From the NCBI GenBank assembly GCA_026387255.1, contig JAPLMA010000060.1, positions 465 to 64,464 on the forward strand: DNA of 64,000 nt. The letters are read 5' to 3'. The stretch is from Candidatus Omnitrophota bacterium. Lineage in GTDB: Bacteria > Omnitrophota > Gorgyraeia > Gygaellales > Profunditerraquicolaceae. The notes beneath the pieces were generated by a model that was given only the letters and a program-made list of their open reading frames with translations, made no database searches and had not been told where the DNA came from. The translations under genes and the position numbers were made by a program. Shown one piece after another: positions 1 through 64,000 of this stretch (positions within the stretch are counted from its first letter, which is position 1; each line of letters opens with the position of its first letter).

Positions 1-942
1 GTTATCGGTTTAGTTGGTTGCATGGCGCAAAATTATAAAGAACAAGCATTTCAACGTGATCCCCATATCAGCTTTGTGGTGGGGCCACAGGATATTCATA
101 AGCTTCCGGTAATTATTGAGAAAATTTTGGGAGATAATCTTTTCTCTGATAAAAATTTATTGGAACGTAAGATTTGGGAAACGGCGGGAGATTTGCGGCC
201 TGAAGAAATTTATCACATGGATTTCTATCAGGATAAAAATCATGCTCATGTCGTCATATCTGAAGGCTGCTCTAATTTTTGTTCTTATTGTGTTGTGCCA
301 TATGTGCGCGGCGCTTTACGCCATCGTAAACATAAAGACATATTAATTGAAATTCGGGAAGTGATTGCGCGGGGGGTAACTAAAGTTACTCTTTTGGGCC
401 AGAATGTCAATGCTTATCAGGATAGCCAGGTTAATTTTACTAAGCTGCTTGAGCAGGTTAACGCGTTGAGCGGGTTAAAAGAGTTTGATTTTTTTACTTC
501 TCATCCCAAAGATGCTGGCGTTGATTTCTTTAAAGCCATTCGGGATTTGGAAAAGTTAGTTAAGCGGCTGCATCTGCCTTTGCAATCAGGCTCAGACAAA
601 ATTCTAAAACTGATGAATCGGGGATACCAGGCAAAAGATTACTTGTCTTTAATCGATTCTTATCGTAAGATTGTTAAAAGCGGCCGGTTAACTACGGATA
701 TCATTGTGGGGTTTCCTACTGAAACCGATGCGGAGTTTAACCAAACTTATGCTTTGGTTAAAAAGGCTAGATTTAATGCTGCCTATATTTTTAAATATTC
801 CTCTCGGCCCGGTACTGAGGCGGCTAAAATTATTGATCCGCTTAAACAGGCGGAGTTAGAGCAGCGGCATAGAAAGATTCTGAACCTGCAAAGAAGTATT
901 TCCCAAGAGTTAAGGAGCAGCCAAGTAGATGCGAAAAAATAA
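1..942 (+). CDS. MiaB/RimO-family radical-SAM methylthiotransferase, C-terminal part (5' end lies outside the window)
   Basis: The frame is open from position 1. It contains the CSNFCSYCVVPYVRG radical-SAM cysteine motif followed by a TRAM-like tail, and it sits directly upstream of miaA. Confidence 0.7.
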   Translation, partial: VIGLVGCMAQNYKEQAFQRDPHISFVVGPQDIHKLPVIIEKILGDNLFSDKNLLERKIWETAGDLRPEEIYHMDFYQDKNHAHVVISEGCSNFCSYCVVPYVRGALRHRKHKDILIEIREVIARGVTKVTLLGQNVNAYQDSQVNFTKLLEQVNALSGLKEFDFFTSHPKDAGVDFFKAIRDLEKLVKRLHLPLQSGSDKILKLMNRGYQAKDYLSLIDSYRKIVKSGRLTTDIIVGFPTETDAEFNQTYALVKKARFNAAYIFKYSSRPGTEAAKIIDPLKQAELEQRHRKILNLQRSISQELRSSQVDAKK

Positions 943-1720
943 GTTCATTTTGGTATTCTGGTTTTTTTTAATTTTACCTAATTTTTGTTGGGCATTAGAC
1001 CTGGATATTTTAAAGACGGATTTTTTACAAGGTAATTATCGGCGCGTTATTTTTGAAGGCCAGGCTCAAGTTGACCGGATGCATTCGGGCAACGCGGATG
1101 AATTAAATTATATTTTAGGTTTAAGTTATTTTAAAGAATCTAAGCTAGATCTGGCGCAAGATTGTTTTCGGCGCGTCTTAAGTAATCCCAATAGTAAATT
1201 TAAACCAGAGGCAAGTTTAGCCCTGGCGGATACTTATTTAGTTGGCGGACAGCTTCAACAGGCAGAAGATCTCTATAACAAATTAATTACCGGTGATGCC
1301 AATAGTAGTCAAAAACCGGCGATCTGGTATCGCTTAAGCCAGCTGGAATCTAAACGGGGCGATCAGAAGAAAAGCAATGATTATTTATTTAAGCTTAAAA
1401 GAGATTTTCCGATGAGCTCGGAGTTAAGATTGACCAGAGGTATTGTTTTCGTTAATACTTCCGCGGTCGCCTGTGAGCCCTTAGTTAATGTTCAGGCAGG
1501 AGCCGGTGAATATTCTATACAGGTAGGATTTTTTACAAGTAGTCTTAATGCTAATAATTTCAAGAATACACTGCTCAGTAAAGATTATCCGGCCTACGTT
1601 GAAAGTTCCGGCACAGGTTATCGGGTTAAAGTAGGGAGATTCAAGTCACAAAAGGAAGCGCTAGCTTTAGAAAGTAAACTTTCCCAAGAGGGTTTTGCCA
1701 CCAAGGTCTGTCCGTTATAG
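929..1720 (+). CDS. Secreted TPR-like / SPOR-domain protein
   Basis: N-terminal hydrophobic signal-like segment. The C-terminal 80 aa (YSIQVGFF...YRVKVGRF...EALAL) resemble a SPOR peptidoglycan-binding repeat. Confidence 0.5.
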   Translation: MRKNKFILVFWFFLILPNFCWALDLDILKTDFLQGNYRRVIFEGQAQVDRMHSGNADELNYILGLSYFKESKLDLAQDCFRRVLSNPNSKFKPEASLALADTYLVGGQLQQAEDLYNKLITGDANSSQKPAIWYRLSQLESKRGDQKKSNDYLFKLKRDFPMSSELRLTRGIVFVNTSAVACEPLVNVQAGAGEYSIQVGFFTSSLNANNFKNTLLSKDYPAYVESSGTGYRVKVGRFKSQKEALALESKLSQEGFATKVCPL

Positions 1721-1723
1721 TTT

Positions 1724-2644
1724 ATGTTAAAAAAGAAGATAATTTTTCTCCTTGGGCCTACCGGTGTAGGTAAATCTGCAGTGGCAATCAGCCTGGCTAA
1801 GAAGATCAATGCCCAGATTATCTCTTGTGATTCCATGCAGGTATATCGCTCGATGGATATTCTTACTTCCAAGGTAACTTTTGGACAAAGAAAAAAAGTT
1901 AAGCACCATCTTATAGGCGTGATTAATCCAGAGCAGGAATATAATGTGGCTAAGTATCGCCAGGAGGCATTAGCAATTTGCGATAAACTGTTTAGAAAAG
2001 GTAAAATACCGTTATTTGTAGGAGGTAGCGGGCTTTATTATTCAATGATTGTTGATGGGTTATTTCCGGCAGTGCCGCAAGATAAATTAATTCGCCTAAA
2101 GTTAGAAAAACAGCTTAAGCTAAAGGGGAACAAATATCTTTATCGTTTGTTAACTAAGGTAGATAGCGCTGCGGCTGCCAAAATTCATCCCCATGATGCC
2201 AGAAGGATTATCCGTGCTCTGGAGGTGTACTTAAAAACAGGTACGCGTATTTCCCAATTACAGAAAAATAGGGTTGGTTTGGGGAAGGAGTATGCGGTAA
2301 AGATTTTTGGATTAAATTCAAAAAGACAGTCTCTCTATGATGCAATTGATCAAAGGGTTGATAAAATGTTTAACCGAGGCTTAATCAATGAAGTAAAGCG
2401 TTTGATTAAACATAAATTAAGCCGGACGGCTAAATGTGCTATAGGAATCGGCGAGTTAAAGGGGTATTTTGCCGGAGAATATTCTTTAGCGGAGGCTAAA
2501 CGCCTTATGCAGTGCAATAGCCGGCATTATGCTAAACGCCAACTGACTTGGTTTAGAAAAGACAAACGTATCCAATGGATCAATATTAATAAAATGGAAA
2601 CACCTTCACAATTAGCTCTCAAACTGTGGAAAAAGCTCTCTTAA
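1724..2644 (+). CDS. miaA: tRNA dimethylallyltransferase
   Basis: GPTGVGKS P-loop, IISCDSMQVYR and other MiaA-typical motifs; about 306 aa. Confidence 0.9.
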   Translation: MLKKKIIFLLGPTGVGKSAVAISLAKKINAQIISCDSMQVYRSMDILTSKVTFGQRKKVKHHLIGVINPEQEYNVAKYRQEALAICDKLFRKGKIPLFVGGSGLYYSMIVDGLFPAVPQDKLIRLKLEKQLKLKGNKYLYRLLTKVDSAAAAKIHPHDARRIIRALEVYLKTGTRISQLQKNRVGLGKEYAVKIFGLNSKRQSLYDAIDQRVDKMFNRGLINEVKRLIKHKLSRTAKCAIGIGELKGYFAGEYSLAEAKRLMQCNSRHYAKRQLTWFRKDKRIQWININKMETPSQLALKLWKKLS

Positions 2645-3885
2645 TCAGTATTGTCTTGAAAACGGATAAACATCACTGGCGCATCGAAGATATCTCTTCG
2701 GAGTTAGAGGAGTTGGCGGTATCCGCTTGCGTGGAAGTGGTGGAAAATGTGGTCTGTATTTGTGACCGGGCTACCTCTAATTATCTTATTGGCCGGGGTA
2801 AGGTTGAGGAGATTAGTTTTATCGCTAACCAAGCAGGTGTGGATACAGTAATTTTTAGTCATGATTTAAGTGGCACACAGCAACGTAACCTGGAAGGGGC
2901 TTTAGGCAAAAAAACGATTGATCGTACACAATTAATCCTGGATATATTTTCTCGGCGCGCCAGGAGCCCGGAAGGTAAGATGCAGGTGGAATTGGCTTTG
3001 TTGCAGTATTTATTGCCGCGTCTGACAGGTAAGGGAATAATGCTTTCCGGTTTAGGAGGTGGTATCGGTACGCGTGGCCCTGGGGAAACTAAGTTAGAGA
3101 TGGATCGGCGCCAAATTAGAAGAAAAATCGATAAGTTAAGGGAAGATTTAAGAATATTTCGTCTGCACCGTTTAACGATGAGCAAAAAAAGAAAGGGTAA
3201 TAATTTACCGGTAGTGGCTCTGGTCGGGTATACTAGCGCCGGAAAATCTACGCTCTTAAACCTTTTAACTGCATCAACTCAGATTGTTTCAGAAAAACTG
3301 TTTACTACCTTAGATCCGCTTTCTAAAAGCTTATGCCTTCCTAATGGACAAAATATTATTCTCTCTGATACCGTTGGATTTTTACACGACCTTCCGCATC
3401 ATCTCATCGAAGCCTTTAAGGCCACCTTGGAAGAAGTGATTGATGCGGACTTATTGATTCATGTTTTAGATGTCGCTGATCAGCGCTTAGTTGGGCATAA
3501 TCAAGCCGTACTTAGCGTCTTAGGGGAGTTAGGGGCACTGGATAAGCCGATCTTGGTAGCCTTAAATAAAATTGATTTGGTTACTGACCGTAGCTGGCTG
3601 GAAATCTCCAAAAAAGAATTTCCCAATTCTATTTATATATCCGCTAAAACCGGGGAAAATTTAGACGCTTTAATTGCCGAAATAACCGATTATTTTTCCA
3701 ATCTGATGTTAAGTTTAAAGATTGTAATACCGCATAGCCGTATGGAGTTAGTGGATTTCTTTTATCGGCAGGCTAAAGTAAAGAAGATTGATTATTTACA
3801 GAGCGGGATTAACATTAATTTGGATATTTCCCGGGATCTTTTTAGTAGAATTGAGAATGATAAGGATATAAAAATTATCCGTTAG
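2626..3885 (+). CDS. hflX: GTPase HflX
   Basis: HflX N-domain followed by a G-domain (GYTSAGKSTLLN, DTVGF, NKID). GTG start overlapping the miaA end. Confidence 0.85.
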   Translation: MEKALLISIVLKTDKHHWRIEDISSELEELAVSACVEVVENVVCICDRATSNYLIGRGKVEEISFIANQAGVDTVIFSHDLSGTQQRNLEGALGKKTIDRTQLILDIFSRRARSPEGKMQVELALLQYLLPRLTGKGIMLSGLGGGIGTRGPGETKLEMDRRQIRRKIDKLREDLRIFRLHRLTMSKKRKGNNLPVVALVGYTSAGKSTLLNLLTASTQIVSEKLFTTLDPLSKSLCLPNGQNIILSDTVGFLHDLPHHLIEAFKATLEEVIDADLLIHVLDVADQRLVGHNQAVLSVLGELGALDKPILVALNKIDLVTDRSWLEISKKEFPNSIYISAKTGENLDALIAEITDYFSNLMLSLKIVIPHSRMELVDFFYRQAKVKKIDYLQSGININLDISRDLFSRIENDKDIKIIR

Positions 3886-3912
3886 TTTACCTAACAAAAA
3901 TAATTATTTTAC

Positions 3913-3941
3913 TTGACAAGTTAAAATAGACATGCTAGAGT
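3913..3941 (+). promoter_or_regulatory. Sigma70-like promoter (TTGACA, 17 nt, TGc-TAGAGT) upstream of the HspR-like gene
   Basis: -35 TTGACA at 3913-3918 and an extended -10 tgcTAGAGT at 3933-3941, read directly. A GGAGG RBS lies 6 nt before the ATG at 3963. Confidence 0.5.
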
Positions 3942-3962
3942 TTATTTACCTGGAGGATAGGG

Positions 3963-4220
3963 ATGCCTGTATTTAGCTTTAAGATTGCACCTGAAGAACC
4001 AGTTTATGTTATTAGCGTAGTTTGTAAATTGGTAAATATTCCGATTTGGACTTTGCGGCAGTTAGATAAAGCCGGAGTGGTTCGACCTAAACGCCTAGGC
4101 AAGAAGAGCCGCTTTTATTCACTGAAAGATTTAAAAAGGCTAGAGTATGTGCATTATCTGATGGAAGAAAAGCGGGTTAATATTCACGGATTAAAAATTA
4201 TTTTAGGAAACCAAGAGTAG
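3963..4220 (+). CDS. MerR-family HTH regulator, HspR-like
   Basis: 85-aa MerR-type HTH sitting directly 5' of hrcA-grpE-dnaK-dnaJ, which is the usual position of HspR. Confidence 0.55.
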   Translation: MPVFSFKIAPEEPVYVISVVCKLVNIPIWTLRQLDKAGVVRPKRLGKKSRFYSLKDLKRLEYVHYLMEEKRVNIHGLKIILGNQE

Positions 4221-4237
4221 ATTTTTTTAACCACAAG

Positions 4238-4264
4238 TTAGCACTCTGATGATTTAAGTGCTAA
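4238..4264 (+). promoter_or_regulatory. CIRCE operator (HrcA binding site)
   Basis: TTAGCACTC-N9-AAGTGCTAA, a near-perfect match to the CIRCE consensus TTAGCACTC-N9-GAGTGCTAA, located just 5' of the hrcA promoter. Confidence 0.85.
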
Positions 4265-4269
4265 TTTTA

Positions 4270-4297
4270 TTGACAAAATAGTAGAATATGTTAAAAT
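4270..4297 (+). promoter_or_regulatory. Putative sigma70 promoter of hrcA operon (TTGACA, 16 nt, TAAAAT)
   Basis: Hexamers read from the sequence; it abuts CIRCE. Confidence 0.4.
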
Positions 4298-4343
4298 TAC
4301 AGCTTAGCTTAAGTAGTAAAAAAATCAATCAGGAGACAAAAGA

Positions 4344-5078
4344 GTGCGGACCGTGGATTATAATTCTCGCAGAAAGCAGGTTCTGAATTCGGCGATCAAC
4401 CGTTATATTAAGCATGCGCTTCCGGTGGCTTCAGATGATATTGCCGAAGAGTTTGATTTAAGTTCGGCAACGATTAGGAATATATTTTCTGAACTTGATG
4501 AATTCGGGTACTTAAAACATCCCCATACCTCAGGTGGAAGAGTGCCTACGGATAAAGGGTACCGCTATTATGTGGATTTCCTCATTCAGCAAATTGAACT
4601 TTTGGATAAAGAGAAGCAGTGCATTCTTAAGGACTGCAAAAGAAAATTAAGCCGTCTTGATGATACTCTGGAGAATACATCTGAGGTTATCTCTGAAATT
4701 ACGCATTATGCTGGCATTGTTTCATTCTTACAGTGGCAGGATAAGATATTTTATAAAGGTATTAGTCGCATACTTGATCAGCCGGAGTTTAAGGATGCGG
4801 ATAAGATACGTTTATTAGTTAGGTTGATGGAGGATAAAAGCAAACTCTTAGATATTATTAATCGGGATTTTTCTGGCAAGGTGAAGGTTTATATCGGAAG
4901 CGAATTGGGTTTTCCGGAAATGGAAAATTGCTCTTTAATCGTTTCTAGTTTTAAGTTAAAAAAACAACCTTCGGGTAGGTTGGCCGTATTAGGGCCAATG
5001 CGTATGGAGTATGATCATATTATTCCGACTATGGAATATATCTCTGAAGTTTTGAATCAAATTTTGGAAGATTTTTAG
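4344..5078 (+). CDS. hrcA: Heat-inducible transcription repressor HrcA (short form)
   Basis: GTG start with an AGGAGA RBS. N-terminal winged-helix HrcA signature, CIRCE upstream and grpE downstream. Confidence 0.8.
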   Translation: MRTVDYNSRRKQVLNSAINRYIKHALPVASDDIAEEFDLSSATIRNIFSELDEFGYLKHPHTSGGRVPTDKGYRYYVDFLIQQIELLDKEKQCILKDCKRKLSRLDDTLENTSEVISEITHYAGIVSFLQWQDKIFYKGISRILDQPEFKDADKIRLLVRLMEDKSKLLDIINRDFSGKVKVYIGSELGFPEMENCSLIVSSFKLKKQPSGRLAVLGPMRMEYDHIIPTMEYISEVLNQILEDF

Positions 5079-5096
5079 CATAATCTTTAAGATATT

Positions 5097-5678
5097 ATGG
5101 AAGAAGATAAAAATAACCAGAAAAATACAGAAGAGCTTGAAAAAAAATCCGCCGCAGGCGGATCCGCCTCCGGCGGAAAAGAGGATACGGTTGTTACTTT
5201 AAAGCAAGCAGAGTATTTGGGGCTCTTGGAGGAGATTAAAAAAGGCAAAGCTGGTTGGGATAAGATGTTGCGGAATCAGGCGGATCTTGAAAATACCCGT
5301 AAGCGCCTGGAGCGGGAAAAGCAGGAGTTTATAAAATTTGCTAATGAAGGGCTGATCTTTGATTTGCTTAATGTGCTGGATGATTTGGAGCGTACTGTGG
5401 ATTTGGCAGAATCAAGCCAAGAAAATCTGGCTGCTTTCTTAAAGGGTATCGAAATGATTCTGGCGCATTTATACGAAATGTTAAAGAATCACGGAGTTAA
5501 GCCAATTGAGGCTGAAGGAAAAATATTTGACCCGAATTTTCATGAGGCTTTGATGCAGGTAGAGAATAAGGAGTTACCGGAACATACAATCATTGAGGTA
5601 TTGCAAAAAGGATATCTAATCCACGGGCGGGTACTTAGAACTGCTAAGGTAAAGGTGTCAAAGCAAGGCGCGAAATAA
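5097..5678 (+). CDS. grpE: Nucleotide exchange factor GrpE
   Basis: GrpE coiled-coil plus C-terminal beta domain; canonical position before dnaK. Confidence 0.9.
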   Translation: MEEDKNNQKNTEELEKKSAAGGSASGGKEDTVVTLKQAEYLGLLEEIKKGKAGWDKMLRNQADLENTRKRLEREKQEFIKFANEGLIFDLLNVLDDLERTVDLAESSQENLAAFLKGIEMILAHLYEMLKNHGVKPIEAEGKIFDPNFHEALMQVENKELPEHTIIEVLQKGYLIHGRVLRTAKVKVSKQGAK

Positions 5679-5713
5679 TTAAAAACTGACAACTAATTTT
5701 ATGGAGGTGACAC

Positions 5714-7633
5714 ATGGCAAAAGTAATTGGGATTGATTTAGGTACATCTAACTCGGCGGCTGCGGTTATGGAAGGCGGCAGGCCGGTGATTATTCCTTCA
5801 GCTGAAGGGGCGGGGGTTGCCTCGGGGAAAGCATTTCCATCTTATGTAGCTTTTACTAAAGATGGACAGCGCCTAGTAGGTGAACCGGCAAGGCGGCAGG
5901 CAGCGATTAATGCCGAAGGCACGATTCAAGCCGCTAAACGTAAGATGGGCACGGATTTTAAATTTAAAGCTTACGGTAAAGATTATACTCCACAGCAGAT
6001 TTCCGCGTTTATCTTGCAGAAAATAAAACAGGATGCCGAGTCTTATTTGGGAGATAAAGTGGAGGATGTAGTAATTACCTGTCCGGCGTATTTCAATGAT
6101 AATCAACGCCAGGCAACCAAAGATGCCGGGGAAATCGCGGGCTTAAAAGTTTTGCGTATTATTAATGAGCCTACGGCTGCTTGTCTGGCTTACGGTTTAG
6201 AGAAGGCAGATAAAGAACAAAGGATTATGGTTTTTGATTTAGGCGGCGGCACTCTGGATGTTACGATTATGGAGATGGCTCAGGGGGTATTCCATGTGCA
6301 GGCAACCAGCGGTGATACACAACTGGGCGGAACAGATATGGATCGGGTTTTATTGGAATATATTGTCGGGCAATTTAAACGTGAAACCGGTATTGATTTA
6401 ATGAATGATAAAATGGCTGTGCAAAGAGTACGCGAAGGAGCGGAAAAGGCCAAGATTGAGTTATCTTCTACGGTGAGTACGGATATTAATTTGCCTTTTA
6501 TTACTGCTGATGCTACCGGCCCTAAGCATTTAACGATGACGATTACCCGGGCCAAGCTGGAGGATCTCGTCGGGCCGATTATTGACCGTTGCCGTCATCC
6601 TATGGAGCAGGCATTAAACGATGCTAAGCTGACCTCTAAAGAAGTTGATCGGATTATTATGGTCGGCGGGCCTACGCGTATGCCGATTGTGCAAAAATTT
6701 GTTGAAGATTATGTCGGTAAGAAAATTGAACGTGGAGTTGATCCGATGGAATGTGTGGCTTTAGGAGCGGCAGTTCAGGCGGCGATTATTACCGGAGATG
6801 TCAAAGATGTGCTGCTTTTGGATGTTACTCCGCTTTCTTTAGGTATTGAAACTTTAGGCGGAGTGAATACGAAATTAATTGAAAGAAACGCTTCTATTCC
6901 TACTCAAAAAAGCCAGATATTTTCAACGGCGGCAGATAACCAAACTGCGGTTACTATTCGGGTTTTGCAAGGTGAGCGACCGTTGGCGGATGATAATGTG
7001 GAATTAGGAAGATTTGATTTGGTAGGGATTCCTGCTGCTACGCGTGGTGTGCCACAGATCGAAGTAAAATTTGATATTGATCGTGATGGAATTGTGCATG
7101 TTTCAGCTAAGGATCTGGGTACTGGCAAAGAACAGTCTATCCGCATCAGCGCTCCTAAAAAGTTATCCAAAGAAGAGATCGATAAGATGGTTAAGGATGC
7201 GGAAAAATTCGCCGCCGATGACGCGAAAAAGAGAGAAGAAATCGAGATGATCAATCAGGCGGATAACCTAATTTATGCTACTGAAAAATCATTGAAGGAT
7301 TACGGAGATAAGGTTAGCCAGACTGAGCGTGCGGATATTGAGGCAAAAGCCAATGATTTAAAGAGCGCGGTTAAAGAGAAGAATATTGAGAGAATTAAAA
7401 AGGGGATGGAAGAATTGACTAAAGTTTCCCATAAGCTTGCTGAAGAGATTTATAAGCAGGCAGCTGCCAAGCAGCAAAAGTCGCAAGAGGGCCAAGCTAC
7501 TCCTGGTGGCCAGCAAAATGCTGCCGAAGAGCCGCAAGAGAAATCCGCCGCAGACGGATCTGCCTCCGGTGGTAAAGACGAGGATATTATTGACGCTGAG
7601 TATAAGGAAGAGGATCAAAACGGTAAGAAATAA
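5714..7633 (+). CDS. dnaK: Chaperone DnaK (Hsp70)
   Basis: [10 protein letters not shown] and DLGGGTLD, both signature Hsp70 motifs, are present. 639 aa. Confidence 0.97.
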
Positions 7634-7635
7634 AG

Positions 7636-8799
7636 ATGTCTATTAAAGGTGATTATTACCAAATTTTAGGAATTCCTAAGACTGCTAGTCCGGATGAAAT
7701 TAAAAGGGCCTATCGCGAGATGGCGCTTAAATTTCATCCGGACCGCGTGCCGGCGGAAGAAAAGAAAGCCGCGGAGGAGAAATTTAAGGGAATTTCTGAA
7801 GCATATGCTGTGCTTTCGGATTCTGCTAAGCGTGATCTCTATAATCAATACGGACATTCCGGTATTGACCAGAAATACGCCCAAGAAGATATTTTTAAGG
7901 GTGCTGATTTTAGTAGTATTTTCAGAGAAATGGGTGGTGGATCTGGAGGCTCCGGGAGTATTTTTGAGGAGCTATTCGGTGATATGGGGTTTGATATCTC
8001 TGGATCAAGGCAGTCCAGATCGCAATCTGCCCGGCGGCGCGGCAGGGATTTACAGATTGCGATTGAAATTTCCTTGGAAGAAGCAGCTGTAGGCGTAGAA
8101 AAGATTATTACTGTGCCACGCTATGAAACCTGTACAGTTTGTTCAGGTAGTGGCGCTAAACCCGGCTCTAAGCGGACGGTTTGTTCACAATGTAAAGGAG
8201 CAGGTAAAACAGTAGTTTCAAATGGTTTTTTCCAAATGGCTCAAACCTGTTCGCGCTGTAGCGGTGAGGGCTCAATTATTCAAACTGCCTGTGCGGATTG
8301 CCGGGGAGAAGGCAGAGTTAAAGTTACTAAAAAGATAAAAGTTAAGATACCCGCCGGAGTTGATAATGGCTCTCAACTACGCGTACGCGCAGAAGGCGAA
8401 GCGGGATTAAATAGCCGGGGAGATTTATATGTAGTGATAGAGGTTAGAGAGCATGCGATTTTCCAACGGCATCATAATGATATTGCTACAGCGGTGAATA
8501 TAAGTTTGGCCAAAGCTATTCTGGGTGGCGAGGTTGAGGTTCCGGCTTTAGACGGAAAATTAATGATGAAGATACCCGCGGGTACTCAATGTGGAAAAAC
8601 TTTCCGTCTTAATGGTAAAGGTATACCGGACTTACATTCTCGGGATATGGGTGATGAATTAGTCAAAGTTGATATCCAAATTCCTACCAGGTTGACTGCG
8701 CAACAGAGGCAATTGATAGAGGAGTTTGCCCGCTTAAACGGTGAAAATTTAGGAGCTAAGGAAAACTTTACGGATAAGTTTAAGAAAACATTTCGCTAA
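7636..8799 (+). CDS. dnaJ: Chaperone DnaJ
   Basis: J-domain with HPD, a G/F-rich region, four CxxCxGxG zinc-finger repeats and a C-terminal domain. Confidence 0.95.
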   Translation: MSIKGDYYQILGIPKTASPDEIKRAYREMALKFHPDRVPAEEKKAAEEKFKGISEAYAVLSDSAKRDLYNQYGHSGIDQKYAQEDIFKGADFSSIFREMGGGSGGSGSIFEELFGDMGFDISGSRQSRSQSARRRGRDLQIAIEISLEEAAVGVEKIITVPRYETCTVCSGSGAKPGSKRTVCSQCKGAGKTVVSNGFFQMAQTCSRCSGEGSIIQTACADCRGEGRVKVTKKIKVKIPAGVDNGSQLRVRAEGEAGLNSRGDLYVVIEVREHAIFQRHHNDIATAVNISLAKAILGGEVEVPALDGKLMMKIPAGTQCGKTFRLNGKGIPDLHSRDMGDELVKVDIQIPTRLTAQQRQLIEEFARLNGENLGAKENFTDKFKKTFR

Positions 8800-8940
8800 T
8801 GTCATTCCTATCCTCGATTAGTACATTTAAGGGCAGGTTTTATTGATACAAATTGTCATCCTCGCGGAAGCGGGGATCTAAAAGAAATAGATTAACGTTT
8901 TCACGGGAATGACGAATATGCGCGGAGAAAAAAGGAAAAT

Positions 8941-9204
8941 ATGCCTACTTATGAATATGAATGCTTAGCTTGTAAAAATAAATTTGAAATTTTACAGAGT
9001 ATAACCTCTCGGCCTAAAATTAAGTGCCCGAAATGCGGTAAGAAGTTAAAAAAGTTAATTAGTAGCACGGGGGGTTTTATTTTTAAGGGAAAAGGTTTTT
9101 ACGCTACAGATTATAAGAAAACAGATAAATCCGTAAATAGTTCTTCGCAGGCCGCTTGTTCTAAGGCTAATGCGGGATGTGCGGGTTGCCCAGCTCACAA
9201 GTAA
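8941..9204 (+). CDS. FmdB-family zinc-ribbon protein
   Basis: MPTYEYEC..C...CPKCG pattern typical of the FmdB putative regulatory zinc ribbon. Confidence 0.6.
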   Translation: MPTYEYECLACKNKFEILQSITSRPKIKCPKCGKKLKKLISSTGGFIFKGKGFYATDYKKTDKSVNSSSQAACSKANAGCAGCPAHK

Positions 9205-9272
9205 ACCCCATTAGAAGTGGCGTACCGCGCCGCGGGATTTCTAACGGGGTAAATAAAGATGTTTTTAATTTT

Positions 9273-10562
9273 ATGAGCAAAACCAAGGCTTTTAAGGCAG
9301 TAGTTTATAATGCAAAGATTATTGGGGATTTTAACCAAGTGGTTTGCCCGCCTTATGATGTGATTTCCTCTCAGGCTCAAGATATGCTGCACGAGCGCTC
9401 AATGCATAATTTCATTCATATACTTTTAGCTAAGGATTCTCCTTTAGATGATAAATATCATAGGGCAGGAGCAATATTTAGCAGTTGGCTTCAGGAGAGA
9501 GTGTTTATTCAGGATGAGCAGCCAGCTGTATATTTTTATAGTCAGCAATATATTATTCGGGGTGAGAAAAAAACACGTTTAGGATTTATCTCTTTGCTGA
9601 GGTTGGGGGATGAAAAAAGTTCAGCTGTTTTTGGACATGAAAACACGCATCAAGCCGCAAAGCTGGATAGGTTTAAGCTTCTTAAACAGGTAAAAGCTAA
9701 TCTTAGCACAATCTTTATAATTATTCTGGATAAAAATCGAATTATTCAACGCATCTTTCAGAGGCAGCTTGGCGAACAGAAGCCTTTTATTGAAGTTATC
9801 GATGATGAAAAGACCGTGCATAAATTATGGCGCCTGAATGATCCGGCCATTCTTAAGACAATTGAATCTAGTATGAATTCTGAAGATATGTTTATTGCCG
9901 ACGGACATCATCGTTATGAGGTTTCCTGCGCCTATCGGGATCTGGAGCGTGAGAAACTCAAGGGCGATTTTACCGGCGAAGAAGATTTTAATTATTGCTT
10001 AGCATATTTTACTAATACGGATTATCGGGGGCTGTCTATTTTACCTATTCACCGACTACTTAAATTAGATGCGCGTCTGGATTTAAATGATTTTATGGCC
10101 AAGTGTAAAGAGTATTTTGATATCGACCAGCTAAAAGACCGAACACGTTTTTTCTTCTTACTGGAAAAAGCCGGTTGCTCAGAGCATCTGTTGGGGTTAT
10201 ATGTAGATAAAAAATATTTCCTTTTACGCTTAAAGAATGTCAAAATGTTAGATAAGCTAATTGTGGATAAACCTAAAGAGTATCGCTCACTTGACGTGGC
10301 GATTCTTAATTACCTGGTATTTAAAAATATTCTTAAACTTGATTTAAATGACTCAACGGCTATAAAATATAGCCCGGATCCCTATGCATTAATAGATGAA
10401 GTTGATACGGATCCTTTAAATGTTGCCTTTTTCTTAAATCCGGTTAAAATCCAACAGATTATCGATATTGCTACTAGTGGCAATAAAATGCCTCCTAAAT
10501 CCACCTATTTTTATCCTAAGGTGCTTTCAGGACTCTTGGTGAATAAGTTTGAAAAGGAATAA
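9273..10562 (+). CDS. DUF1015-family protein
   Basis: ADGHHRYE motif and overall length match DUF1015. ATG at 9273 chosen in frame of ORF 9177..10562. Confidence 0.55.
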   Translation: MSKTKAFKAVVYNAKIIGDFNQVVCPPYDVISSQAQDMLHERSMHNFIHILLAKDSPLDDKYHRAGAIFSSWLQERVFIQDEQPAVYFYSQQYIIRGEKKTRLGFISLLRLGDEKSSAVFGHENTHQAAKLDRFKLLKQVKANLSTIFIIILDKNRIIQRIFQRQLGEQKPFIEVIDDEKTVHKLWRLNDPAILKTIESSMNSEDMFIADGHHRYEVSCAYRDLEREKLKGDFTGEEDFNYCLAYFTNTDYRGLSILPIHRLLKLDARLDLNDFMAKCKEYFDIDQLKDRTRFFFLLEKAGCSEHLLGLYVDKKYFLLRLKNVKMLDKLIVDKPKEYRSLDVAILNYLVFKNILKLDLNDSTAIKYSPDPYALIDEVDTDPLNVAFFLNPVKIQQIIDIATSGNKMPPKSTYFYPKVLSGLLVNKFEKE

Positions 10563-10564
10563 GC

Positions 10565-11404
10565 ATGGCCTTATTTGGTAAACCAAAATATACCATTGTT
10601 CGTTTAAAGAAAAAAGAAATTCCTGATGGTTTATGGACAAAATGCGAGGAATGCTTAGAGACTCTTTATAATAAATCACTGGAAGAAAATTCCAAGGTTT
10701 GCCCTAAATGTAATTATCATTTTGGCTTAACCGCGCATGAAAGAATAGAGCTATTGTTTGACCAGGATACTTTTAATGAATTCGATAAAGATATGGAGTC
10801 AGCTGATCCGCTCGATTTTAAGGGGCCCAAAACCTACAAAGATAAAATCAAGCAGGATCAGGAGGCAACCGGGTTAAAAGATGCCGTTATATCCGGAGAA
10901 GGTAAAATTAAATCCCGGCCGGTTGTGGTGGCGGTTACGGATTCTCGCTTTATTATGGGGTCGATGGGTTCGGTAGTTGGTGAAAAAATTACTCGAGCAA
11001 TTGAATATGCCACAAAAAATAAGCTGCCCATGATTATTGTTTCTGGTTCAGGTGGAGGGGCGCGGATGTATGAAGGTTTATATAGCCTAATGCAGATGGC
11101 TAAAACCTGCGCCGCTTTATCGTATCATCATAAAGCAAGCTTGCCTTACATTTCTGTGCTGACTAACCCCACGATGGCGGGAATCATGGCTTCATTTGCC
11201 GGGGTAGGAGATATAATTATGGCTGAACCTAATGCGCTGATTGGTTTTACCGGGCCGCGAGTTATTGAACAAACAATCCGGCAGAAATTACCAATGGGTT
11301 TTCAACGCTCAGAGTTTTTGTTAGATCATGGGCTGATCGATATGATTGTGCATCGCAAAAATATGAAAAGCACCTTAAGCCAATTGCTTGACTATCTTGC
11401 TTAA
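10565..11404 (+). CDS. accD: Acetyl-CoA carboxylase carboxyltransferase beta subunit
   Basis: N-terminal C4 zinc ribbon (CxxC...CPKC) followed by a carboxyltransferase domain. Confidence 0.85.
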   Translation: MALFGKPKYTIVRLKKKEIPDGLWTKCEECLETLYNKSLEENSKVCPKCNYHFGLTAHERIELLFDQDTFNEFDKDMESADPLDFKGPKTYKDKIKQDQEATGLKDAVISGEGKIKSRPVVVAVTDSRFIMGSMGSVVGEKITRAIEYATKNKLPMIIVSGSGGGARMYEGLYSLMQMAKTCAALSYHHKASLPYISVLTNPTMAGIMASFAGVGDIIMAEPNALIGFTGPRVIEQTIRQKLPMGFQRSEFLLDHGLIDMIVHRKNMKSTLSQLLDYLA

Positions 11405-11472
11405 GTTTGTATAATAGTTAGTTAGGTTTTCTAAATACTAGCTACTAGCTACTTTTATAAAGGAGTATATGT

Positions 11473-12576
11473 ATGGCTCAGGTAAGTTTAAGGGACGTCA
11501 GTAAAGTTTATCCGGGTAATGTTACTGCGGTGAATAAAGTAAATCTAGGCATTGAAAATAAAGAGTTTATGGTTTTAGTTGGTCCTTCGGGCTGTGGTAA
11601 ATCCACCACCTTAAGAATGATCGCGGGTTTAGAGGAAATAAGCTCTGGTGATGTCTATATTGGAAATAAGCGGGTTAATGATGTTCCAGCAAAAGATCGG
11701 GATATTGCTATGGTTTTTCAGAATTACGCTCTTTATCCGCATATGACGGTTGAAGAAAATATGTCATTTGGCTTGCGGCTTAGGCGCATCTCTAAACAAG
11801 AGATTGGGCAGCGAGTTAATGAAGCGGCCGAAATTCTAGGGATTAAAAGATTGTTGAAGCGTAAACCCCGCGAACTTTCTGGTGGAGAGCGACAAAGGGT
11901 AGCTGTCGGCAGGGCGATTGTAAGAAAACCGATGGTTTTTCTGTTCGATGAACCTTTAAGTAATCTTGACGCCAAGATGCGCGTACAGATGCGCACCGAG
12001 ATTCATAAGCTACATATTCGGTTACAGACTACTATTATTTATGTGACGCATGATCAGGTGGAAGCGATGACGATGGGAGATCGTATCGCCGTGATGAAAG
12101 ATGGCCTCATTGCTCAGTTGGGGGACCCGATTGATGTTTATGATCATCCGAAAAATAAGTTTGTTGCCGGTTTTATCGGTTCGCCACCGATGAATTTTAT
12201 GCAAGGCAAGATTATTAAAAAAGACGGCAAGCTCTATTTTGATGAAGGCAAGATTCAGGTAAAACTGGTAGAGGATATGCATAAGAAGATGATTAATTAT
12301 GTTAATCATGAAATATTATTTGGTATTCGTTCTGAAGATATTTATGATAAATTATTTGTTTCGCAGGCCCCACCGGAAAATGTAGTTCGGGTAAACTGTG
12401 AGGTATTTGAACCGATGGGTTCAGAGGTTTATCTCTACCTGAACACGGGTAAGCATACCTTTATTGCCCGGGTTAGCGCGCACGACCGTCCTAAGGTCAA
12501 TCAGGAGATGGATGTAGTTTTCGATATGAGCAAGGTGCATTTCTTTGATAAAGATACTGAAGAAACTATTTGTTAA
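11473..12576 (+). CDS. Sugar ABC transporter ATP-binding protein (MalK/UgpC family)
   Basis: Walker [18 protein letters not shown] signature, Walker [11 protein letters not shown] and a C-terminal MalK-like regulatory domain. Confidence 0.8.
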
Positions 12577-12652
12577 GCTCTACTTAAAGTCCCCAATAAA
12601 TCGGTTATTCATTAAAGGCTTTAAGTAAATACATCCGTAACTAAAAAGCTTT

Positions 12653-13989
12653 ATGCAGCAAAATACCATCTCAAAAAAGTTCTGGTTGTGCCTATTATTC
12701 CTAGCGGTTATCCTACTTATAATAAATTCTGCCTTTTTTCATCAAAAAATTAATTTAATTGTTTTTTTTGTTTTTAGTTTAAGTGGCATTTTTATTTTTA
12801 CTTTCCTTTTAAAGTTTTATTCCGCTAAATTACTGCTTATCCAATCCGGCATTGAACATAATCAGGAAGGCATAAATATAATCGCTGTAGAGAACAAAAA
12901 AAATCAAGAGCAAGCTATGGCGGTTAAATTAAAAATTACCCGTTACGATAATTTAAAAAAATTAGTCGAAGATCTTAATCAGAGCTTAAAATTAGAGATC
13001 GTGATTCGCGTATTAAGTTCTACGGTTTATACGCTAATCTCAAATAGTGCCGGGGTGGCTCTTTTTTACTTGGTGGATAGTCAGCAGCAAAAACTAAATT
13101 TGGTCTATTCGATGAAAGACGATGCAGAGCTAGTTGTACTTTCTAAAGAAGGTGATCTTTTTGATCAGTGGGTCTTAAGGCATTCCAGCCAGTTAATTAT
13201 TGAGAATCTGAAAAATGATTTTCGGTTTGATGTTGACAGCATGGGTAAAGAAGAGATGCGTTCGGTTTTATCTTTGATTAGTTCGCCCCTGATTAGTAAT
13301 CATTCTTTGTTGGGGCTGTTGCGGCTAGAAAGTAAAAAGAACAATTTTTTTGACCAGGATGATTTACGTTTTCTTGCTTTGGTTAGTGATCTGGGTGCAG
13401 TAGCTATGGAAAACAGCCTGCTTTTTCAGAAAACTCAGGAATTAGCGATTCATGATGATCTGACTGCTTTATATACCCGCGGATATTTTATCGACAGGTT
13501 AAAAGATGAGGTTAGACGCGCTCAGCGCCTGGATCAAGATTTATCGTTAATGATGATCGACATTGATTTTTTTAAGCAATACAATGATAAATTTGGTCAT
13601 ATGATGGGAGATTTAGTGATTTTTTTAAGCAATACAATGATAAATTTGGTCATATGATGGGAGATTTAGTTTTAAAGAAGATGGGGATATTATTAAAAGA
13701 TGCGCTAAGCGAATTTAACCCTTTACTATGCCGTTTTGGAGGAGAAGAATTTTTAGTTATGCTGTCGGGGATAGATAAAAAGAAGGCTTTAATTATCGCC
13801 GAAAAACTGCGCCAGAGAATTCAAAGTGAAAAGATAATCTTGCGACGCCAGAATACATATATCACTGTTTCTATCGGTTTAGCTAGTTTACCCCTGGACA
13901 CAAAAGACCAAGATGAATTGGTCCACAAGGCAGATAAAGCGATGTATGCGGCTAAGGAAAAGGGCAGAAACCAGGTATGTTTAATATAA
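12653..13989 (+). pseudogene. TM-GAF-GGDEF diguanylate cyclase split by a 53-bp tandem duplication (two ORFs, 12653-13657 and 13654-13989)
   Basis: ORF1 ends ...DIDFFKQYNDKFGHMMGDLVIF* and ORF2 begins MMGDLVLKKMG...RFGGEEF. The 53-nt unit gatttttttaagcaatacaatgataaatttggtcatatgatgggagatttagt is present twice in tandem (13565-13617 and 13618-13670). Confidence 0.7.
13565..13670 (+). repeat. Perfect 53-bp tandem duplication inside the GGDEF domain coding sequence
   Basis: Seen directly in the sequence. 53 is not a multiple of 3, so the duplication frameshifts the gene. Confidence 0.9.
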
Positions 13990-14794
13990 TATTATTTTTA
14001 ATTATTCTTATCGCCTTTAGTTTATCTTACAAAGAGATTTTTTCTGTCCGGCTTAAGCGTCAAGAAGCCAGCTATACGCGTTTGGTAAATGAACTTAAGG
14101 TCTTGCATGAATTTAAAAAAAGTTTAGATTTGGAAAATAATCTCCTCAATAAAAGATTTGATGATACTCTGGCGCTCTATGAGTTAACTAAAGATATTTG
14201 TCAGAGTCTGGATGAGGAAAAAGTATTTACAATTTTTAATAAGAATTTAAAGAAGCATATTGACATTGGTGATTGTCAATACATTAGGGATAGCGCGAAT
14301 TTAGTTAAATATAAAAATTATCTGATTCTGCCTTTAATTCTAGAGGGAAATCAAATCGCTGGCTATCTGGCGGTAGATAGAATTTTAGAAACAGACAAAG
14401 AAAAGTTTGGAATTCTTACGCAACAGTTTTTAATTGGGTTAAGAAGGGCGCTTTTTTATCGCCAGGTTCAGGAATTAACGATTACCGATGCGCTGACTAG
14501 TGTTTATTGTCGAAGGTATTTTTTAGAGCGTTTTAGCGAAGAGCTCAAGCGTTCTAAAAAAAATAAATTATCTTTAGCCTTTTTGATGTTAGATATAGAT
14601 AATTTTAAACAATACAATGATCGTTACGGACATTTAGTTGGGGATGCCATATTGCGTCAGGTTTCTAAAATTATTTCGCTGGCGGTTAGGCAAATCGATT
14701 TTACCGGCCGTTACATTTAATTGATCTGGCAGATCAGGCTTTATATTTAGCCAAGGAAACCGGAAAAAATAAAGTTTGTTTCTCACCAACCTAA
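13977..14794 (+). pseudogene. Second GAF-GGDEF paralogue with an internal deletion/frameshift in the GGDEF domain
   Basis: Frame 0 ends ...DRYGHLVGDAILRQ...DFTGRYI*. The GGDEF C-terminus IDLADQALYLAKETGKNKVCF continues in another frame (14720-14794). About 60 residues, including the GGEEF active site, are missing between RY and LADQALY. Confidence 0.55.
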
Positions 14795-14821
14795 TTATTC
14801 GATTTTCGTTTTTTGTTTTAA

Positions 14822-15240
14822 CCATGTCTACGCGGGTCCTGTCGAGCCTTGTCTCTCGCCGGGGCGCTTGTTTTGCCCCGGCGAGGCAAAACTGCGCTCG
14901 GGTCGGCTGCGTCGCTCTGCCGAGACATATATTGGGGGCAACCGTGCCCGCTCCTTGCCTCCACGCCCGGCTCGAAGCCAAGGCTCGCCACCCGCTGAGA
15001 GCTTTACTAATTTATAAGCTTTCCGGCTTTTGCTGGAGGCACAATTAGAAGATTTTCGGCACTTCGACTATGCTCAGTGCCGATGGTGAGTGTAATCGAA
15101 CCATCGGCAACAGTGTGCAAGGAATTACGTCGAGCGCAGGCGGTGTCTCTTTAGCGTAAGGAGCCGCGCCGTAGCGAGACGTAAGCCGCCGCACACGGCG
15201 AAAATCTTCGTGCCGGAAGCAAGAGCCGGAAAGCTAATGT
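14822..15240. other. GC-rich non-coding block with dense mutually exclusive hairpins; candidate structured RNA or foreign remnant, family unassigned
   Basis: The block is visibly far more GC-rich than the flanking sequence. The ORFs in it are not protein-like. Hairpins include an 11-bp stem at 14855-65/14875-85 overlapping an alternative stem at 14864-77/14885-97. A pair of overlapping 8-bp stems lies at 15056-63/15076-83 and 15079-86/15101-08. A long-range helix joins 14842-51 to 14979-87. Confidence 0.3.
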
Positions 15241-15326
15241 TGGCATGTTATTAGCGAAAGATAGAACTCGCGTTAGGATAGTATTTATTCCTTGAAAACC
15301 GAAGTGTTTTAATATAAAATACCACA

Positions 15327-16253
15327 ATGGCTAAAAAATTTATTATGGCGATAGATTTAGGCGGTACTAATTTGAAATGTGCTTTACTTGACAATAGTTT
15401 AAAGATTAAAGCCAAAAGCTCTTTTAGCACAAAGAGTTTTGATAGTAAATATAAACTTATTCAGGGAATTACCGATTTACTAGAAAGTTTAATTTTAAAC
15501 CAAAGATTAAAGCGTTCTGCCATCCTGGGAGTGGGTATTGGTGTGCCTGGCCCGGTAGATACTTTAAAAGGGATTGTGCATTTCTTACCGAATATTCCGG
15601 GATGGAAAGAGGTAGGGCTAAAAAAAATTCTGGAACGGAAAATTAAGTTGCCGGTTTTTATTGATAATGATGCTAAGTTAATGACGCTAGCAGAGCATGA
15701 GTTGGGTGCGGCTAAGCACTATAAAAATGTATTATGTTTGACCTTGGGCACGGGAGTGGGCGGAGGTTTAATCATCAATGATTCACTCTACCGGGGTTCG
15801 GATAATGCCGCTGGGGAAGCTGGACACTTCCCGCTTAATGAAAATGGTCCTTTGTGTGGTTGCGGTGCTCATGGGTGCCTGGAGACATATGTTGGTAATC
15901 GTAAAATTATTAAAGCTGCGCGTGAATTGTTTGGCCCCAAAATTACCCTGGAAAGGGTAAGCGCATTAGCCAAAGAGAATAACCCTAAGGCAATAGATTT
16001 TTGGAGCCAGGTGGGTGGAAAGCTGGGTTTGGCTTTAAGTGGGATTGTAAATCTACTTAACCTTGATCTGATTGTAATTGGTGGAGGGGTATCTTACGCT
16101 GGCCCTGTATTATTTGAGAGTATCCGGCGAACAATTATATTGCGCGCAATGCGCCTGCAGGCAAAAAGAGTAAGAGTAGTTAAGGCTAAGTTAGGAATGG
16201 ATGCCGGAATTATTGGGGCAGGATATCTGGTTAGAGAAAGGTTAAAGGGATGA
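15327..16253 (+). CDS. ROK-family sugar kinase (glucokinase-like)
   Basis: N-terminal DLGGTN and the ROK zinc motif GxxCGCGxxGCLE. Confidence 0.75.
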
Positions 16254-16900
16254 AGATTTTTATTGATACTGCTAATGTTAAAGAGATAAAAGAAGCCAGT
16301 AGCCTTGGTTTAATTGATGGAGTAACCACTAATCCGACGTTAATGGCTAAAGAAGGGCGTGACCCAGGGCTGGTATTAAGAGAGATCTGTGCTTTGGTTA
16401 GCGGCCCGGTGAGCGCAGAAGTAATTGCCTTAGAGTCTGCGGATATGGTTAATGAAGCGCGTCAATTAGTAAAACTGGCTAAGAACATTGTTGTCAAAAT
16501 TCCGCTTACGAAAGAGGGATTAAAAGCAGTAAAGATCTTGGCGGCGGAAGGAATTAAAACTAATGTTACGCTTTGTTTTTCTGCCGCACAGGCATTATTA
16601 GTGGCTAAGAGCGGAGCTACATATGTATCGCCTTTTATCGGTAGGTTGGATGATTTTGCTCAGGAGGGGATGAATCTAATCGGTGAGATAAAAAAAATTT
16701 ATACAAATTATAATTTTAAAACTCAAATTATCGTTGCTTCCGTGCGTAACCCTCTGCATGTAGTTAACGCCGCTTTAATCGGAGCGGATATTGCGACCAT
16801 TCCTTATGCTGTAATTGAGCAGTTAATTAAGCACCCTTTAACCGATATTGGGATAAACAGGTTTCTGGAAGATTATAAGAAAATTTCTTTAAGTAAATAA
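16250..16900 (+). CDS. Fructose-6-phosphate aldolase / short transaldolase (TalC/Fsa family)
   Basis: 216 aa, opening [16 protein letters not shown] with ...GVTTNPTL, as in the TalC/FsaA family. Confidence 0.8.
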
Positions 16901-19104
16901 TGATATATAAATTTAAAAATTTCCATCCGTTTAATTCGATAATCTTTGGTCTGATATTGGTTTTTGTTTTATGGGTTAACCTTGTTTCTGCCCAAGCCGC
17001 TAAAGAATCACCAATGGTGATTAATGGTGATAATGTAGAGTACTCTGCGGATAACAAAGAAGTGGTGGCGACCGGTAATATTGAAGTTATTTATAAGGGC
17101 ACCAAGCTAACTTGTAATAGGTTAAAGGTTAATATGCAGACAAAAGAAGGCTTGGCTGAGGGTAATGCTAGAATCCAGGACGACAAGGGGGTGGTTACCG
17201 GAGAAAAGATTATCTATAATTTTGCGAATAAAACCGGGATTATCTCTAATGCTGATTTTCGCGCTAATCCCTATTTTGGCAAAGCAAAAAAAGTTGAAAA
17301 GTTAAGTGAGAGTGAATTTGTGGCTAAGAGAGGCTATTTTACTACTTGTAGTTTAGACCATCCACATTATCGTTTTGCCGCAAAGAAGATTAGTGTATTC
17401 CCGCAAGATAAAATGTTAGCCCAGCAAGCTACGCTTTATCTGGGCACGGTACCGTTATTCTATCTTCCACAATTTAACTATTCAATGAAAGAGCCGATTA
17501 TGCATGTACAGGTTGAGCCGGGTACACGTAAGGATTGGGGCCCGTATCTTTTGAGTGCTTGGCGTTATAATATTACGGACAATGTGAATGGTTTGGCTTT
17601 TCTGGATTATCGCAATAAATTAGGATTAGCAGAAGGTTTCGAACTAAATTATATAAAAACCCCAGTTGGCAAAGGCGATTTTAAATTTTATTATACGAAT
17701 GAAAAACCTGCTGATCAACCAAAAGGAGCGCCAACGGAGTTTCAGCGTTATTTTATGCGTTGGCGCCATAAGTGGAATATTGATGAGCGCACGAATGTTA
17801 CTGCGGAATTCTTTAAGATTACCGATAAAAGAAGAAAGAATGACCCAAACTACCCGAGTAGTCGTAATTTCCTGCAAGATTATTTCTTTCGCGAATACGA
17901 AAAAGATGTCCAACCATTAAGTTACGCATTATTTCATCACGCTTTTAATTATTCCAGTTTGGATCTGCTTCTGCAAGTGCGCACTAATCATTGGTTTAAC
18001 CAAGTAGAAAAAAAGCCGGAGATAAATTACAATCTGCCAAGTTTACAGCTAGGAGAAAGCCCGCTTTATTTTGAAAGTATAAACCAATTAGGCACTTATA
18101 ACGTAAAGGGGAATGCGCAGGGTAATGATTTAACCGATACCCGGCTGGATACTAAAAATACGGTTTCTCTACCCACCAAAATTGCTTTTATTCAATTTAG
18201 ACCTTTTGTTTCCAGCCGTCAGACTTTTTATGATAAAGGCGCAAATGGCCAGAGCGGAATTATACGTACAATTTTTTATAGCGGCGCGGATATGAGTACT
18301 AAGTTTTACCGTATTTTTGATGCCAAAACAAACTTTCTTGGTTTAGATATTAATGGTTTACGCCACATTATTACTCCTACGGTGGGGTATTTGTATACAC
18401 ATCCGCCTACTATTCCCAATAGTAATATAAAACAGATTGATAGCGTGGATTCTATAAATCGCGGCAACACTGCTGCTTTAAGTTTATCCAATAAATTACA
18501 AACTAAGCGTAGTGGACAAAGCGTGGATTTGGTGGATTTTTTGATCACCACTAATGTTGTGCTCGATCCTAAAACAGGAGATAACGCATTTCTTACTCCC
18601 CGCGCAGGAGAGAGCTTGAAAGATAATTTTTCGGATATTCTCTTTAAATTAAAAATATTACCATATTCCTGGATGAGATTTGAATCTGACGCTACTTTTG
18701 CGCATGCAGATCATACGAGTGCGAATTATAATAAATTTTCACTAGCTAGTTATGACCTAAATTTTGATTTGGGCAAAAATGGCTCATTTTCTCTTGGCCA
18801 GCGTTATGAAAGAAAAGGTAAGAATGAAGTTACTCTTGGGTATAATTTTCGTCTGAGCCCCAAGTGGAAATTTGGTATTTATGAACGGTATAACTTTAAG
18901 AAGTCTAGTTCTCTTGAGAGAGGCTTCCAGGAGCAGGAGTATACTTTAACCCGTGATTTGCACTGTTGGGAATTGGATATTACCCTGAACAAAAAAGAAA
19001 TTTCCGGTACCACCATATTCTTTACTTTTAGGCTTAAGGCCTTCCCTGAGAATGAATTTGGATTTGATCAGGCGATGACTAAGAAGAAGTCCGGTACACA
19101 ATAA
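16900..19104 (+). CDS. lptD: LPS-assembly outer-membrane protein LptD (OstA family)
   Basis: Signal peptide, an OstA-like N-terminal domain and a large C-terminal beta-barrel-like region; 734 aa. Confidence 0.6.
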   Translation: MIYKFKNFHPFNSIIFGLILVFVLWVNLVSAQAAKESPMVINGDNVEYSADNKEVVATGNIEVIYKGTKLTCNRLKVNMQTKEGLAEGNARIQDDKGVVTGEKIIYNFANKTGIISNADFRANPYFGKAKKVEKLSESEFVAKRGYFTTCSLDHPHYRFAAKKISVFPQDKMLAQQATLYLGTVPLFYLPQFNYSMKEPIMHVQVEPGTRKDWGPYLLSAWRYNITDNVNGLAFLDYRNKLGLAEGFELNYIKTPVGKGDFKFYYTNEKPADQPKGAPTEFQRYFMRWRHKWNIDERTNVTAEFFKITDKRRKNDPNYPSSRNFLQDYFFREYEKDVQPLSYALFHHAFNYSSLDLLLQVRTNHWFNQVEKKPEINYNLPSLQLGESPLYFESINQLGTYNVKGNAQGNDLTDTRLDTKNTVSLPTKIAFIQFRPFVSSRQTFYDKGANGQSGIIRTIFYSGADMSTKFYRIFDAKTNFLGLDINGLRHIITPTVGYLYTHPPTIPNSNIKQIDSVDSINRGNTAALSLSNKLQTKRSGQSVDLVDFLITTNVVLDPKTGDNAFLTPRAGESLKDNFSDILFKLKILPYSWMRFESDATFAHADHTSANYNKFSLASYDLNFDLGKNGSFSLGQRYERKGKNEVTLGYNFRLSPKWKFGIYERYNFKKSSSLERGFQEQEYTLTRDLHCWELDITLNKKEISGTTIFFTFRLKAFPENEFGFDQAMTKKKSGTQ

Positions 19105-19132
19105 AATTACTAGAACCAAAAGAGGTGCTTAA

Positions 19133-20431
19133 ATGAATATATCAATTATTGGGTCTGGTTATGTGGGTTTAGTTTCCGGGGCTTGTTTTGCCCAGCTCGG
19201 TAACCAGGTTATTTGCGCGGATAATGATGCCAAAAAAATTAGCAATCTTAAAAAAGGTATTATTCCTATCTTTGAACCAGGATTAGAAGAGCTGATTGTG
19301 AGTAATTTAAAGAAGAAACGGCTTAAATTCACCTCTAACATAACTGAGGCAGTAAAGTCAAGTGAAGTAATTTTTATTGCCGTAGGCACTCCGGCGTTGG
19401 AAAATGGAGAAGCGGATTTAACCGGAGTAGAGCATGTGGCGCGCTCGATCGCTGTGAATATGGATGGTTATCGGCTGATTGTGGAAAAATCTACTGTTCC
19501 GGTAGAGACCTGCGCCTGGATTAAGAAGACTGTGGCTACTTACATTAAAAAGAAACATAAATTTGATGTAGTTTCTAACCCGGAGTTTTTGCGCGAGGGT
19601 TCAGCGATAAATGATTTTAATCATCCTGACCGGATTGTTTTGGGCTTAGAGACTCCTAAGGCCAAGCGGATAATGACGAGTTTATATCAGCCTTTAAATC
19701 GGCCGATTTTGGTGACGAATATAAAATCCGCGGAACTGATTAAGCATGCCTCTAATGCCTTCCTGGCGACTAAGATTTCATTTATCAATGCGATTGCCCG
19801 TATTTGCGATAAGGTGGGCGCGGATGTTAAAGAGGTGGCTTGCGGCATGGGTTTAGATAATCGTATCGGCCGCAATTTTTTGCACGCTGGAATTGGTTAT
19901 GGCGGTTCTTGTTTTCCTAAAGACCTGGAGGCCTTTATTACGATTGCTGAGAAATTAGGTTATGATTTTAGAATCCTTAAAGCCGTAAGAAATACCAATC
20001 AGGAGCAGAAGGTTTTTGTTTTACAGAAAATTAAAGATGCCTTGTGGATTATTCGAAATAAAACGATTGCTGTTTTAGGCTTGTCCTTTAAACCGGACAC
20101 CGATGATTTAAGAAATTCTCCGGGTATTGATTTGATCAACGCGTTAATTCAGGAAGGCGCAAAAATCAAGGTCTATGACCCTCAATCCATGGAAAAGGCC
20201 AGAAAAATCCTGAAAAATGTTATTTTTTGTAAAGATGCGTATCAAACTGCCGAAGGCGCCGATTGCCTTATCCTGGCCACCGAATGGAATGAATTTAAAG
20301 AGTTGGATTTTATAAGATTGAAAAAAAAGTTAAAACGCGCGCTGATTGTTGACGGCAGGAATATTTATGATCCTAAATTGCTTAGGGGTTTGGGCTTTAC
20401 CTATATCGGAGTGGGAAGAGGAAATGAATAA
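19133..20431 (+). CDS. ugd: UDP-glucose 6-dehydrogenase
   Basis: N-terminal GSGYVGLV Rossmann fold, catalytic GGSCFPKD and an Ugd C-terminal domain. Confidence 0.85.
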   Translation: MNISIIGSGYVGLVSGACFAQLGNQVICADNDAKKISNLKKGIIPIFEPGLEELIVSNLKKKRLKFTSNITEAVKSSEVIFIAVGTPALENGEADLTGVEHVARSIAVNMDGYRLIVEKSTVPVETCAWIKKTVATYIKKKHKFDVVSNPEFLREGSAINDFNHPDRIVLGLETPKAKRIMTSLYQPLNRPILVTNIKSAELIKHASNAFLATKISFINAIARICDKVGADVKEVACGMGLDNRIGRNFLHAGIGYGGSCFPKDLEAFITIAEKLGYDFRILKAVRNTNQEQKVFVLQKIKDALWIIRNKTIAVLGLSFKPDTDDLRNSPGIDLINALIQEGAKIKVYDPQSMEKARKILKNVIFCKDAYQTAEGADCLILATEWNEFKELDFIRLKKKLKRALIVDGRNIYDPKLLRGLGFTYIGVGRGNE

Positions 20432-21734
20432 AATTTTATTGAATTTAGATAAAAAAATAAAAAATAAACAGATAAAAATTGCCGTAGTTGGTTTGGGTTA
20501 TGTTGGATTTCCTCTGGCTTTAGAATTTGTCAAAAAAAAGGTTAAGGTAGTGGGAATTGAAATTGATACTCATCGTCTGAAATCTATTGCTCAGCGCAAA
20601 TCTTATATCAGTGATATAAGTAATCATGAGTTAACCGCGATGTTATCGAGCGGATATTTTAAGGCGAGCAGGAGTTTTGCGGATATTGCGCAAGCCGATT
20701 GTGTTTTAATCTGTGTTCCTACTCCTTTGAAAGGAAAATATCTTCCGGATATTTCTTTTATCAGGAATGCCGTTAGTCAGGTTGCTTTGCATCTAAAAAA
20801 TGGCGCGTTAGTAATTTTAGAGAGTACGACCTATCCCGGGACAACCGAAGAAGAAATTTTACCGATTTTTCAAAATCTCGGGTTTAGGCATGCCAAAGAT
20901 TTCTACCTTTGTTTTTCACCGGAAAGAATTGATCCGGGTAATAAGAAATTTCCCGTGCATAAGATCCCCAAGGTTATTGGCGGGCTTACTCCTTTAGCCA
21001 CGCAACTGGCAATGGCAGTTTACCGGATTATCATTAAGCAGGTTGTCCCGGTAAGCAGTTGTCGGGCCGCCGAAACTGTGAAGCTACTGGAGAATACCTT
21101 CCGCTTAATTAATATCGGTTTGATTGATGAGCTATCGATGATGGCGCATCAGATGAAAATTGATATCTGGGAGGTTGTCCAAGCCGCCAGCACTAAGCCC
21201 TTTGGTTTTATGCCTTTTTATCCCGGCCCAGGCGTGGGTGGCCACTGCATTCCAAAAGACCCTTTGTATTTGCATTGGAAGGCCAAGAGTTTTGGTTTTC
21301 ATTCGCGCTTTATTAAACTGGCTTCTCATGTCATAAATTATATGCCTGAATATATCGTCAAAAGGATTAAAGAGGCTTTTGCGCGCAGGGGAAAAAAACT
21401 AAAGGGTGCGAAAATATTAGTGATTGGGGTAACTTATAAAAAAGATATTAAAGATTTACGTAAATCACCGAGCATTGATGTAATCAATAGCCTAAAAAGA
21501 CAAGGTGTTAAAATCTCCTATGCGGATCCACTGATACCATATCTTAAGCTTGAAGGGCTGGATTTAAAATCCGTGGGTTTAAGTGCTAATAAAATTAAAG
21601 AATTCGATTGTTGTCTTATTGCTACGGACCATACCAAAGTTAATTATGCTGCTTTATTAAAAAATGCAAAATTTATTTTTGATTCCAGGAATGTTTATCA
21701 AGGAAATCATACAGAAAAGGTGGAGAGGCTATGA
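20424..21734 (+). CDS. Nucleotide-sugar dehydrogenase (UDP-ManNAc/UDP-GlcNAc 6-dehydrogenase-like)
   Basis: VGLGYVGFPLA Rossmann fold and GGHCIPKD. ATG at 20424 overlaps the ugd stop. Confidence 0.8.
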   Translation: MNKILLNLDKKIKNKQIKIAVVGLGYVGFPLALEFVKKKVKVVGIEIDTHRLKSIAQRKSYISDISNHELTAMLSSGYFKASRSFADIAQADCVLICVPTPLKGKYLPDISFIRNAVSQVALHLKNGALVILESTTYPGTTEEEILPIFQNLGFRHAKDFYLCFSPERIDPGNKKFPVHKIPKVIGGLTPLATQLAMAVYRIIIKQVVPVSSCRAAETVKLLENTFRLINIGLIDELSMMAHQMKIDIWEVVQAASTKPFGFMPFYPGPGVGGHCIPKDPLYLHWKAKSFGFHSRFIKLASHVINYMPEYIVKRIKEAFARRGKKLKGAKILVIGVTYKKDIKDLRKSPSIDVINSLKRQGVKISYADPLIPYLKLEGLDLKSVGLSANKIKEFDCCLIATDHTKVNYAALLKNAKFIFDSRNVYQGNHTEKVERL

Positions 21735-22666
21735 GCAGGTTTTTGGTTACTGGTGGGGCGGGTTTTATTGGTTCGCATATTGTGGAGGCATTGGTTAAAC
21801 AAGGCCAAGATGTGCGGATTTTGGATAATTTTTCCAGTGGAAAAATGCGCAATCTTAAGGGTTTAGAAAAAAAGATTGACTTAGTTAAGGGGGATATTTG
21901 TTCAGCGACGACTTGTATTAAAGCAACCAAACACATGGATTTTGTTTTACATCAGGCGGCCTTAAGGAGCGTGCCTAAAAGCATGGTTGAGCCACATGCC
22001 TATAATCGTGTCAATATTGATGGAACACTTAATATGCTCGAGGCTTCCCGGCAGAATAAGGTAAAACGTTTTGTTTTTGCCTCATCTAGTTCTGTTTATG
22101 GAGAAGTAAACGATTACCCGGAAAAGGAAAACTTTATTCCTAGCCCGATCTCACCTTATGCCCTAAGTAAATTAACCGGTGAATATTATTGTAAGATATT
22201 CAGTTTGCATTATGGCTTACCTACAGTTGCCTTACGCTATTTTAATGTCTTTGGGCCGCGCCAAGCCCTGGATGATGATTATGCGGTAGTCATCCCTAAG
22301 TTTATTAATTGTTTACTTAAGAATCAGCCTCCTCCGATCTTTGGTAATGGCCGGCAGTCTCGAGATTTTACATTTGTACAGAATGTGGTGAGCGCCAATT
22401 TACTTGCCGTCGCAGCCGGTAAAGTTAAATATGGAGTTTTTAATATTGCCGGAGGCAAAGATACCTCGGTTCTGAATTTAGTTAAAATTCTAAATCAGAT
22501 TCTAAGCAAAGATATTCCTCCCAGGTTACTCCCCAAGCGGCCCGGGGATGTATTTAGAACATTAGCGGATATTAGAAAAGCCGCTCAGTTATTAAATTTT
22601 AAACCGAAAGTTAATTTTATTGATGGATTAAAAATTACGGTTAATTTTTGGAAAGAAAATGCCTAA
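21731..22666 (+). CDS. NAD-dependent sugar-nucleotide epimerase/dehydratase
   Basis: [10 protein letters not shown] and YxxxK of the SDR-extended family; 311 aa. Confidence 0.75.
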
Positions 22667-23591
22667 GCAGACTGTTTTGATTACCGGAGGCGCGGGTTTT
22701 ATTGGCTCGCATTTATGCCTTAAGCTGCTGTCGAGCAATTATAAAGTCATTTGCCTGGATAATTTTATTACCGGTAGTCGGGATAATCTAAAAACCTTTA
22801 TCCGAAATAAAAATTTTCGTTTAGAGGTCTGTAATGTTTCAAATTATATTGATATTCCCGGTAAAATAGACTATGTTTTACACTGCGCTTCATTAGCGTC
22901 TCCGAAGGATTATTTAGATTTTCCGATTCAGACTTTAAAGGTGGGCTCTTTAGGTACGCATAATGCTTTAGGCTTAGCTAAAAAGAAAAAAGCTGTTTTT
23001 ATGCTTTTTTCTACATCAGAAGTTTATGGAGATCCTCTGGAGCATCCCCAAAAAGAAAGCTATTGGGGTCATGTGAACCCTGTTGGGGTGCGTGGCTGCT
23101 ATGATGAATCTAAGCGGTTTGCCGAGGCGATCACGATGGCCTATTACCGTGTGCACAAATTGGATACCAAGATTGTGCGTATTTTTAATACCTATGGGCC
23201 AAGAATGCGTCATAATGATGGCCGGGTGGTGCCTAATTTTATTGATCAGGCTCTAAAAGGTAAGGCGCTAACGGTTTATGGAGGAGGCCAACAGACGAGA
23301 AGTTTCTGTTATATTGATGATTTAGTTGATGGTATATTGCGTTTAATGCTCTCTGATCAAAATTTACCGATTAACTTGGGCAATCCTCATGAGTTTACTA
23401 TTCTACAATTGGTAAAAATAGTTTTAAAATTAACTGGTTCTAAAAGTAGAGTTGTCTTTAGAAAATTACCCCAAGATGATCCCCAACAGCGCCAGCCGGA
23501 TATCACTAAAGCTAAGAAACTTCTTGCTTGGGAACCGATGGTCTCCCTAGAGGATGGGTTAGAGCGTACCATATCCTGGTTCAGAAGATAA
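22659..23591 (+). CDS. UDP-glucuronate decarboxylase (UDP-xylose synthase)-like
   Basis: [13 protein letters not shown]...NFITG...VYGDP...Y..K pattern typical of the UXS/ArnA decarboxylase subgroup. Confidence 0.7.
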
Positions 23592-23607
23592 ATTTAGGCC
23601 CCTTTCC

Positions 23608-23637
23608 TTGACAATGCCATCGGGTATATGTTATACT
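23608..23637 (+). promoter_or_regulatory. Promoter TTGACA, 18 nt, extended -10 tgtTATACT upstream of cvpA
   Basis: Hexamers read from the sequence. Confidence 0.45.
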
Positions 23638-23708
23638 TCTTGATAAATTTAAATTTAGCCTGCTTAAGGCAGGTAAGCGCTTTAATCGTTTAGAAAGAGG
23701 TAAATATT

Positions 23709-24290
23709 ATGATTCTAGAGATAATCGCAAAGTTTAATTTTTTGGATTATATTATTCTAATTGTTTTATTTAGAATATGTTACATTGCTGCTAAAATGGG
23801 CCTACCCGTTGAGATCTTCAAATTCTCAGGAGCAATGTTTTCTATCTATATCGCGTTACATTATTACACCACTCTTTCGAATCTTATTCAGAGCCGTTTT
23901 ATGCCTAAAGAGATGTCTTTAGGGTTTATGGATTTTATAATTTTTCTTTTTTTAATTATATTAGGGTATTTATGTTTTGTAGTCTTGCGCAGCGTCCTTT
24001 CCCGTTTTATACAATTGAATGCTGTTCCTAAAATTAGTCAATGTTTAGGATTAATTTTAGGCATCGGGCGGGGTTTTCTGGTTATCGGTTTGTTATCTTT
24101 TACTTTGGTTATTTCTAACATTACTTATCTTAACAATTCGGTAAAACACTCTTATTTGGGCAGTAAGGCTTTTGTAATTCTACCTCAGACATACGGTTGG
24201 CTTTGGAATAATATTTTTTCTAAGTTTTCCACTCAAGAAAAATTTAATCCCGCCGTTACGCAAGTCACGGAGAAATTTAAACACAAATGA
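23709..24290 (+). CDS. cvpA: CvpA-family membrane protein
   Basis: Four predicted TM helices with a CvpA-like length and pattern. Confidence 0.6.
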   Translation: MILEIIAKFNFLDYIILIVLFRICYIAAKMGLPVEIFKFSGAMFSIYIALHYYTTLSNLIQSRFMPKEMSLGFMDFIIFLFLIILGYLCFVVLRSVLSRFIQLNAVPKISQCLGLILGIGRGFLVIGLLSFTLVISNITYLNNSVKHSYLGSKAFVILPQTYGWLWNNIFSKFSTQEKFNPAVTQVTEKFKHK

Positions 24291-25171
24291 AATTAATTAA
24301 TTTTTATAACCAGGTAGTGAATTTTGGCCGTTTAGCTGACCCGCGTAAGGATAAGCAGAGAATAAAATCATTCCCAGATTCGGCAATTCTTTTTGGTAAG
24401 CCTAATTTAGAGATTAAGAAGATTATGGTGGGCATTGATATTGAAGTGGCGGAGCTCCTGCTGGCGGATCGCATTCGCCAAAGGGAAGGATTGGATTTGG
24501 TAATTGCGCATCATCCTGAAGGAAAAGCCTACGCAGGTCTGCCTGAGGTAATGCGGCTACAGATTGATCTTTTAACTCAAGCTGGAGTTGCGCAGAAGAC
24601 GGCTACCAAGTTACTACAAGAGCGGATGGCACAAGTAGAACGTAGGGTATTGCCGCAGAATCATACTCGGCCGGTGGATGCGGCCAGATTATTGAATATG
24701 CCCTTTATGAATATGCACACACCAGCAGATAATCACGTATATAGGTATTTAGAGGCTATTTTTAACCAGAAAGCTAACCGGGCGGGGTTGCTCCAGGATG
24801 TAGTAAAGATACTGAATACTATACCGGAATATCAGATTGCCCAGAAGTTTAATACTGGACCGCGTATAATTTTAGGTAATCCTAGACGGCCGACAGGTAA
24901 AATTTTGTTTGAGATGACCGGAGGGACCGAAGGGTCAGTTGATGTTTTTGATAAATTATATAAGGCTGGGGTAAGAACTTTAATCTCGATGCATTTAAGT
25001 GAAGAACATTTTAAAAAGGTTAAAAATGCTAATTTAAATGTGGTTATTGCCGGGCATATATCAAGCGATACCCTGGGGTTAAACCTACTTTTGGATAAGA
25101 TCGAGAAATCAGCAAAACAGAATTTTGAAGTTATCGCTTGTTCCGGTTTTACCAGGATAAAGAGAAAGTAA
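24287..25171 (+). CDS. Nif3-like (YqfO/YbgI family) metal-binding protein
   Basis: The HHP motif (DLVIAHHPEG) and a C-terminal AGH motif fit the family. Synteny with dnaG-rpoD is known for yqfO in Bacillus. Confidence 0.45.
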   Translation: MKLINFYNQVVNFGRLADPRKDKQRIKSFPDSAILFGKPNLEIKKIMVGIDIEVAELLLADRIRQREGLDLVIAHHPEGKAYAGLPEVMRLQIDLLTQAGVAQKTATKLLQERMAQVERRVLPQNHTRPVDAARLLNMPFMNMHTPADNHVYRYLEAIFNQKANRAGLLQDVVKILNTIPEYQIAQKFNTGPRIILGNPRRPTGKILFEMTGGTEGSVDVFDKLYKAGVRTLISMHLSEEHFKKVKNANLNVVIAGHISSDTLGLNLLLDKIEKSAKQNFEVIACSGFTRIKRK

Positions 25172-25173
25172 AA

Positions 25174-26934
25174 ATGTCGGGGCGTATTCCTGAAAATTTA
25201 CTCGAAGACATACTTGGCCGGGTGGATCTCGTTGAGATGATCTCTGGCTATATTCCTTTGAAGAAGGCGGGAAGTAATTTTAAGGCCAACTGTCCGTTTC
25301 ATCATGAAAAGACTGCTTCTTTTATGGTTTCCCCTGAGCGCCAGATTTATCATTGTTTTGGCTGCGGTGAGTCGGGCAATGCCTTTAAATTTCTTATGCG
25401 CCATGAACGGATGGAATTCCCCGAGGCGGTTGAAATATTGGCTAAAAAGTGTGGAGTGAGCCTACCTGATCAGGATAAGCCAGAGTTAGCCAGGGCAGCG
25501 AGTTTAAATAGTCAATTGTATAAAGTTAATGAGCTGGCAGTAAATTTTTATGAAAATAATCTCCATAGTGGTAGCCTTGCGTTAAATTATTTGATCAACA
25601 GAGGGGTTAAGCTTGGAACGATAAAAGAGTTTCATTTGGGGTTAGCTACTTCTGGCTGGGATAATCTAATTAATTTTTTAAGGAGCAAGAATGTCAGCCT
25701 GGCGCTTCTGGAGCAAGCGGGTTTGGTGCTCCCTAAGGAATCGGGCGGTTATTATGATCGTTTCCGTAATCGTATTATTTTTCCTGTTTTTGATCTGCGC
25801 AGCCGCATGATCGGATTTGGCGCCAGAGTAATGGATAATAGCTTGCCTAAATATATCAATTCTCCGGAGACGCCGGTTTACGTAAAAGGCAAAAATCTTT
25901 TTGGTTTAAATTTATCCAAGGATTTTATACGGGATGCGGATAGCGCCGTAATCGTGGAAGGTTACCTGGATTTTATGATTCCTTATCAAGAGGGGTTAAA
26001 AAATATCGTCGCTTCGCAGGGAACTGCGCTTACTTTGGAGCAGATTAAACTGCTTAAGCGTTATACGCATAATGTAGTGATGATCTATGATGGTGACACT
26101 GCCGGAGAAATAGCTACCTTAAGGAGCTTAGATCTACTTATTGATGAAGGTATAAATGTAAAAGTTGTTCCTTTGCCTAAAGGGACGGATCCCGATGCAT
26201 TGGTACGCAGTGAGGGAATTAATACTTTAAAAGATAAGGTCAAAAAAGCGGAAAGCTTTTTTGATTATAAACTGGATGTTTTAAGGAGCCGTTATGATAT
26301 AAAAGATGCGCACGGTAAAACCAAAATTGCTTCTGAAATGCTCTTAACGATAAATAAATTTGATAATGCTATTCTCAGGGGGGAGTATACTAAAAGATTA
26401 TCTGAAGTGATGTGTATACCGGAGCAGTATATTCTTGAAGAGCTGGGAAAATTAAAGCCTGCTGATTCCAGATCTGCGGGTCAACCCGTTTCTTCGGCAA
26501 AAAAGCAGATTCAGATTAATCCGGCGGAGAAGCTTTTGATTAAATTCATGCTCGAGGAAAAAGAAATGATTGAAAAAATTATGCAGCAGTTATCGCCTGC
26601 TGATTTTGCGGATACGCGTACTGCTAAAATTGTTTCCGTAATACAGAATTTGGTTCTGGAGGGTAAAAATATCACTCCCAGCGTACTGATGAATTATTTT
26701 AGCGAAGATGATGCTAGTCAATTAGTTTGTGAAACCATGTTTATGCCGGCCCTTGACGACCAGGGCAGAGAAAAAGCGGTTAATGATTGTATAACGCGGA
26801 TTAAGATTCAAAGAAAAAAAACCCAACGTGAACATCTGCACCTACAGATTAAAAGCGCCCAATCTCTGGGTGATGAGGGGAAATTAAATAGTCTTATTCA
26901 AGAATTTCATAATCTTATAAAGAAAGGCGATTAA
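25174..26934 (+). CDS. dnaG: DNA primase
   Basis: Zinc ribbon [16 protein letters not shown], a TOPRIM domain (EGYLD, DGDTAG) and a C-terminal helicase-binding domain. Start taken at the internal ATG at 25174. Confidence 0.9.
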
Positions 26935-26936
26935 GT

Positions 26937-28496
26937 ATGAAGAAGAATCCACTGCAGCCGACTAAAGACATGGAAAAGCTGATTGCCCTGGGAAAGCAAA
27001 AGGGTTTCTTAACCTATGATGAAGTTAATGATTTATTACCGGAAGATCTTTCCAGTACGGTAGCCATTGATCATCTTTTTGAATTACTGGGTAATGAAGA
27101 TATCCAAGTGGTTGAGGGTGAAGCTGACGCGGGTTTATCGGCAAACCGGGTTTCACAACAGGATAAGCAAAATTTAGTACAGCAACGGGAAGAGTTGCTC
27201 ACCGAACAACTCAAAAGTGAAGAACGGTTTATGCCTTTGGACGACCCAGTAAAAATGTATTTAAAACAAATGGGGTCGATTTCTCTGCTTAGCCGGGAAA
27301 ATGAAATTGAGTTAGCCAAGAAGATTGAGGATGCCGAAGATAAATTTAAACGTGCTGTTTTAGTAACTAAATTCGCACGGAACGAAATTTTAGTGGTGGC
27401 GGCTAATATCTTAGAAGATAAAATTAATATCGAGGAGGTAGTTAAAGAAGATATCCGGATAAAAAAAAGCAGCGTGATCGGTAGATTTAAGCGGCTTTTA
27501 GTTAAAATTAAACAAACGCGTAGTGACAGCAATGCGATAAATTTAATCTTGCAGCTTAATTTTACTACTTCCGTAATTGAAGCGGCGGTACGCAAGTTAA
27601 ATCCTTTGCTACGGGAGTTAGAGCACCTCAAACGTTTAAGCAAGAGAGATAATTTGCGCAGTCGCCAAATACTTAAAATACTGGCGCAGCCGTATAACAA
27701 AATTAAAGAGCAGATGAAGTTAGTGAAGACCGCTCATCTTAAGTTTAGCCGTACGAAAAAGAAATTAGTTGAAGCAAATTTGCGTCTGGTAGTAAGTATT
27801 GCAAAAAAATATACTAATCGCGGGCTTTCTTTTTTGGATTTAATCCAGGAAGGCAATATCGGACTGATGCGGGCTGTAGAAAAATTCGAATATAAGCGTG
27901 GCTATAAGTTCTCCACTTACGCCACCTGGTGGATTCGTCAGGCGATTACCCGTTCGATTGCGGATCAAGCCCGCACGATTAGAATACCCGTACATATGAC
28001 CGAAACGATCAACAAAATAATTCGTTTTTCTAGGGTTTTTGTCCAGAAAAACGGCCGGGAACCGACGCCGGAAGAGATTGCAGCTAAAATGCGTTTTCCG
28101 CAGGGCAAGATTAAATCTATATTAAAGATTGCCCAGGAACCCATATCATTACAGATGCCGATCGGCGATGAAGGGGATACGCATTTTGGAGATTTTATCC
28201 AGGATAAAAAAGCTGTTTCTCCGGCGAACGAAACTGTGCGGTCAATGTTAAAAGATGAAATGAATTCTGCTTTAGGTACGTTAACGGAAAGAGAAAAAAA
28301 GATTCTGGTTTTACGTTTTGGCATCCAAGATGGTTCTGCGCGTACCTTAGAAGAGGTAGGCAATGTTTTTAAGGTTACCCGTGAAAGAGTCAGGCAAATT
28401 GAGGCCAAGGCTTTAAAGAAACTTAGGCATCCGTCGCGTTCACGACGCTTGCGCACTTTTATGGACATGACTTTGGCACACCAGAGGGAATATTAG
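26937..28496 (+). CDS. rpoD: RNA polymerase sigma-70 factor RpoD
   Basis: Regions 1.2, 2 ([11 protein letters not shown]), 3 and 4 ([14 protein letters not shown]) are all present. Confidence 0.95.
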
Positions 28497-28600
28497 ATTA
28501 TAAAAAAAGAGGTTTAGGAATGACTTGTTTAAAAATAAGTCTAGGACAGCTTCTTATATTTAAGGGGCTGTTTTTTTGTTTATTAATTAACAGCTAATAA

Positions 28601-31279
28601 TTGAATATGCAAGATCCCAAGCAAAATAATTTCGAAACTACACTTGGCCTGCTGCGTAAAGTAGAGTTCCAGCAGAGAGCAATTTTGGATAATATTCCGG
28701 ATATTGCCTGGCTTAAAGATGTCCAAGGTAAATTTATTGCGGTTAATGAACCTTTTGCCAAGGCCTGTGGTTTTAGAATTGAGGAAATTATTGGTAAGAC
28801 TGATTTGGATATTTGGCCAAAAGAGTTGGCTTTAAGTTATCGTGCTGATGACCAAGAAGTAATGGATAGTAAAAAACGTAAATGTGTTCAGGAGAGGTTA
28901 ATCTATCAAAAGGGCGGAGAACAGTGGATTGAAACGATTAAGACTCCTTTTTTTGATGATCATGGCAAGGTAATCGGCACCACTGGAATCGCCAGAAATA
29001 TTACCCTGCATAAAAACGAGGCCGAAAGGCTAAAAGAAATTCGCGCAGAACTTGAGCTTCGAGTTAAGGTTAGGACTACGGAGTTGGTTAGTGCTAACGA
29101 AGCGCTACGAAAAGAAATCAGCGAGCGCAAAAAAATCGACGAGGAAATGCAACAGTTGTTGTCATTACAGAATGCAACGCTGGAGGCATCTCGGGATGGT
29201 ATTCTGGTTGTGAATTTTAATGGAAAAATTGTTAGCAATAATCGAAAATTTCTCCAACTCTGGAATATCCCTGACGATTTAATTTTAACTAGGGACGATC
29301 AGAAACTACTAGAATACGTTTTAGATCAACTAGTAGACTCTAAATCTTTTATTAATGAGGTGCAGCGACTATATAATAATCCTAAAGAAGAATCTTGCGA
29401 TATGCTGATGTTTAAGGATGGCCGCTTGTTTGAGAGGTTCTCCATGCCGCAAAAGATTAAAAATAAGATTGTGGGTCGAGTGTGGAGTTTTCGCGATGTT
29501 ACGCAAAATAAAAAATATGAAAATGAATTAAAGATTTACCATGAAAAGTTAGAGGTGTTGGTTCAACAACGAACACAATTATTAGAGGTGGAGATTGCCA
29601 CTAGAAGAGAGGCGGAGGAAAAGGCCAATATTTTGTATCAACAGTTAGAGTTTATCCTTGGAGCAACTAAAACTGGGTTGGATATTATTGATCAGGATTT
29701 TAATCTACGCTATGTAGATCCGGAGTGGGCGCGTAATTATGGTGATTGGAAGGGCAAAAAATGTTTCCAGTACTTTATGGATCGTAATAGCTTTTGTCTT
29801 AATTGTGCTATCCAGGAGGCTTTTAGAACAAAAAAAGTTGTGGTGAGCGAAGAAATTTTAGTGAAAGAGGGTAACCGGTTAATCCAGGTTACTTCCATGC
29901 CTTACCAGGATAAAAATGGCGAATGGTTGGTGGCTGAGGTAAATGTAGATATAACCCAAAAAAAGAAGATTGACGAAGAGCTTAATCGTTATCGTAATCA
30001 CTTAGAGCAACTGGTTGATAATCGTACGCGTGATCTTTTAGAGGAGACTATCAGATACAAAAATTCTGAATTCGAAAAAAGTAAAATAAACCGCGAGTTA
30101 CTTAAAACCAATAAAAAATTTAAAAGTATTTCACTGATTGACGTACATACCGGGCTGTATAACTATCGTTATTTGCAAGAGGAAATTGAGGTTGAATTCC
30201 ATCAGGCCAGAAGGTATGCTCAAAATTTAACCGTAATTATGCTGGATATCGATTATTTCAAATCGATCAATGATGTTTATGGAATTGCTTTTGGAGATTT
30301 AGTTTTAAAACAGTTAGCCAAACAGCTTAAACGCATGGTGCGGCGTTATGATATCCTTATCCGCTATAGCGGTGAGGAGTTTATCATTATTTCTCCCCGC
30401 TTAAACCGTAGCGCTGGCTTTCTTATGGCACAGAGGTTGTTAGATGCTTTGAATTATATCAACTTTGGAAATAAGAAACATAAGGTAAAATTAAAAATTA
30501 GTTTTTCCGTGGTTTCTTTTCCCGATGATCGGGCCAAAAATGGAATGGATTTAGTTAATCTGGCTGACCGATTATTGAATAAGGCCAAAGAAGGCGGAGG
30601 TAATCGCGCTTATTCTTCTTTAGATGTTAAAAATCCGTTCAGTAAAGGGATAGAAAAGATTTCTAAAGTAGTCGGGGTAAGAACTTTAAAAAATACGATT
30701 AATAAACTAAATAAACAGTCAAAACAGGGTTTAAGTGAATCAATCTTTGCTTTTGCTAAAACTCTGGAGTTAAAAGATCATTATACCGGTGAACATGTTA
30801 AAAACACGGTGTACTTTGCCATCGGAATAGCTAAAGAATTAAACTTATCTAGAGAAGATGTGGAATTAATTAAGCAGGCGGCAATGCTGCATGATTTAGG
30901 AAAAATTGGTATCAGCGAAAACATTTTACTTAAAAAAGGCAGACTTAATAAAAAGGAGTTTGCTGAGATTAAAAAACATCCTCAAATTGGCGCGGATATT
31001 ATCCGGCCGATTCAGTTTTTACATGATCTCATTCCGTTTATTTTCTATCATCATGAACGTTGGGATGGTAAAGGTTATCCTACCGGAATAAAGGGAGAGG
31101 ATATTCCGGTAGGTGCCAGGATAATTGCGATTGCTGATGTATATCAAGCCCTGATTAGCGATCGGCCATACCATAAGGCATTTACCAAAAATGCGGCAAT
31201 AGATATAATCCGAAAATCTTCTGGAACTCAATTTGACCCTCGTATTGTGAGCGCCTTTCTCAAGGTTGTGGGTAAATAA
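28601..31279 (+). CDS. Multi-PAS sensor, GGDEF diguanylate cyclase plus HD-GYP phosphodiesterase
   Basis: Repeated PAS/PAC blocks, a GGDEF region (RYSGEEF) and a C-terminal HD domain with HDLGKIGI and HHERWDGKGYP. Confidence 0.8.
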   Translation: MNMQDPKQNNFETTLGLLRKVEFQQRAILDNIPDIAWLKDVQGKFIAVNEPFAKACGFRIEEIIGKTDLDIWPKELALSYRADDQEVMDSKKRKCVQERLIYQKGGEQWIETIKTPFFDDHGKVIGTTGIARNITLHKNEAERLKEIRAELELRVKVRTTELVSANEALRKEISERKKIDEEMQQLLSLQNATLEASRDGILVVNFNGKIVSNNRKFLQLWNIPDDLILTRDDQKLLEYVLDQLVDSKSFINEVQRLYNNPKEESCDMLMFKDGRLFERFSMPQKIKNKIVGRVWSFRDVTQNKKYENELKIYHEKLEVLVQQRTQLLEVEIATRREAEEKANILYQQLEFILGATKTGLDIIDQDFNLRYVDPEWARNYGDWKGKKCFQYFMDRNSFCLNCAIQEAFRTKKVVVSEEILVKEGNRLIQVTSMPYQDKNGEWLVAEVNVDITQKKKIDEELNRYRNHLEQLVDNRTRDLLEETIRYKNSEFEKSKINRELLKTNKKFKSISLIDVHTGLYNYRYLQEEIEVEFHQARRYAQNLTVIMLDIDYFKSINDVYGIAFGDLVLKQLAKQLKRMVRRYDILIRYSGEEFIIISPRLNRSAGFLMAQRLLDALNYINFGNKKHKVKLKISFSVVSFPDDRAKNGMDLVNLADRLLNKAKEGGGNRAYSSLDVKNPFSKGIEKISKVVGVRTLKNTINKLNKQSKQGLSESIFAFAKTLELKDHYTGEHVKNTVYFAIGIAKELNLSREDVELIKQAAMLHDLGKIGISENILLKKGRLNKKEFAEIKKHPQIGADIIRPIQFLHDLIPFIFYHHERWDGKGYPTGIKGEDIPVGARIIAIADVYQALISDRPYHKAFTKNAAIDIIRKSSGTQFDPRIVSAFLKVVGK

Positions 31280-31317
31280 AAGTAACCTATTTCATCTTAA
31301 TTTAAATAAGTTTTAAT

Positions 31318-31346
31318 TTGCTAAAAATGCCTAAAAATAGTAATAT
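31318..31346 (+). promoter_or_regulatory. Promoter TTGCTA, 17 nt, TAATAT (copy 1 of a paralogous promoter block)
   Basis: Hexamers read from the sequence. About 70 nt around them are closely similar to 33885-33955. Confidence 0.55.
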
Positions 31347-31426
31347 AAAGCATTGTTTTGGAAGCGATTTGGCGATCTAAATTTGAGCAAATTTAGTTGA
31401 TCTAAATTTATCAAACTTTTGCATAA

Positions 31427-33235
31427 ATGAAAATATTAGGTATTTCATGTTTTTATCATGATAGCGCGGCTTGTATAGTGAGCGATGGTGAAATTATGGC
31501 TGCTGTGCAAGAGGAACGTTTTACGCGCAAAAAACATGACGCGAGTTTTCCTATAAACGCTATTCGTTATTGCCTCAAAGAGGCAGGGATTAGCGTGAAA
31601 GATCTAGATCTTGTTGCATTTTACGATAAGCCTTTTATTAAGTTTGAGCGTATCTTAGAAACCGCGCTTAGTTATGCCCCAAGTGGAATAAGCCAATTCA
31701 TCCAAGCGATTCCTGTTTGGCTGAAACAGAAACTGTGGGCTCTAGAGATAATCAGAAAAGATTTAGCTTTTAATGGGAAAATTGTTTTTACTGAGCATCA
31801 TGAAGCCCATGCTGCAAGTGCTTTTTATCCTTCTCCTTTTGTAGAAGCCGCGATATTAACTATAGATGGAGTAGGCGAGTGGGAGACGGCCAGCTTTGGT
31901 GTTGGTAAAGGCAATCACTTAGATATTCAGCAGTATCTCCGATTTCCAAATTCATTAGGTTTACTATATTCGGCGTTTACCTATTACGCGGGTTTTAAAG
32001 TAAATTCTGGAGAGTATAAGCTTATGGGGTTAGCTCCTTATGGCCGGCCGCTATATAAAGATATCATTCTTAAGGAGCTGATTGATTTAAAAGATGATGG
32101 TTCTTTTAAGATGAATATGAAATATTTTGGGTTTTGTAATAGTTTGCGCATGACAAATTCGCGTTTTAACCGTTTATTTGGTTTCCCACCCAGAAAGCCA
32201 GAGACAAAAATAACGCAAAAGTTTATGGATATGGCTGCTTCTATTCAGGAAGTAACAGAGGAAATTATGCTTAAGATGGCTGGGCATATTCATAAAGTTA
32301 CTGGTCAAGATAAGTTATGCCTTGCCGGAGGAGTGGCTTTAAATTGCGTAGGTAATGGCCGCATCTTGCGGGAAGGCCCATTTAAGGATATCTGGATACA
32401 ACCAGCAAGTGGAGACGCCGGTGGTGCGTTAGGCGCAGCGCTTCTAGTTTGGCACAAGTATTTGGATAATCACCGCTTTACTGATGGAGTTAATGATTCA
32501 CAAAAAGCTTCTTTGCTTGGCCCATCTTATAGTGATAATTATATTGAAAACTTTTTAAAGAAGCAGAGTATTCCTTATCGGCGCTTAGATTATAATGATA
32601 TTGTAGAAAAAGTTTCTAATTTTATTATTGCGGGCAAGGTTATTGGATGGTTTCAAGGGCGTATAGAGTTTGGGCCGCGAGCCTTAGGTGCAAGAAGCAT
32701 TATTGGTGATGCGCGTAATCCAGATATGCAATCTAAAATGAATATTAAGATAAAGCATCGCGAGTCTTTCCGGCCGTTTGCTCCGACGATCTTAAAGGAA
32801 GAAGTTTCACATTGGTTTGAATTAGACAAAGAAAGCCCTTATATGCTTTTAGTGGCCTGCGTAAAAAATGATAAAAGGCTAGAAGTTTCAGGTGATTTTA
32901 GTGGGTTTGATAAGCTAAAAACTGTGCGTTCATTGATTCCTGCGGTAACCCACGTAGATTATTCTGCCCGGGTGCAAACAATAAAAAAAACTGATCACCC
33001 ACTTTATTATGATCTGCTTCAATCATTTTTCAAGAAGACAGGTTGCCCGGTGATCATAAATACATCTTTTAACGAGAGGGGAGAACCTTTAGTTTTAACC
33101 CCTCAAGATGCCTATAAATGTTTTATGCGTACAGAGATTGATTATTTAATTTTAGGAAATTTCTTAATCGATAAATTAGATCAGCCGGGAACAAATAAAG
33201 ATCTCTCTGAGCAAAGTGAATTTGAATTAGACTAA
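31427..33235 (+). CDS. Carbamoyltransferase (NodU/CmcH family)
   Basis: MKILGISCFYHDSAACIV start, a Kae1/YgjD-like N-terminal domain and a C-terminal carbamoyltransferase domain. Confidence 0.85.
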   Translation: MKILGISCFYHDSAACIVSDGEIMAAVQEERFTRKKHDASFPINAIRYCLKEAGISVKDLDLVAFYDKPFIKFERILETALSYAPSGISQFIQAIPVWLKQKLWALEIIRKDLAFNGKIVFTEHHEAHAASAFYPSPFVEAAILTIDGVGEWETASFGVGKGNHLDIQQYLRFPNSLGLLYSAFTYYAGFKVNSGEYKLMGLAPYGRPLYKDIILKELIDLKDDGSFKMNMKYFGFCNSLRMTNSRFNRLFGFPPRKPETKITQKFMDMAASIQEVTEEIMLKMAGHIHKVTGQDKLCLAGGVALNCVGNGRILREGPFKDIWIQPASGDAGGALGAALLVWHKYLDNHRFTDGVNDSQKASLLGPSYSDNYIENFLKKQSIPYRRLDYNDIVEKVSNFIIAGKVIGWFQGRIEFGPRALGARSIIGDARNPDMQSKMNIKIKHRESFRPFAPTILKEEVSHWFELDKESPYMLLVACVKNDKRLEVSGDFSGFDKLKTVRSLIPAVTHVDYSARVQTIKKTDHPLYYDLLQSFFKKTGCPVIINTSFNERGEPLVLTPQDAYKCFMRTEIDYLILGNFLIDKLDQPGTNKDLSEQSEFELD

Positions 33236-33236
33236 A

Positions 33237-33635
33237 ATGGATAAACTTAAACTGGATAAAATAACTTTAAAACGCTTTGGGTTAACGATGGGGTGGGTTT
33301 TTTTAGCTTTTTGGGGTTTATTTTTCCTTAAGCAGAAATATGCTGTTGCGGGAAATAATCTTTTAGTTTCCTGCGTATTTTTTATAGTGGGATTAGTGCT
33401 TCCCGTTTTATTAAAGCCGATATATGTAATTTGGATGGGGTTTGCTTTTATCTTAGGTTGGATCAATACAAGAATCATCTTAATTATTTTGTTTTATTTA
33501 GTTTTCACACCGCTAGGCTTACTGATGCGTTTATTTAAGATTGATCTATTGAAAAGAAAAAAAAGTGACTCAACGTATTGGAAGAAGAAAGAGAAACTGG
33601 ATTTTAACATTTCGAACTACGAGAGGAGATTTTAG
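33237..33635 (+). CDS. SxtJ-like small membrane protein
   Basis: Three TM segments. Its position after the carbamoyltransferase and before a DUF5989 protein reproduces the sxtI-sxtJ-sxtK-type arrangement. Confidence 0.45.
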   Translation: MDKLKLDKITLKRFGLTMGWVFLAFWGLFFLKQKYAVAGNNLLVSCVFFIVGLVLPVLLKPIYVIWMGFAFILGWINTRIILIILFYLVFTPLGLLMRLFKIDLLKRKKSDSTYWKKKEKLDFNISNYERRF

Positions 33636-33639
33636 GTTG

Positions 33640-33798
33640 ATGAGTAAATTAAGCTTGTTAAAGGAATTTTGGGATTTCTTGAGCGTAAGAAAAAAATGGT
33701 GGTTAGCACCAATAATCGGAATGCTTCTATTGCTGGGGGCGCTTATTTTTTTTACGCAAAGTAGTGCGGTTGCGCCATTTATCTATACATTATTTTAA
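33640..33798 (+). CDS. DUF5989 (SxtK-like) small membrane protein
   Basis: MSKLSLLKEFWDFL..RKKWWL...LLLLGALIFFTQSSAVAPFIYTLF, the characteristic DUF5989 pattern, with a GAGAGGAG RBS. Confidence 0.55.
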   Translation: MSKLSLLKEFWDFLSVRKKWWLAPIIGMLLLLGALIFFTQSSAVAPFIYTLF

Positions 33799-33897
33799 GG
33801 TATATAAGGTTTTATGATCTTAGGATAAGAGTCAGTTTTCTGTGCATGAACATGTTTGGAATGTTTTTTTTGAGGGTAAAGAGATATAAGTTTTAGC

Positions 33898-33926
33898 TTG
33901 CCAAAAATACCTAAAAATAGTAATAT
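33898..33926 (+). promoter_or_regulatory. Promoter TTGCCA, 17 nt, TAATAT (copy 2), positioned to drive the tRNA genes
   Basis: Paralogous to 31318-31346. Confidence 0.55.
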
Positions 33927-34024
33927 ATAGTATTATTTTAGAAACGATTTTGCATTAGCAAAACTGTGGACTCAGGGTCAAATTAGGTAACACTCGGAGT
34001 CAAAATTTACTGCGTAAATTTTTA

Positions 34025-34098
34025 GGGCCCATAGCTCAGTCGGTTAGAGCAGTTGACTCATAATCAATTGGTCCGGGGTTCGAGTCCCTGTGGGCCCA
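34025..34098 (+). tRNA. tRNA-Met (anticodon CAT); elongator or Ile2-lysidine type not resolved
   Basis: Folded manually. Acceptor GGGCCCA/TGGGCCC, D-stem GCTC/GAGC, anticodon stem GTTGA/TCAAT, loop CTCATAA, T-arm CGGGG-TTCGAGT-CCCTG, discriminator A. No CCA is encoded. Confidence 0.85.
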
Positions 34099-34227
34099 TT
34101 AATAAGCTTGTTGGAACACAATTAGAACCCCGGAACAAAAAGGGGTGTGGGGAAAAATTTTCCCCACGTATTCGGGGTAACAGTCCCGATGGAACATCGG
34201 GACGCCATAGGGGCAGAGCCCCTTTGG

Positions 34228-34261
34228 CAATTGGTCCGGGGTTCGAGTCCCTGTGGGCCCA
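34228..34261 (+). repeat. Perfect 34-nt copy of the tRNA-Met 3' portion (positions ~40-73)
   Basis: caattggtccggggttcgagtccctgtgggccca is identical to 34065-34098. Confidence 0.9.
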
Positions 34262-34272
34262 GAATATATTAA

Positions 34273-34346
34273 GGGCGATTGGCTCAGTTGGTTAGAGCGC
34301 CACATTCACATTGTGGATGTCAGAGGTTCGAGTCCTCTATCGCCCA
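34273..34346 (+). tRNA. tRNA-Val (anticodon CAC)
   Basis: Acceptor GGGCGAT/ATCGCCC, anticodon stem CCACA/TGTGG, loop TTCACAT, T-arm AGAGG-TTCGAGT-CCTCT, discriminator A. Confidence 0.85.
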
Positions 34347-34456
34347 TTATTAAAAAATAAATGGTTGATTCGAGTTTTGTCACAATTGATTTTAACGGGA
34401 ATAGAGCGTCCGCCACTAAAACGTTGGCGGACGGGCGCCAAAGTATTAGTGGCGCC

Positions 34457-34513
34457 CGCCACATTCACATTGTGGATGTCAGAGGTTCGAGTCCTCTATC
34501 GCCCATTATTAAA
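34457..34513 (+). repeat. Perfect 57-nt copy of the tRNA-Val 3' portion (anticodon arm to 3' end plus 8 nt of flank)
   Basis: Identical to 34298-34354. It creates the spurious ORF 34311-34583. Confidence 0.9.
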
Positions 34514-34521
34514 GGAGAAAA

Positions 34522-35241
34522 TTGGCAAACATAGATTTAAAAACCCAGATTATCAGTTTAGTAAAGTTACAAAAATTGGATAGCGAGATTTACGTTTTAG
34601 GAAATGAAAGAGCAGCTGCTCCACAAGAGATCAAGGCTTTAGAAGTAGCTTTTGAACTTAAAAAACAGGATCTCGTGACTTTGGAAAAGAAATCTTTAGA
34701 TTTACAAATTCAGCGTAAAGAAAAAGAACTCCAACTTGCCACAAATGCTGAAGGGGTAAAAAAACTTACCGGGCAGTTGTTCTCTTTAAAGACGAATAAA
34801 GAATTTCAACTTATGCAACAGCAGATTGCAGATGCTAAGGCCGATGGGGAGGTAATTGAAGAAAAAATTTTAATCTCTTTTGAGGAATCGGATGTAATCA
34901 AAGCGCAGATTGACTTAGAAAACTCGAAATTAAAGGATGGGGAAAAGATTTTTTTGCAGCAAAAGAAAATGATTGAATCTCGCAGCGAAGAAATAGGCGG
35001 CCGGTTAAACCAGCTAGATGCTCAAAGAAAACAGATTATTCCTGAGATCGATCCTAAAATGTTGCAGGAATATGAGAGAATTTTACATAGCCGGGATGGT
35101 TTAGCCATGGTTGCGGTCAAAGATAATTCTTGCGGGGGATGCCATATGTTAGTACCACCCCAGGTAATTAATTTGATTAAAATGTACGAACATATTATAA
35201 CTTGTGAAGTTTGTAACCGCATTTTGTATATTCAAGAATGA
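34522..35241 (+). CDS. Zinc-ribbon coiled-coil protein (COG1579 family)
   Basis: Long coiled-coil plus a C-terminal CGGCHM...CEVCNRILY zinc ribbon. Confidence 0.6.
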   Translation: MANIDLKTQIISLVKLQKLDSEIYVLGNERAAAPQEIKALEVAFELKKQDLVTLEKKSLDLQIQRKEKELQLATNAEGVKKLTGQLFSLKTNKEFQLMQQQIADAKADGEVIEEKILISFEESDVIKAQIDLENSKLKDGEKIFLQQKKMIESRSEEIGGRLNQLDAQRKQIIPEIDPKMLQEYERILHSRDGLAMVAVKDNSCGGCHMLVPPQVINLIKMYEHIITCEVCNRILYIQE

Positions 35242-35654
35242 GTCATTTAGAAATTTACATTGATGGCGCATCCAAGGGTAACCCGGGGCATAGCGGGGTG
35301 GGAATAGTAATTTATCAAGAGGGTTTACGGATTAAGAAGATCTCAAATTATATCGGCACGGCTACGAACAATGTTGCTGAATACACCGCTCTAATTTATG
35401 CACTCGAAGAAGCATTATTATTAAAAGCTAAGAGTTTAAAAATTAATACCGATAGCCAGCTTTTAGCCCGGCAGTTAAATAAGATTTATAAAGTTAAACA
35501 TGCTGGTATTATAAATCTATATAATCGAGCGGTGCATCTTTTAACGGGTTTTGAAAAAGTTTTAATTAAACATATACCTCGAGAAGAGAACAGTTTGGCG
35601 GATAAATTGGCAACTGAAGCAGTTAAAGTAGCATTAGGGAAATCTTTGATATAA
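35238..35654 (+). CDS. rnhA: Ribonuclease HI
   Basis: IYIDGASKGNPG..GVGIV with the RNase H fold and length. Confidence 0.85.
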   Translation: MSHLEIYIDGASKGNPGHSGVGIVIYQEGLRIKKISNYIGTATNNVAEYTALIYALEEALLLKAKSLKINTDSQLLARQLNKIYKVKHAGIINLYNRAVHLLTGFEKVLIKHIPREENSLADKLATEAVKVALGKSLI

Positions 35655-36041
35655 GCAGGCAGAAGGTGGCTGCCCGTTATTAATTTAATAACGGGAGGAA
35701 AGTCCGGGCTCCAGAGGATAACGTAATGGGTAACCCCCATCCCGTATATATAATGTATACGGAGGATTTCCGCCACAAATCGTGGTGGACTCGCCAATTT
35801 TTTTGGCGGGAGAGCCACAGAGACGAGTATCCGCGCAAGTGGAGAGGTGAAACGCGGCAATCTCTACGTGGAGCAAAGTAGAATAGGAGATGAGTGCTGA
35901 TCCAGCGCGTTTCCCGTTTTAGGCGGGAAGAAATCTCGGGTAAACTGCTAAAGTTACCGTGGTAACGCGGGAATTGAGAGGAATAGCCACTAATTGATGT
36001 GCAGGCAGGCATCAAGACAGAACCCGGCTTATTCTGCTTGC
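35655..36041 (+). ncRNA. rnpB: RNase P RNA (bacterial type A)
   Basis: P4 strands GGAAAGUCCGGGCUCC (35695-35710) and ACAGAACCCGGCUUA (36017-36031). P1 is formed by 35655-35664 pairing with 36032-36041. GC is elevated relative to the surroundings. Confidence 0.9.
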
Positions 36042-36081
36042 TTTAAATAAAAAGTAAAATAGGGAAAAATGAGGAGGAGTT

Positions 36082-36837
36082 ATGTCAGGTCATTCTAAAT
36101 GGAAGACAAATAAAGGTAAAAAAGGTATTGCCGATGCTAAACGCGGCGCTACTTTTACTAAGATTATTAAAGAATTAGTGGTCGTTGCCAGGGATGGCGG
36201 AGGAAATCCTGATTCTAATCCCCGGTTGCGGGCCATAATGGAAAAGGCTAAAAAAGCAAATATGCCGTCGGATAATGTAAAAATGGCCATTAAACGAGGA
36301 ACCGGAGAACTCCCTGGGATCGTTTATGAGGCAGTAATGTATGAAGCTTATGGGCCAGGCGGGGTAGCGATTTTGATTGATTCACTTACGGATAATAAAA
36401 ATCGTACTACTGCTGAGATACGAAATATTATGTCAAAAAAAGGCGGTAACATGGCCGGGGCCGGTTCGGTAAGCTGGATGTTTACGCAAAAAGGTTATGT
36501 CTCGGTGTCAAAAGACACTATCAAAGAGGATGAGTTGATGAATATTGTTCTGGATGCCGGAGCTGAAGATATGCAGCATGAAGGTGATGTTTATGAAATT
36601 TATACTTCGATTCAGGATTTGGAAAAGGTTAAACAAGCACTCCTGGATAAAAGTATTAAGTGGGTGGATGCGGAATTAACCATGATTCCATCATCAACGG
36701 TTAAGGTTACCGGACATGAAGCTAAGCAGGTTTTATCGTTAATAGAAACTCTGGAAGACCATGATGATGTGCAACAGGTATATGCTAATTTTGATATTCC
36801 GGATGAGATTTTAGATGAGGTTGCTTCTGAGGAATGA
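36082..36837 (+). CDS. YebC/PmpR-family transcriptional regulator
   Basis: MSGHSKWKTNKGKKG N-terminus; 251 aa. Confidence 0.9.
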   Translation: MSGHSKWKTNKGKKGIADAKRGATFTKIIKELVVVARDGGGNPDSNPRLRAIMEKAKKANMPSDNVKMAIKRGTGELPGIVYEAVMYEAYGPGGVAILIDSLTDNKNRTTAEIRNIMSKKGGNMAGAGSVSWMFTQKGYVSVSKDTIKEDELMNIVLDAGAEDMQHEGDVYEIYTSIQDLEKVKQALLDKSIKWVDAELTMIPSSTVKVTGHEAKQVLSLIETLEDHDDVQQVYANFDIPDEILDEVASEE

Positions 36838-37316
36838 TTATCGTCGGGATTGATCCGGCTTTAGCCGTTAGCGGTTACGGTGTTATTCAGGTTAATAAAT
36901 CAACCCTGACTTTAATTGAGGCGGGGATAATAAAAACTCACGCCAAAGAATCTACCCCTGCGCGGTTGAATAGAATATACCGAGGGGTGCTCAAATTAAT
37001 TACTGATACTGGAGCGGATTGTTTGGTGCTGGAAAAAATATTTTCTCATTATAAGCATCCGGCTACTGCTTGTATTTTAGGCCAAGCCAGAGGAGTGATT
37101 TGTTTGGCAGCCTTTAGCTCAAAGCTGCCTTTTTTTGAATACTCGGCAACGCGCGTTAAGAAAGCGATCGTGGGAAAAGGATTGGCATCTAAAGCTCAGG
37201 TGCAAAGAATGGTTACGCATACTTTAGGATTAAAAACTTCTGTTTCTTATTTGGATGTTACTGATGCCTTGGCGTTAGCCATAGCGCATAGTTATATTAT
37301 GAAAGTAAAATTATGA
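36834..37316 (+). CDS. ruvC: Holliday junction resolvase RuvC
   Basis: IIVGIDPAL...GYGV start with the RuvC length, sitting before ruvA. Confidence 0.9.
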   Translation: MIIVGIDPALAVSGYGVIQVNKSTLTLIEAGIIKTHAKESTPARLNRIYRGVLKLITDTGADCLVLEKIFSHYKHPATACILGQARGVICLAAFSSKLPFFEYSATRVKKAIVGKGLASKAQVQRMVTHTLGLKTSVSYLDVTDALALAIAHSYIMKVKL

Positions 37317-37936
37317 TTTCTCGAATTTCAGGCCGCGTTACGGAAAAAGGATCAAATTATCTAGTTTTGGATTTAAATGGACTAAGTTATGAAGTTTTTA
37401 TTCCTGCTTGTGTTATGCAGGGGCTGGATAGTGCGCTGGGTTCTAAGGGTGAGATTTCCCTGCTCACCTATCATTATTATCAGGTTGAACAAACCAAGAG
37501 CATACCTATTCTAATCGGTTTTCTAAACCAAGTAGAAAAAGATTTTTTCGAGATATTTATTACGGTTTCCGGTATTGGGCCGCGGGCGGCTTTGAAGGCT
37601 TTAAATAAGCCCATCTCTTTAATTGCCAAGGCGATTGATGAGGGTGATTTAGTTTCTTTAAAATCACTTCCCGGTATCGGTGAACAAAGAGCTAAAGAAA
37701 TCGTGGCTAAGCTTCAAAATAAAGTAGGTAAATTCGGCTTGATTCAAGACCGCACAAGTAAACAAAAGATTGCCGATAAAAATATATCTGAAGAAGCTTT
37801 AGATGTTTTATTGCAGCTGGAATACAAAAGGAACGAAGCCTTGGAAATGATTAAGAAAGTTTTGGAGATAAATTCTGGAATTAATTCCACGGAAGAATTA
37901 TTGAATTTAGTCTATAAACAAAAAAAACTTAAGTAG
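37313..37936 (+). CDS. ruvA: Holliday junction branch-migration protein RuvA
   Basis: MISRISG N-terminus and a helix-hairpin-helix domain (LKSLPGIGEQRAKEI). Confidence 0.85.
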   Translation: MISRISGRVTEKGSNYLVLDLNGLSYEVFIPACVMQGLDSALGSKGEISLLTYHYYQVEQTKSIPILIGFLNQVEKDFFEIFITVSGIGPRAALKALNKPISLIAKAIDEGDLVSLKSLPGIGEQRAKEIVAKLQNKVGKFGLIQDRTSKQKIADKNISEEALDVLLQLEYKRNEALEMIKKVLEINSGINSTEELLNLVYKQKKLK

Positions 37937-37944
37937 AAAGAAAA

Positions 37945-38553
37945 ATGGAAGAGAATAACTTAAAATCAGTGATTGAAGCTTTAATCTTTGCCTCCGAAAA
38001 GCCCATTACCACGGAGCAAATAAAAAAAGTTTTAGATAACTTAGATTCCTTGAGTGTAAACAAGATTATTACGGAATTAAAAAATGATTACCAGGCACAG
38101 TCTAGAGGCCTGCGGATAGTTGAGATTGCGGGTGGATTTCAGATGACTACCTGTAGTGATTTTGCTCCGTTCTTAAAAAAACTTTTTAAAAATCGCTATA
38201 GCGATAAGTTGTCTAAGCCTGCTTTGGAATCTCTGGCGATTATTGCCTATAAGCAGCCGCTCACTAAAAGCGAGATTGAATCTTTGAGAAATGTAAATGT
38301 TGACGGAGTGATGAAAAGCCTGATTGATAAAAATTTAATTCGTATTTGCGGTAGAAAGAAGATTCCTGGCCGCCCATTTGTATATGGCACTACCCGGGAA
38401 TTTCTGGAGCATTTTGGCTTAAAATCTCTTACCGATCTGCCAAAGATGGAAGATTTTACAGTCTTAGCTCAAGAGAAAGAAGCCCAAGTTGATATTGAGC
38501 CAATTACCCAAGGAGATCTGGAGGTTAAAAATGAGTCTGGAAAAATTGCGTAA
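37945..38553 (+). CDS. scpB: Segregation and condensation protein B
   Basis: Tandem winged-helix ScpB pattern (IEALIFAS..P, PLTKSEIESLR). Confidence 0.8.
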   Translation: MEENNLKSVIEALIFASEKPITTEQIKKVLDNLDSLSVNKIITELKNDYQAQSRGLRIVEIAGGFQMTTCSDFAPFLKKLFKNRYSDKLSKPALESLAIIAYKQPLTKSEIESLRNVNVDGVMKSLIDKNLIRICGRKKIPGRPFVYGTTREFLEHFGLKSLTDLPKMEDFTVLAQEKEAQVDIEPITQGDLEVKNESGKIA

Positions 38554-39592
38554 AAGAATTGATCTGCTTGATCAAAAATTAATTAATTTATTAAATCTAC
38601 GCGCTGCGGTAACTAAAGATATCGGCAAAATTAAAATTAATAGCGGAAAAAATATTTACGTGCCGGAAAGAGAGATACAGGTATTAAATAGGATTGCTGG
38701 TTTAAATAAAGGGCCTTTAAAAAAAAGTGCATTGGAAGCGATTTATCGTGAGGTAATGAGTGCTAGCTTAGCATTGGAAAAACCATTAAAGATTGCTTAT
38801 CTTGGCCCGCAGGCGAGTTTTACTCATCTCGCCGCGATTAAAAAATTTGGTTCACAGGTTAGTTATGTCGCCTGTAATAGTATTACGGATGTTTTTTCGG
38901 AGGTGGAAAAGGGTGGCGCGGATTATGGTGTGGTGCCTATAGAAAATTCAATTGAGGGGGCAGTGAGTTATACTCTGGATGTTTTTGTGGATTCTGAATT
39001 AAAGATTTGTTCGCAGATAATCTTAGAAGTAACCCATAATCTACTCGCTAACTGTGCAAAGAACAAGATTCGTAATGTTTATTCGATTCCTCAAGTTTTC
39101 GGGCAGTGCCGTATCTGGTTGCAGAAGAATTTACCCAATGCCCAATTGGTGGATGTTTCTAGCACTACGCGCGGCGCAGAAATGGCTAAAAAAGAAAAAT
39201 CTAGCGCCGCGATTGCTTCGCTTCTGGCTTCTAAGGTTTATGGCCTAAAAGTGTTGGCCAGCGGTATTCAAGACTCTGCGCATAATGTCACCCGCTTTCT
39301 GGTGGTGGGTAGAAATATTGCCACCCGTACAGGGAAAGATAAGACAAGTTTGTTTTTTTTGATTAAAGACCGGGTAGGCGCTTTATATGAAATGCTCCTG
39401 CCGTTTCGTAAATACGGGGTTAATCTTACTAAAATCGAATCCCGGCCTTCAAAGAAGAAGGCTTGGGAGTATTATTTTTTTGTAGATATTTTGGGTCACC
39501 AGGATGATGCTTTAATCAAAAAAGCACTAAAGGAATTAGAGCGTAAGTGTAGTTATTTAAAAATATTAGGTTCTTATCCGATTGGAGAATAA
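38531..39592 (+). CDS. pheA: Chorismate mutase / prephenate dehydratase
   Basis: CM domain (LRKRIDLLDQKLINLL), PDT domain (IAYLGPQASFTH) and a C-terminal ACT domain. ATG at 38531 preceded by GGAGG. Confidence 0.85.
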   Translation: MSLEKLRKRIDLLDQKLINLLNLRAAVTKDIGKIKINSGKNIYVPEREIQVLNRIAGLNKGPLKKSALEAIYREVMSASLALEKPLKIAYLGPQASFTHLAAIKKFGSQVSYVACNSITDVFSEVEKGGADYGVVPIENSIEGAVSYTLDVFVDSELKICSQIILEVTHNLLANCAKNKIRNVYSIPQVFGQCRIWLQKNLPNAQLVDVSSTTRGAEMAKKEKSSAAIASLLASKVYGLKVLASGIQDSAHNVTRFLVVGRNIATRTGKDKTSLFFLIKDRVGALYEMLLPFRKYGVNLTKIESRPSKKKAWEYYFFVDILGHQDDALIKKALKELERKCSYLKILGSYPIGE

Positions 39593-40697
39593 ACTAAAAG
39601 TGAAAGCATTAATTCGTAAAAGTGTTTTAGGCGTGAATCCTTATCTTCCCGGTAAACCAATCGAGGAAACCAAACGGCAGTTAGGATTAAAAGAGGTGAT
39701 TAAGTTGGCTTCCAATGAAAATCCATGGGGTCCGTCACCAAAAGCGATAAGTGCGATTAAAAGATCTTTGTCCGGAATTAACCGTTACCCGGATGCTCAA
39801 GGATTTTATTTAAAAAAACGTTTGGCTAAATTTTTTGGATTAATTCCAGGAAATTTTGTTTTAGGTAATGGTTCGGATGAGTTGATTGATATAGTGATTA
39901 AGACTTTTATGGAGGCGGATGAAAATATTGTTACTTCCGAAGGCACTTTTTTAGAATATGAGATTATTGCCCAAGTTAATGATCGTAAAGTTAAAAAAGC
40001 ACCATTATGCTATTTTAAATATGATTTGGGGGCAATGTTAAAGCTAGTGGATAAAAAGACAAAGTTGGTTTTTATTGCCAATCCCAATAATCCCACCGGA
40101 ACCTATGTTAGTAAAAATGAGGTTGCCCAATTTATAAATGCGCTACCGGAAGGAGTGGTGGTTGTTTTTGATGAAGCTTATGATACATTTATCGACGTAG
40201 ATGATTATCCGGATTCTTTGAGCTATCTAAAAAATAAAAAAAAGATTATTATCCTACGGACATTTTCTAAAGCCTACGGTTTAGCCGGGTTGCGTTTGGG
40301 TTACGCGATTGCCGCACCACAGCTAGTAACTTACCTGGAACGCATTCGACAGCCGTTTAATGTTAATCTTTTAGCTCAGGTGGCCGGATTAGCCGCTTTA
40401 GAGGATAAAGTTTTTCTAAGCAAAACCCGCCGCCTAACTTTAGAGGGTAAAGATTTTATGTACCAGGAGCTCTCTAGAATGGGTTTAAGATATGTGCCTT
40501 CAGTAACAAATTTTATTTTAATCGATGTAGGGCGCAATAGCCAAGAGATATTTAAGGCTTGCCTTAAGTTTGGAGTGATTATCCGGGAAATGCGCCAATA
40601 TGGCTTGACTAATTTTATCCGTGTAACTATCGGCACCCAAAAAGAAAATAAAAAATTCCTGAGTGTTTTAAGCAAAATTATAAAGGAGTCAAACTAA
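39582..40697 (+). CDS. hisC: Histidinol-phosphate / aromatic aminotransferase
   Basis: Class II aminotransferase pattern (ANPNNPTG, TFSKAYGLAGLRLGY). Confidence 0.8.
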   Translation: MENKLKVKALIRKSVLGVNPYLPGKPIEETKRQLGLKEVIKLASNENPWGPSPKAISAIKRSLSGINRYPDAQGFYLKKRLAKFFGLIPGNFVLGNGSDELIDIVIKTFMEADENIVTSEGTFLEYEIIAQVNDRKVKKAPLCYFKYDLGAMLKLVDKKTKLVFIANPNNPTGTYVSKNEVAQFINALPEGVVVVFDEAYDTFIDVDDYPDSLSYLKNKKKIIILRTFSKAYGLAGLRLGYAIAAPQLVTYLERIRQPFNVNLLAQVAGLAALEDKVFLSKTRRLTLEGKDFMYQELSRMGLRYVPSVTNFILIDVGRNSQEIFKACLKFGVIIREMRQYGLTNFIRVTIGTQKENKKFLSVLSKIIKESN

Positions 40698-41716
40698 TGA
40701 TTATTGTTTTAAAACCCGATGCTTCTTTAGAGCAAATTGATCATATTATTGAAAAAGTTAAAGCGCTGGGCTTGACTCCGCATGTCTCCAAGGGCTCAGA
40801 AAGAACAATCATCGGTGTTATTGGGCCGGAGGATATATTACGGATTACGCCCTTGGAAGTTTTTGGGGGAGTAGAGAATGTTATTCCGGTATTGGCACCA
40901 TTTCGGTTAGTTTCTCGGGAGTTTAAAAAAGAAGACTCAGTAATTGATTTAGGTAAGGGTGTAAAAATCGGAGGAAAAGAAGTAGTGATTATGGCTGGTC
41001 CATGCACCATTGAAAATATTGATAGTTTATTTGAGATTGCCCGAGAAGTTAAGAAAGCCGGTGCAACTGTACTGCGCGGAGGCGCTTTTAAACCCCGCAG
41101 TTCTCCTTATAGTTTTCAAGGTTTGGGTAAGGCCGGCTTGCAAATGCTTAAGCAGGTTGGCAATGAGTTAGATTTAGTTACTGTAAGTGAGGTTATGGAT
41201 AGTTGTGAGGTGGGTTTAGTTGCCGACTATGTGGATGTTTTGCAAATTGGCTGTCGTAATATGCAGAATTTTAACCTGGTAAAAGAGGTGGGCGCGACTA
41301 AAAAGCCCGTGGTTTTAAAACGAGGAATGGCTTCTACGGTTAAAGATATGCTCATGTCTGCGGAATACATATTAAGCGGTGGGAATTTTTCAGTAATTCT
41401 TTGCGAGAGAGGGATCCGCACTTTTGAAGATTCTACGCGTAATACTTTAGATATTAGTGCGGTACCGGTAACCAAACAGCTTTCGCATTTACCGATTATC
41501 ATTGATCCATCGCATGCTGCCGGAAAATGGAACTGGGTACCGGCTTTATCTAAAGCCGCGATTGCCGCCGGAGCCGATGGTTTAATCATTGAAGTGCATA
41601 ATCATCCGGAAGAAGCAGTTTCTGATGGGGCGCAGTCACTTATTCCAAGCAAATTCCTTGATCTGATGGGTGAACTTAAAGCCGTGGCTAATTCTGTAGG
41701 AAGGAAAATTTCATGA
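40697..41716 (+). CDS. DAHP synthase (type I-beta with N-terminal ferredoxin-like regulatory domain)
   Basis: N-terminal ACT-like domain followed by a KDO8P/DAHP-synthase TIM barrel (GPCTIEN, KRG, DPSHA). Confidence 0.8.
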   Translation: MIIVLKPDASLEQIDHIIEKVKALGLTPHVSKGSERTIIGVIGPEDILRITPLEVFGGVENVIPVLAPFRLVSREFKKEDSVIDLGKGVKIGGKEVVIMAGPCTIENIDSLFEIAREVKKAGATVLRGGAFKPRSSPYSFQGLGKAGLQMLKQVGNELDLVTVSEVMDSCEVGLVADYVDVLQIGCRNMQNFNLVKEVGATKKPVVLKRGMASTVKDMLMSAEYILSGGNFSVILCERGIRTFEDSTRNTLDISAVPVTKQLSHLPIIIDPSHAAGKWNWVPALSKAAIAAGADGLIIEVHNHPEEAVSDGAQSLIPSKFLDLMGELKAVANSVGRKIS

Positions 41717-42543
41717 TTTTGTTTAATAAAATCGTAATTATCGGTACCGGCCTAATCGGAGGATCACTAGGCTTAGCCTTAAAGAAGCAGCATTTAGCCG
41801 GTTGTGTTATTGGTTTAAGCCGGCAGCGGAAAAATTCCAGGCGAGCTAAAAAGGTTGGTGCTATTGATGCCATTGGCTCTTCATTGGAGGTAGTGGCAGA
41901 TGCGGATTTAGTTATTTTAGCCACGCCCATTGATACAATCATTGATCTTGCTGGGAGGATTTCGAATAAATTAAAAAAAGGTTGCATTGTGATTGATGTT
42001 GGCAGCAGTAAAGAACGCATTGTCTCTAAATTAAGCGCTCTTATTCCTAATTTTTTAGGTTGCCATCCTTTGGCTGGATCCGAGAAAAGTGGAATTACTA
42101 ATTTACAAGATGGTATTTTTAAAGGTTCAATTTGCATTATTACTCCTACAGCTAAAACTAATCCTTATGCCTTAAATAAGGTTAAGTTGCTTTGGAATAA
42201 ACTGGGCGCCAAGATTGTTATTCTTTCCGCAAAAAAGCACGATCAGGCCCTGGCGTTTACTAGCCACTTGCCGCATGCATTAGCCTTTTCGTTAATTAGC
42301 GCAATACCGGAGAGATTCTTAAAAATAAGTTCTGGTAGTTTAAGAGATACGACACGAATTTCTAGCTCTGATGCCAATCTCTGGAGTGAAATATTTTTAA
42401 GTAATCGTGCTAACTTATTAACTGCCCTATCGATTTTTCAGATAAAACTCACCGCTTTAAAACTTGCCTTAGAAAGTGGGAATAAGAAACCTCTGGTAAG
42501 CATTCTTGTATCGGCAAATAAAAAACGAGAAAAATTAAAATGA
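41713..42543 (+). CDS. tyrA: Prephenate dehydrogenase
   Basis: IIGTGLIGGS Rossmann fold and HPLAGSE. Confidence 0.75.
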   Translation: MILFNKIVIIGTGLIGGSLGLALKKQHLAGCVIGLSRQRKNSRRAKKVGAIDAIGSSLEVVADADLVILATPIDTIIDLAGRISNKLKKGCIVIDVGSSKERIVSKLSALIPNFLGCHPLAGSEKSGITNLQDGIFKGSICIITPTAKTNPYALNKVKLLWNKLGAKIVILSAKKHDQALAFTSHLPHALAFSLISAIPERFLKISSGSLRDTTRISSSDANLWSEIFLSNRANLLTALSIFQIKLTALKLALESGNKKPLVSILVSANKKREKLK

Positions 42544-43193
42544 TTATTGCTATTGACGGCCCAGCAGGAGCAGGGAAAAGCACCGTGGCTAAGATTTTGG
42601 CGCAAAAGCTGGGTTTTCTTTATATTGATACCGGGGCAATGTATCGGGCTCTGACTTGGAAAGTTTTAGAGAATAATGTGCCAATAAATGATGCGCAAAA
42701 AATTATTCAACTGGCTCAGGGGATTAAAATTGACCTGCGCAACAATTCAGATGGATCATTAACGGTTATGCTTGATGGCAAAGATGTTTCATTAGCTATC
42801 CGCCAGGCGAGGATTACGCAGTTTGTTTCGGATGTGGCTAAGCTTAAAGAGGTGCGCCAGGTATTGGTGCAGATGCAAAGAGAGTTTGGCCAAAAAGGAG
42901 ACTGCGTTTTAGACGGCAGGGATATTGGCACGGTTGTTTTTCCATCTGCTGCGAAAAAGTTTTTTATTGATGCTTCCGCAGCTGAGCGGGTCAAGCGACG
43001 TTTCGAAGAATTAAAAGTTCTGGGTCAGTCGGTTTCAGAAAATGAAGTAGCTGGCGATTTAGCTAATCGGGATAAAATTGATTCTACCCGAGAGACTTCG
43101 CCTTTACGCCAAGCGCCAGATGCAATTTATATTGATACAACGGATTTATCAATAGAACAAGTTGTAGCTAAGATGCTTGGATTTATAAGATAA
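42540..43193 (+). CDS. cmk: Cytidylate kinase
   Basis: IAIDGPAGAGKST with the Cmk length. Confidence 0.9.
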   Translation: MIIAIDGPAGAGKSTVAKILAQKLGFLYIDTGAMYRALTWKVLENNVPINDAQKIIQLAQGIKIDLRNNSDGSLTVMLDGKDVSLAIRQARITQFVSDVAKLKEVRQVLVQMQREFGQKGDCVLDGRDIGTVVFPSAAKKFFIDASAAERVKRRFEELKVLGQSVSENEVAGDLANRDKIDSTRETSPLRQAPDAIYIDTTDLSIEQVVAKMLGFIR

Positions 43194-44993
43194 ATGGATA
43201 GGACATTACTTAGGAATTTTTCGATTATTGCGCATATTGACCATGGTAAATCTACTTTAGCTGACCGAATATTAGAGATTACCGGAGCGGTTGATCTGCG
43301 GCATAAAGGCGATCAACTCCTAGATGATATGGAGCTGGAAAAGGAACGGGGCATTACGATTAAAGCTTCAATGGTTAGGTTGAATTATTTTTCTAAAAAA
43401 TTTAATCAAGAATATACCTTAAACCTTATTGATACTCCCGGCCACGTAGATTTTACTTATGAAGTATCTAAGTCTTTAGCTGCCTGTGAAGGTGCGGTGT
43501 TGGTAGTAGATGCCGGCCAAGGGATTGAAGCACAAACTGTAGCAAATTATTATCTGGCCTTAGAAAACAATCTACAGGTTATCCCGGTAATTAATAAAGT
43601 GGATTTAATTTCTGCCGATGTGAGCCGGGTTAAAATGCAGGTAGAGACTGTTTTGGGGTTTAAAGAAGAAGAGATTATCCTGGCTTCCGCCAAAGAAGGT
43701 CAGGGAGTGATTGAAATCCTAGACAGGATTATTCAAACGATTCCTAGTCCTGGTGGCCAAATAGAGGGAGCACTTAAAGCTTTAATTTTTGACTGTCGTT
43801 TTGATGCTTTTAAAGGAGTAGTAGTTTTTGTAAAAATTATTGATGGGATGATTACTCCTAAAACACAATTGAAAATGTTTCATGCCGGCAAGGTTTACAA
43901 AATCGAAGAATTGGGTGTTTTTAAAGACTTGAAATATTCTGCCGTAGATAGTTTGACCTGCGGTGAAGTGGGGTATTTTACCGCTAACATGCGTGATCCT
44001 CGGGAGGTAATTATCGGAGACACAATTACCGATCCGAAAAATCCCTGCCAGCAGGCTTTGCCCGGTTACCGCAAGGTTAAACCTTTGGTATTCTGTGGTA
44101 TTTATCCGGTCAACCCGGCGGATTTTACGGAATTGCGCGATGCCATGGATAAATTAAAGCTTTCTGATGCTTCTTTTGTGTTTGAACCGGAAAATTCCCA
44201 GTCTTTTGGAACAGGTTTTCGTTGCGGATTTCTGGGCCTTTTGCATATGGAAATTGTTCAAGAAAGGCTTGAGCGCGAGTATGACTTAAATCTTATTCTT
44301 ACCGTGCCGAATGTCGTTTATCGCATAAAAACAAAGTCCGGAGAGCTGATAGAAGTAGATACGCCAATGAAGCTTTGTGCATCCGGCGATATTGCCGAAG
44401 CGCAAGAGCCATTTGCCAGTTTGCTAATGATTGTGCCGGTTGATTCTATAGAGGCAATTTGCGATTTTACTAAATCTCGCCGAGGAGTATTTGTTTCCAA
44501 TGAATATTTAGGTGAGGACCGCGTAAAAGTAGTATTTTCGATCCCGCTTTCTGAAATTATTGTGGATTTTTATGATCGCATGAAATCGATTACCCGGGGT
44601 TATGGTTCTATGGATTACGAAGTTAAGGAATATCTACCGACAAAAATAGTTAAACTTGACATCTTGTTAAATGGCCAAATTTGCGATGCTTTTTCTTCGC
44701 TAATGTTTAAAGAAAAGGCAATGAGCAAAGCGCACTTGCTAGTTTCTAAGCTTAAAGAGTTGATTCCGCGACAACTCTTTGAAGTAACTATTCAGGCCTC
44801 AGTAGGCAGTCAGATTCTAGCTTCGGAAAAAGTGCGCTCTGTCGGTAAAAATGCCACCAGTAAGTGTTCCGGTGGCGATATTACCCGTAAGCGCAAACTT
44901 TGGGAGACTCAGAAAAAAGGTAAGCAGAGGCTGAAGCAATTTGGCAAAGTACAGATACCACAAGAAGCATTTCTGGAGATATTAAAAATATGA
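43194..44993 (+). CDS. lepA: Elongation factor 4
   Basis: IRNFSIIAHIDHGKSTL, DTPGHVDF and LepA C-terminal domains. Confidence 0.95.
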   Translation: MDRTLLRNFSIIAHIDHGKSTLADRILEITGAVDLRHKGDQLLDDMELEKERGITIKASMVRLNYFSKKFNQEYTLNLIDTPGHVDFTYEVSKSLAACEGAVLVVDAGQGIEAQTVANYYLALENNLQVIPVINKVDLISADVSRVKMQVETVLGFKEEEIILASAKEGQGVIEILDRIIQTIPSPGGQIEGALKALIFDCRFDAFKGVVVFVKIIDGMITPKTQLKMFHAGKVYKIEELGVFKDLKYSAVDSLTCGEVGYFTANMRDPREVIIGDTITDPKNPCQQALPGYRKVKPLVFCGIYPVNPADFTELRDAMDKLKLSDASFVFEPENSQSFGTGFRCGFLGLLHMEIVQERLEREYDLNLILTVPNVVYRIKTKSGELIEVDTPMKLCASGDIAEAQEPFASLLMIVPVDSIEAICDFTKSRRGVFVSNEYLGEDRVKVVFSIPLSEIIVDFYDRMKSITRGYGSMDYEVKEYLPTKIVKLDILLNGQICDAFSSLMFKEKAMSKAHLLVSKLKELIPRQLFEVTIQASVGSQILASEKVRSVGKNATSKCSGGDITRKRKLWETQKKGKQRLKQFGKVQIPQEAFLEILKI

Positions 44994-45565
44994 GTTTAAA
45001 GAAAAAATCCGTAATCCGTGACTGGATCGAATCAATTATCATTGCTTTTCTGTTGGCTTTAGTCATCCGTGCTTTCTTAGTTCAAGCCTTTAAAATTCCT
45101 ACCGGGAGCATGCGCATGACTTTAATTGAAGGTGACCTGATTCTGGTAAATAAATTTATTTATGGGGCAAAGATTCCTTTTACCAACTTGCGCCTGCCTG
45201 CACTGCGCCAGCCAAAAAGAGGGGATGTGATTGTTTTTATTTACCCGGAAGATAAGAGCAAAGATTTTATTAAAAGGTTGGTCGGGCTTCCCGGTGATTT
45301 GGTTGAAATTAAAGGTGGTTCAATTTATATTAATGATAAACCCGCTGCGGAAGCAATTTTTAATCAGATTTATTATTATAACCGAGGCCAATTGGCTTTG
45401 CCGGGACAAATGATGGTTGTGCCTGCGGATAGCTATTTTGTTTTAGGTGATAATTCTGCTACTTCTAAAGATAGCCGCTATTGGGGATTTGTACCCAAAA
45501 ATAATTTACTGGGGAAAGCAATAATTATCTATTGGCCGCTGCAACGTATAAAGTTAATTAAATGA
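44990..45565 (+). CDS. lepB: Signal peptidase I
   Basis: S26 boxes (PTGSMRMTL, GDNS..S.DSRYWG). Confidence 0.85.
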   Translation: MSLKKKSVIRDWIESIIIAFLLALVIRAFLVQAFKIPTGSMRMTLIEGDLILVNKFIYGAKIPFTNLRLPALRQPKRGDVIVFIYPEDKSKDFIKRLVGLPGDLVEIKGGSIYINDKPAAEAIFNQIYYYNRGQLALPGQMMVVPADSYFVLGDNSATSKDSRYWGFVPKNNLLGKAIIIYWPLQRIKLIK

Positions 45566-45632
45566 ACCCATTCCTGCAGATGGTTCATTTTGACAAAGTT
45601 ATGAATTCAATAAGCAAGAGAGGAAGAGCTAG

Positions 45633-46196
45633 ATGAACATTGCTAATAAGATTTCTACATTCCGTATCTTAAGTGTTCCATTTTTTATTGCTTGCCTGGT
45701 TTATTACGCACCAGAAAAAGTATATTTAAAAAATTTGGCTTTAGCTATATTTGTTTTGGGCGTTATTTCTGATGGTTTAGATGGCTATATCGCCAGAAAG
45801 ACCAAGATGCAATCAAAAGCAGGATTAATTTTAGATCCGTTGGGTGATAAGCTTTTGTTAATGAGTGCTTTTATATTTTTATCACCAATCTGCCGGTTGG
45901 GATTAAAATTTCCGCTTTGGGTGAGTTTTATTGTGATCTCGCGGGACTTAATTATTATTATGGGGGCAGTGGTTATCTATATCGTTAAGCAGAATTTAGA
46001 TGTCCATCCCACCAAATTGGGTAAGCTGACCACTATTTTTCAGATGCTTTCGGTGGTTTGTGTTTTATTGCAATGGAAGCTGGCGATCTTGATTTGGTGG
46101 CCGGCAGTAATTTTTAGCGTTATTTCAGGGATCGATTACGTAAAAAGAGGGTTTAAAATTTTATATGCTTCCGACAATCATCGCGCTACTAGCTAG
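45633..46196 (+). CDS. CDP-alcohol phosphatidyltransferase (PgsA-like)
   Basis: DG..DG..AR...........G...DP..DK motif, with membrane-spanning segments. Confidence 0.7.
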   Translation: MNIANKISTFRILSVPFFIACLVYYAPEKVYLKNLALAIFVLGVISDGLDGYIARKTKMQSKAGLILDPLGDKLLLMSAFIFLSPICRLGLKFPLWVSFIVISRDLIIIMGAVVIYIVKQNLDVHPTKLGKLTTIFQMLSVVCVLLQWKLAILIWWPAVIFSVISGIDYVKRGFKILYASDNHRATS

Positions 46197-46803
46197 TTAT
46201 TTATTAGGCTCTATACCTACGGCTTATCTTTTTGGCAAGGCTCTAAAAGGGATAGATATCCGCAAGGTTGGATCAGGTAATGTGGGGGCAACCAATGCCC
46301 TGCGTGTCCTGGGAAAAGGTGCCGGCATAACGGTGCTACTTTTGGATATATTAAAAGGCTTGATCGCAGTTACTTTTTTGGCGAACTTTTTTGTCTTTAA
46401 GACTATATTAGGGCAGGAACAAAACTTACGTATTTTCATGGGGTTATGTTGTATTTGCGGCCACAATTGGACTATCTTCTTACAGTTTAAAGGAGGAAAG
46501 GGAATCGCTACTTCATTCGGTGTATTGTTAGGCCTGGCGATGAAAATACCCGGATTAAATATAATAGTTGGATTAATAATCTTATCCTGGTTTCTTGTTT
46601 TTTTTAGCTTTAGAATGGTCTCACTAGCTTCAATTGCAGCAGCTTTGACTTTACCAATTTATTGTTTTCTATTTAAACAGCCCTTGTTGCTTATCGGGCT
46701 GGGTTTATTCCTCTGTATTTTTGTAATCATCCGGCATAAAGCCAATCTGGTGAGGATCTTTCAAGGCAAAGAACCTCATTTGTACTTTAACCATCCCAAG
46801 TAA
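46165..46803 (+). CDS. plsY: Glycerol-3-phosphate acyltransferase PlsY
   Basis: GSGNVGATNALR and HNW motifs. Confidence 0.85.
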   Translation: MLPTIIALLASYLLGSIPTAYLFGKALKGIDIRKVGSGNVGATNALRVLGKGAGITVLLLDILKGLIAVTFLANFFVFKTILGQEQNLRIFMGLCCICGHNWTIFLQFKGGKGIATSFGVLLGLAMKIPGLNIIVGLIILSWFLVFFSFRMVSLASIAAALTLPIYCFLFKQPLLLIGLGLFLCIFVIIRHKANLVRIFQGKEPHLYFNHPK

Positions 46804-46840
46804 TAAACCTCGTCGGTAATTTTAGCAACCGCTTTCTTTC

Positions 46841-46875
46841 TTAGGCTAAATTGTATTGATTTAGCCTAATTTTTC
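46841..46875 (+). terminator. Rho-independent terminator after plsY
   Basis: 10-bp perfect stem ttaggctaaa/tttagcctaa, 9-nt loop and a tttttc tail. Confidence 0.7.
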
Positions 46876-46971
46876 TTGCATACTTTACTTGAAATTAAAA
46901 GTATCTCACCAGCCACAGGAGAAACCGGGTTACCAGCAAAATGGTAACCCGGTTAACTAAAGGAATAGTAA

Positions 46972-47310
46972 ATGCGAGATCTACTTTATAAAAATTTGAC
47001 TTCTCCTAATCGGGGCCGTAAAATAATCGCTAGCTCTGAGATAACCGAAAAAGACGGCGTGCATAGTGTAGTGCGCCGGCATTTTGCTTATATCGTCAAA
47101 TCAATTAAAAGCAGCGCTGAAATTAAAACACAGCCTTATCTCTATGTCTTAAAGGAACGAAATACTAAACAGAAACGGGAGCATTTTTTTTGCAAGATAA
47201 AAGGAAGTATTCTGGCGTTAAATCAAGGAAAATTAATGCATATTTCATTTCTCCATACCTTAAATGTTGAGCTTACTGCCTCTGTAAAATTAAGCCCAAC
47301 AAATTGGTAA
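46972..47310 (+). CDS. Hypothetical protein (112 aa)
   Basis: ORF with an aaaggaa RBS; no family recognised. Confidence 0.3.
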   Translation: MRDLLYKNLTSPNRGRKIIASSEITEKDGVHSVVRRHFAYIVKSIKSSAEIKTQPYLYVLKERNTKQKREHFFCKIKGSILALNQGKLMHISFLHTLNVELTASVKLSPTNW

Positions 47311-47325
47311 ATCGGCTGATTTTTG

Positions 47326-47353
47326 TTGACATATATTTCTAGTTGCATATAAT
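47326..47353 (+). promoter_or_regulatory. Promoter TTGACA, 16 nt, TATAAT ending 10 nt before the ATG at 47363 (near-leaderless transcript)
   Basis: Consensus hexamers read directly. Confidence 0.5.
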
Positions 47354-47362
47354 AATAGCAGT

Positions 47363-50113
47363 ATGTTAAAGCTATTATTTAAATATAACTGCATAGCGCT
47401 AGTTTCTTTAGCGCTATTATTTTTATCCACGACTTCAGTTTTTGCAGAAAGCCAAGCCGTAGATTATCTTTGTGAATTGGGTAAAAGCTTTTATTCTCTG
47501 GGTAAAGCTGAAGATGCCCTTGCGGAATTTAATAAGGTTCTACTGGTTGATCCTGACAATCAGCTGGCCAAAGAGTATATCAGCAAGATATTTAATGAGA
47601 ATTCATCTGCTCAAGAGCTCACATCCCCATTATCAAAGGAAGAGGCCATGAATCAAGAGTTGGCTAAGTTTAAGCAGCAGCAAGTTGCTACTGCTTATCT
47701 TTATGGTTACCCGGATTTAATACCCAAGGAAAAAGAGGTAGATCGGGGATTAAAGGTTGGCCCGTTAAAAATAACCGGAGAGACACAACTTAGTTTTGGA
47801 ATCACTCCAGGTGATTTTATCTGGAAAAGAGCTAACTTTGATTTAAATGAAAAATATAATAGTTGGCGCCCAACGTCATATGCTGGATTTAACCGTGGCT
47901 TTAATACGTATGACCCCAGAATCTATGATTCGCTAAGCGTAAATGTGGATACGGAGAATAAAGATGGTTTAAATTTTCATACTAATGTTACTGTTGATCC
48001 CTGGAGTTTCACCGGAAAAAGTAATAAAATTACAGTTACTAATCTGGCGGGTACTGATTCTGCTGATTTACAGTTGTATTATTGGTCAAATACCGGGTAT
48101 ACAGTAAATAATAATATATTCTCAGTATTAGGCACTACTTTAAATGTGCCTGAAATAAAGGTAGCTGATGGCCAAACCAATGCTATGGATATATCAAATA
48201 CACCGGCAACAAATGCCAATACATTTAGTATTCCAGCATTGAAGATTTATCGTGAATTTCAACCGGTGCGCGAGTTATGGTTAGATTATACTAATGACCA
48301 GATTAAGTTTCGGGCTTTCCCGATTGGGTATCAGGATCAGGCTTATTCATCAGATGACCCTATGGGCATAACCAATCGTCATATCTGGTGGCAGGATAGT
48401 CCATGGCTGCGAAGGTATCTTCCCGGAACCTATCGTTCTGCTGGTACAGCCGCCCCAAGTTTTACTAAAGGCTACTGGGATGATTCGCTTTCATTTTTAT
48501 CTAAAGATAGTACCGGTAAGTATCTTACCGCGTTAAGAGGTTTTTCGTTTTCTTTTGCTCCGCAAGAGCAAACATCTTTTGATACCACGATTGCCACACC
48601 AAAACATCTTTGGCAGGATTACGGAGTGGTCGATAATCTCATCTCGGCCAGCCGCTTAAAACATTACTTTACGGATAGTTTTATGCTCGGTGGCACGTTT
48701 ACTACGCGCACAGGATTTAAAACTGACCCGCAAAAGCTGGATAGTGAAAACTTTGTCGGTGGCCTAGATTTAGGTTATGAGATCATTGATGGCATGAAGG
48801 CGCAGGCAGAAATTTTGACCTCGCAATCTTTTTACGATATGACTAACTCTGATTATAAAACTAAAGCCCGCGGGAATGCCTATTATTTTGCTTTTATCGG
48901 CCGCTATCCACAGAAAAGTATTATGGATTTAAAATACGGTTACGATGAAATTACTATCGATAAGGATGAAAACTATCTTTTGAAAAGCAAGTTTTATCTA
49001 AGTCGTATGGATAAAGGGTTTGATGCATCATTATCTAACTTTAGCAATACGCGTCAGGATACTGGCTGGAGCAGGCATATTCATTTTCGCCGGCCCATGG
49101 AGTATTATTATCTTGGCTTAACTAAACCTGCGGATGCGGATAAATGGGGACAGCTTAATGCCACGCGTATTGGCGATGGTATTGACGCAGGGAGAAATAC
49201 TTTAGGTTTTCGTTTTGAGACATTTTTAGATGATCGATTATATAATCTCTTCGATCTGCGTAATGTACATGATATAAATGGAAAATTTATTGAAAATGTC
49301 GTACGTGATGAGCTTTCGGTAAGAGTCACTGACAAATTAACGGCTAAAGTTTTAGGTATTTATCAAAAACTTCCCAAGACATTGGGTGGTACTGACCCTT
49401 TTATTTATTCCGGCAATACGGGTGATTATTATTTAAATTCAGCCGTTACTGATGGTCAGGACCCCACCATAAAAACAGGATCTTTTGGCTTAAATTACGA
49501 CTTTTTCGATTGGTTAAGTTTAGATGGTATTTATGAACGTACTAATGATTATTCTTTAGGCTATGATAATTTTCCGCGCAATGTCTTAAGAAATGATTCT
49601 ACTTTAAATAGTGTTTATTATCAAAATGATCTGGCTTATCGTTATGTAAACCCGTTTCTCTACCAACAAGAGAATTTCCCTCAAGCGCCATATGAGTTTT
49701 ATAATATTTTTAAAATGGGGTTAAGGGTTTCTCCTCTAGAGAATATGGATATCTACTTAGATTATACACGTAACGAATTCCAGGCTGCAAGTTTAAACTC
49801 GGATAATATGAACCATGTGGGCCTGGAGATGACTTATATGCCGACTCCAAAATTCGGTATGTTGCTTAAGTATATATATTCACGTTGCCAGGATGTTGAC
49901 CGGTTAGTAAGTGGAATCACAGAGCCTGTAGGCCACCACAACTTTTACGGTGAATTCAGGTATCTTCCTTCCAAGGATGACGAAATTATTCTGCAATACG
50001 GAGAAGGCAACTCTAGTGCCATCGGCAATATGAATTTAGATCCCTATGGTGGCAGCATGCTTACTTTAGATACACAGCATATTATCCGCGCTTATTACCG
50101 CCGCAGATTTTAA
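47363..50113 (+). CDS. Large outer-membrane protein (signal peptide, TPR-like N-terminus, beta-barrel-like body, C-terminal Phe)
   Basis: Cleavable signal peptide. The beta-strand-rich Y/G/T/N composition and the terminal ...YYRRRF are typical of OM beta-barrels. 916 aa; no family assigned. Confidence 0.45.
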   Translation: MLKLLFKYNCIALVSLALLFLSTTSVFAESQAVDYLCELGKSFYSLGKAEDALAEFNKVLLVDPDNQLAKEYISKIFNENSSAQELTSPLSKEEAMNQELAKFKQQQVATAYLYGYPDLIPKEKEVDRGLKVGPLKITGETQLSFGITPGDFIWKRANFDLNEKYNSWRPTSYAGFNRGFNTYDPRIYDSLSVNVDTENKDGLNFHTNVTVDPWSFTGKSNKITVTNLAGTDSADLQLYYWSNTGYTVNNNIFSVLGTTLNVPEIKVADGQTNAMDISNTPATNANTFSIPALKIYREFQPVRELWLDYTNDQIKFRAFPIGYQDQAYSSDDPMGITNRHIWWQDSPWLRRYLPGTYRSAGTAAPSFTKGYWDDSLSFLSKDSTGKYLTALRGFSFSFAPQEQTSFDTTIATPKHLWQDYGVVDNLISASRLKHYFTDSFMLGGTFTTRTGFKTDPQKLDSENFVGGLDLGYEIIDGMKAQAEILTSQSFYDMTNSDYKTKARGNAYYFAFIGRYPQKSIMDLKYGYDEITIDKDENYLLKSKFYLSRMDKGFDASLSNFSNTRQDTGWSRHIHFRRPMEYYYLGLTKPADADKWGQLNATRIGDGIDAGRNTLGFRFETFLDDRLYNLFDLRNVHDINGKFIENVVRDELSVRVTDKLTAKVLGIYQKLPKTLGGTDPFIYSGNTGDYYLNSAVTDGQDPTIKTGSFGLNYDFFDWLSLDGIYERTNDYSLGYDNFPRNVLRNDSTLNSVYYQNDLAYRYVNPFLYQQENFPQAPYEFYNIFKMGLRVSPLENMDIYLDYTRNEFQAASLNSDNMNHVGLEMTYMPTPKFGMLLKYIYSRCQDVDRLVSGITEPVGHHNFYGEFRYLPSKDDEIILQYGEGNSSAIGNMNLDPYGGSMLTLDTQHIIRAYYRRRF

Positions 50114-50127
50114 TACTAAAAAATAAT

Positions 50128-50204
50128 CCGGGTAGTTAGTAGCCAGTAGTTAGTATATAGGGTTATCCTAAATGCTATCTACTAACTACTGGCTACCCGT
50201 TTTT
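50128..50204. terminator. Bidirectional rho-independent terminator between convergent genes
   Basis: Long stem ccgggtag..tagttagta / tactaactactggctacccg, flanked by an A-run on the left and a T-run on the right. Confidence 0.7.
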
Positions 50205-53200
50205 TTATTTGAGGAATATGTCAATCTTTTCAACTTGGCGCGATCTTACTTTTTCGGCTAGAAAAGGTGGAATAGTTGCAGAATTAATTTCTGTTGGGCA
50301 GTGATCTTCGAAAATTACAATTTTAGCTATTTTTACTGCGTTCCTGCCAAAAGTATTTTTTCTCTCAGGATTATAATATGTCACAAGAATACGGCTCAAG
50401 AAATTAAATGAATATTTACCATTTTTAGTAAACATCCATCCGGCTAAATTCGGTTTAAACTCTAAATTTAGCTTGCCATGATTATCTAAAACAAACGGAT
50501 TAATGCCAATATTCATGACTAACCAGATATGCAAGAATTCTGCGGTTGATCCAGAGAGCCGAGCGACAAAACCATTTCCATGTAGATTTTTGTCTATAAA
50601 AGCACTACTAACTAGGAATGAAGAGTTCTCCAGTATACTGCGGCCGTATCTTTGTGGGTTTTGAAAAGGGATAAGCACGTTTTTAAATTCTGCATAGAAC
50701 TCTTCGATTAAGCCGGTTTTTAATAACTCTAAAATATATTTATACTCCATATGCAGCCAGATAGATTCATTTTCTAACCATCCAGGGGTAAATACCCGGC
50801 ATCTGCCTATTTCTTCCGGCATACTGTTAAGTGAAGCAGTTACCTTATACATCTTTAGTTTTTTATCAAAAAGCTCACTTTTCTTGGTTGCCTGGTAAAG
50901 TTGAGCAGCTTGTTTTAATTCTTGTGATAACCTTAAGGCGTGCATCTGTCCCGCTAAGAATAGAGGAGCAGGCCTTTGAGTAAACTTCTTAGGCTTTATA
51001 TAATGATCTTTTACTAAATCATATTGGGTAACTTCATTAATAAAATATGAGTAGTATACGCCTTGGGCTTGATTAAAAGCCTTAGCTAAACCGGCTTCAA
51101 CCTTTTTTAAAGCTGCATCTAAAAAAGAAGTTAGATCAGTAATCGGAATATTTATTGAATTCCCAGAGAAGCCTAAGCGCGTATTATGCCGATATTCTTC
51201 TTTGGCGTTGTTACTTCTATCCCAATAACTAAAAGTTTCTTCCGCGAATAGATTAGCCAATTCTTTGATAAATTTAGCTACTTCTTCAGCAATCTCGATC
51301 TGATTAGCTTGAGAGTTCTCTAAAGCTCTTCTTATCATTTTTAACAAACGTTTTAATTCAAACGTTTCGCAACTTGATGAACCAAAAAGAGCAGGTAAAC
51401 CATTAAGCGAATCAAACCAGTTAGGTTTATTCGCCTCCATTTCAATACCCACGCCAAAAGGATCCAGTGAACCCAGTTTATTTGCTGCTAAACACAAAAG
51501 TTTAGCCATTAAAGTAGTATAATAAATTTCACCAGATCCATATAGTGTGCGTAGAAGGTGGGGATTATTTAAACGTTTAGCTAAGAGCTCCTTTTTTTCA
51601 GCATCCGCGATGAGAGAGTGTAACTGCCGAGGCTTGCCATTGTAAAGAAGGTATTTTTCACTACGCGGCCTGACTAATTCAATATTATCGTAAAAAGAGA
51701 AAACCTTTTTGTCAAAGAAAAGCTCGTGGAGTTTTTCTGGGTAAAGATCAAGATAACGCTCAATTAAATCTAAGTTATAAGTCCAGTGGTCCGTCCAAAA
51801 TCCTTCGGCATGTTCAGCTTCTTGAGATTTCGCCGAAGAGGTAAGGATAATATCCAGAAGCTCATCATAAGGGGCTTGGACTGTAATTTTATTTTCTTCA
51901 ATAAAAAAGATAAGCTCACCAGGGGTAAAAGGTTTTTTAAAAAAATGCCCAAGCTTCTCGATGGCTTCTTTTTTAAGCATCCCACCTAAGAGCTTAATTA
52001 AGTCAGCGTTATTATTTAAAAGAAAGTTTTCGCCTTTAATTACCAGTGGATTAAAACCATCGGACTGGATTAAGTTCATAAAGAAAACTATATTTTCATC
52101 TTTAATCTCCGGATTAAACCAAACATCATTACGTCGATTTTGGTTGGTATCCCTGTAGTTACCGTTACCTTGAGAGAAATACGTAGGAGCTAATACAAAT
52201 TTATTGTAATCTCTTTCCAAATCACCGTGTTTACGGGAATAGAGATAAAAAACAGTTTTAGCGGATTCATCTTTCCCCGCCTCTGGCGGGATCCCGCCAG
52301 AGGGTTTAAGAGATGGGCGGGAAAAAACTTCTGGATAGCCACCGCGCATAATGTTATCTAAATAAGTTTGGCTAGTATAACAGTCCAATGCTTTGGAACT
52401 GCTGGTAGTAGCGATATCATTTTTAAGTTTAGCGATAAGCTCATTGTTTTGGGCAAACTTTTTCTGGATATAACCGAATTTCGTAATCTTCTTGACCGAT
52501 TGATTTAAAGTCTTACTATCACGAGCTTGGCCGATTACCGAATAAAAAGTTTGTGCAGTTCGTGGGAGTAGTTTTAAATTTAATAGCAGTAATGCACTGG
52601 GAGTTTTGCTTCTGGTTATCTGTAAAGAAGGATAAGTAAAATTACTCTTTGCTAGGAATAAAGAGGGGTAAGAAAAATCAGTGACTGCGCCAAAAACAGT
52701 CTCTGGATCTACAATCGGCCGGATGAGTTTTGTGGTTGTGCCGTTAAAATTGAAACTTAGATAAAAATTGCCTCCATCAATATGCACAACTTCCGGCCGA
52801 TCAATTGGATCAACTTCCAATTTATAGAAGGGGATATCGTTATCTAGGTTATCAATACTCATCCAGGCCTCAATAGTGCGGCCAAGTTTTTTTAAGAAAA
52901 AATTATGGGTACCAAAAGGGACAATCTGAGGTAGGCCATCAATAAGCTGTATGTCTTTTAGCTTATTACCGGTATTCTCAATACTTACTGTGCGGCTCAA
53001 ACCAGCATAGGTATCATTAGGAATATTAAAATATTCAATCCTTATTTTTATCCCTAATGTAAAATTTTGTTCCTCTAGGATCAGCGCGCTTGAGCTCATG
53101 CGCATAGAATTAAGTGTATGGTATTTTAAGTTAGTGTAACCATTATGAAATGGCTCATAGTAGATGGAGGTATCTGGAGATTTTATTTTTATAAAAGTAC

Positions 53201-53462
53201 GAAAACCATGACTACCGACAAACTGCCAGGCTTTATTCGCGGGAAAAAATTCTAAAATAGCATGGTCTTTATCCTTGATACCAAAACTAGAAATACACTG
53301 GCCACGATTAACGTAGAAAACCCACATGGGAATCCCGTATTTACCAGCAATGCCGGGGAAAAAATTAGCAAAAGGCTTAGCGTAATTATAATTCTCAATT
53401 ACAAATTCACCTTGTTGATTTAAATAATATTTGGCTTTCAATTGATTAGTTTTTGTTTTCAT
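50205..53462 (-). CDS. Large (1085 aa) putative glycan phosphorylase / (alpha/alpha)6-barrel glycoside hydrolase-like protein (GH94/GH36-superfamily-like)
   Basis: Size and a GNYRDTNQN motif reminiscent of the RDxxQD region of cellobiose-phosphorylase-type enzymes. The assignment is tentative. Confidence 0.35.
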   Translation of the reverse strand: MKTKTNQLKAKYYLNQQGEFVIENYNYAKPFANFFPGIAGKYGIPMWVFYVNRGQCISSFGIKDKDHAILEFFPANKAWQFVGSHGFRTFIKIKSPDTSIYYEPFHNGYTNLKYHTLNSMRMSSSALILEEQNFTLGIKIRIEYFNIPNDTYAGLSRTVSIENTGNKLKDIQLIDGLPQIVPFGTHNFFLKKLGRTIEAWMSIDNLDNDIPFYKLEVDPIDRPEVVHIDGGNFYLSFNFNGTTTKLIRPIVDPETVFGAVTDFSYPSLFLAKSNFTYPSLQITRSKTPSALLLLNLKLLPRTAQTFYSVIGQARDSKTLNQSVKKITKFGYIQKKFAQNNELIAKLKNDIATTSSSKALDCYTSQTYLDNIMRGGYPEVFSRPSLKPSGGIPPEAGKDESAKTVFYLYSRKHGDLERDYNKFVLAPTYFSQGNGNYRDTNQNRRNDVWFNPEIKDENIVFFMNLIQSDGFNPLVIKGENFLLNNNADLIKLLGGMLKKEAIEKLGHFFKKPFTPGELIFFIEENKITVQAPYDELLDIILTSSAKSQEAEHAEGFWTDHWTYNLDLIERYLDLYPEKLHELFFDKKVFSFYDNIELVRPRSEKYLLYNGKPRQLHSLIADAEKKELLAKRLNNPHLLRTLYGSGEIYYTTLMAKLLCLAANKLGSLDPFGVGIEMEANKPNWFDSLNGLPALFGSSSCETFELKRLLKMIRRALENSQANQIEIAEEVAKFIKELANLFAEETFSYWDRSNNAKEEYRHNTRLGFSGNSINIPITDLTSFLDAALKKVEAGLAKAFNQAQGVYYSYFINEVTQYDLVKDHYIKPKKFTQRPAPLFLAGQMHALRLSQELKQAAQLYQATKKSELFDKKLKMYKVTASLNSMPEEIGRCRVFTPGWLENESIWLHMEYKYILELLKTGLIEEFYAEFKNVLIPFQNPQRYGRSILENSSFLVSSAFIDKNLHGNGFVARLSGSTAEFLHIWLVMNIGINPFVLDNHGKLNLEFKPNLAGWMFTKNGKYSFNFLSRILVTYYNPERKNTFGRNAVKIAKIVIFEDHCPTEINSATIPPFLAEKVRSRQVEKIDIFLK

Positions 53463-53484
53463 TTAAATTAAGTTAATTATCAGT

Positions 53485-53512
53485 ATTTTACACATTTTCC
53501 TGGGCTTGTCAA
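53485..53512 (-). promoter_or_regulatory. Minus-strand promoter TTGACA, 16 nt, TAAAAT for the 1085-aa gene
   Basis: Hexamers read on the reverse complement. Confidence 0.5.
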
Positions 53513-53572
53513 CTTAATATGTTACGGCTTAAATTACAGCTAAACACATCGCAAATAGCAGCTAAACACATC

Positions 53573-53600
53573 GTAGGGGTCAGGCATGCCTGACCCCTAC
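53573..53600. repeat. 28-nt perfect palindrome gtaggggtcaggcatgcctgacccctac (REP-like element, intergenic copy)
   Basis: Seen directly. It is preceded by a direct repeat cagctaaacacatcg present twice (53537-53551 and 53559-53573). Confidence 0.85.
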
Positions 53601-53634
53601 AGGGATAATTCCATCCCCTTAGCCTAAGCGCTTA

Positions 53635-53663
53635 TTGACTTTTAAGAGAAAGTTTGTTAAAAT
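53635..53663 (+). promoter_or_regulatory. Promoter TTGACT, 17 nt, TAAAAT for gatCAB
   Basis: Read directly. Confidence 0.5.
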
Positions 53664-53684
53664 ATTTATTAATTTGGAGGAACA

Positions 53685-53972
53685 ATGTCAATCGATAAAG
53701 AAACAATCAGGCATGTTGCGCATTTAGCGCGTATCGAGTTGCAGCCTAATGAGTTAGAAAAATTGTTCGGAGAATTGCATGAGATATTAGGTTTTATTGA
53801 TAAACTTAGCATTTTAAATGTAGAACAGATTAAGCCTACCAGTCATATTTTACCCATCAGTAACGTGTTGCGGGAAGATGAGCTTCATGTTTCTTTGAAT
53901 TCGGATAAAGCTTTGGAAAATGCCCCGAGTAAAAAGGGAAACTTTTTCAGTGTCCCAAAAATAATAGAATAA
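53685..53972 (+). CDS. gatC: Glu-tRNA(Gln) amidotransferase subunit C
   Basis: 95 aa with an N-terminal VAHLARIEL motif, sitting before gatA. Confidence 0.9.
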   Translation: MSIDKETIRHVAHLARIELQPNELEKLFGELHEILGFIDKLSILNVEQIKPTSHILPISNVLREDELHVSLNSDKALENAPSKKGNFFSVPKIIE

Positions 53973-53974
53973 TT

Positions 53975-55432
53975 ATGGAATTAAATCAACTCACTGCTCA
54001 CGAACTATTGGAAAAACTTAAGGCCCAGCAGACGACTCCTGAGGCCATTCTGGACTCGCTTTATGCGCGTATACAGAAAATCGAACCTCAGGTTAAGGCG
54101 TATGTTAGAGGGCAGGCATGCCTGCCCTCTACATCATCACAGGCAGACCTGCCTTCTGTAGGGGACAGGCATGCCTGTCCCCTACGGGGGTTACCGATTA
54201 CGATCAAAGATAATATCTGTACTGAAGGATTACCTACTGAATGTTGTTCAAAAATCCTCCAGGGTTTTCGTCCACCGTATGATGCTACGGTAATTGATAA
54301 ATTAAAAAAAAGTGGTGCCGTAATTTTTCCCTTAAAAGCTAACATGGATGAATTTGCTTTTGGTTCATCTACAGAAAATTCCTATTTTGGGCCAACGCGT
54401 AATCCCTGGAATCTAGATTATGTTCCCGGGGGTTCTTCTGGAGGATCTGCTGCTGCCGTAGCTAGCGATGAAGCGATTTGGGCTTTAGGAAGCGATACCG
54501 GCGGTTCAATACGCCAGCCAGCATCTTTTTGCGGAGTGGTCGGATTAAAACCGACTTATGGACGTGTTTCGCGTTTTGGACTCATTGCTTTTGCTTCCAG
54601 CCTTGACCAGATTGGGCCGATCACTAAGGATGTCCAAGATGCGGCAATTTTAACTGGGCTGATCAGCGGATATGATCCTGGGGATTCAACTTCAGTAAAT
54701 CAGGATGTTCCAGATTACACTAAAAGCTTAACCGGCGATATCAAGAATTTAAAGATTGGGATACCTAAAGAGTACTTTATTGCGGGGATGGACGAGGAAG
54801 TTAAAACGATTATCCAAGAGGCGGTAAATAAACTTAAAGATTTAGGCGCACTTGCTAATTCGGTATCCTTGCCGCATACAGAATACGCTGTACCGGTTTA
54901 CTACATTATCGCTACGGCTGAAGCCAGCTCAAATTTAGCCCGGTTTGACGGAGTACAATATGGATATCGGGCGAGTTCGGATAATTTAATCCAAATGTAT
55001 AAATTAACTCGCGCGCAAGGTTTCGGCCAAGAAGCTAAACGTAGGATCATCTTAGGAACTTTTGTTCTATCGCATGGATATTATGACGCGTATTATTTAC
55101 GCGCTTTAAAGGTGCGCACACTGATTAAGCAGGATTTTGATAAAGTTTTTGGCGAATTTGATTGTATCGTTGCTCCAACCTCTCCCACCAGTGCCTTTAA
55201 AATTGGCGAAAGGGCCCAGGATCCGCTCTCGATGTATCTTTCTGATATCTATACGATATCCGCAAATTTGGCGGGGATACCGGCGATATCTATTCCTTGC
55301 GGTTTTACAAAAAAAGGTTTGCCCGTCGGTTTACAGATTATGGCTAAACCGTTTAATGAAGCGATGCTTTTTAGAGTAGCGCATACCTTTGAACAAAATA
55401 CAGATTGGCATAAATTTAAAACCAAACTATGA
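53975..55432 (+). CDS. gatA: Glu-tRNA(Gln) amidotransferase subunit A
   Basis: Amidase signature GGSSGGSAAAVA and GSDTGGSIRQPA; 485 aa. Confidence 0.95.
   Translation: MELNQLTAHELLEKLKAQQTTPEAILDSLYARIQKIEPQVKAYVRGQACLPSTSSQADLPSVGDRHACPLRGLPITIKDNICTEGLPTECCSKILQGFRPPYDATVIDKLKKSGAVIFPLKANMDEFAFGSSTENSYFGPTRNPWNLDYVPGGSSGGSAAAVASDEAIWALGSDTGGSIRQPASFCGVVGLKPTYGRVSRFGLIAFASSLDQIGPITKDVQDAAILTGLISGYDPGDSTSVNQDVPDYTKSLTGDIKNLKIGIPKEYFIAGMDEEVKTIIQEAVNKLKDLGALANSVSLPHTEYAVPVYYIIATAEASSNLARFDGVQYGYRASSDNLIQMYKLTRAQGFGQEAKRRIILGTFVLSHGYYDAYYLRALKVRTLIKQDFDKVFGEFDCIVAPTSPTSAFKIGERAQDPLSMYLSDIYTISANLAGIPAISIPCGFTKKGLPVGLQIMAKPFNEAMLFRVAHTFEQNTDWHKFKTKL
54107..54185 (+). repeat. Two perfect palindromes (24 nt at 54107-54130 and 28 nt at 54158-54185) inside gatA, translated in-frame
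   Basis: agagggcaggcatgcctgccctct and gtaggggacaggcatgcctgtcccctac, the same family as 53573-53600. They encode ...RGQACLPSTSSQADLPSVGDRHACPLRG... Confidence 0.85.
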
Positions 55433-56856
55433 AATATCAAACCGTTATCGGCCTAGAAGTTCATCTGCAGCTCAATACTAAAACTAAAGCATTTTGTGGT
55501 TGCTCGACGGATTTCGGAAAAGCCCCTAATTCTAATGTTTGTCCGGTCTGCCTGGGGTTTCCCGGTTCACTGCCAGTTTATAATCGGCAGGCTCTAAATT
55601 CTGCGATTAAGTTAGCTTTGGCTTTTAACTGTCAAATTCAAGAACATACTAAATTTGATCGTAAAAATTATTTTTATCCGGATTTGCCAAAAAATTACCA
55701 GATTTCACAATTTGATTTACCATTATCGCGAAACGGATATCTGGATATTTATACTCAAAACTTACCTAAGCGTATCGGGATTACCCGGGTGCATTTAGAG
55801 GAAGATGCTGGTAAGCTCATTCACGAAACAGGGTGTAGCCTAGTAGATTTTAATCGTACCGGAATTCCCCTCCTGGAAATTGTCAGCGAGCCGGATTTAA
55901 ACAGCCCGAGCGAGGCCTTTGATTACCTAAATAGTTTAAAAAGTATTATTGAATATCTAGATGTATCAGATTGCGATATGGAGAAAGGTTCTTTGCGTTG
56001 TGATGCCAATATTTCTTTACGGCTTTTAGGGGCTAAAGAACTAGGCGTTAAAACCGAACTAAAAAATATGAATTCTTTTAAAGGGGTAAAAGATGCTTTA
56101 ACTTTTGAGGTAGAGCGCCAAACCCAACTCTTGGAAACAAACCAAGAGCTGGTTCAAGAGACCCGGCTTTGGGATGTAGAAAAGGCAGTGACGGTAGTAA
56201 TGCGCACCAAAGAAGGGGCAAAAGATTATCGATATTTTCCGGATCCGGATTTAACCGTTTTTATTATTGAGGAATCCATGATTGCTCAGATAAAAGCGCA
56301 GTTACCAGAGCTACCTCAGGAAAAAATGCGACGTTTCGTTAAAGAGTACGGATTAACGGAATATGATGCAAAGATTTTAGTGAGCTCTAAAAATGATGCG
56401 CAGTTTGCCGAAAATTGTATTCAGAATTACCCGGGTGAAGATAAGAAAGAAATAGTTAATTGGTTAATTGGCCCGTTATTATCCGAAGCTAATTTACGAA
56501 AAGTAAAATTACATGCGTTAAATCTTAATACAAATGAATTGATTAGCTTGATTGGTTTTGTGCAACGACAGGAAATTTCCTATCTTTGCGCTAAGAACGT
56601 ATTAAGCCAGTTGATTGATACTGGCAAAACTACGCAAGATTTAATTCAGGAAGGTAATTTGCAACAGATATCTAATGCTGATGCACTGTCTGAAGTAATT
56701 GAAACAGTTATCCATGAAAATGCAAAATCGGTGAGTGATTTTAAAGCGGGCAAGACTAACGCACTAATGTATCTGGTTGGACAGGTAATGAAGAAAAGTT
56801 CTGGCAAAGCTAATCCTAAAGTGGTCGGAGATTTAGTAAGGCGGAGGCTGAGTTAA
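55429..56856 (+). CDS. gatB: Glu-tRNA(Gln) amidotransferase subunit B
   Basis: GLEVHLQL N-terminus and a GatB/YqeY C-terminal domain. Confidence 0.95.
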   Translation: MKYQTVIGLEVHLQLNTKTKAFCGCSTDFGKAPNSNVCPVCLGFPGSLPVYNRQALNSAIKLALAFNCQIQEHTKFDRKNYFYPDLPKNYQISQFDLPLSRNGYLDIYTQNLPKRIGITRVHLEEDAGKLIHETGCSLVDFNRTGIPLLEIVSEPDLNSPSEAFDYLNSLKSIIEYLDVSDCDMEKGSLRCDANISLRLLGAKELGVKTELKNMNSFKGVKDALTFEVERQTQLLETNQELVQETRLWDVEKAVTVVMRTKEGAKDYRYFPDPDLTVFIIEESMIAQIKAQLPELPQEKMRRFVKEYGLTEYDAKILVSSKNDAQFAENCIQNYPGEDKKEIVNWLIGPLLSEANLRKVKLHALNLNTNELISLIGFVQRQEISYLCAKNVLSQLIDTGKTTQDLIQEGNLQQISNADALSEVIETVIHENAKSVSDFKAGKTNALMYLVGQVMKKSSGKANPKVVGDLVRRRLS

Positions 56857-58130
56857 TGCGTAAAAAAATATTTTTTATTTCGTTATTCATTGTGTTTGCA
56901 TGTATCGGTGTCCGGTTGGGTTTTTCCGAAAATAAAAAGAAGACCAACGATGAATTGTATAAGCAGATTGAGATATTCTCCGCTACCCTGGCAATTATCC
57001 AAAAAGAATATGTGCTTGATACAAAAACTAAAGATTTAATCTATGGGGCATTAAAAGGCATGCTGGCTTCACTTGATGCGCATAGTCAGTTTATGGATCC
57101 GGAAACCTATGAGGAATTAAAAGTAAATACTCAGGGTAAGTTCGGCGGCCTGGGCATTGAAATTACGATTAAAGATGGTTTGTTAACCGTGATTACGCCA
57201 ATCCAAGATACACCGGCCTGGAAAGCAGGGATCAAAGCCAATGATCATATTGTGAAAATTAATGATTCGCTTACCCGCGAGATGCCTCTTACTGATGCGG
57301 TTAAAAAAATGCGGGGTAAGCCTGGTGAAGCCGTTAATCTTACCATCTTAAGGGATACGGAAAAAAAACTCTTAGATTTTAGAATCACTAGAGAGATGAT
57401 CAAGATTACCGATATAAAATATGTGCGTATTCTGGAAAATGGAATTGGCTATATTCGGTTAAGTGAATTTCGTGAAAATACCTTCCTGGAATTAAATAAC
57501 GCACTAGGTATTCTTTCTAAACAAGGAATGAAAGCATTGATTATCGATTTGCGTAATAATCCTGGCGGACTCCTGGATGTTGCGGTCAAGGTAACCGGAA
57601 AGTTCTTGGGGCCGAATAAACTGATTGCCTATACGGCGGGCAGGCACAAAGATCAAAATTTGAAATTTTTCTCCGAAGCTAAAAATACAAACTTAGAGTT
57701 GCCACTAGCGATTTTGATTAATGAAGGCTCGGCTTCCGGAAGCGAGATTGTTGCCGGAGCTTTGCAGGATTATAAACGTGCCATAATTATCGGGAAGAAG
57801 TCTTTTGGTAAAGGTTCTGTGCAAACAGTTATTCCCCTGGAGGATGGGGCAGCTTTGCGTTTAACAACCAGCCATTATTTTACTCCATCCGGTAAGATAA
57901 TCCAAGGTAACGGGGTTACTCCGGATATCCTAGTAGAAGAGAATAAACTCCCAAATATCCAGGCTGACCAAGTAACAAACAAAAAATCTGATGAGATATT
58001 TGACCAAATCCAGAATGATCAGCCAGTTAATAAATCAGCAAAAGATACCTTTGACTATAAAGCCGATACGCAACTTATGCGCGCCGTAGATTCTTTAATC
58101 GCAATTCAAATATATAAACAAGTCAAGTAA
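56856..58130 (+). CDS. ctpA: Carboxyl-terminal processing protease (S41)
   Basis: PDZ domain and an S41 catalytic region (GSASGSEI, KSFGKGSVQ). Confidence 0.85.
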   Translation: MRKKIFFISLFIVFACIGVRLGFSENKKKTNDELYKQIEIFSATLAIIQKEYVLDTKTKDLIYGALKGMLASLDAHSQFMDPETYEELKVNTQGKFGGLGIEITIKDGLLTVITPIQDTPAWKAGIKANDHIVKINDSLTREMPLTDAVKKMRGKPGEAVNLTILRDTEKKLLDFRITREMIKITDIKYVRILENGIGYIRLSEFRENTFLELNNALGILSKQGMKALIIDLRNNPGGLLDVAVKVTGKFLGPNKLIAYTAGRHKDQNLKFFSEAKNTNLELPLAILINEGSASGSEIVAGALQDYKRAIIIGKKSFGKGSVQTVIPLEDGAALRLTTSHYFTPSGKIIQGNGVTPDILVEENKLPNIQADQVTNKKSDEIFDQIQNDQPVNKSAKDTFDYKADTQLMRAVDSLIAIQIYKQVK

Positions 58131-58170
58131 TTCAAATATTAATAAATATTCTTAAACTTTTAATAGATAA

Positions 58171-58941
58171 ATGAAAAACAAAACAAGTACGATCCTGATG
58201 ATTATTTTATTTTTGCTTGTATTTATTGCGCTCATTCTGATTCCGCTGCATAAAAAAGTACCCGTCAAAAAACCACCACTAGTGCGTGGACGAATTGCTA
58301 TTGTAATTGATGATTGGGGGTATAGCTTAAATAATCTTTTGATTATTGAGCAAATAAAACAACCCTTAACTTGCGCGATTTTACCCAACTTGAAAAACTC
58401 AAATCCGGTTATGCAAAAATTAAATAATTTAGGTTTTGAAATAATTTTACATTTACCGATGGAGCCAAAAGAAAAATATAATTTAGAGAACAATACGATT
58501 ACTTCCGGGATGGATGCTGAGGCAATCGATAAAATTTTTGCCAAAGACCTATTAAACATTACACTTGCTAAAGGCATATCAAATCATATGGGTTCGCGGA
58601 TTACTGAAAACATAAAATCCAGTACTCTGGTGATGATAGAAGCAAAAAAACGCAAACTATACTTTTTCGATAGTTTTGTAACTAAACAATCTGTCTGCCC
58701 TGCTTTAGCTAGTAAAATAAATATTAGATTTGCCAAAAGGGATGTGTTTTTGGATAATCAGAATGATTTTGAATACATAAAAAAACAACTGACAATATTA
58801 AAGAATTTGGCCAGAAAAAAAGGTACCGCCATCGGCATCGGACATGACCGTAAAAATACCTTACTTGTATTGAAGGAAATGCTCGGGCAGTTAGAGAAAG
58901 AGGGTTATAAATTTGTTTTTCTTTCACAGGTGGTACGATGA
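58171..58941 (+). CDS. Divergent polysaccharide deacetylase family protein (YibQ-like)
   Basis: Single N-terminal TM plus IAIVIDDWGYS..HLPMEP..NHMGS motifs. Confidence 0.6.
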   Translation: MKNKTSTILMIILFLLVFIALILIPLHKKVPVKKPPLVRGRIAIVIDDWGYSLNNLLIIEQIKQPLTCAILPNLKNSNPVMQKLNNLGFEIILHLPMEPKEKYNLENNTITSGMDAEAIDKIFAKDLLNITLAKGISNHMGSRITENIKSSTLVMIEAKKRKLYFFDSFVTKQSVCPALASKINIRFAKRDVFLDNQNDFEYIKKQLTILKNLARKKGTAIGIGHDRKNTLLVLKEMLGQLEKEGYKFVFLSQVVR

Positions 58942-59912
58942 TTGTTTTAGGAATTGAGAGCTCTTGCGATGAAACCGGGGTGGCCATTGTTAAGGATGGA
59001 AAAAAGGTTTTAGCTAATCTTGTGGCTTCCAGCCTAAAACTGCATCGACGCCATGGCGGAGTGATTCCGGAGATTGCCTCGCGTATGCAATTGGAAAGTA
59101 TTGCTGGTATATTTACTAAGGCAATGCGCTGCGCTAAAATAAAACCTGAACAGATCGATTTGGTTGCGGTGACCACCCATCCCGGCTTGCCTGGGTCACT
59201 GATGGTAGGCATCGCTTTTGCCAAAGCACTGGCTTTAAGTTTAGGCAAGCCAATACTGGGAGTTAATCATATTTATAGCCATGTTTATGCCAATCTTCTT
59301 TGTCATGGTAAGATTAAGTTGCCAGTGATAGCCTTAGTTGTTTCCGGAGGACACACCTCTCTTTTGCATATAAAAGATTTTTCTAAAATTCAAATATTGG
59401 GGCAAACTCGAGATGACGCCTGCGGAGAGGCTTTTGATAAGGTGGCCAAGCTTATGGGCCTGGGTTATCCGGGAGGGCCTTTAATTGAAAAAATGGCTAA
59501 AGGAGGAAATAAGCATAAAATTAAATTTGCTTGTTGGGAAATGAATTCACAACTGGATTTTAGTTTTAGCGGTATAAAAACTGCGGTTTTATATTATTTA
59601 AAGGATAAAAAATCTGGCATTAAATTAAAAAAAGACCTGGCGGCTTCTTTTCAGGAAAGCGCCATAAATGTTTTAGTAAAAAAATCTTTACTCGCCTGTA
59701 AACGGAAAAACGTTAGGAATCTTTTAATCGGGGGAGGAGTAGCGGCTAACAGCTGTTTGCGTCAAAAATTCATGGCCAGCGCTAAAGCTGCAGGAATTAA
59801 CTGTTTTTTCCCGAATATCGATCTCTGTATGGATAATGCTGCGATGATTGCTGGTTTTGGAGGCTGTCTTTATAAGCGCGGAGCAAGAAGTGACCTTTAT
59901 TTAAATATGTAA
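58938..59912 (+). CDS. tsaD: tRNA N6-threonylcarbamoyladenosine synthase TsaD
   Basis: ILGIESSCDETGVAI and HxxxH..GG motifs of Kae1/TsaD. Confidence 0.9.
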   Translation: MIVLGIESSCDETGVAIVKDGKKVLANLVASSLKLHRRHGGVIPEIASRMQLESIAGIFTKAMRCAKIKPEQIDLVAVTTHPGLPGSLMVGIAFAKALALSLGKPILGVNHIYSHVYANLLCHGKIKLPVIALVVSGGHTSLLHIKDFSKIQILGQTRDDACGEAFDKVAKLMGLGYPGGPLIEKMAKGGNKHKIKFACWEMNSQLDFSFSGIKTAVLYYLKDKKSGIKLKKDLAASFQESAINVLVKKSLLACKRKNVRNLLIGGGVAANSCLRQKFMASAKAAGINCFFPNIDLCMDNAAMIAGFGGCLYKRGARSDLYLNM

Positions 59913-59951
59913 TTAGTTAATGCTGATAAACCCTTTTAAAAAGGAGGACTT

Positions 59952-60398
59952 ATGCCTACGGATTTACAGATGATCATACGTTTATTGTTAACTTTAGTTT
60001 TAAGCGGCTTAATTGGCCTGGAAAGGCAGGTACACCGCAGAGATGCCGGCCTACGTACACATATATTAGTCGCTTTGGGTAGTTGCCTTATCATGTTGAC
60101 ATCTTTATATGTTTTTGATATATATAAAGATCAGGTGGCCTTAGATCCCGTGCGTATTGCGGCCGGAGTAGTTACGGGTATTGGTTTTCTTGGCGCCGGT
60201 ACAATCATTCGGGAATCTGATGGAGTGCGGGGCTTAACTACAGCCGCTAGCCTCTGGGTGGTTGCGGGGATTGGTTTAGCGGTGGGAGTGGGTTTCAATA
60301 AAATTGCAATTTATACCACGATTCTGGTTTTAATTGTTTTACATTTTTTACGTTATGTAGAAGCGCCACTTTCAAAGGAGGGTAAACATGGCCTTTAA
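59952..60398 (+). CDS. MgtC/SapB-family membrane protein
   Basis: 148 aa with four TM helices and the MgtC N-domain pattern. Confidence 0.65.
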   Translation: MPTDLQMIIRLLLTLVLSGLIGLERQVHRRDAGLRTHILVALGSCLIMLTSLYVFDIYKDQVALDPVRIAAGVVTGIGFLGAGTIIRESDGVRGLTTAASLWVVAGIGLAVGVGFNKIAIYTTILVLIVLHFLRYVEAPLSKEGKHGL

Positions 60399-60891
60399 AA
60401 AGAATCTGGAGGAAAAAACCTTGGATGTCGATGCTGCAATGCAGGGGAGTTTAACCTTTAAGGATCCGGTTAATTTGCGGATTAATGGAAAATTTGAAGG
60501 CAATCTGGATACCCGGGGTAATTTAACTATCGGCACAACGGCCGTAATCAACGCAGATATTATCGGAGATAATATTATTATTGGCGGCCGGGTCAAGGGC
60601 AAGATTACTGCTAAAGAGAGACTGACGCTTCTTCCGCAAGCGATAGTCCAGGGAAATATTTATCCGGCAAAACTTAATATTGCTGAAGGCGCAGTTTTTG
60701 AAGGACAGTGCACAATGTTACATGACTTTCTTAATTCTGAACAGCTGGCCAAATACCTGGAGGTGGAATTAAGCTCGATCATGGAATGGGCTAATTCGGG
60801 AAAAGTACCGGCAAGCAAAGAAAATGACGCTTGGAAATTTGAACGTAAAGCAATAGATTCCTGGGTAGCTGCAGGTAAAATCGCAAAATAA
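60388..60891 (+). CDS. Bactofilin-domain protein with C-terminal excisionase-type HTH
   Basis: Beta-helical bactofilin repeats (NGKFEGNL..GNLTIG..INADIIGDNIIIGGRVKGKI) followed by ...EQLAKYLEVELSSIMEWANSGKVPASK..WKFERKAIDSW, an HTH_17-like domain. Confidence 0.55.
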   Translation: MAFKKNLEEKTLDVDAAMQGSLTFKDPVNLRINGKFEGNLDTRGNLTIGTTAVINADIIGDNIIIGGRVKGKITAKERLTLLPQAIVQGNIYPAKLNIAEGAVFEGQCTMLHDFLNSEQLAKYLEVELSSIMEWANSGKVPASKENDAWKFERKAIDSWVAAGKIAK

Positions 60892-60894
60892 AAA

Positions 60895-61206
60895 ATGACT
60901 GAAGAAAAAATGCTCACGGTTAGAGATGTGTCAATTATATTGGGGGTTTCGGAAAAAGATGTTTTAGATCTAACTGAAAACGGAACGATTCCGGGTTATA
61001 AGGTTGGTGGCGTATATTTAAGATTTAAGAAAGAACAGGTTGAGCAATACAAAAATAAACAAGGGCTCCTGGAGCCTAAAGCACCTAAGAAAGAAGCTGA
61101 GAGTTTAGCAAGCAGGATTGGCGATTTCTTTTATTTCAATGATTTTTATATTTTTGCCCTAATCTTTGTAGTCCTTTTGGGATACCTGGTTTACCGAGGC
61201 CTATAA
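60895..61206 (+). CDS. Excisionase-family HTH protein with C-terminal TM helix
   Basis: LTVRDVSIILGVSEKDVLDLTENGTIPGYKVGGVYLRFKKEQV followed by a hydrophobic tail FYFNDFYIFALIFVVLLGYLVY. Confidence 0.45.
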   Translation: MTEEKMLTVRDVSIILGVSEKDVLDLTENGTIPGYKVGGVYLRFKKEQVEQYKNKQGLLEPKAPKKEAESLASRIGDFFYFNDFYIFALIFVVLLGYLVYRGL

Positions 61207-61210
61207 AGCA

Positions 61211-61888
61211 ATGACTACAGGCAAGGGGTTTTGTGATTTAGGGTTTGCCAAAATTGATACGCAGAGAAAAAAACGTAAAGGATTTGCGGAAGTTATTTAT
61301 TGCCCGGGGAAAAACCGCCTGCACTTAGAGAAAATTGCTAAGAAAATAATTGATTCACACGAAGACCTGCTTTTAACCAAACTTGATAAAACTACATTTT
61401 CTTTTTTAAAAAAAACAATCCCGGTTTTAAAATATAATCCCCTGGCAAAAATCGGTTATTATTTAAGTAAACCTAAAACCTTATCACCGGGTGTAGTTTT
61501 AGTGGTTTCTGCCGGAACAGCGGATATCCCGGTGGCTGAGGAAGCAATACAAACCCTGTTGGTTATGGGTAATCGGGTCGAAAAACTCTATGATGTCGGT
61601 GTAGCCGGAGTGCACCGTTTAATGAGTAATATTAATAAATTAAGGAAGGCTCAGGTAATTGTGGTGGTGGCGGGCATGGAAGGGGCTTTAGCCAGTTTAA
61701 TTAGCGGTTTGGTCAAGGTGCCAATTGTAGCTGTACCGACCAGCTGTGGATATGGATCTAGCTTTTCTGGACTGGCTGCACTACTGACTATGTTAAATGG
61801 TTGTTCGCCGGGAGTAAGCGTAGTGAATATTGATAATGGATTCGGAGCGGGCTATTTTGCCAGTTTAATTAACAACACCCGCCGCTAA
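61211..61888 (+). CDS. larB: LarB-like PurE-family protein (nickel-pincer cofactor P2CMN synthase family)
   Basis: LarB N-terminal segment plus a PurE-like Rossmann domain (VVSAGTADIPVAEEA...VVVAGMEGALA). Confidence 0.6.
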   Translation: MTTGKGFCDLGFAKIDTQRKKRKGFAEVIYCPGKNRLHLEKIAKKIIDSHEDLLLTKLDKTTFSFLKKTIPVLKYNPLAKIGYYLSKPKTLSPGVVLVVSAGTADIPVAEEAIQTLLVMGNRVEKLYDVGVAGVHRLMSNINKLRKAQVIVVVAGMEGALASLISGLVKVPIVAVPTSCGYGSSFSGLAALLTMLNGCSPGVSVVNIDNGFGAGYFASLINNTRR

Positions 61889-61929
61889 TTTGTATCGCGG
61901 TGTCGTCCAGGTTGGATGAGGAGATAATC

Positions 61930-63261
61930 ATGGCGTTATCAGGTTTGGATATTTATAAGTTATTGCCTAAAACAAATTGTCGCCAATGTGGTTTAGCCAC
62001 TTGTCTGGCTTTTGCCATGCAGCTGGCTAAGAAAGCATTGCCGATTGAAAAATGCCCTTTTGTTTCGCTTGAGGCAAGAAATACCTTAGTAGCGCAGGCT
62101 TTACCACCCATTAAATTAATTACTCTCGGAAATAACGAATCGAAATTTGATATTGGTAATGAAACGGTAATGTTTAGGCATGAAGAAAAATTTCGTAATC
62201 CGGCCGGGATTGGTTTTATTATTGATGATACTTTAACTGATCGCGAAATTAAAGAGCGGCTTAAAAAGATTAACCAATTAAAATTCGAGCGTGTCGGCCA
62301 GGAGCTTGGCGTTAACCTGGTTGCCATAAAGCAAAATAAAGATGGGGCGCGCTATCTAGAGGCAACTAAGTTGCTTCTAGATAATACTATTTTGCCGATG
62401 ATGTTAATCAGTAGTGACTTGGTTGCTTTAAAACAAGCGGCAGTGATCAGCCAGGAGCGTAAACCACTGCTTTATTCTGCGGGAGCGGAAAATTTCGCGC
62501 AAATTGGTGCAATCGCTAAAGAATTACAGTTACCACTAGTGGTAACTGCGCAGGATATTGGCCAACTTAGCCAGTTAACTTGTGAACTTAACGGCTTAGG
62601 AGTAAATGAGCTAATTTTAGATACCGGGATAAAACCGATCGCGGATAAAATCTGGGATTTAACGCAGCTCCGTCGGCAGGCACTTAAAAAATCAAATCGC
62701 GCGTTGGGTTATCCCAGCCTGGCAATTGTCCAGAAAACTGACCCCTATGAAGAAGCAATGGAGGCCTGCGCTTACATTGCTAAATATGCCGGGATTGTCC
62801 TGATTAAAGGTTTAGCGACCTGGGAGGTTCTTTCAATTTTGACCTTGCGACAGAATATTTATACTGATCCGCAAAAACCTTTACAAATCGATCCTAAGCT
62901 TTATCCTATTGGGCAAGTGAACCAGAACTCTCCGGTTTTGATTACGACTAACTTTTCCTTAAGTTATTATACTGTTTTAGGAGAAGTAGAGAGCAGTAAA
63001 ATACCGGCATATATTTTAAGCGTAGATACTCAAGGCATGTCTGTATTGACTGCCTGGGCGGCTGAAAAATTTAATGCTTCGGCAATTACAAAATCATTAG
63101 AGAGCTCTGGGGTAAAAGAGGTAATTGAGCACAAAAATTTGATTATTCCCGGTTATGTTGCCATGATCAGCGGCGACCTGGAAGATCAATCAGGTTTTAA
63201 AATAATTGTGGGCCCTAAAGAAGCAGCCGGGATTCCCAGTTTTTTGAAAAATTTACAGTAA
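61930..63261 (+). CDS. Corrinoid iron-sulfur protein large subunit (AcsC/CdhE-like)
   Basis: N-terminal 4Fe-4S motif C-x2-C-x4-C-x16-C (CRQCGLATC...CP) followed by TIM-barrel and B12-binding-like regions. ATG at 61930 with GGAG upstream. Confidence 0.65.
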   Translation: MALSGLDIYKLLPKTNCRQCGLATCLAFAMQLAKKALPIEKCPFVSLEARNTLVAQALPPIKLITLGNNESKFDIGNETVMFRHEEKFRNPAGIGFIIDDTLTDREIKERLKKINQLKFERVGQELGVNLVAIKQNKDGARYLEATKLLLDNTILPMMLISSDLVALKQAAVISQERKPLLYSAGAENFAQIGAIAKELQLPLVVTAQDIGQLSQLTCELNGLGVNELILDTGIKPIADKIWDLTQLRRQALKKSNRALGYPSLAIVQKTDPYEEAMEACAYIAKYAGIVLIKGLATWEVLSILTLRQNIYTDPQKPLQIDPKLYPIGQVNQNSPVLITTNFSLSYYTVLGEVESSKIPAYILSVDTQGMSVLTAWAAEKFNASAITKSLESSGVKEVIEHKNLIIPGYVAMISGDLEDQSGFKIIVGPKEAAGIPSFLKNLQ

Positions 63262-63383
63262 CTCTAATTTTGCGGGTCCTGTCTTGGGTATTTTCTAGCG
63301 CTGACGCGCTTTAAAAAACACCCAAGCCACCCGCAAAATCACTTGTTGTCTTTATAAAAAACTGGTAAAAGTTAAGAATAAAA

Positions 63384-64000
63384 ATGCAAAAATTCAAAGT
63401 TAAATTTCTTCCTGATAATTTATCTATTACTGTTGAAAAAGATAAGACCATCCTTGCTGCAGCGATATCGGCGGGTGTCTATATTAATTCTAACTGCGCT
63501 GGAGATGGAATTTGCGGGAGATGTAAGGTAGTTGTTAAGCAGGGACAAGTCAAAAGCCAACCCAACGGACTAATCACCGCGCAAGAGAAAAAAAATAATG
63601 TCTACTTGGCTTGCCTGACAACCATCCACAGTGATTTAGAGGTTTCGATTCCGGATAGTTCGCGGATTAATTTTGATAAGCTTACTCCGGAGGAGCTAGA
63701 TGAGCGGCTCAGCGGCCTATATTCAAAAGCTGAAGATGTACTATCTGTACAGGCCAAATTCCAGGATAAAATATTTAAGCACTCACCATTTGCCACAAAA
63801 TTATATCTAGAGCTTCCCCAGCCTTCGCTTAATGACTGTATCAGCGATTTGGAAAGATTATATCGGGCCTTGCGCAGCTTAGGAGAATTCCCCGCGGTGA
63901 CTACCGGTTTATTCAATATTCGCCAGCTGGGTGAATTATTACGCGATTTTGCCTGGAAAGTTACCGTTACCTTGGGCAGGCGTAATGATACAGTGGAGAT
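63384..64000 (+). CDS. RACo-like protein, N-terminal plant-type 2Fe-2S ferredoxin domain (3' end outside the window)
   Basis: C-x4-C-x2-C...C ferredoxin pattern (CAGDGICGRCKV...ACL). The frame stays open to the end of the window and the gene sits next to the corrinoid Fe-S protein. Confidence 0.5.
   Translation, partial: MQKFKVKFLPDNLSITVEKDKTILAAAISAGVYINSNCAGDGICGRCKVVVKQGQVKSQPNGLITAQEKKNNVYLACLTTIHSDLEVSIPDSSRINFDKLTPEELDERLSGLYSKAEDVLSVQAKFQDKIFKHSPFATKLYLELPQPSLNDCISDLERLYRALRSLGEFPAVTTGLFNIRQLGELLRDFAWKVTVTLGRRNDTVE

Follow-up and report, generated by a model that had tools for sequence, protein, structure and literature searches.

The window analysed here is the whole 64-kb stretch of Candidatus Omnitrophota DNA (64,000 nt). 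In it, two consecutive GGDEF genes are followed by a GC-rich, non-coding island at 14822-15240 and then by a ROK kinase gene that starts at 15327. Both GGDEF genes are inactivated, as the preliminary description had stated. Relative to intact orthologues, the gene at 12653-13989 is split by a frameshift and the gene at 13977-14794 is missing about 180 nt at 14714/14717. A conserved ROK promoter (TTGAAA-17-TAAAAT, 15292-15320, + strand) is not part of the element and sets its right limit. Its -10 ends only 6 nt short of the ATG at 15327, so that the ROK mRNA is probably leaderless. The island is the highest GC peak of the whole 64 kb (0.69 in 150-nt windows; window mean 0.393, sd 0.055). Dense hairpins were also borne out: the minimum free energy (MFE) of the segment 14815-15245 is -208.6 kcal/mol (z = -7.9) for the + strand and -195.5 kcal/mol (z = -8.0) for the - strand, and no shuffled sequence matched either value. 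Every stem listed earlier is an inverted repeat: 14855-65/14875-85 (11/11 complementary), 14870-80/14882-92 (10/11), 15056-63/15076-83 (8/8), 15078-87/15100-09 (10/10) and 14840-54/14976-90, which corresponds to the long-range helix. The island has no protein-like frame and is crossed by spurious ORFs only. One such ORF spanning the left half (module A, below), used as protein query, gave only two matches, which led to the 20-kb locus L222.

It was concluded that the island is made of two independent modules, A and B, rather than a single 420-nt RNA. The two are found apart as well as together in other contigs. An Rfam 15 scan, proposed in the preliminary description, gave no match on the island at the gathering threshold or at E <= 10, and A or B in nine other loci gave none at E <= 5. 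ARAGORN detected no tmRNA, and the covariance models of rRNA, tmRNA, RNase P, SRP, 6S, OLE, GOLLD, HEARO, ROOL and raiA did not match. BLASTN with the island as query returned zero matches in collections of phages and plasmids. IMG/VR searched with the A and B core motifs returned 21 exact-word matches (chance level), and the HMM found zero real copies among them. Self-BLAST of the island against the 64-kb window showed no second full copy; a miniature copy of type C, missed by this search, was recovered later through synteny with locus L189. One terminus of A differs from the 3' end of RNase P RNA (36013-36027) at 2 of 15 positions. This is within chance expectation, and kinship between the two was rejected.

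Module A is a full-length, dispersed structured repeat of about 172 nt at 14828-14999 (+ strand). Its covariance model, R1, scores 165.9 bits on the + strand (E = 3e-42). On the - strand the model finds nothing in A, and its sole match (9.4 bits, E = 0.66) is in module B. The outermost helix P1 pairs 14828-14837 with 14990-14999 and shows compensatory changes in 10/10 pairs in the model-based alignment. Within the P1 region lies GCGGGTCC (14832-14839), the terminal motif with which the shared unit truly ends: homology between loci L176 and L177 begins exactly at GCGGG, and the preceding TAG is present in some copies only. The ends of A can be written (T)AGCGGGTCC ... CCACCCGCT(A), with no AAC/GTT. 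P2 pairs 14841-14851 with 14979-14989. It is the 9-bp long-range helix noticed earlier, and it covaries, with double-sided changes in 9/10 pairs and 90% of cells paired (for example GAGCC/GGCTC alternates with TTGGC/GCCAA). P3 (14858-14863 with 14966-14971) occurs as GCAGGG/CCCTGC, GCAGCA/TGCTGC or GCCGGG/CCCGGC, with 95% of cells paired. P4 (14870-14892) is a hairpin with a variable covarying stem (14870-77/14885-92; compensatory changes in 8/8 pairs) and a conserved loop, CCCRGCGWGG. The remaining P5/P5b/P6 domain (14905-14960) was defined by invariant columns and covariation. P5 pairs poorly in the window's A copy, and the P6 stem (14918-21/14937-40) covaries (TGCC/GGCA, TCGC/GCGA, TCAC/GTGA) and closes a hypervariable AT-rich loop at 14922-14936. 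Two near-invariant unpaired motifs were found in this domain, TCGCTCTGCC at 14912-21 and GGGCAACCGTGCCCGCTC at 14936-53, all on the + strand.

The multi-helix fold of A and its invariant unpaired motifs were shown to be under strong selection. An independent MAFFT alignment shows compensatory changes in 38 of the 49 pairs, and 84% of its cells are paired, compared with 36-50% in slid-partner controls; the observed pairing values were reached by 0/500 shuffles. The model-based alignment gives 44/49 compensatory pairs and 88% of cells paired. The alternative stem 14855-65/14875-85, one half of a pair of mutually exclusive stems in the preliminary description, is not conserved: pairing is 62% against 61.6% in shuffles, and 137/500 shuffles reach the observed value. 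The fold also has a polarity. A copies score 120-184 bits with R1 in the forward direction and no more than 27 bits in reverse. On the element's own strand G-U outnumbers A-C 70:40 (ratio 1.75), in counts that are not phylogenetically independent. The excess is seen in copies sense to the flanking genes (18:10) and in antisense copies (13:8), which argues for a folding strand determined by the element itself and not by read-through transcription.

Module B (15014-15238, + strand) belongs to a second family of structured, near-palindromic repeats that measure about 180 nt elsewhere (nhmmer E = 2e-47; MFE z = -9.3). It is separated from A by a spacer (15000-15013) that is conserved in the A+B composites of L143 and L004. 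The outer arm of B, 15014-15042, pairs with 15210-15238 (29 nt, 83% complementary), and a second helix, 15048-58/15199-209, is 11/11 complementary. Among 11 sequences, 12 of 29 predicted pairs are compensatory, and the arms covary among copies. Miniature forms in L176 and L114 keep the arms alone. The second set of mutually exclusive stems (15056-15108) fared no better than the first: this hairpin pair is held by a 52-nt lineage-specific insertion in one loop of B (15062-15113), found only in the window's copy and missing from 10/10 other aligned B copies. To the right of B lies a degenerate solo terminal arm (15263-15277, - strand). Its sequence AGAACTCGCGTTAGG corresponds to AGGACCCGCG-TAGG of L004 and L020, the reverse complement of the A 5' end, and the arm and the A 5' end thus form an inverted repeat that brackets the entire island. 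At least two further families were found beyond A and B, the miniature C form and a D element of about 220 nt. One C copy is present in the window at 63266-63340 (+ strand). It is a miniature A relative with the P1/P2 arms of A and a short interior (TTCTAGCGCTGACGCGCT), and it folds into a single hairpin with arms of about 22 nt (z = -8.0). The orthologous site in L189 carries a full-length A.

The spacer upstream of the ROK gene was compared among related MAGs, and A, B, C and D occur there in at least seven combinations. The window carries A+B and L007 the same block inverted; L004 has A, a B fragment and C, and L005 has B and C. L020 has A(+)...A(-), L014 and L029 have D and A(-), L015 and L075 have D alone, and L002, L006 and L008 are empty. 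The ROK promoter is nearly identical between filled and empty loci. A tie between the island and the GGDEF deletion was considered and rejected: relatives carrying A or B keep intact GGDEF genes. From the high GC, the dense stems and the position behind the GGDEF genes, the preliminary description had suggested, among other possibilities, a riboregulator with alternative conformers or a scar left by foreign high-GC DNA. We consider it extremely improbable that the block is a single riboregulator of about 420 nt that controls ROK or is linked to c-di-GMP, or a remnant of rRNA or of foreign high-GC DNA. The block is inverted, truncated or absent at orthologous loci, the conserved promoter of ROK lies downstream of it, and its alternative stems are lineage-specific or do not covary. 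The elements differ from riboswitches and other cis-leaders, c-di-GMP-I/II included, in having no fixed position or orientation between promoter and gene, and none of the approximately 50 other A copies is adjacent to ROK, GGDEF or transaldolase genes. Many AT-rich Omnitrophota contigs carry the family as a native component, and no Rfam model of rRNA, tmRNA, RNase P, SRP or a riboswitch matches it. No part played by the island in the control of ROK or of the dead GGDEF genes could be demonstrated.

The A family comprises about 60 model matches on about 50 Candidatus Omnitrophota contigs, all intergenic, and more than 14 intergenic copies of B were found on contigs of the same phylum. Both occur in either orientation and in many unrelated gene contexts. 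The density of A reaches 3 copies in 6 kb (L084, L188), and a 20-kb housekeeping stretch (L222) contains two A, two B and one C. The metagenome contigs were picked by the A core motif, which biases copy density in them upward. In the unbiased sample of 80 ROK loci plus the window, A is sparse outside the ROK spacer. Recent copying is visible in occasional pairs of near-identical copies (95-98%) in differing flanks. A plus the B arms are 97.7% identical between L176 and L177, whose flanks differ, and two B copies of L222 lying 8.7 kb apart are 95% identical, with sharp ends and unrelated flanks. Downstream of LeuRS, L143 carries A+B with the same spacer as in the window. Paralogues that share a contig are only 55-79% identical and differ from each other as much as copies on separate contigs do. 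Some sites are deeply conserved: three contigs have one downstream of yjbQ, L084 and L222 have one upstream of tgt, and L189 and the window share a site at 62-67% protein identity. Such conservation fits host-level function as well as persistence.

Between co-directional genes, 16 copies are sense and 11 antisense. Copies are wedged 4-30 nt from the flanking genes in both orientations, and those in intercistronic spacers of co-directional genes spare stop codons and ribosome-binding sites. The intercistronic placement, together with the nearly equal folding of both strands, speaks for cis-acting parts of operon mRNAs (processing sites, e.g., for RNase III, stabilisers or insulators) in which only a stable double-stranded stem matters, and a double-strand-specific RNase could plausibly target the long stem P1-P2. 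This explanation is quite improbable. A mere stem needs neither the invariant unpaired motifs nor the polarity; antisense copies keep their G-U pairs on the non-transcribed strand, opposite to the prediction of selection at the mRNA level; copies are dispensable at orthologous sites; and no T-run is present.

Signals of independent expression were searched for next to the copies. For a sigma-70-type promoter at a fixed distance, the best upstream -35/-10 scores were no better than those of the antisense side, and no sense -35/-10 match to the sigma-70-type consensus (the only one used) reached 10/12. No terminator T-runs lie beside the copies. Lack of own expression signals is usually a mark of mobile-element ends and not of dedicated RNA genes. 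The variable parts of A (P6 loop, P4 stem and P5 arm) showed no excess complementarity to their own flanks over permuted flanks, and matching of the guide- or bridge-RNA kind by these segments was therefore rejected. These results bear on the idea that A and B are new multicopy structured ncRNA genes, trans-acting or excised from operon transcripts, that spread by duplication and recombination and whose fold and invariant loops work at the RNA level, for instance in catalysis or in binding a protein. Searches of GC-rich intergenic regions in AT-rich genomes yield candidate multicopy structured RNA motifs. The elements described here share with those candidates the discovery route, strong covariation and the lack of a known family, and differ in being repeated, polymorphic and orientation-free. 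The six covarying helices with near-invariant unpaired motifs, the forward polarity of the model, the G-U excess on the element strand, the intact structure of old paralogues, positions kept across deep divergence and the lack of an Rfam 15 entry all speak for RNA function. On the other side are the missing fixed-distance promoter-like site and terminator on either flank, the squeezed placement in both orientations, the persistence at the same sites of miniatures without the conserved interior, one locus that is polymorphic for presence among close relatives, a G-U/A-C ratio that is low for a dedicated RNA, and variable loops that do not complement their own flanks. ncRNA genes are, on balance, unlikely. 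What stands of the large structured ncRNA suspected in the preliminary description is a conserved, compensatory structure absent from Rfam 15; the single 420-nt RNA does not.

Some copies bracket small groups of genes. The genes between element pairs encode DpnI, DUF5677, pilin-like proteins or proteins without a Pfam family, and the genes outside are housekeeping. In the FolD-MTHFR spacer, L114 has D and a mini-B. L222 holds an islet there that L114 lacks, and its spacer is made up of B, a pair of orphan ORFs, A and a NYN gene. In L128 and L194, A directly follows FolD (the downstream gene is off-contig or unidentified). Among adjacent A pairs, 6/9 are head-out (+,-) against 25% expected (binomial p of about 0.01, small sample). 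Integron attC sites carry the core sites R''/R' = RYYYAAC ... GTTRRRY in an array that is uniformly oriented at, or derived from, an intI platform, and CALINs are attC clusters without an integrase. It may be asked whether the elements are folded single-strand recombination sites of this kind that delimit small cassettes, the solo copies being empty or decayed sites. The head-out pairs and the orphan or accessory nature of the bracketed genes, one islet of which is polymorphic, point in this direction. Like attC sites and CALINs, the elements keep their single-strand fold while stem sequence and terminal structure vary, flank promoterless accessory genes and leave no target duplication. They differ in their termini (GCGGGTCC... 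instead of AAC/GTT core sites), mixed orientation, sequence-conserved loops and mostly solo occurrence. There is no integron integrase gene near any copy examined, most copies, the island included, enclose no gene, and few pairs were sampled. We regard attC-like sites as improbable.

The reading that we prefer, to which we give about an even chance, is that the island represents a mosaic cluster made of REPIN/MITE-like structured intergenic repeats that are non-autonomous. It would consist of a full-length A plus a B element, closed on the right side by a degenerate inverted A terminal arm. A, B, C and D would be resident repeats of Candidatus Omnitrophota, lodged in short intergenic spacers in either orientation and accumulating at shared hot-spot spacers in varied combinations, often around small orphan-gene islets. 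This reading draws on the dispersal, the polymorphism at orthologous sites, the near-identical copies in unrelated flanks, the sharp ends, the missing promoter and terminator, the selected fold and the arm-only miniatures. Copying or movement of the elements may involve a single-stranded, folded intermediate whose paired arms and conserved loops would be bound by an enzyme with its gene elsewhere in the genome; a RAYT-type HUH/Y1 transposase or a structure-specific recombinase would be a candidate. REP/REPIN elements and integron attC sites are processed in a similar way.

REP/REPIN elements and BIME clusters, with REPs of about 25 nt and REPINs of about 100 nt, are mobilised by RAYT (Y1 HUH) transposases (Bertels and Rainey, 2011, PMC3116915; PMC3337134). 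The Omnitrophota elements resemble REPs and REPINs in being extragenic, non-autonomous, GC-rich, multicopy and in both orientations, and in long vertical persistence with occasional copying and no neighbouring transposase. Like BIMEs, they occur as distinct modules in mosaic arrays of variable order and orientation at shared spacers. Two inverted arms pair with each other, and in the miniature C copy they make a single hairpin, but the arms are not themselves REP-like palindromes and full-length A has a 125-nt branched six-helix interior with invariant loops. In contrast to REPs and REPINs, they are 3-8 times larger (72-225 nt). Their copies within a genome are highly diverged. Several observations weigh against mobile repeats, among them the deep conservation of some sites and the conserved interior of A. 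The paralogues are old, with no cloud around a master sequence as in REPIN/MITE bursts. No mobilising enzyme was found in the 1.9 Mb of fragments, an amount in which a single-copy gene is not expected: tblastn with approximate IS608 TnpA and E. coli RAYT queries gave 0 matches there and no RAYT gene was identified.

MITEs such as the Neisseria Correia and enterobacterial ERIC elements fold as RNA or DNA hairpins. With these MITEs the Omnitrophota elements share a length of 70-230 nt, non-coding sequence, terminal inverted repeats, intergenic location with probable co-transcription with neighbours in either orientation, and the coexistence of full-length and internally deleted forms with common ends. 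They differ in the lack of a target-site duplication: on average, the longest repeat in the flanks measures 1.52 nt, and permuted flanks give 1.71 +/- 0.18 nt (no excess), and none is found at the two L222 B copies or at L176/L177. No cognate IS or other autonomous element with the same ends was seen in the loci and fragments examined, and no transposase or integrase was present among neighbours in these loci. Clustering of 256 neighbouring ORFs yielded only housekeeping families (FolD, LeuRS, Tgt, YjbQ-like) and a pilin-like family. The Omnitrophota elements are GC-rich within an AT-rich genome, and their interior is kept by compensatory substitutions, whereas neutral MITE interiors are not conserved in this way. 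Conservation of the A interior and invariant loops, arms aside, is more than simple end-recognition requires. It is doubtful, though worth entertaining, that A, B and D represent something new in kind, either a cassette-mobilisation or recombination system in which an enzyme acting on the folded single strands would insert small orphan-gene islets between housekeeping genes of Omnitrophota and exchange them, or, for A and B, new multicopy functional RNAs. Such a cassette system would be distinct from integrons, REPIN-RAYT and DDE transposons.

Omnitrophota, a large and uncultured phylum, consists mostly of ultra-small cells. If the elements are mobile repeats, as we favour, these bacteria carry a rich and undescribed set of structured intergenic repeats that shape operon spacers, make hot spots of inversion and insertion, and mark entry points of orphan genes in conserved neighbourhoods. 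Such elements can break or mis-join MAG assemblies. They will be misread as novel ncRNAs or riboswitches in screens of GC-rich intergenic regions and as small proteins by gene callers; two "proteins" from spurious element ORFs are present in a public protein collection. The elements are unusual among bacterial repeats in that the entire fold, beyond the ends, is kept by compensatory evolution, and this whole-fold conservation offers a good starting point in the search for the recognising enzyme.

The strongest GC peak of the 64-kb window (0.69 GC over 150 nt versus a window mean of 0.393, sd 0.055) is the island at 14822-15240, between a damaged GGDEF gene and the ROK kinase gene downstream. 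Compared with dinucleotide shuffles, the block folds with z = -7.9 on the + strand and -8.0 on the - strand, the + strand fold being 13 kcal/mol more stable. Only spurious ORFs cross it. The preliminary description of a GC-rich, hairpin-dense, non-coding block therefore holds, and all stems listed in it were found as inverted repeats. The Rfam scan that it proposed gave no match to 14822-15240 in Rfam 15, even at E <= 10, and ARAGORN detected no tmRNA in the block, in agreement with the lack of a match noted there. Instead of the one large RNA of ~420 nt envisaged there, the block consists of two separately closed domains, A (14828-14999), closed by paired termini and a long-range helix, and B (15014-15238), closed by inverted arms of 29 nt and 11 nt. 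Spurious ORFs across A are found in the public protein collection as 'hypothetical proteins' of 70-78 aa: P0001 and P0002 are translations across A elements on two other contigs (L223 1715-1951 and L222 10001-10213, respectively). They are gene-calling artefacts, because the A repeat is stop-poor and GC-rich.

The A fold was examined for covariation in an independent MAFFT alignment of 52 copies with a 49-pair structure. In this alignment 84% of cells are paired, compared with 36-50% after shifting the partners by 1-3 columns, and double-sided changes occur in 38/49 pairs; the covariation score (0.352 versus 0.136 for shuffles) was reached by 0/500. A model-based alignment of 63 distinct copies gave 88% paired cells and compensatory changes in 44 of the 49 pairs. 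The B fold is also conserved, with 12/29 pairs compensatory among just 11 sequences. Homologues with compensatory base changes, proposed earlier as a test, exist for both modules. The A helices P1 to P6 were mapped onto window coordinates; the 9-bp long-range helix proposed from the sequence is P2 and shows extensive covariation. P4 has a variable stem and a conserved loop, and P6 closes an AT-rich hypervariable loop. Three unpaired motifs are near-invariant: CGCTC (three times), TCGCTCTGCC, and AACCGTGCCCGCTC. The stem 14855-65/14875-85, which competes with P3 and P4 and had been suggested as half of a switch, does not covary, and its pairing stays at the level of shuffles; it is used by the MFE fold of the window's single A sequence but not by the family fold. 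The second suggested pair of alternative hairpins lies inside a 52-nt insertion (15062-15113) private to the window's B copy.

A ROK protein search yielded 80 loci, almost all of which carry the label Candidatus Omnitrophota (loci and contigs are given L-numbers here). Among the closest relatives the GGDEF-ROK spacer varies greatly. L007 carries the entire A+B block inverted; L004 combines A with the left end of B and with C, a short hairpin element that is a miniature relative of A; L005 has inverted B and C; L020 has A(+) then A(-). D, a fourth module, is found with A(-) in L014 and L029 and alone in L015 and L075, while L002, L006 and L008 have no insert and spacers of 10-100 nt. Between L004 (+) and L007 (-) the A copies share 91% identity, so the flip occurred in place; the flipped L007 segment is flanked by inverted repeats of ~30 nt, noted by eye. 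In the window, L004, L005 and L020 a lone A terminal arm in inverted orientation forms the right-hand limit of the insert; the window's arm (15263-15277) is degenerate. RNase P RNA ends at its 3' side in a sequence (CAAGACAGAACCCGG, 36013-36027) that resembles the reverse complement of A's own terminal arm, but a resemblance with 2 mismatches in 15 is no more than chance would give.

The ROK promoter, TTGAAA-17-TAAAAT (window 15292-15320, with the ATG at 15327), is located downstream of the insert in every case and is almost invariant across 10 related loci. Its -10 ends 6 nt ahead of the ATG, which makes a leaderless ROK mRNA probable. With the promoter downstream, the island is not a leader or riboswitch for ROK, and the riboregulator reading is contradicted: the feature is not a c-di-GMP- or ROK-linked regulator. 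As described earlier, both upstream GGDEF genes (12653-14794) are damaged relative to intact orthologues of 427 and 331 aa (L004, L005, L007). A frameshift near 13654 breaks the first in two, and the second has lost ~180 nt at 14714/14717 that every relative retains, and with them the GGEEF region. The damage is unrelated to the island, since relatives carrying A or B keep intact genes.

Metagenome contigs were searched with the most conserved 18-mer of A, and the hits were filtered by nhmmer and a covariance model. This census found ~60 A copies on ~50 contigs and more than 14 B copies; A densities are biased upward as the contigs were chosen through A's motif, and A is rare outside the ROK spacer in the sample free of this bias, the 80 ROK loci together with the window. 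None of the census A or B copies is near ROK, GGDEF or transaldolase genes. All are intergenic, often 4-30 nt from flanking genes, and A is present two or three times on several contigs; in L222, two A, two B and one C lie within 20 kb of housekeeping genes. The collinear A+B unit occurs in at least seven unrelated contexts, and its spacer in L143 is the same as that of the window. L176 and L177 share A plus B arms at 97.7% identity in unrelated flanks, the homology starting exactly at GCGGG and stopping at the B outer arm, with the B interior replaced in L176. L222 has two B copies at a distance of 8.7 kb that share 95% identity; their ends are sharp, and the sequences around them are unrelated. 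No target-site duplication was found (mean 1.52 nt versus 1.71 +/- 0.18 with permuted flanks). The earlier alternative of a scar of foreign high-GC DNA is contradicted. Same-contig A copies are 55-79% identical, no closer than copies of different contigs, and some sites hold an element despite deep divergence: upstream of tgt (L084, L222), downstream of yjbQ (three contigs) and at the site shared by L189 and the window (62-67% protein identity). The families are therefore long-standing residents whose structure is still constrained, and recent copying has been only occasional.

The spacer downstream of FolD behaves like the ROK spacer. It contains D and mini-B, then MTHFR, in L114 and L095; A directly after FolD in L128 and L194 (downstream gene off-contig or unidentified); and B, two orphan ORFs, A, an NYN gene, then MTHFR in L222. 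Element pairs surround one to three genes at L084 691-2893, L137 8755-9705, L164 371-1379, L188 233-1399, L181 7205-9882, and L222 41-2499 and 8747-10165. The bracketed genes are orphan or accessory (DpnI restriction enzyme, DUF5677, pilin-like, Pfam-less) and the outer genes are housekeeping. Neighbouring A pairs are head-out (+,-) in six of nine cases (p ~0.01). More speculatively, the elements may mark cassette boundaries in the manner of attC sites; no recurrent transposase or integrase was found among the neighbours of copies.

D (~220 nt; L114 8305-8531, and L187, L014, L015, L075, L001, L102, L120, L123, L183 and L109) has inverted ends (AAATGAAYCTGSCG...) and is often found immediately next to A and within the ROK and FolD spacers; the window has no copy of it. 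Mini-B forms occur in L176 and L114. Other small repeats were observed. A short module, GGGGACGGTTCTATTTTT, forms terminator-like hairpins as direct and inverted copies in spacers (L002 2895-2990; L127 560-600 and 790-830; L124; L084), and in L127 an A element lies between two of its copies. Window 53540-53593, in the spacer that follows a minus-strand gene of 1085 aa, contains two direct CAGCTAAACACATCG repeats and, after them, a perfect 28-nt palindrome, GTAGGGGTCAGGCATGCCTGACCCCTAC. The tRNA-Met gene (34025-34098) is followed by a GC-rich, hairpin-rich insert of ~130 nt and an exact 34-nt duplicate of the tRNA 3' end (34228-34261); tRNA-Val (34273-34346) is followed by an insert of ~110 nt and a duplicate of its 3' half (34457-34505), which is a third tRNA according to ARAGORN but not Rfam. 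Both segments (34099-34261 and 34347-34505) resemble very small elements that have inserted at the 3' end of a tRNA gene and left an att-type duplication.

A new multicopy ncRNA family is a serious rival explanation. The model polarity is clear (120-184 bits forward, at most 27 bits reverse), and G-U exceeds A-C on the element strand (70:40), as expected of a function in RNA or single-stranded form. A dedicated RNA gene, however, is disfavoured by the lack of a promoter-like site at fixed distance and of a T-run, by random orientation inside operons (16 sense and 11 antisense copies between co-directional genes) and by presence/absence polymorphism. Miniatures also drop the entire conserved interior yet hold the same sites: C at window 63266-63340 (~75 nt, 5 nt past a stop codon) keeps A's paired arms with a short interior, and the orthologous L189 spacer has a full-length A. 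In copies antisense to flanking genes the G-U excess stays on the element strand (13:8, small and non-independent numbers), which argues against selection on read-through mRNA. The variable regions of the copies show no match to the sequences flanking them, which leaves a guide-RNA logic unsupported.

The island is a real feature that had not been catalogued before, and it is best supported as a cluster of structured, non-autonomous intergenic repeats. Such repeats would propagate through a folded single strand that an enzyme encoded in trans recognises. REP/REPIN-BIME systems (PMC3116915, PMC3337134) and hairpin-forming MITEs are closest in lifestyle, but the island elements are larger, have a branched interior conserved by covariation and lack target duplication. 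The main interest of the island is as an entry point to an undescribed Omnitrophota repeat system.

Follow-up and report, generated by a model that had tools for sequence, protein, structure and literature searches.

In the window, i.e., the whole 64-kb stretch of DNA that was analysed, two neighbouring tRNA genes were each found to carry an independent gene-less insertion in their 3' part. The insertion behind tRNA-Met is 163 nt long and the insertion behind tRNA-Val 159 nt. The Met insertion carries a conserved core of ~100 nt, and by pattern search this core was recovered from at least 120 metagenome contigs. We judge it somewhat probable, from sequence comparison, that the Met-type elements are non-autonomous site-specific integrative elements working through a folded single strand, possibly of DNA. 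A literature search found no prior description of such elements, and the Met-type family is apparently new to the literature.

The tRNA locus and its two repeats

The tRNA genes and their copies were placed as follows.

33898-33926, + strand: sigma-70-like promoter candidate TTGCCA-17-TAATAT, 5' of the tRNA operon, by consensus match alone
34025-34098, + strand: full tRNA-Met(CAT) gene (ARAGORN and Rfam, 73.5 bits); the label is ARAGORN's reading of CAT, which may also stand for Ile2
34228-34261, + strand: 34-nt exact copy of tRNA-Met 34065-34098, from the variable loop to the discriminator
34273-34346, + strand: full tRNA-Val(CAC) gene (ARAGORN and Rfam, 70.1 bits)
34457-34513, + strand: 57-nt exact copy of 34298-34354, from tRNA-Val position 25 to 8 nt beyond the 3' end

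The gap between tRNA and copy is 129 nt for Met and 102 nt for Val. Both exact copies and both gaps had been reported in the original prediction and were confirmed. Exact repeats of 34 and 57 nt inside 500 nt are far beyond chance. The Val repeat in full spans 34298-34361 and 34457-34520 (64 nt, 95%, repeat search); its identity block starts at tRNA position 25, just before the anticodon stem, and the exact block 34298-34354 thus extends 8 nt beyond the tRNA-Val gene. The ancestral spacer gaatatat lies directly 3' of the Met copy, and the same spacer was found at empty sites. Directly after the Val copy come the SD and the TTG start codon (34522) with which the Zn-ribbon gene begins. Folding against shuffled sequence gave z = -5.5 for the Met insertion and -4.4 for the Val insertion.

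The fake 90-aa ORF that had been predicted exists at 34311-34583, where it overlaps tRNA-Val, the repeat and, in another frame, the true gene start at 34522. A third tRNA-Val was called by ARAGORN at 34433-34505 and rejected as a gene; it scored 25.1 bits (the Rfam tRNA gathering score is 29 bits), aligned to model positions 6-65 only and had no D arm. This call is a partial tRNA-Val copy and no gene. The tRNAs were the only Rfam families at gathering score in the region, and weak matches to mascRNA, YrlA and Plastid-ycf2 reflect merely the tRNA-like piece or tRNA antisense. As had been predicted, no integrase was found: the 58 ORFs of the window held no recombinase domain, two large ORFs being without any Pfam hit. 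No terminator-like site was found on the + strand from the promoter candidate to the Zn-ribbon gene.

The window belongs to an Omnitrophota chromosome. The order tRNA-Met, tRNA-Val, Zn-ribbon gene was conserved in 23 related Omnitrophota loci; the Met-Val spacer measured 6-23 nt in 12 of them and 118-426 nt in 8. The duplications had been read as attL/attR-type, and this reading is borne out by empty sites in relatives and by occupied relatives, where the downstream copies adjoin the ancestral flanks. The empty locus L014 and the locus L016 with one copy are 96% identical downstream; L012 carries two tandem copies and L013 zero. Among near-identical genomes, copy number was 0, 1 or 2. Decayed tRNA-Val fragments of foreign alleles were found in L001 and L018. 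It had also been suggested that degenerate repeats in relatives would mark an old and fixed feature. One decayed copy is indeed present, in L007. In most relatives, however, the site is empty or the copy is exact, which makes the feature polymorphic rather than old and fixed.

Structure of the insertions and the Met-type family

The Met insertion is divided into the following parts.

34099-34124, + strand: AT-rich linker, the position of cargo genes in relatives
34125-34136, + strand: 5' arm GAACCCCGGAAC, complementary to 34231-34244, with which it forms helix P1 (inverted repeat of 14 nt, 93%)
34127-34227, + strand: Met-type conserved core (covariance model R1, 100.6 bits, E = 8e-25)
34137-34145, + strand: purine tract 1 (AAAAAGGGG), which mirrors the 5' strand of P2 and would serve as the third strand in triplex T1
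34148-34166, + strand: hairpin P2 (TGGGGAAAA-A-TTTTCCCCA), with compensatory changes in 5/7 pairs
34174-34183, + strand: tract 3 (GGGGTAACAG), invariant except for one R position
34184-34202, + strand: variable hairpin P3 (TCCCGATGGAACATCGGGA)
34204-34228, + strand: hairpin P4 GCCA-T-AGGGG CAGAG CCCCT-T-TGGC, in which an internal T.T mismatch is conserved

The core matched by model R1 is present as a single copy in the window. The partner of the arm, 34231-34244, lies in the downstream Met copy and takes in its variable loop, the 5' strand of its T-stem and TTC, and P1 in the window has 10 bp (34125-34134 with 34235-34244) with no wobble. The insert had been described as stable hairpins. The three hairpins quoted are present, i.e., P2, P3 and hairpin A of the Val insertion (34407-34433), but the description fell short: the insert also has a defined scaffold, mirror-repeat covariation and a target-complementary 5' arm.

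The matches listed for model R1 comprise about 125 copies with scores of 47-107 bits, and in 83 contigs a same-strand tRNA ends at most 356 nt upstream. The contigs bearing the core range in GC content from 37% to 68%. Among the matches listed, 81 elements target 13 isotypes, each carrying a copy of its own neighbour's 3' end, and the scaffold has the orientation of the tRNA in 81/81 cases. The tmRNA is also targeted (L061 and L130). Counted from the 3' end, positions 2-17 had an identity to the neighbouring tRNA of 0.96-1.00, against 0.77 and 0.60 for positions 18 and 19; because identity falls beyond the last 17 nt, a common junction was placed inside the T-loop. The junction shared by the family is T-loop 56|57, which leaves 17 nt of the tRNA on its 3' side. 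Beyond this block, on the upstream side, tRNA-like sequence (24-34 nt in many members) is isotype-specific and imperfect, and in L016, L018, L039 and L030 the tRNA copies differ on the scaffold side, as hybrid att sites predict.

The arms are tRNA T-arm or variable-loop sequences, e.g., GGATTCGAACC and CCCGACCC. Among the matches listed, the best P1 helices had a mean of 8.45 bp, and their score was 7.87 against 6.62 +/- 0.11 for partner-shuffled arms, a kind of statistic that sequence relatedness inflates. Arm pairing was target-specific against shuffled partners, i.e., target-mimicking inverted arms are present.

The G-run of tract 1 equals that of P2 in 81/96 copies among the matches listed. 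The T1 mirror run averaged 6.39 against 4.58 +/- 0.13 in shuffled sequence, with a maximum of 5.07 in 500 shuffles, and the same inflation by relatedness applies. The mirror covariation extends to interrupted patterns, e.g., GAGAGGG|GGGAGAG. At T2, three-way covariation was seen in the 100 copies listed, with G/G/A in 44 and A/T/T in 47, a variation fixed in part by the search pattern; the R position of tract 3 covaries with the mismatch within P4. A class I purine motif has a 5' reverse-Hoogsteen purine strand, a purine strand and a pyrimidine strand, stems of 6-15 nt, loops of 1-6 nt and the triplets G.G-C and A(T).A-T (PMC4666352). By this ITxF definition, T1 has the strand order, the triplets and 3-nt loops of class I; T2 has the order and triplets, and its first loop is the P3 hairpin, longer than 6 nt. 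The core would therefore hold two putative intrastrand purine-motif triplexes. An alternative pairing of tract 1 with CGCUUUC covers just 2-3 G residues and was discarded because it leaves the matched G-run lengths and the interrupted mirror patterns unexplained. RNAalifold offered an alternative in which GGGGU of tract 3 pairs with RCGCC, in invariant columns.

Tandem arrays were found in L012, L030, L047, L048, L057, L062, L072, L112 and L133. As cargo, a 3.7-kb Fic/HTH island in L102 is bracketed by two scaffold copies, and GIY-YIG ORFs were found in L033 and L044, two of the loci inspected for ORFs. A further large insertion (2.8 kb, L106) is flanked by tRNA fragments. No integrase was found in the cargo-bearing copies inspected.

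The Val insertion has these parts.

34347-34396, + strand: AT-rich linker
34397-34408, + strand: degenerate inverted copy (GGGAATAGAGCG) of the Val-repeat start (8/12 match to the reverse complement)
34407-34433, + strand: hairpin A (CGTCCGCCAC-taaaacg-TTGGCGGACG)
34434-34456, + strand: hairpin B (GGCGCCAA-agtattag-TGGCGCC)

The degenerate copy is contained in an inverted repeat of 36 nt and 75% complementarity (34394-34429 / 34436-34471). The Val layout follows the Met plan with a much simpler scaffold, i.e., linker, weak inverted arm, two GC hairpins and tRNA copy. Hairpin A is 96% identical over 27 nt to P3 of the Met-type element in L050. Hairpins of type B recur in many Met-type scaffolds, where they form P3, and in an RNase P RNA insert, where the second hairpin is of this type. 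The two-hairpin A+B module also occurs inside the RNase P RNA gene and so could exist as RNA. The CGCCA...TGGCG hairpins were considered as a REP-like genome-wide repeat and rejected, being found only in RNase P RNA, scaffolds and tRNA flanks.

Origin of the insertions

A family member comprises an AT-rich linker, in which cargo can sit, a 5' arm, the conserved scaffold of ~100 nt and, at the 3' end, a piece derived from the tRNA. Insertion would leave the tRNA whole on the upstream side and displace its original 3' end to the downstream side, like attL and attR. The integration enzyme would be provided in trans, and the scaffold would work in cis as a folded single strand with two fold-back units. 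In each unit, a 5' purine tract would mirror the purine strand of the next hairpin, with GNA triloops at the tips, and helix P1 (5' arm and tRNA-derived piece) would be a duplex copy of the target T-arm region. The active form may be a small ssDNA circle that undergoes one strand exchange followed by replication, like CTXphi and integron cassettes. The tandem arrays would be compatible with excision to a circular form. Folded single-stranded att sites resolved by replication have precedent (PMC3458562, PMC3442271). Comparative patterns suggest mobility by site-specific recombination; the single-stranded DNA form and the triplexes are likewise inferred.

The proposal of folded-strand integration meets several observations that speak against it. 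Some scaffolds lie directly 5' of a complete tRNA/tmRNA or ORF and have no 3' fragment (L040, L060, L098, L107, L026, L075 and L095), which the att model does not predict. Retargeting to 13 isotypes needs a change in both arms. The plasmid and phage collections gave no blastn matches, and a scan of IMG/VR with the full pattern gave 0 matches; two 19-mer matches (L146 and L147) were rejected, having neither a model R1 match nor a tRNA.

The alternative to which we give a low but appreciable probability is that the scaffold works as a structured non-coding RNA, which is transcribed together with the tRNAs and has spread by duplication or recombination between tRNA loci, its DNA-like features being coincidental. 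Such an RNA could serve in processing or insulation, act as a decoy of tRNA ends or be an sRNA with a tRNA-like 3' end, and the 5' arm could mask the duplicated tRNA 3' part and prevent its mispairing with the real pre-tRNA. The elements probably share a transcription unit with the tRNAs, in which no terminator precedes them, and would therefore be transcribed; the constant co-orientation of scaffold and tRNA and the helices with covariation and wobble pairs agree with a transcript. RNA and ssDNA structure are bioinformatically indistinguishable (PMC5737381), and covariation, G.U/G.T pairs and strand specificity fit RNA equally. The only Rfam family with recurrent sub-threshold matches is, moreover, the 'sRNA' motif Clostridiales-2 (21-35 bits). 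In some copies the scaffold directly joins the 5' end of a complete tRNA or tmRNA as ...GAGTGAC|tRNA, where RNase P would be expected to cut, and the A+B module within RNase P RNA points the same way. RNA function alone, however, does not explain why each element carries its own neighbour's last 17 or more nt with a sharp common boundary, why genomes of 96% identity differ in presence and tandem copy number, or why cargo islands lie between scaffold copies. The mirror covariation fits a class I purine-motif triplex, a form that intrastrand RNA reportedly does not adopt (PMC4666352). Among the matches listed, 53 loops are GNA triloops and 7 are GNRA tetraloops, and d(GCGNAGC) mini-hairpins are DNA motifs (PMC13037366, PMC3201870). 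An RNA role is compatible with mobility, as an element may be both mobile and transcribed.

An origin as miniature transposons is improbable; in this case a transposase or a casposase-like enzyme would make a 17-nt staggered cut, and the duplicated tRNA end would be a target-site duplication. Such an origin would account for the sharp, near-constant minimal duplication of 17 nt, the inverted arms at both scaffold ends, the tandem arrays and the absence of arm-type sites and integrase. The isotype-specific imperfect match beyond 17 nt, however, indicates an element-borne att site and not a target-site duplication, and the 5' arm has its complement in the target-derived piece itself instead of in a separate terminal repeat. 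A linked transposase was not found; the lone candidate, an IS481-like DDE gene in L071, is a secondary insertion.

The original prediction had left two readings side by side, deletion relics of islands and miniature non-autonomous integrative elements mobilised in trans. For the Met insertion the data favour the second. That the insertions are what remained of larger genomic islands after loss of integrase and cargo is very doubtful, although larger insertions with the same flanks (L102 and L106), the decayed foreign-allele fragments in L001 and L018, and the Val insertion, which has no full-length homologue in ~0.98 Mb (the window and the loci compared with it), agree with it. Random deletion would not leave one covarying ~100-nt core in at least 120 independent contigs; as this core stands behind 13 isotypes and tmRNA, the Met insertion is no relic. 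The larger versions lack an integrase too, and the repeats of the window are exact. It is reasonable to keep the relic reading for the Val insertion only. The Val insertion also gave no match to model R1, and with this and its missing homologue the earlier idea that the same event happened twice was given up. An assembly artefact through collapsed or chimerically joined repeats, which the probable metagenome origin of the window could suggest, has a negligible probability because the same architecture with differing sequences was found in more than 100 contigs and assemblies from many projects and assemblers, including six related genomes.

Relation to known systems and significance

To our knowledge, every well-understood integration into a tRNA gene uses a known recombinase, carried or borrowed, and a sequence-specific att site. 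Sublocation classes of the tRNA sites were reportedly defined by Williams in 2002 (see PMC9897764). Integrative elements of tRNA and tmRNA genes, i.e., prophages, ICEs and islands, have the complete gene at one border and a partial copy of its 3' part at the other, attL and attR. The present elements resemble them in the complete tRNA and displaced 3' fragment as direct repeats around the insert, in an identity block that starts at the T-loop for the Met family and close to the anticodon arm for Val, and in tmRNA targeting, tandem occupancy of one site and partial copies mis-called as tRNA. Unlike those elements of 5-150 kb, they measure 130-200 nt and lack an integrase. A single conserved core is used at 13 isotypes among the matches listed, and a structured scaffold and target-complementary arm replace arm-type protein-binding sites.

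Integrase-less recombination of folded ssDNA is known from CTXphi/IMEX through XerCD (PMC3442271, PMC4246890) and from integron cassettes with attC (PMC3458562, PMC5027507). Shared with these are the lack of an own recombinase, strict strand and orientation specificity and tandem arrays. Inverted arms could likewise refold a duplex target copy around a central structure, and junction-side heterology would be tolerable with a single strand exchange followed by replication. In contrast to these systems, the target is the tRNA T-arm and not dif or attI, no dif-like or GTTRRRY/RYYYAAC core and no linked IntI or Xer gene was found, and the centre is a conserved 100-nt scaffold instead of a variable loop, its single-strandedness here being deduced.

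Bacterial intrastrand triplex repeats are represented by BoxC/TMECO in the ITxF classes (PMC4666352). Like them, the scaffold has purine third, purine and pyrimidine strands on one strand, 3-nt loops and stems of 7-9 nt, and both are repeated elements tied to genome rearrangement. The T1 strand order is that of the class I purine motif, whereas TMECO is class II. TMECO is a dispersed 37-nt repeat with no tRNA link; here two triplex units would sit in a larger scaffold with target duplication.

The Clostridiales-2 RNA motif is not known to have a tRNA link. It is the sole Rfam family repeatedly aligning full-length to the scaffold, and the two share an A-rich lead, a GGGG tract, a GGGG/CCCC hairpin, GGGU..CAG and a hairpin. 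Membership was rejected, as the scores of 21-35 bits (best 35.4 in L062, window 25.6) lie below the gathering score of 58.6 and the model ends before P4. The motif is RF02937, with function not established (Weinberg et al. 2017, PMC5737381).

MITEs and REP/REPIN are also short, non-coding, structured, repeated and mobilised in trans. Those have short or non-specific targets, 2-10 bp duplications and genome-wide dispersal, unlike the one copy in 64 kb and strict tRNA/tmRNA association seen here. A MITE or IS-derived identity was rejected on that single copy and on a duplication that is a 17-34 nt tRNA-specific block with an imperfect upstream extension. The core seems to fit neither hammerhead, twister, pistol, hatchet and HDV-like ribozymes, nor group I/II intron parts, retron msr/msd and common riboswitches, nor TnpB/IscB guide RNAs and IS110 bridge RNAs.

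A more far-reaching version of the proposal, which we hold to be possible and rather unlikely, makes the Met-type elements a new class of mobile DNA. Each would be a folded single strand of 130-200 nt with two purine-motif triplexes, GNA mini-hairpins and a duplex T-arm mimic, making a single strand transfer at T-loop 56|57 of essentially any tRNA/tmRNA. Catalysis would fall to a host enzyme that has so far had no tie to mobile DNA, or to the scaffold itself, and the linker would be a general cargo slot of integrase-less islands.

The tRNA genes are classic landing sites of mobile DNA. The present family has a single ~100-nt non-coding core, no enzyme gene and one T-loop junction, and it sometimes brackets kilobase cargo. 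In practice, such copies lead to spurious tRNA and ORF calls, and island finders that depend on an integrase are confounded by them. For an intrastrand purine-motif triplex that is conserved and under selection, the core is a natural test case; until now this structure has been tied only to dispersed repeats such as BoxC. If mobile as proposed, the element would be the smallest site-specific integrative element known, and it would explain the integrase-less 'islands' beside tRNA genes in uncultured phyla.

Insertions behind tRNA-Met and tRNA-Val

The locus carries two tRNA genes, each followed by an exact copy of its own 3' part.

Features of the locus and its surroundings
33898-33926: promoter-like site
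34025-34098, + strand: tRNA-Met(CAT), by ARAGORN and Rfam
34273-34346, + strand: tRNA-Val(CAC), by ARAGORN and Rfam
34397-34408: degenerate inverted copy of the repeat start, within a 36-nt, 75% inverted repeat
35653-36047: RNase P RNA (class A, 160.7 bits)

The final 34 nt of tRNA-Met (34065-34098) recur at 34228-34261, and 57 nt (34298-34354), i.e., from position 25 of tRNA-Val to 8 nt beyond the gene end, recur at 34457-34513. The copies and gaps of 129 nt (Met) and 102 nt (Val) reported in the original prediction were confirmed by these coordinates, and the hairpins quoted there are present in the sequence. Both inserts fold far more stably than shuffled sequence (z = -5.5 and -4.4). The 90-aa ORF at 34311-34583, already considered fake, arises as a by-product of tRNA and repeat. 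A third 'tRNA-Val' called by ARAGORN (34433-34505) was rejected as a partial copy, since its 25.1 bits fall short of the gathering score of 29 and it has no D arm.

The window is a housekeeping chromosome segment encoding DnaK/DnaJ/GrpE, primase, sigma-70, RuvABC, YebC, RNase H, aromatic amino-acid synthesis, GatAB, and TsaD. No recombinase, transposase, or reverse transcriptase domains were found among the 58 ORFs of the 64 kb. Because no + strand terminator was found from the tRNAs through the inserts to the Zn-ribbon gene (34522), both inserts are probably transcribed. Elsewhere, three successive ORFs (12653-13657, 13654-13989, and 13977-14720) each contain parts of GGDEF domains, and the first two resemble a single diguanylate cyclase gene interrupted by a frameshift. 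Two very large ORFs, 47363-50113 (+, 916 aa) and 50205-53462 (-, 1085 aa), showed no Pfam match. The latter is the sole long minus-strand gene, and the GC skew falls to about zero around 50-52 kb.

Related loci provided the comparison with empty sites. With the Zn-ribbon protein, 24 Candidatus Omnitrophota loci were retrieved (57-86% identity), and tRNA-Met, tRNA-Val, and the Zn-ribbon gene were syntenic in 23 of them. The Met-Val spacer was 6-23 nt in 12 loci, i.e., empty, and 118-426 nt in eight; the spacer between tRNA-Val and the gene was 17-34 nt in 13 loci and reached 278 nt in others. In the window, gaatatat... follows the Met copy and ttattaaaggag with the start codon follows the Val copy, as they directly follow the tRNAs at empty sites. 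Because the downstream copies adjoin the empty-site flanks, the segments are insertions of 163 and 159 nt with the tRNA 3' part duplicated.

The conserved core of the Met insertion was also found behind tRNA-Met in the comparison loci L004, L007, L012 (two in tandem), L016, and L018, each followed by its own tRNA-Met 3' end. L014 (empty) and L016 (one copy) share 96% identity over the downstream 1100 nt; L013 is empty, and L012 holds two copies and the beginning of a third. The locus is a hot spot for small insertions. A second, tandem-prone repeat family flanks the same tRNAs, each unit being an AT hairpin and then CTTCGxxCG...AAGxxCGAAGGAG (L004 3499-3600; L008 3315-3420 and 3769-4000; L009 969-1246; L020 3706-3856), and some of its copies contain CTGACGAG-like strings.

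The Met-type family

At least 120 metagenome contigs match the core pattern GGGGTRACAG N4-34 CCANAGGGGCANAGCC, and 83 among the matches listed have a same-strand tRNA ending within 356 nt upstream. The covariance model R1, built from 66 copies, scored 100.6 bits on window 34127-34227, detected no second Met-type copy within the 64 kb, and recognized about 125 copies in metagenome loci. Among the matches listed, 81 non-redundant elements lie behind 13 tRNA isotypes, i.e., Ser (20), Arg (15), Met (13), Lys (10), Thr (10), Gln (4), Ala (3), and one each of Trp, Phe, Asn, Gly, Glu, and Cys, and each copies the 3' end of its own neighbour. tmRNA genes are likewise targeted (L061, L130). Tandem units occur in at least nine loci. 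Since the GC content of the element loci spans 0.37-0.68, the family is unlikely to be restricted to a single lineage. No copies were found in phage, plasmid, and IMG/VR collections.

Parts of the element, in order on the tRNA strand
tRNA gene
AT-rich linker, 10-60 nt
5' arm
purine tract 1: AAAGGGG
hairpin P2: GGGGAAA...TTTCCCC
junction between P2 and tract 3: CGYTTTC
tract 3: GGGGTRACAG
P3: variable hairpin
hairpin P4: CCA-K-AGGGG CAGAG CCCCT-W-TGG
optional module: GGAGCGA-hairpin-GAGCGAC or GAAATTTGC...GCAAATTT
tRNA-derived piece

In the window, the Met copy has the minimal form and lacks the optional module. Compared with the tRNA next to it, the downstream piece shows an identity of 0.96-1.00 for positions 2-17 counted from the 3' end, 0.77 and 0.60 for positions 18-19, 0.65-0.88 through position 24, and values near background beyond. 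The 17th nucleotide from the tRNA end is position 57; therefore, the boundary common to the isotypes lies in the T-loop between C56 and R57, and one subfamily has an extra hairpin (TAGGCCGAAGGCCGG) exactly there. Mismatches between the two tRNA-end copies fall on the scaffold side (L016, L018, L039, L030), unlike the pattern of a simple target-site duplication. This is the pattern expected of hybrid att sites, in which a chromosomal site would have recombined with an imperfect element-borne copy.

The fold of the scaffold is conserved. P2 shows compensatory changes at pairs 23-49 (GC 44, AU 7, CG 5, UA 4, UG 3) and 24-48 (UA 45, CG 16, UG 4). The 5' arm is complementary to the first nucleotides of the tRNA-derived piece, with best helices of 8.45 bp on average and 10 bp in the window; the helix score was 7.87, against 6.62 +/- 0.11 with arms swapped among elements and 5.69 with shuffled arms. 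In T-arm-type members, this helix equals the double-stranded sequence of the T-arm of the tRNA gene.

Tract 1 mirrors the 5' strand of P2, with equal G-runs (2/2, 3/3, 4/4, 5/5) in 81 of 96 copies and interrupted patterns mirrored as well, i.e., GAGAGGG/GGGAGAG and GAGGGGG/GGGGGAG (tract 1/P2). The mean mirror run was 6.39, against 4.58 +/- 0.13 in 500 partner shuffles (maximum 5.07). Watson-Crick pairing cannot account for a mirror repeat; an antiparallel purine third strand (G.G-C, A.A-T) would require one. The 5' strand of P4 is mirrored by tract 3, whose variable R changes together with the K.W mismatch of P4 (G/G/A 44, A/T/T 47, n = 100 copies). The third, purine, and pyrimidine strands follow one another in the order by which PMC4666352 defines a class I purine-motif intrastrand triplex. 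Triloops are commonest at the hairpin tips, i.e., 53 GNA (C(GAA)G alone 33) against seven GNRA tetraloops.

Cargo can sit in the linker, and no integrase is encoded in the cargo-bearing versions (L102, L106, L033, L044, L071). In L102 (oriented, 645-4760), a 3.7-kb island with HTH_3, Fic/DOC, and two unknown ORFs lies behind tRNA-Gln(CTG), bracketed by two copies of the scaffold that are both followed by the 3' end of tRNA-Gln. In L106, a segment of 2.8 kb precedes a tRNA-Ser fragment and a mini-element. Two independent elements, L033 (oriented, 2302-2559) and L044 (oriented, 1409-1759), contain small GIY-YIG nuclease ORFs between tRNA-Asn and scaffold, which may be cargo or may point to a nuclease acting in trans. 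L071 (oriented, 1464-2711; identical in sequence to L041) has an IS481-like DDE transposase (rve, HTH) between tRNA-Lys and scaffold, most simply a secondary insertion.

The Val insertion

The original prediction had taken the two insertions as the same event occurring twice. This is not supported, as the Val insertion showed no match to model R1, and no full-length relative was found in about 0.98 Mb (window and fetched loci). Its plan is the same, i.e., AT-rich linker, degenerate inverted copy, GC hairpins A and B, and tRNA copy. Hairpin A matches the P3 hairpin of the L050 scaffold with 96% identity over 27 nt, and hairpin B is the common P3 type of Met-type scaffolds.

L008 has the A+B pair upstream of its tRNA-Val, beside 17 nt copied from the 5' end of the tRNA. 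Downstream of the resident gene, L001 (about 3920-3945, CCAC-type anticodon stem) and L018 (about 3935-3982, GCATT-type acceptor) carry fragments of foreign tRNA-Val alleles, which would indicate past replacement of the gene. Because of this pair and these fragments, the tRNA-Val site is regarded as struck repeatedly by different small elements. The same two-hairpin module was found in the RNase P RNA at about 35768-35812, between P10 and P11 (CCGCCAC-aaatc-GTGGTGGA and CGCCAA-ttttt-TTGGCGGG). The window, L003, L006, L014, L016, and L022 have this insert, L010-L013 and L023 lack it, and other inserts take its place elsewhere.

Proposed mechanism and nature of the element

A small circle of tRNA piece, linker, 5' arm, and scaffold may recombine with the tRNA gene at the T-loop. 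The circle would be cut inside its tRNA-derived piece and joined to the chromosomal gene at the matching position. The product would be a complete tRNA with an element-derived end, then linker, 5' arm, scaffold, the beginning of the element-borne piece, and the original chromosomal end with its flank, an order that would match the observed one exactly. In a single-stranded circle, the 5' arm would fold onto the tRNA piece and recreate a duplex core site, similar to the folding of CTXphi, with two inverted dif-like sites, and of attC sites (PMC3442271, PMC3458562). Single strand exchange followed by replication would tolerate heterology and an extra hairpin beside the junction (PMC3442271, PMC3458562).

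Some loci do not fit. In L040, L060, L098, and L107, a complete tRNA or tmRNA gene begins immediately after the scaffold 3' end (...GAGTGAC or GAACGAC); the L098 scaffold has duplicates of some 45 nt of the tmRNA leader on both sides. In L026 (441-600), L075, and L095, a scaffold without tRNA piece lies directly upstream of SD and ATG, and the 5' arm pairs with upstream GGTTCTTTC instead. The ORF start in L026 resembles SpoVG by eye. How one core has matching arms for 13 isotypes is not accounted for by the mechanism.

GCGNAGC/GNA mini-hairpins are exceptionally stable DNA motifs (PMC13037366, PMC3201870), and purine-motif triplexes of this order reportedly do not form in RNA (PMC4666352). Such hairpins and the triplex order favour a folded DNA strand. 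Against it stand the probable transcription and the recurrence of the Val-insertion module within RNase P RNA. The sRNA motif Clostridiales-2 was the sole Rfam family with recurrent weak matches (21-35 bits; gathering score, 58.6), with sub-threshold full-length alignments at window 34133-34215 and in L012, L016, L026, L055, L062, and L064; it may be a distant relative of the scaffold. Comparative analysis is no reliable discriminator of ssDNA and RNA structure (PMC5737381). Provided that the element is mobile, a single-stranded DNA form therefore has a roughly even chance.

Between the two origins first proposed, a deletion relic is disfavoured for the Met insertion by the large family with its conserved fold; the Val insertion, outside the family model, may be a relic. 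No earlier description was found in the literature and Rfam 15 has no family for the Met type, which is apparently undescribed. The Met insertion is supported as a miniature non-autonomous integrative element, and this reading extends to its large family, in which the junction is defined and the conserved fold is unusual.

Follow-up and report, generated by a model that had tools for sequence, protein, structure and literature searches.

We found that the hypervariable loop of GatA in this Omnitrophota bacterium is composed wholly of three units of a short, GTAG-headed palindrome of the REP type. Our preferred reading, to which we give a probability of about 70%, is that these are REP copies made by a RayT-type transposase and carried as selfish or neutral elements in a loop of GatA that tolerates them. 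The features concerned are given below by their positions in the window, the whole 64-kb stretch of DNA that was analysed; the palindromes are listed without a strand.

53573..53600, no strand: intergenic REP copy, a perfect 28-nt palindrome, GTAGGGGTCAGGCATGCCTGACCCCTAC
54106..54131, no strand: intragenic REP unit 1, a perfect 26-nt palindrome, TAGAGGGCAGGCATGCCTGCCCTCTA, translated R-G-Q-A-C-L-P-S-T
54140..54154, no strand: degenerate REP unit 2, with the core CAGGCAGACCTG at 54140-54151, which has 2 mismatches against the family core
54158..54185, no strand: intragenic REP unit 3, a perfect 28-nt palindrome, GTAGGGGACAGGCATGCCTGTCCCCTAC, translated V-G-D-R-H-A-C-P-L-(R)
54110..54181, plus strand: GatA residues 46-69, GQACLPSTSSQADLPSVGDRHACP, the entire hypervariable loop, made up of the three REP units
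53635..53663, plus strand: sigma-70-like promoter match for gatCAB, TTGACT-17-TAAAAT with TG
53485..53512, minus strand: sigma-70-like promoter match for the divergent 1085-aa gene, TTGACA-16-TAAAAT (context)
53685..53972, plus strand: gatC, 95 aa (PF02686 on orthologues)
53975..55432, plus strand: gatA, 485 aa, the host ORF
52280..52303, no strand: a second perfect palindrome, CCTCTGGCGGGATCCCGCCAGAGG, of another, unrelated family (a parallel case)

Direct reading of the DNA confirmed both 28-mers of the original prediction, at 53573-53600 and 54158-54185, as perfect palindromes. The middle copy, given there as a 24-mer at 54107-54130, is indeed a palindrome inside gatA, but it is a perfect 26-mer that extends one base further on each side. 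The degenerate unit at 54140-54154 was absent from that earlier list and is the fourth unit at this locus. It retains a small 6-bp hairpin, AGGCAG-ac-CTGCCT at 54141-54154 (read directly and seen in the RNA fold), and agrees at 15 of 18 positions with the first 18 nt of the right half of unit 1. The starts of the three intragenic units are spaced 27 and 26 nt apart. The copies at 53573 and 54158 are headed by GTAGGGG, and unit 1 by GT-T-AGAGGG. Chance would give 0.11 occurrences of the core CAGGCATGCCTG in the 64 kb; we counted 3, a number that no shuffle reached. When up to 3 mismatches are allowed, the full pattern is also found 3 times in the window, where 0.00 were expected. Beyond the gatCAB copies, all of which lie within 613 bp, the window holds no further GTAG...CTAC palindrome. 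The intergenic copy sits in a block of ~70-90 nt that, by alignment, is missing from the three nearest relatives (L203, L204 and L001). This block is flanked by divergent promoter-like sites, one facing the 1085-aa gene and the other gatCAB, a position from which the copy is probably not transcribed. The gatCAB promoter sequence, which lies outside the REP, is invariant in all four aligned relatives.

These palindromes belong to a large family. Its consensus is GTAGGG-NN-CAGGCATGCCTG-N'N'-CCCTAC, 28 nt long and fully symmetric, with NN always compensated; the GTAG pairs with the terminal CTAC, and the whole 28-mer is a single stem. A scan of one genome per species returned at least 119 stretches. 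Among the matches listed, Omnitrophota account for 38 stretches and about 20 further phylum-level groups for the remainder; near-identical 28-mers and RayT relatives occur in Omnitrophota, Patescibacteria, Planctomycetota, Nitrospirota, Chloroflexota and Spirochaetota, among others. Full GYAGGG...CCCTRC arms are present in 91 copies among the matches listed; all 91 begin with G[TC]AGGG, and 85 are perfect palindromes. GTAG-palindromes in the same listed loci, including those with other 12-nt cores, are exactly 28 nt long in 99 of 115 cases. The 28-nt palindrome has a GC content of 57-71% in AT-rich genomes, and the sequence flanking the copies shows no conservation. Individual MAGs among the matches listed carry copies on at least nine contigs (JAYRHV01) or at least eight (JAHFHB01), and the 28-mer is present in assemblies from many projects, including on contigs of 0.4-0.7 Mb. 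The proposal that this is a REP-like family thus stands, on its GTAG head, its GC-rich palindrome, its dispersal in many genomes and its link to a RayT-type transposase.

Searches for carriers of the palindrome gave 0 matches in 2.9 million viral contigs and no real match in 72,556 plasmids; RayT homologues were found on only four replicons, all large and non-mobilizable. Rfam returned nothing over the palindromes at E <= 1, nor at gathering thresholds, and a literature search on the core sequence returned only polyomavirus primer papers. Matches to a looser pattern in sphingomonads, Erwinia, Novosphingobium and Cyclobacteriaceae were set aside as unrelated: they are 20-23 nt long and have no GTAG arms, and some lie beside an IS3-type integrase.

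Unbiased clustering of the ORFs in the 119 listed loci yielded one recurrent non-housekeeping family, a RayT-like Y1 transposase. It comprises nine ORFs in eight loci, with fragments in three more, or 11 of the 119 listed loci, an association that is partly circular since the RayT genes themselves contain the palindrome that was searched for. The ORFs match NCBIfam NF047646 (REP_Tyr_transpos) with E-values of 1e-14 to 1e-17 and scores of 54-64 bits, below the equivalog cut-off of 80 bits, and PF01797 (Y1_Tnp) scores above gathering in five of the seven tested. They share a PNH[IV]H motif followed downstream by ...IREYI.NNP, the Tyr of which would be the counterpart of E. coli Y115. Their homologues are named 'REP element-mobilizing transposase RayT' in public sources. 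The RayT-like gene holds the same palindrome in frame in its own ORF, directly after the HUH strand, and additional copies surround the RayT-like genes in L040, L068, L037 and L108. We compared the embedded REP with nearby REPs of other types in three loci, a co-variation test that was only partly informative: in L205 the embedded copy is alone within ~10 kb upstream and 7 kb downstream, in L206 a perfect-palindrome scan detected neither an embedded copy nor, within 10 kb, one of the same type, and in L108 same-type copies flank the RayT gene. E. coli TnpA-REP requires a 5' GTAG and a hairpin, and cleaves at CT (PMC3479197). By likeness to that enzyme, the CT of the CTAC tail, which pairs with the AG of GTAG, is suggestive of a candidate RayT cut site. 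No RayT homologue was found in the 64-kb window or beside gatA in any relative.

In GatA, residues 45-72 read RGQACLPSTSSQADLPSVGDRHACPLRG, the in-frame translation that had been predicted. Unit 1 shares its left arm with the native V-R-G-Q codons; in relatives these read AGG GGG CAG or AGG GGT CAA. The right arm of the unit is exactly complementary to this non-consensus left arm. At the other end, the last codons of unit 3 supply the conserved Leu70 and the next GGG the conserved Gly72; L70 and G72 are the only residues of this peptide conserved in the clade. Six residues past the REP-derived segment lies K78 (54206-54208) of the IKDN amidase-signature motif, which we take to be the catalytic lysine from established knowledge of amidase-signature enzymes. 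The loop occupies approximately the position of residues 46-72 of S. aureus GatA (2DF4_A). Its hypervariability suggests that it is surface-exposed; a structure model of GatA built from a 21-sequence alignment was unusable (mean pLDDT 44.9). As RNA, the intragenic 106-nt stretch folds into very stable hairpins (-59.4 kcal/mol, z = -6.4 against shuffles).

Exact-sequence look-ups of GatA, GatC and GatB returned no record. The nearest GatA orthologues are 88% identical, 477 aa long and without the palindromes; the nearest relatives, at 12-16% DNA divergence, have no copies and retain the same promoter and operon. Between AYVR and GLP the loop is 26 aa long here versus 18 aa in 81 of 109 delimitable matches, in which its length spans 9-31 aa. 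This clade lacks the canonical ELALxQAxxAD helix. The segment had been described as roughly of native length; this is right insofar as it equals the canonical helix-loop of GatA from other phyla, but in the nearest relatives the loop is shorter by 8 aa (24 nt). At the same place, other relatives carry a hairpin ATTCCCGC-ttgc-GCGGGAAT, (GAGAACCC)x3.5, (CTACGAA)x4 or a palindrome with an 11-bp stem. The 18-aa loops of relatives were also considered as decayed REPs, and local alignment of all 16 NN variants against shuffles gave p-values of 0.04-1.0, which are not significant; in the three closest relatives the match to the REP arm covers the first 8-9 nt only.

In one non-sister Omnitrophota lineage (L207/P0035), a GatA protein of 477 aa has this REP too, with site and frame unchanged. 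Its gatA holds a perfect 28-mer and a half copy, with boundaries and frames as in the gatA of the window. L207 differs by 26% at the DNA level and clusters with L127, which has no REP; it is an independent assembly, seen in two samples. The insertion is therefore not unique to this genome.

We propose that a RayT-type Y1 (HUH) transposase would make the copies and keep them uniform, with hairpins of single-stranded DNA as its substrate. In gatA, a cluster of three units, two perfect and one decayed, fills the variable loop just before the catalytic-lysine strand. The cluster most likely persists because the loop is permissive, the 28-mer can be read without a stop codon in two of its three frames, and selection would have retained only variants with a length that is a multiple of three; with the canonical helix gone in this clade, the loop may accept almost any sequence or length. 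For GatA the REPs most likely have no function, and are selfish or neutral passengers that get translated. The native codons TAT GTN AGR GGN CAR resemble the GTAGGGGNCAGG arm of the REP, and this mimicry probably favoured landing or nucleation at the gatA site. The REP, position and frame shared with L207, from a non-sister lineage, would follow from such a preference.

Genes other than gatA also carry this 28-mer in frame, namely those for Tgt, PrmC, CysG/HemD, a tRNA U5-methyltransferase, a GT2 glycosyltransferase, radical-SAM proteins and a CheR-response-regulator protein; in a PurL case (L014) the palindrome is near the N terminus and may precede the true start. The net gain is 24 nt for gatA, 1 aa for Tgt and 5 aa for PrmC, and the arms overlap native codons. 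None of the three is a clean +28-nt event, so that simple cut-and-paste insertion does not explain them. At the orthologous site in Tgt, the palindromes have differing cores at constant length between conserved outer arms, as in L054 (AGGCATGCCT) and L208 (GGTCGCGACC). The unrelated palindrome at 52280 offers a parallel: it lies within an in-frame insertion of 11-12 aa (…RPSLKPSGGIPPE…) in the 1085-aa gene (50205-53462, minus strand), and its right arm is native sequence. That in-frame insertion of palindromic elements is rare outside Rickettsia, as had been suggested, overstates the case, given the 28-mer in Tgt, PrmC and CysG/HemD and the examples in PMC3733652, which include in-frame intragenic GTAG/CGTC REPs of Opitutus terrae, Thauera, Xanthomonas, Stenotrophomonas and others.

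Several of these observations could be read differently. The gatA palindromes may have formed in place: template switching, or short-patch conversion with other REPs as donors, would have perfected native sequence resembling half a REP, and the loop would have been overwritten in the process. The overlap of unit 1 with the V-R-G-Q codons and the exact complement to its non-consensus arm would fit, as would the end of unit 3 on the Leu70 codon, the core differences at constant length in Tgt, the near-neutral lengths of the Tgt and PrmC cases and the native right arm at 52280. However, the 12-nt core is identical to that of a widespread family and would still require an outside template, the relatives' loops show no significant overall likeness to the REP, and we found no biochemical precedent in the literature examined; we regard this route as unlikely. 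We think it quite unlikely that selection maintains the hairpins for regulating gatCAB, to pause ribosomes or stabilise mRNA in gatA and to serve upstream as a protein-binding or supercoiling site. The stability of the 106-nt fold, the clustering of every copy in the 64 kb at gatCAB and the occupied site in L207 speak for such a role, yet the nearest relatives keep promoter and operon without any copy, the upstream copy is probably untranscribed, the very same 28-mer is found in unrelated contexts across more than 20 phylum-level groups, and Rfam gives no family match.

Recruitment of the REP-encoded peptide as a working part of GatA, for example to restore the P-L-x-G motif and the canonical loop length, is very improbable. 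The P-L-R-G of unit 3 is closer to the canonical PLTG than are the LLKG or FLKG of the nearest relatives, and the loop has the canonical length, but close relatives manage without the peptide, clade conservation is limited to two residues, the remaining Cys- and Pro-rich peptide has no counterpart, and the same peptide is found in unrelated enzymes. An assembly or sequencing artefact is scarcely credible: although palindromic repeats can confuse assemblers, the frame is intact over 84 nt, gatC and gatA are collinear with those of relatives, the independently assembled L207 has the same arrangement, and the 28-mer recurs in many projects' assemblies and on their long contigs. Translated REP copies of RayT origin, tolerated in a permissive loop, remain our preferred explanation. 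Against it stand the lack of a RayT homologue in the window and beside gatA in relatives, the confinement of all copies to 613 bp, the partly circular RayT association, the paired GTAG head and the insertions that are not clean +28-nt events.

The family resembles the GTAG REPs associated with RayT, such as the REP/BIME of E. coli, the REPINs of Pseudomonas and the SMAGs of Stenotrophomonas, in being a short GC-rich palindrome with a GTAG(G) start (PMC2817692; PMC3733652; PMC3479197). It is further like them in forming sub-families by compensated stem changes, in being dispersed and in occurring in pairs or clusters; in other genomes it adjoins a Y1 HUH transposase that matches REP_Tyr_transpos, and some of its copies are intragenic and in frame. 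It differs in that the GTAG of the 28-mer pairs with CTAC, whereas in the definition given in PMC3733652 the GTAG is unpaired and outside the stem. It also has no loop beyond the central 4 nt and a fixed length of 28 nt. REP/RAYT systems as described are mostly lineage-specific and vertically inherited, whereas near-identical copies of this family occur in more than 20 phylum-level groups, its RayT gene has a REP in its own ORF, and its RayT scores of 54-64 bits fall below 80. Unlike a high-copy dispersed REP population, the window holds copies only within 613 bp and none elsewhere in its 64 kb. They are not REPINs in the sense of Bertels and Rainey: copies are mostly single 28-mers that are self-reverse-complementary, with orientation undefined, and the gatA cluster has three tandem units.

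The closest parallel for the intragenic copies is in Opitutus terrae (Verrucomicrobia, PVC superphylum), where singles, dimers and clusters of REPs lie in frame in housekeeping genes and encode ~10-30 aa (PMC3733652, Figure 7). [quoted passage not shown] Unlike the O. terrae cases, the arms of the gatA REPs overlap conserved native codons, and the site is shared by two non-sister lineages.

Like IS200/IS605 elements and PATEs, the system would involve a Y1 HUH transposase, a DNA hairpin with a 4-nt guide and single-stranded DNA, RayT being the presumed enzyme here. Those elements have two different subterminal hairpins around a cargo, whereas a single hairpin constitutes the entire element here. 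The palindromic elements of Rickettsia (RPE-1 and others) are also palindromic repeats that are tolerated in frame in protein genes; RPE-1 elements are ~100-150 bp long and are not known outside Rickettsia. The unit here differs in its 28 nt, its Omnitrophota host and its unrelated sequence, and RPE-1 has no known link to GTAG or RayT; the two share in-frame insertion behaviour only, and we do not place the family in the RPE class. PMC3733652 terms the Rickettsia elements 'longer palindromic insertions'.

The gatA case itself is ordinary, a further example of documented in-frame intragenic REPs, an event that is unusual but known. The family is more informative: most accounts of REP/RAYT systems so far concern Proteobacteria and present them as lineage-specific, with vertical inheritance. 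Three of its features we did not find described in the literature: the full symmetry, the embedding of the REP in the RayT gene and the exchange of cores at orthologous coding sites. As a tentative suggestion, double-headed 28-nt REPs and a RayT that carries its own REP could form one system that rewrites REP sites and GTAG-arm mimics by constant-length core exchange; the loops of GatA and Tgt would be repeatedly overwritten in frame, tracking the active REP type, and the system would have crossed >20 phyla without detectable phage or plasmid carriers. For annotators, Cys/Pro-rich peptides of the form 'VGxRHACxL / RxQACLxPT' in MAG proteins are repeat-derived. How REPs form and are homogenised is a question raised by Di Nocera et al. 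(in PMC3733652) and by Messing et al. (PMC3479197), and the RayT-embedded REP, together with the core swap at an orthologous coding site that keeps length and frame, provides concrete substrates for biochemistry on REP formation.

Reading the sequence from 53300 to 55400 confirmed the three perfect palindromes of the original prediction, the middle one being 26 nt long rather than the 24 nt claimed, and revealed a decayed fourth unit:

53573-53600, intergenic REP, perfect palindrome GTAGGGGTCAGGCATGCCTGACCCCTAC
53685-53972, gatC
53975-55432, gatA (485 aa)
54106-54131, REP unit 1 in gatA, perfect 26-nt palindrome TAGAGGGCAGGCATGCCTGCCCTCTA
54140-54151, decayed fourth unit between the intragenic copies, core CAGGCAGACCTG, hairpin AGGCAG/CTGCCT
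54158-54185, REP unit 3 in gatA, perfect palindrome GTAGGGGACAGGCATGCCTGTCCCCTAC
55429-56856, gatB

Because the decayed unit sits between the intragenic copies, unit starts are spaced by 27 and 26 nt; GatA residues 45-72 read RGQACLPSTSSQADLPSVGDRHACPLRG. The 12-nt core occurs three times in 64 kb against 0.11 expected and the full palindrome pattern three times against 0.00, and a whole-window scan found no GTAG...CTAC palindrome of any kind elsewhere.

That these palindromes form a REP-like family was borne out by a scan for AGGG-N0-2-CAGGCATGCCTG-N0-2-CCCT in one genome per species, which found copies in at least 119 stretches of other genomes. Thirty-eight of the stretches listed come from Omnitrophota MAGs; further hosts listed are Patescibacteria lineages, Planctomycetales, Nitrospirota, Chloroflexota, Spirochaetota, Zixibacteria, Goldbacteria, Marinimicrobia, Desulfobacteraceae, Sulfurovum and others, and the non-Omnitrophota matches include contigs of 0.4-0.7 Mb. 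We found no carriers among 2.9 million viral contigs (phages) or 72,556 plasmids. Among the copies listed, the arms are complete in 91, and 85 are perfect 28-mers, most commonly GTAGGGAACAGGCATGCCTGTTCCCTAC; the NN pair of the 28-mer is compensated in every case, the flanks show conservation only of a T at position -1 and an A at +1, and nine copies form the tip of longer palindromes that are not themselves conserved. GTAG-palindromes in the listed loci are exactly 28 nt long in 99 of 115 cases, and about 30 have other 12-nt cores. One frame of the 28-mer contains TAG and two are open, encoding VGNRHACSL and REQACLFPT; each open frame is used by one of the perfect copies in gatA.

We clustered all ORFs of at least 80 aa from the 119 listed loci. 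The only recurrent non-housekeeping family comprises nine ORFs at eight loci, with fragments at three more. Its members match Pfam Y1_Tnp and NCBIfam NF047646 (REP-associated tyrosine transposase; E 1e-14 to 1e-17), the latter at 54-64 bits, under the 80-bit equivalog cut-off, and have more than 5,700 homologues, which several sources label 'REP element-mobilizing transposase RayT'. Palindromes flank the RayT-like genes at two of these loci, L040 (at 2776, 3097 and 3467) and L068 (at 4312, 4514 and 4827), and the RayT-like gene of a third, L108, is flanked by palindromes of its own core type; the association is partly circular because RayT ORFs themselves carry the palindrome, as in the following loci and among proteins P0121-P0240:

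L040:2773-3351, RayT ORF with embedded palindrome
L068:4561-5097, RayT ORF with embedded palindrome
L069:6781-7416, RayT ORF with embedded palindrome
L205:10001-10537, RayT ORF with embedded palindrome, seen in the DNA too (15-bp arms)

Unexpectedly, the GTAG-palindrome peptide embedded in this RayT subfamily comes in frame immediately after the HUH strand (PNH[IV]HGII.I). It matches strictly in 94 of the 120 best homologues, nearly all the others having a degenerate or duplicated form; its core varies by lineage (VGNRHACSLQ, VGNAYMRSLQ, VGNGLKPFPT, VGNKNFCSLQ, VGTEHCSVPT and others). In the REP/RAYT literature examined, REPs flank or overlap the ends of RAYT genes, and we found no description there of a REP inside a RAYT ORF. 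E. coli TnpA-REP requires a 5' GTAG and a hairpin, and cuts at the CT base-paired to the AG within GTAG (PMC3479197). In the 28-mer this CT would be supplied by the CTAC tail, which may be the mechanistic reason for its full symmetry.

Other coding sequences also contain the element. In the listed loci, 40 of 128 copies lie within stop-free frames of at least 150 aa, and for many of these Pfam confirms that the surrounding gene is real (Tgt, CysG/HemD, tRNA U5-methyltransferase, GT2, PrmC, radical-SAM, CheR-response regulator); a copy in PurL (locus L014) is near the N terminus and may precede the true start. Against solved structures, the net gain is 1 aa in Tgt (...faGDRHACPLlfgi... vs ...rk-EQAENAALfgi...) and 5 aa in PrmC. 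Close relatives of the Omnitrophota Tgt (among P0241-P0275), 85-89% identical and all 371 aa long, have differing palindromic peptides at one site (GDRHACPL, GGRHACPL, GDGRDRPL, GARHAAPL, GAVSDRPL, GANNYSPL). The tgt DNA reads GCAGGGGAC-AGGCATGCCT-GTCCCCTAC at locus L054 (3890-3913) and GCAGGGGAC-GGTCGCGACC-GCCCCCTGC at locus L208 (tgt, 8053-9168), the core being exchanged and the arms, length and frame retained.

We aligned the window's DNA with its nearest relatives (L203, L204, L001). The intergenic REP lies within a block of ~70-90 nt that all three lack, directly upstream of a conserved promoter-like TTGACT-17-TAAAAT (53635-53663) and downstream of a divergent promoter-like TTGACA-16-TAAAAT (53512-53485); lying between these sites, this copy is probably untranscribed. 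The block also holds two copies of a 15-nt direct repeat, CAGCTAAACACATCG (53537-53551 and 53559-53573), which abuts the REP: the second copy ends with the G that begins the REP's GTAG. The window's gatA is a net 24 nt longer than that of the 477-aa relatives. In unit 1 the left arm, GTT AGA GGG CAG, falls on the native V-R-G-Q codons (AGG GGG CAG in L204, AGG GGT CAA in L203), and its right arm is the exact complement of this non-consensus left arm. Unit 3 runs as far as the conserved Leu70 codon; conserved Gly72 is encoded by the next codon but one. Both outer arms thus overlap conserved codons, and the whole variable loop (residues 46-69) is REP sequence. The native GTN-AGR-GGN-CAR codons may serve as a landing or nucleation site for the REP. 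A 33-aa ORF of ~100 nt is called between gatA and gatB in L204 (11431-11532); the window and the other relatives instead have a 4-nt overlap of gatA and gatB.

GatA is most similar to Candidatus Omnitrophota proteins, which reach 88% identity and in most cases have 477 aa; their alignment is hypervariable from AY[VA]R to G[LF]P. The loop, proposed to be of roughly native length, is 26 aa in the window vs 18 aa in 81 of the 109 relatives (among 120 listed) in which it could be delimited, with a range of 9-31 aa. GatA of other phyla has a conserved helix-loop, ELALxQAxxAD...PLTG, at this position, and the helix is absent from the entire Omnitrophota clade. Six residues separate the end of the REP segment from K78 in the IKDN motif, expected to be the catalytic lysine as established for amidase-signature enzymes. 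In S. aureus GatA (2DF4_A) the segment corresponds approximately to residues 46-72. Different repeats occupy the same loop in other clade members: a hairpin repeat, ATTCCCGC-ttgc-GCGGGAAT, encoding ...DSRLRGNDN... in L002 and L003; a palindrome with an 11-bp stem in L001; (GAGAACCC)x3.5 in L133; and (CTACGAA)x4 plus AAGAACCCCGGGTTCTT in L134 and L135. The loop thus tolerates repeats. Indirectly, this suggests that it is exposed and unconstrained; the AlphaFold2 model of GatA had a pLDDT of 44.9, too low to judge exposure. The L002/L003 hairpin (GGATTCCCGC-ttgc-GCGGGAATGAC, at 540-575 in both related contigs) is widely seen and differs from the REP. The L133 and L134/L135 repeats lie ~130-210 nt into gatA and have unit lengths not divisible by three, so a change in copy number would frameshift the gene.

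Further repeats were observed elsewhere. A perfect 24-nt palindrome, CCTCTGGCGGGATCCCGCCAGAGG (52280-52303), lies in the minus-strand ORF 50205-53462, where it is part of an in-frame insertion of 11-12 aa (RPSLKPSGGIPPE) absent from the L001 orthologue. The palindrome's right arm, CCAGAGG, is native P-E codons, and the palindrome has no match in any compared locus. The Omnitrophota contig L208 holds two copies of a perfect 54-56-nt palindrome, ACCTGTCCAACTTCGCAAGTTGCCCA...TGGGCAACTTGCGAAGTTGGACAGGT (7729-7782 and 17964-18019), representing a further family of palindromic repeats. A second copy of the 3' part of tRNA-Met (caattggtccggggttcgagtccctgtgggccca, 34066-34098) is present at 34229-34261, beyond a 130-nt hairpin-rich insert (hairpins e.g. 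34147-34167 and 34183-34203). Two tRNA-Val(CAC) genes (34273-34346 and 34433-34505) have identical 3' and differing 5' halves, and only the first passes Rfam; the region 34025-34505 has the appearance of remains left by integration at tRNA genes. Two minus-strand ORF calls, 35486-35860 and 35680-36015, overlap a bacterial class A RNase P RNA (35653-36047, 160.7 bits) and so are spurious.

The gatA site is also occupied in a non-sister Omnitrophota lineage: the 477-aa GatA of L207 (P0035) contains GTAGGGGGCAGGCATGCCTGCCCCCTAC plus a right half copy, with boundaries and both reading frames identical to the window's. In a distance tree, the gatCAB genes of L207, 26% diverged from the window's, cluster with REP-less L127, and those of the window cluster with REP-less L203, L001 and L204 (12-16% divergence). 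The site may have been struck twice, or an old insertion may have decayed several times; comparing relatives' loops with the REP gave repeated decay no general support, although the three closest relatives match the REP arm over 8-9 nt at the start of the loop. The hairpins might conceivably have a regulatory role, for which we found no positive evidence, although the RNA fold is -59.4 kcal/mol (z -6.4).

The best-supported reading is that the gatA palindromes are GTAG/RayT-type REPs that a permissive loop accommodates and that are translated as part of it. In-frame insertion of a palindrome into a protein, as originally predicted, is seen in gatA; its supposed rarity outside Rickettsia is overstated, since an earlier report (PMC3733652) already describes in-frame intragenic REPs, making gatA a new example of a known phenomenon. 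The apparently undescribed and still provisional features of the family are its double-headed symmetric 28-mer, its breadth across phyla, the REP within the RayT ORF and the exchange of cores at orthologous coding sites.
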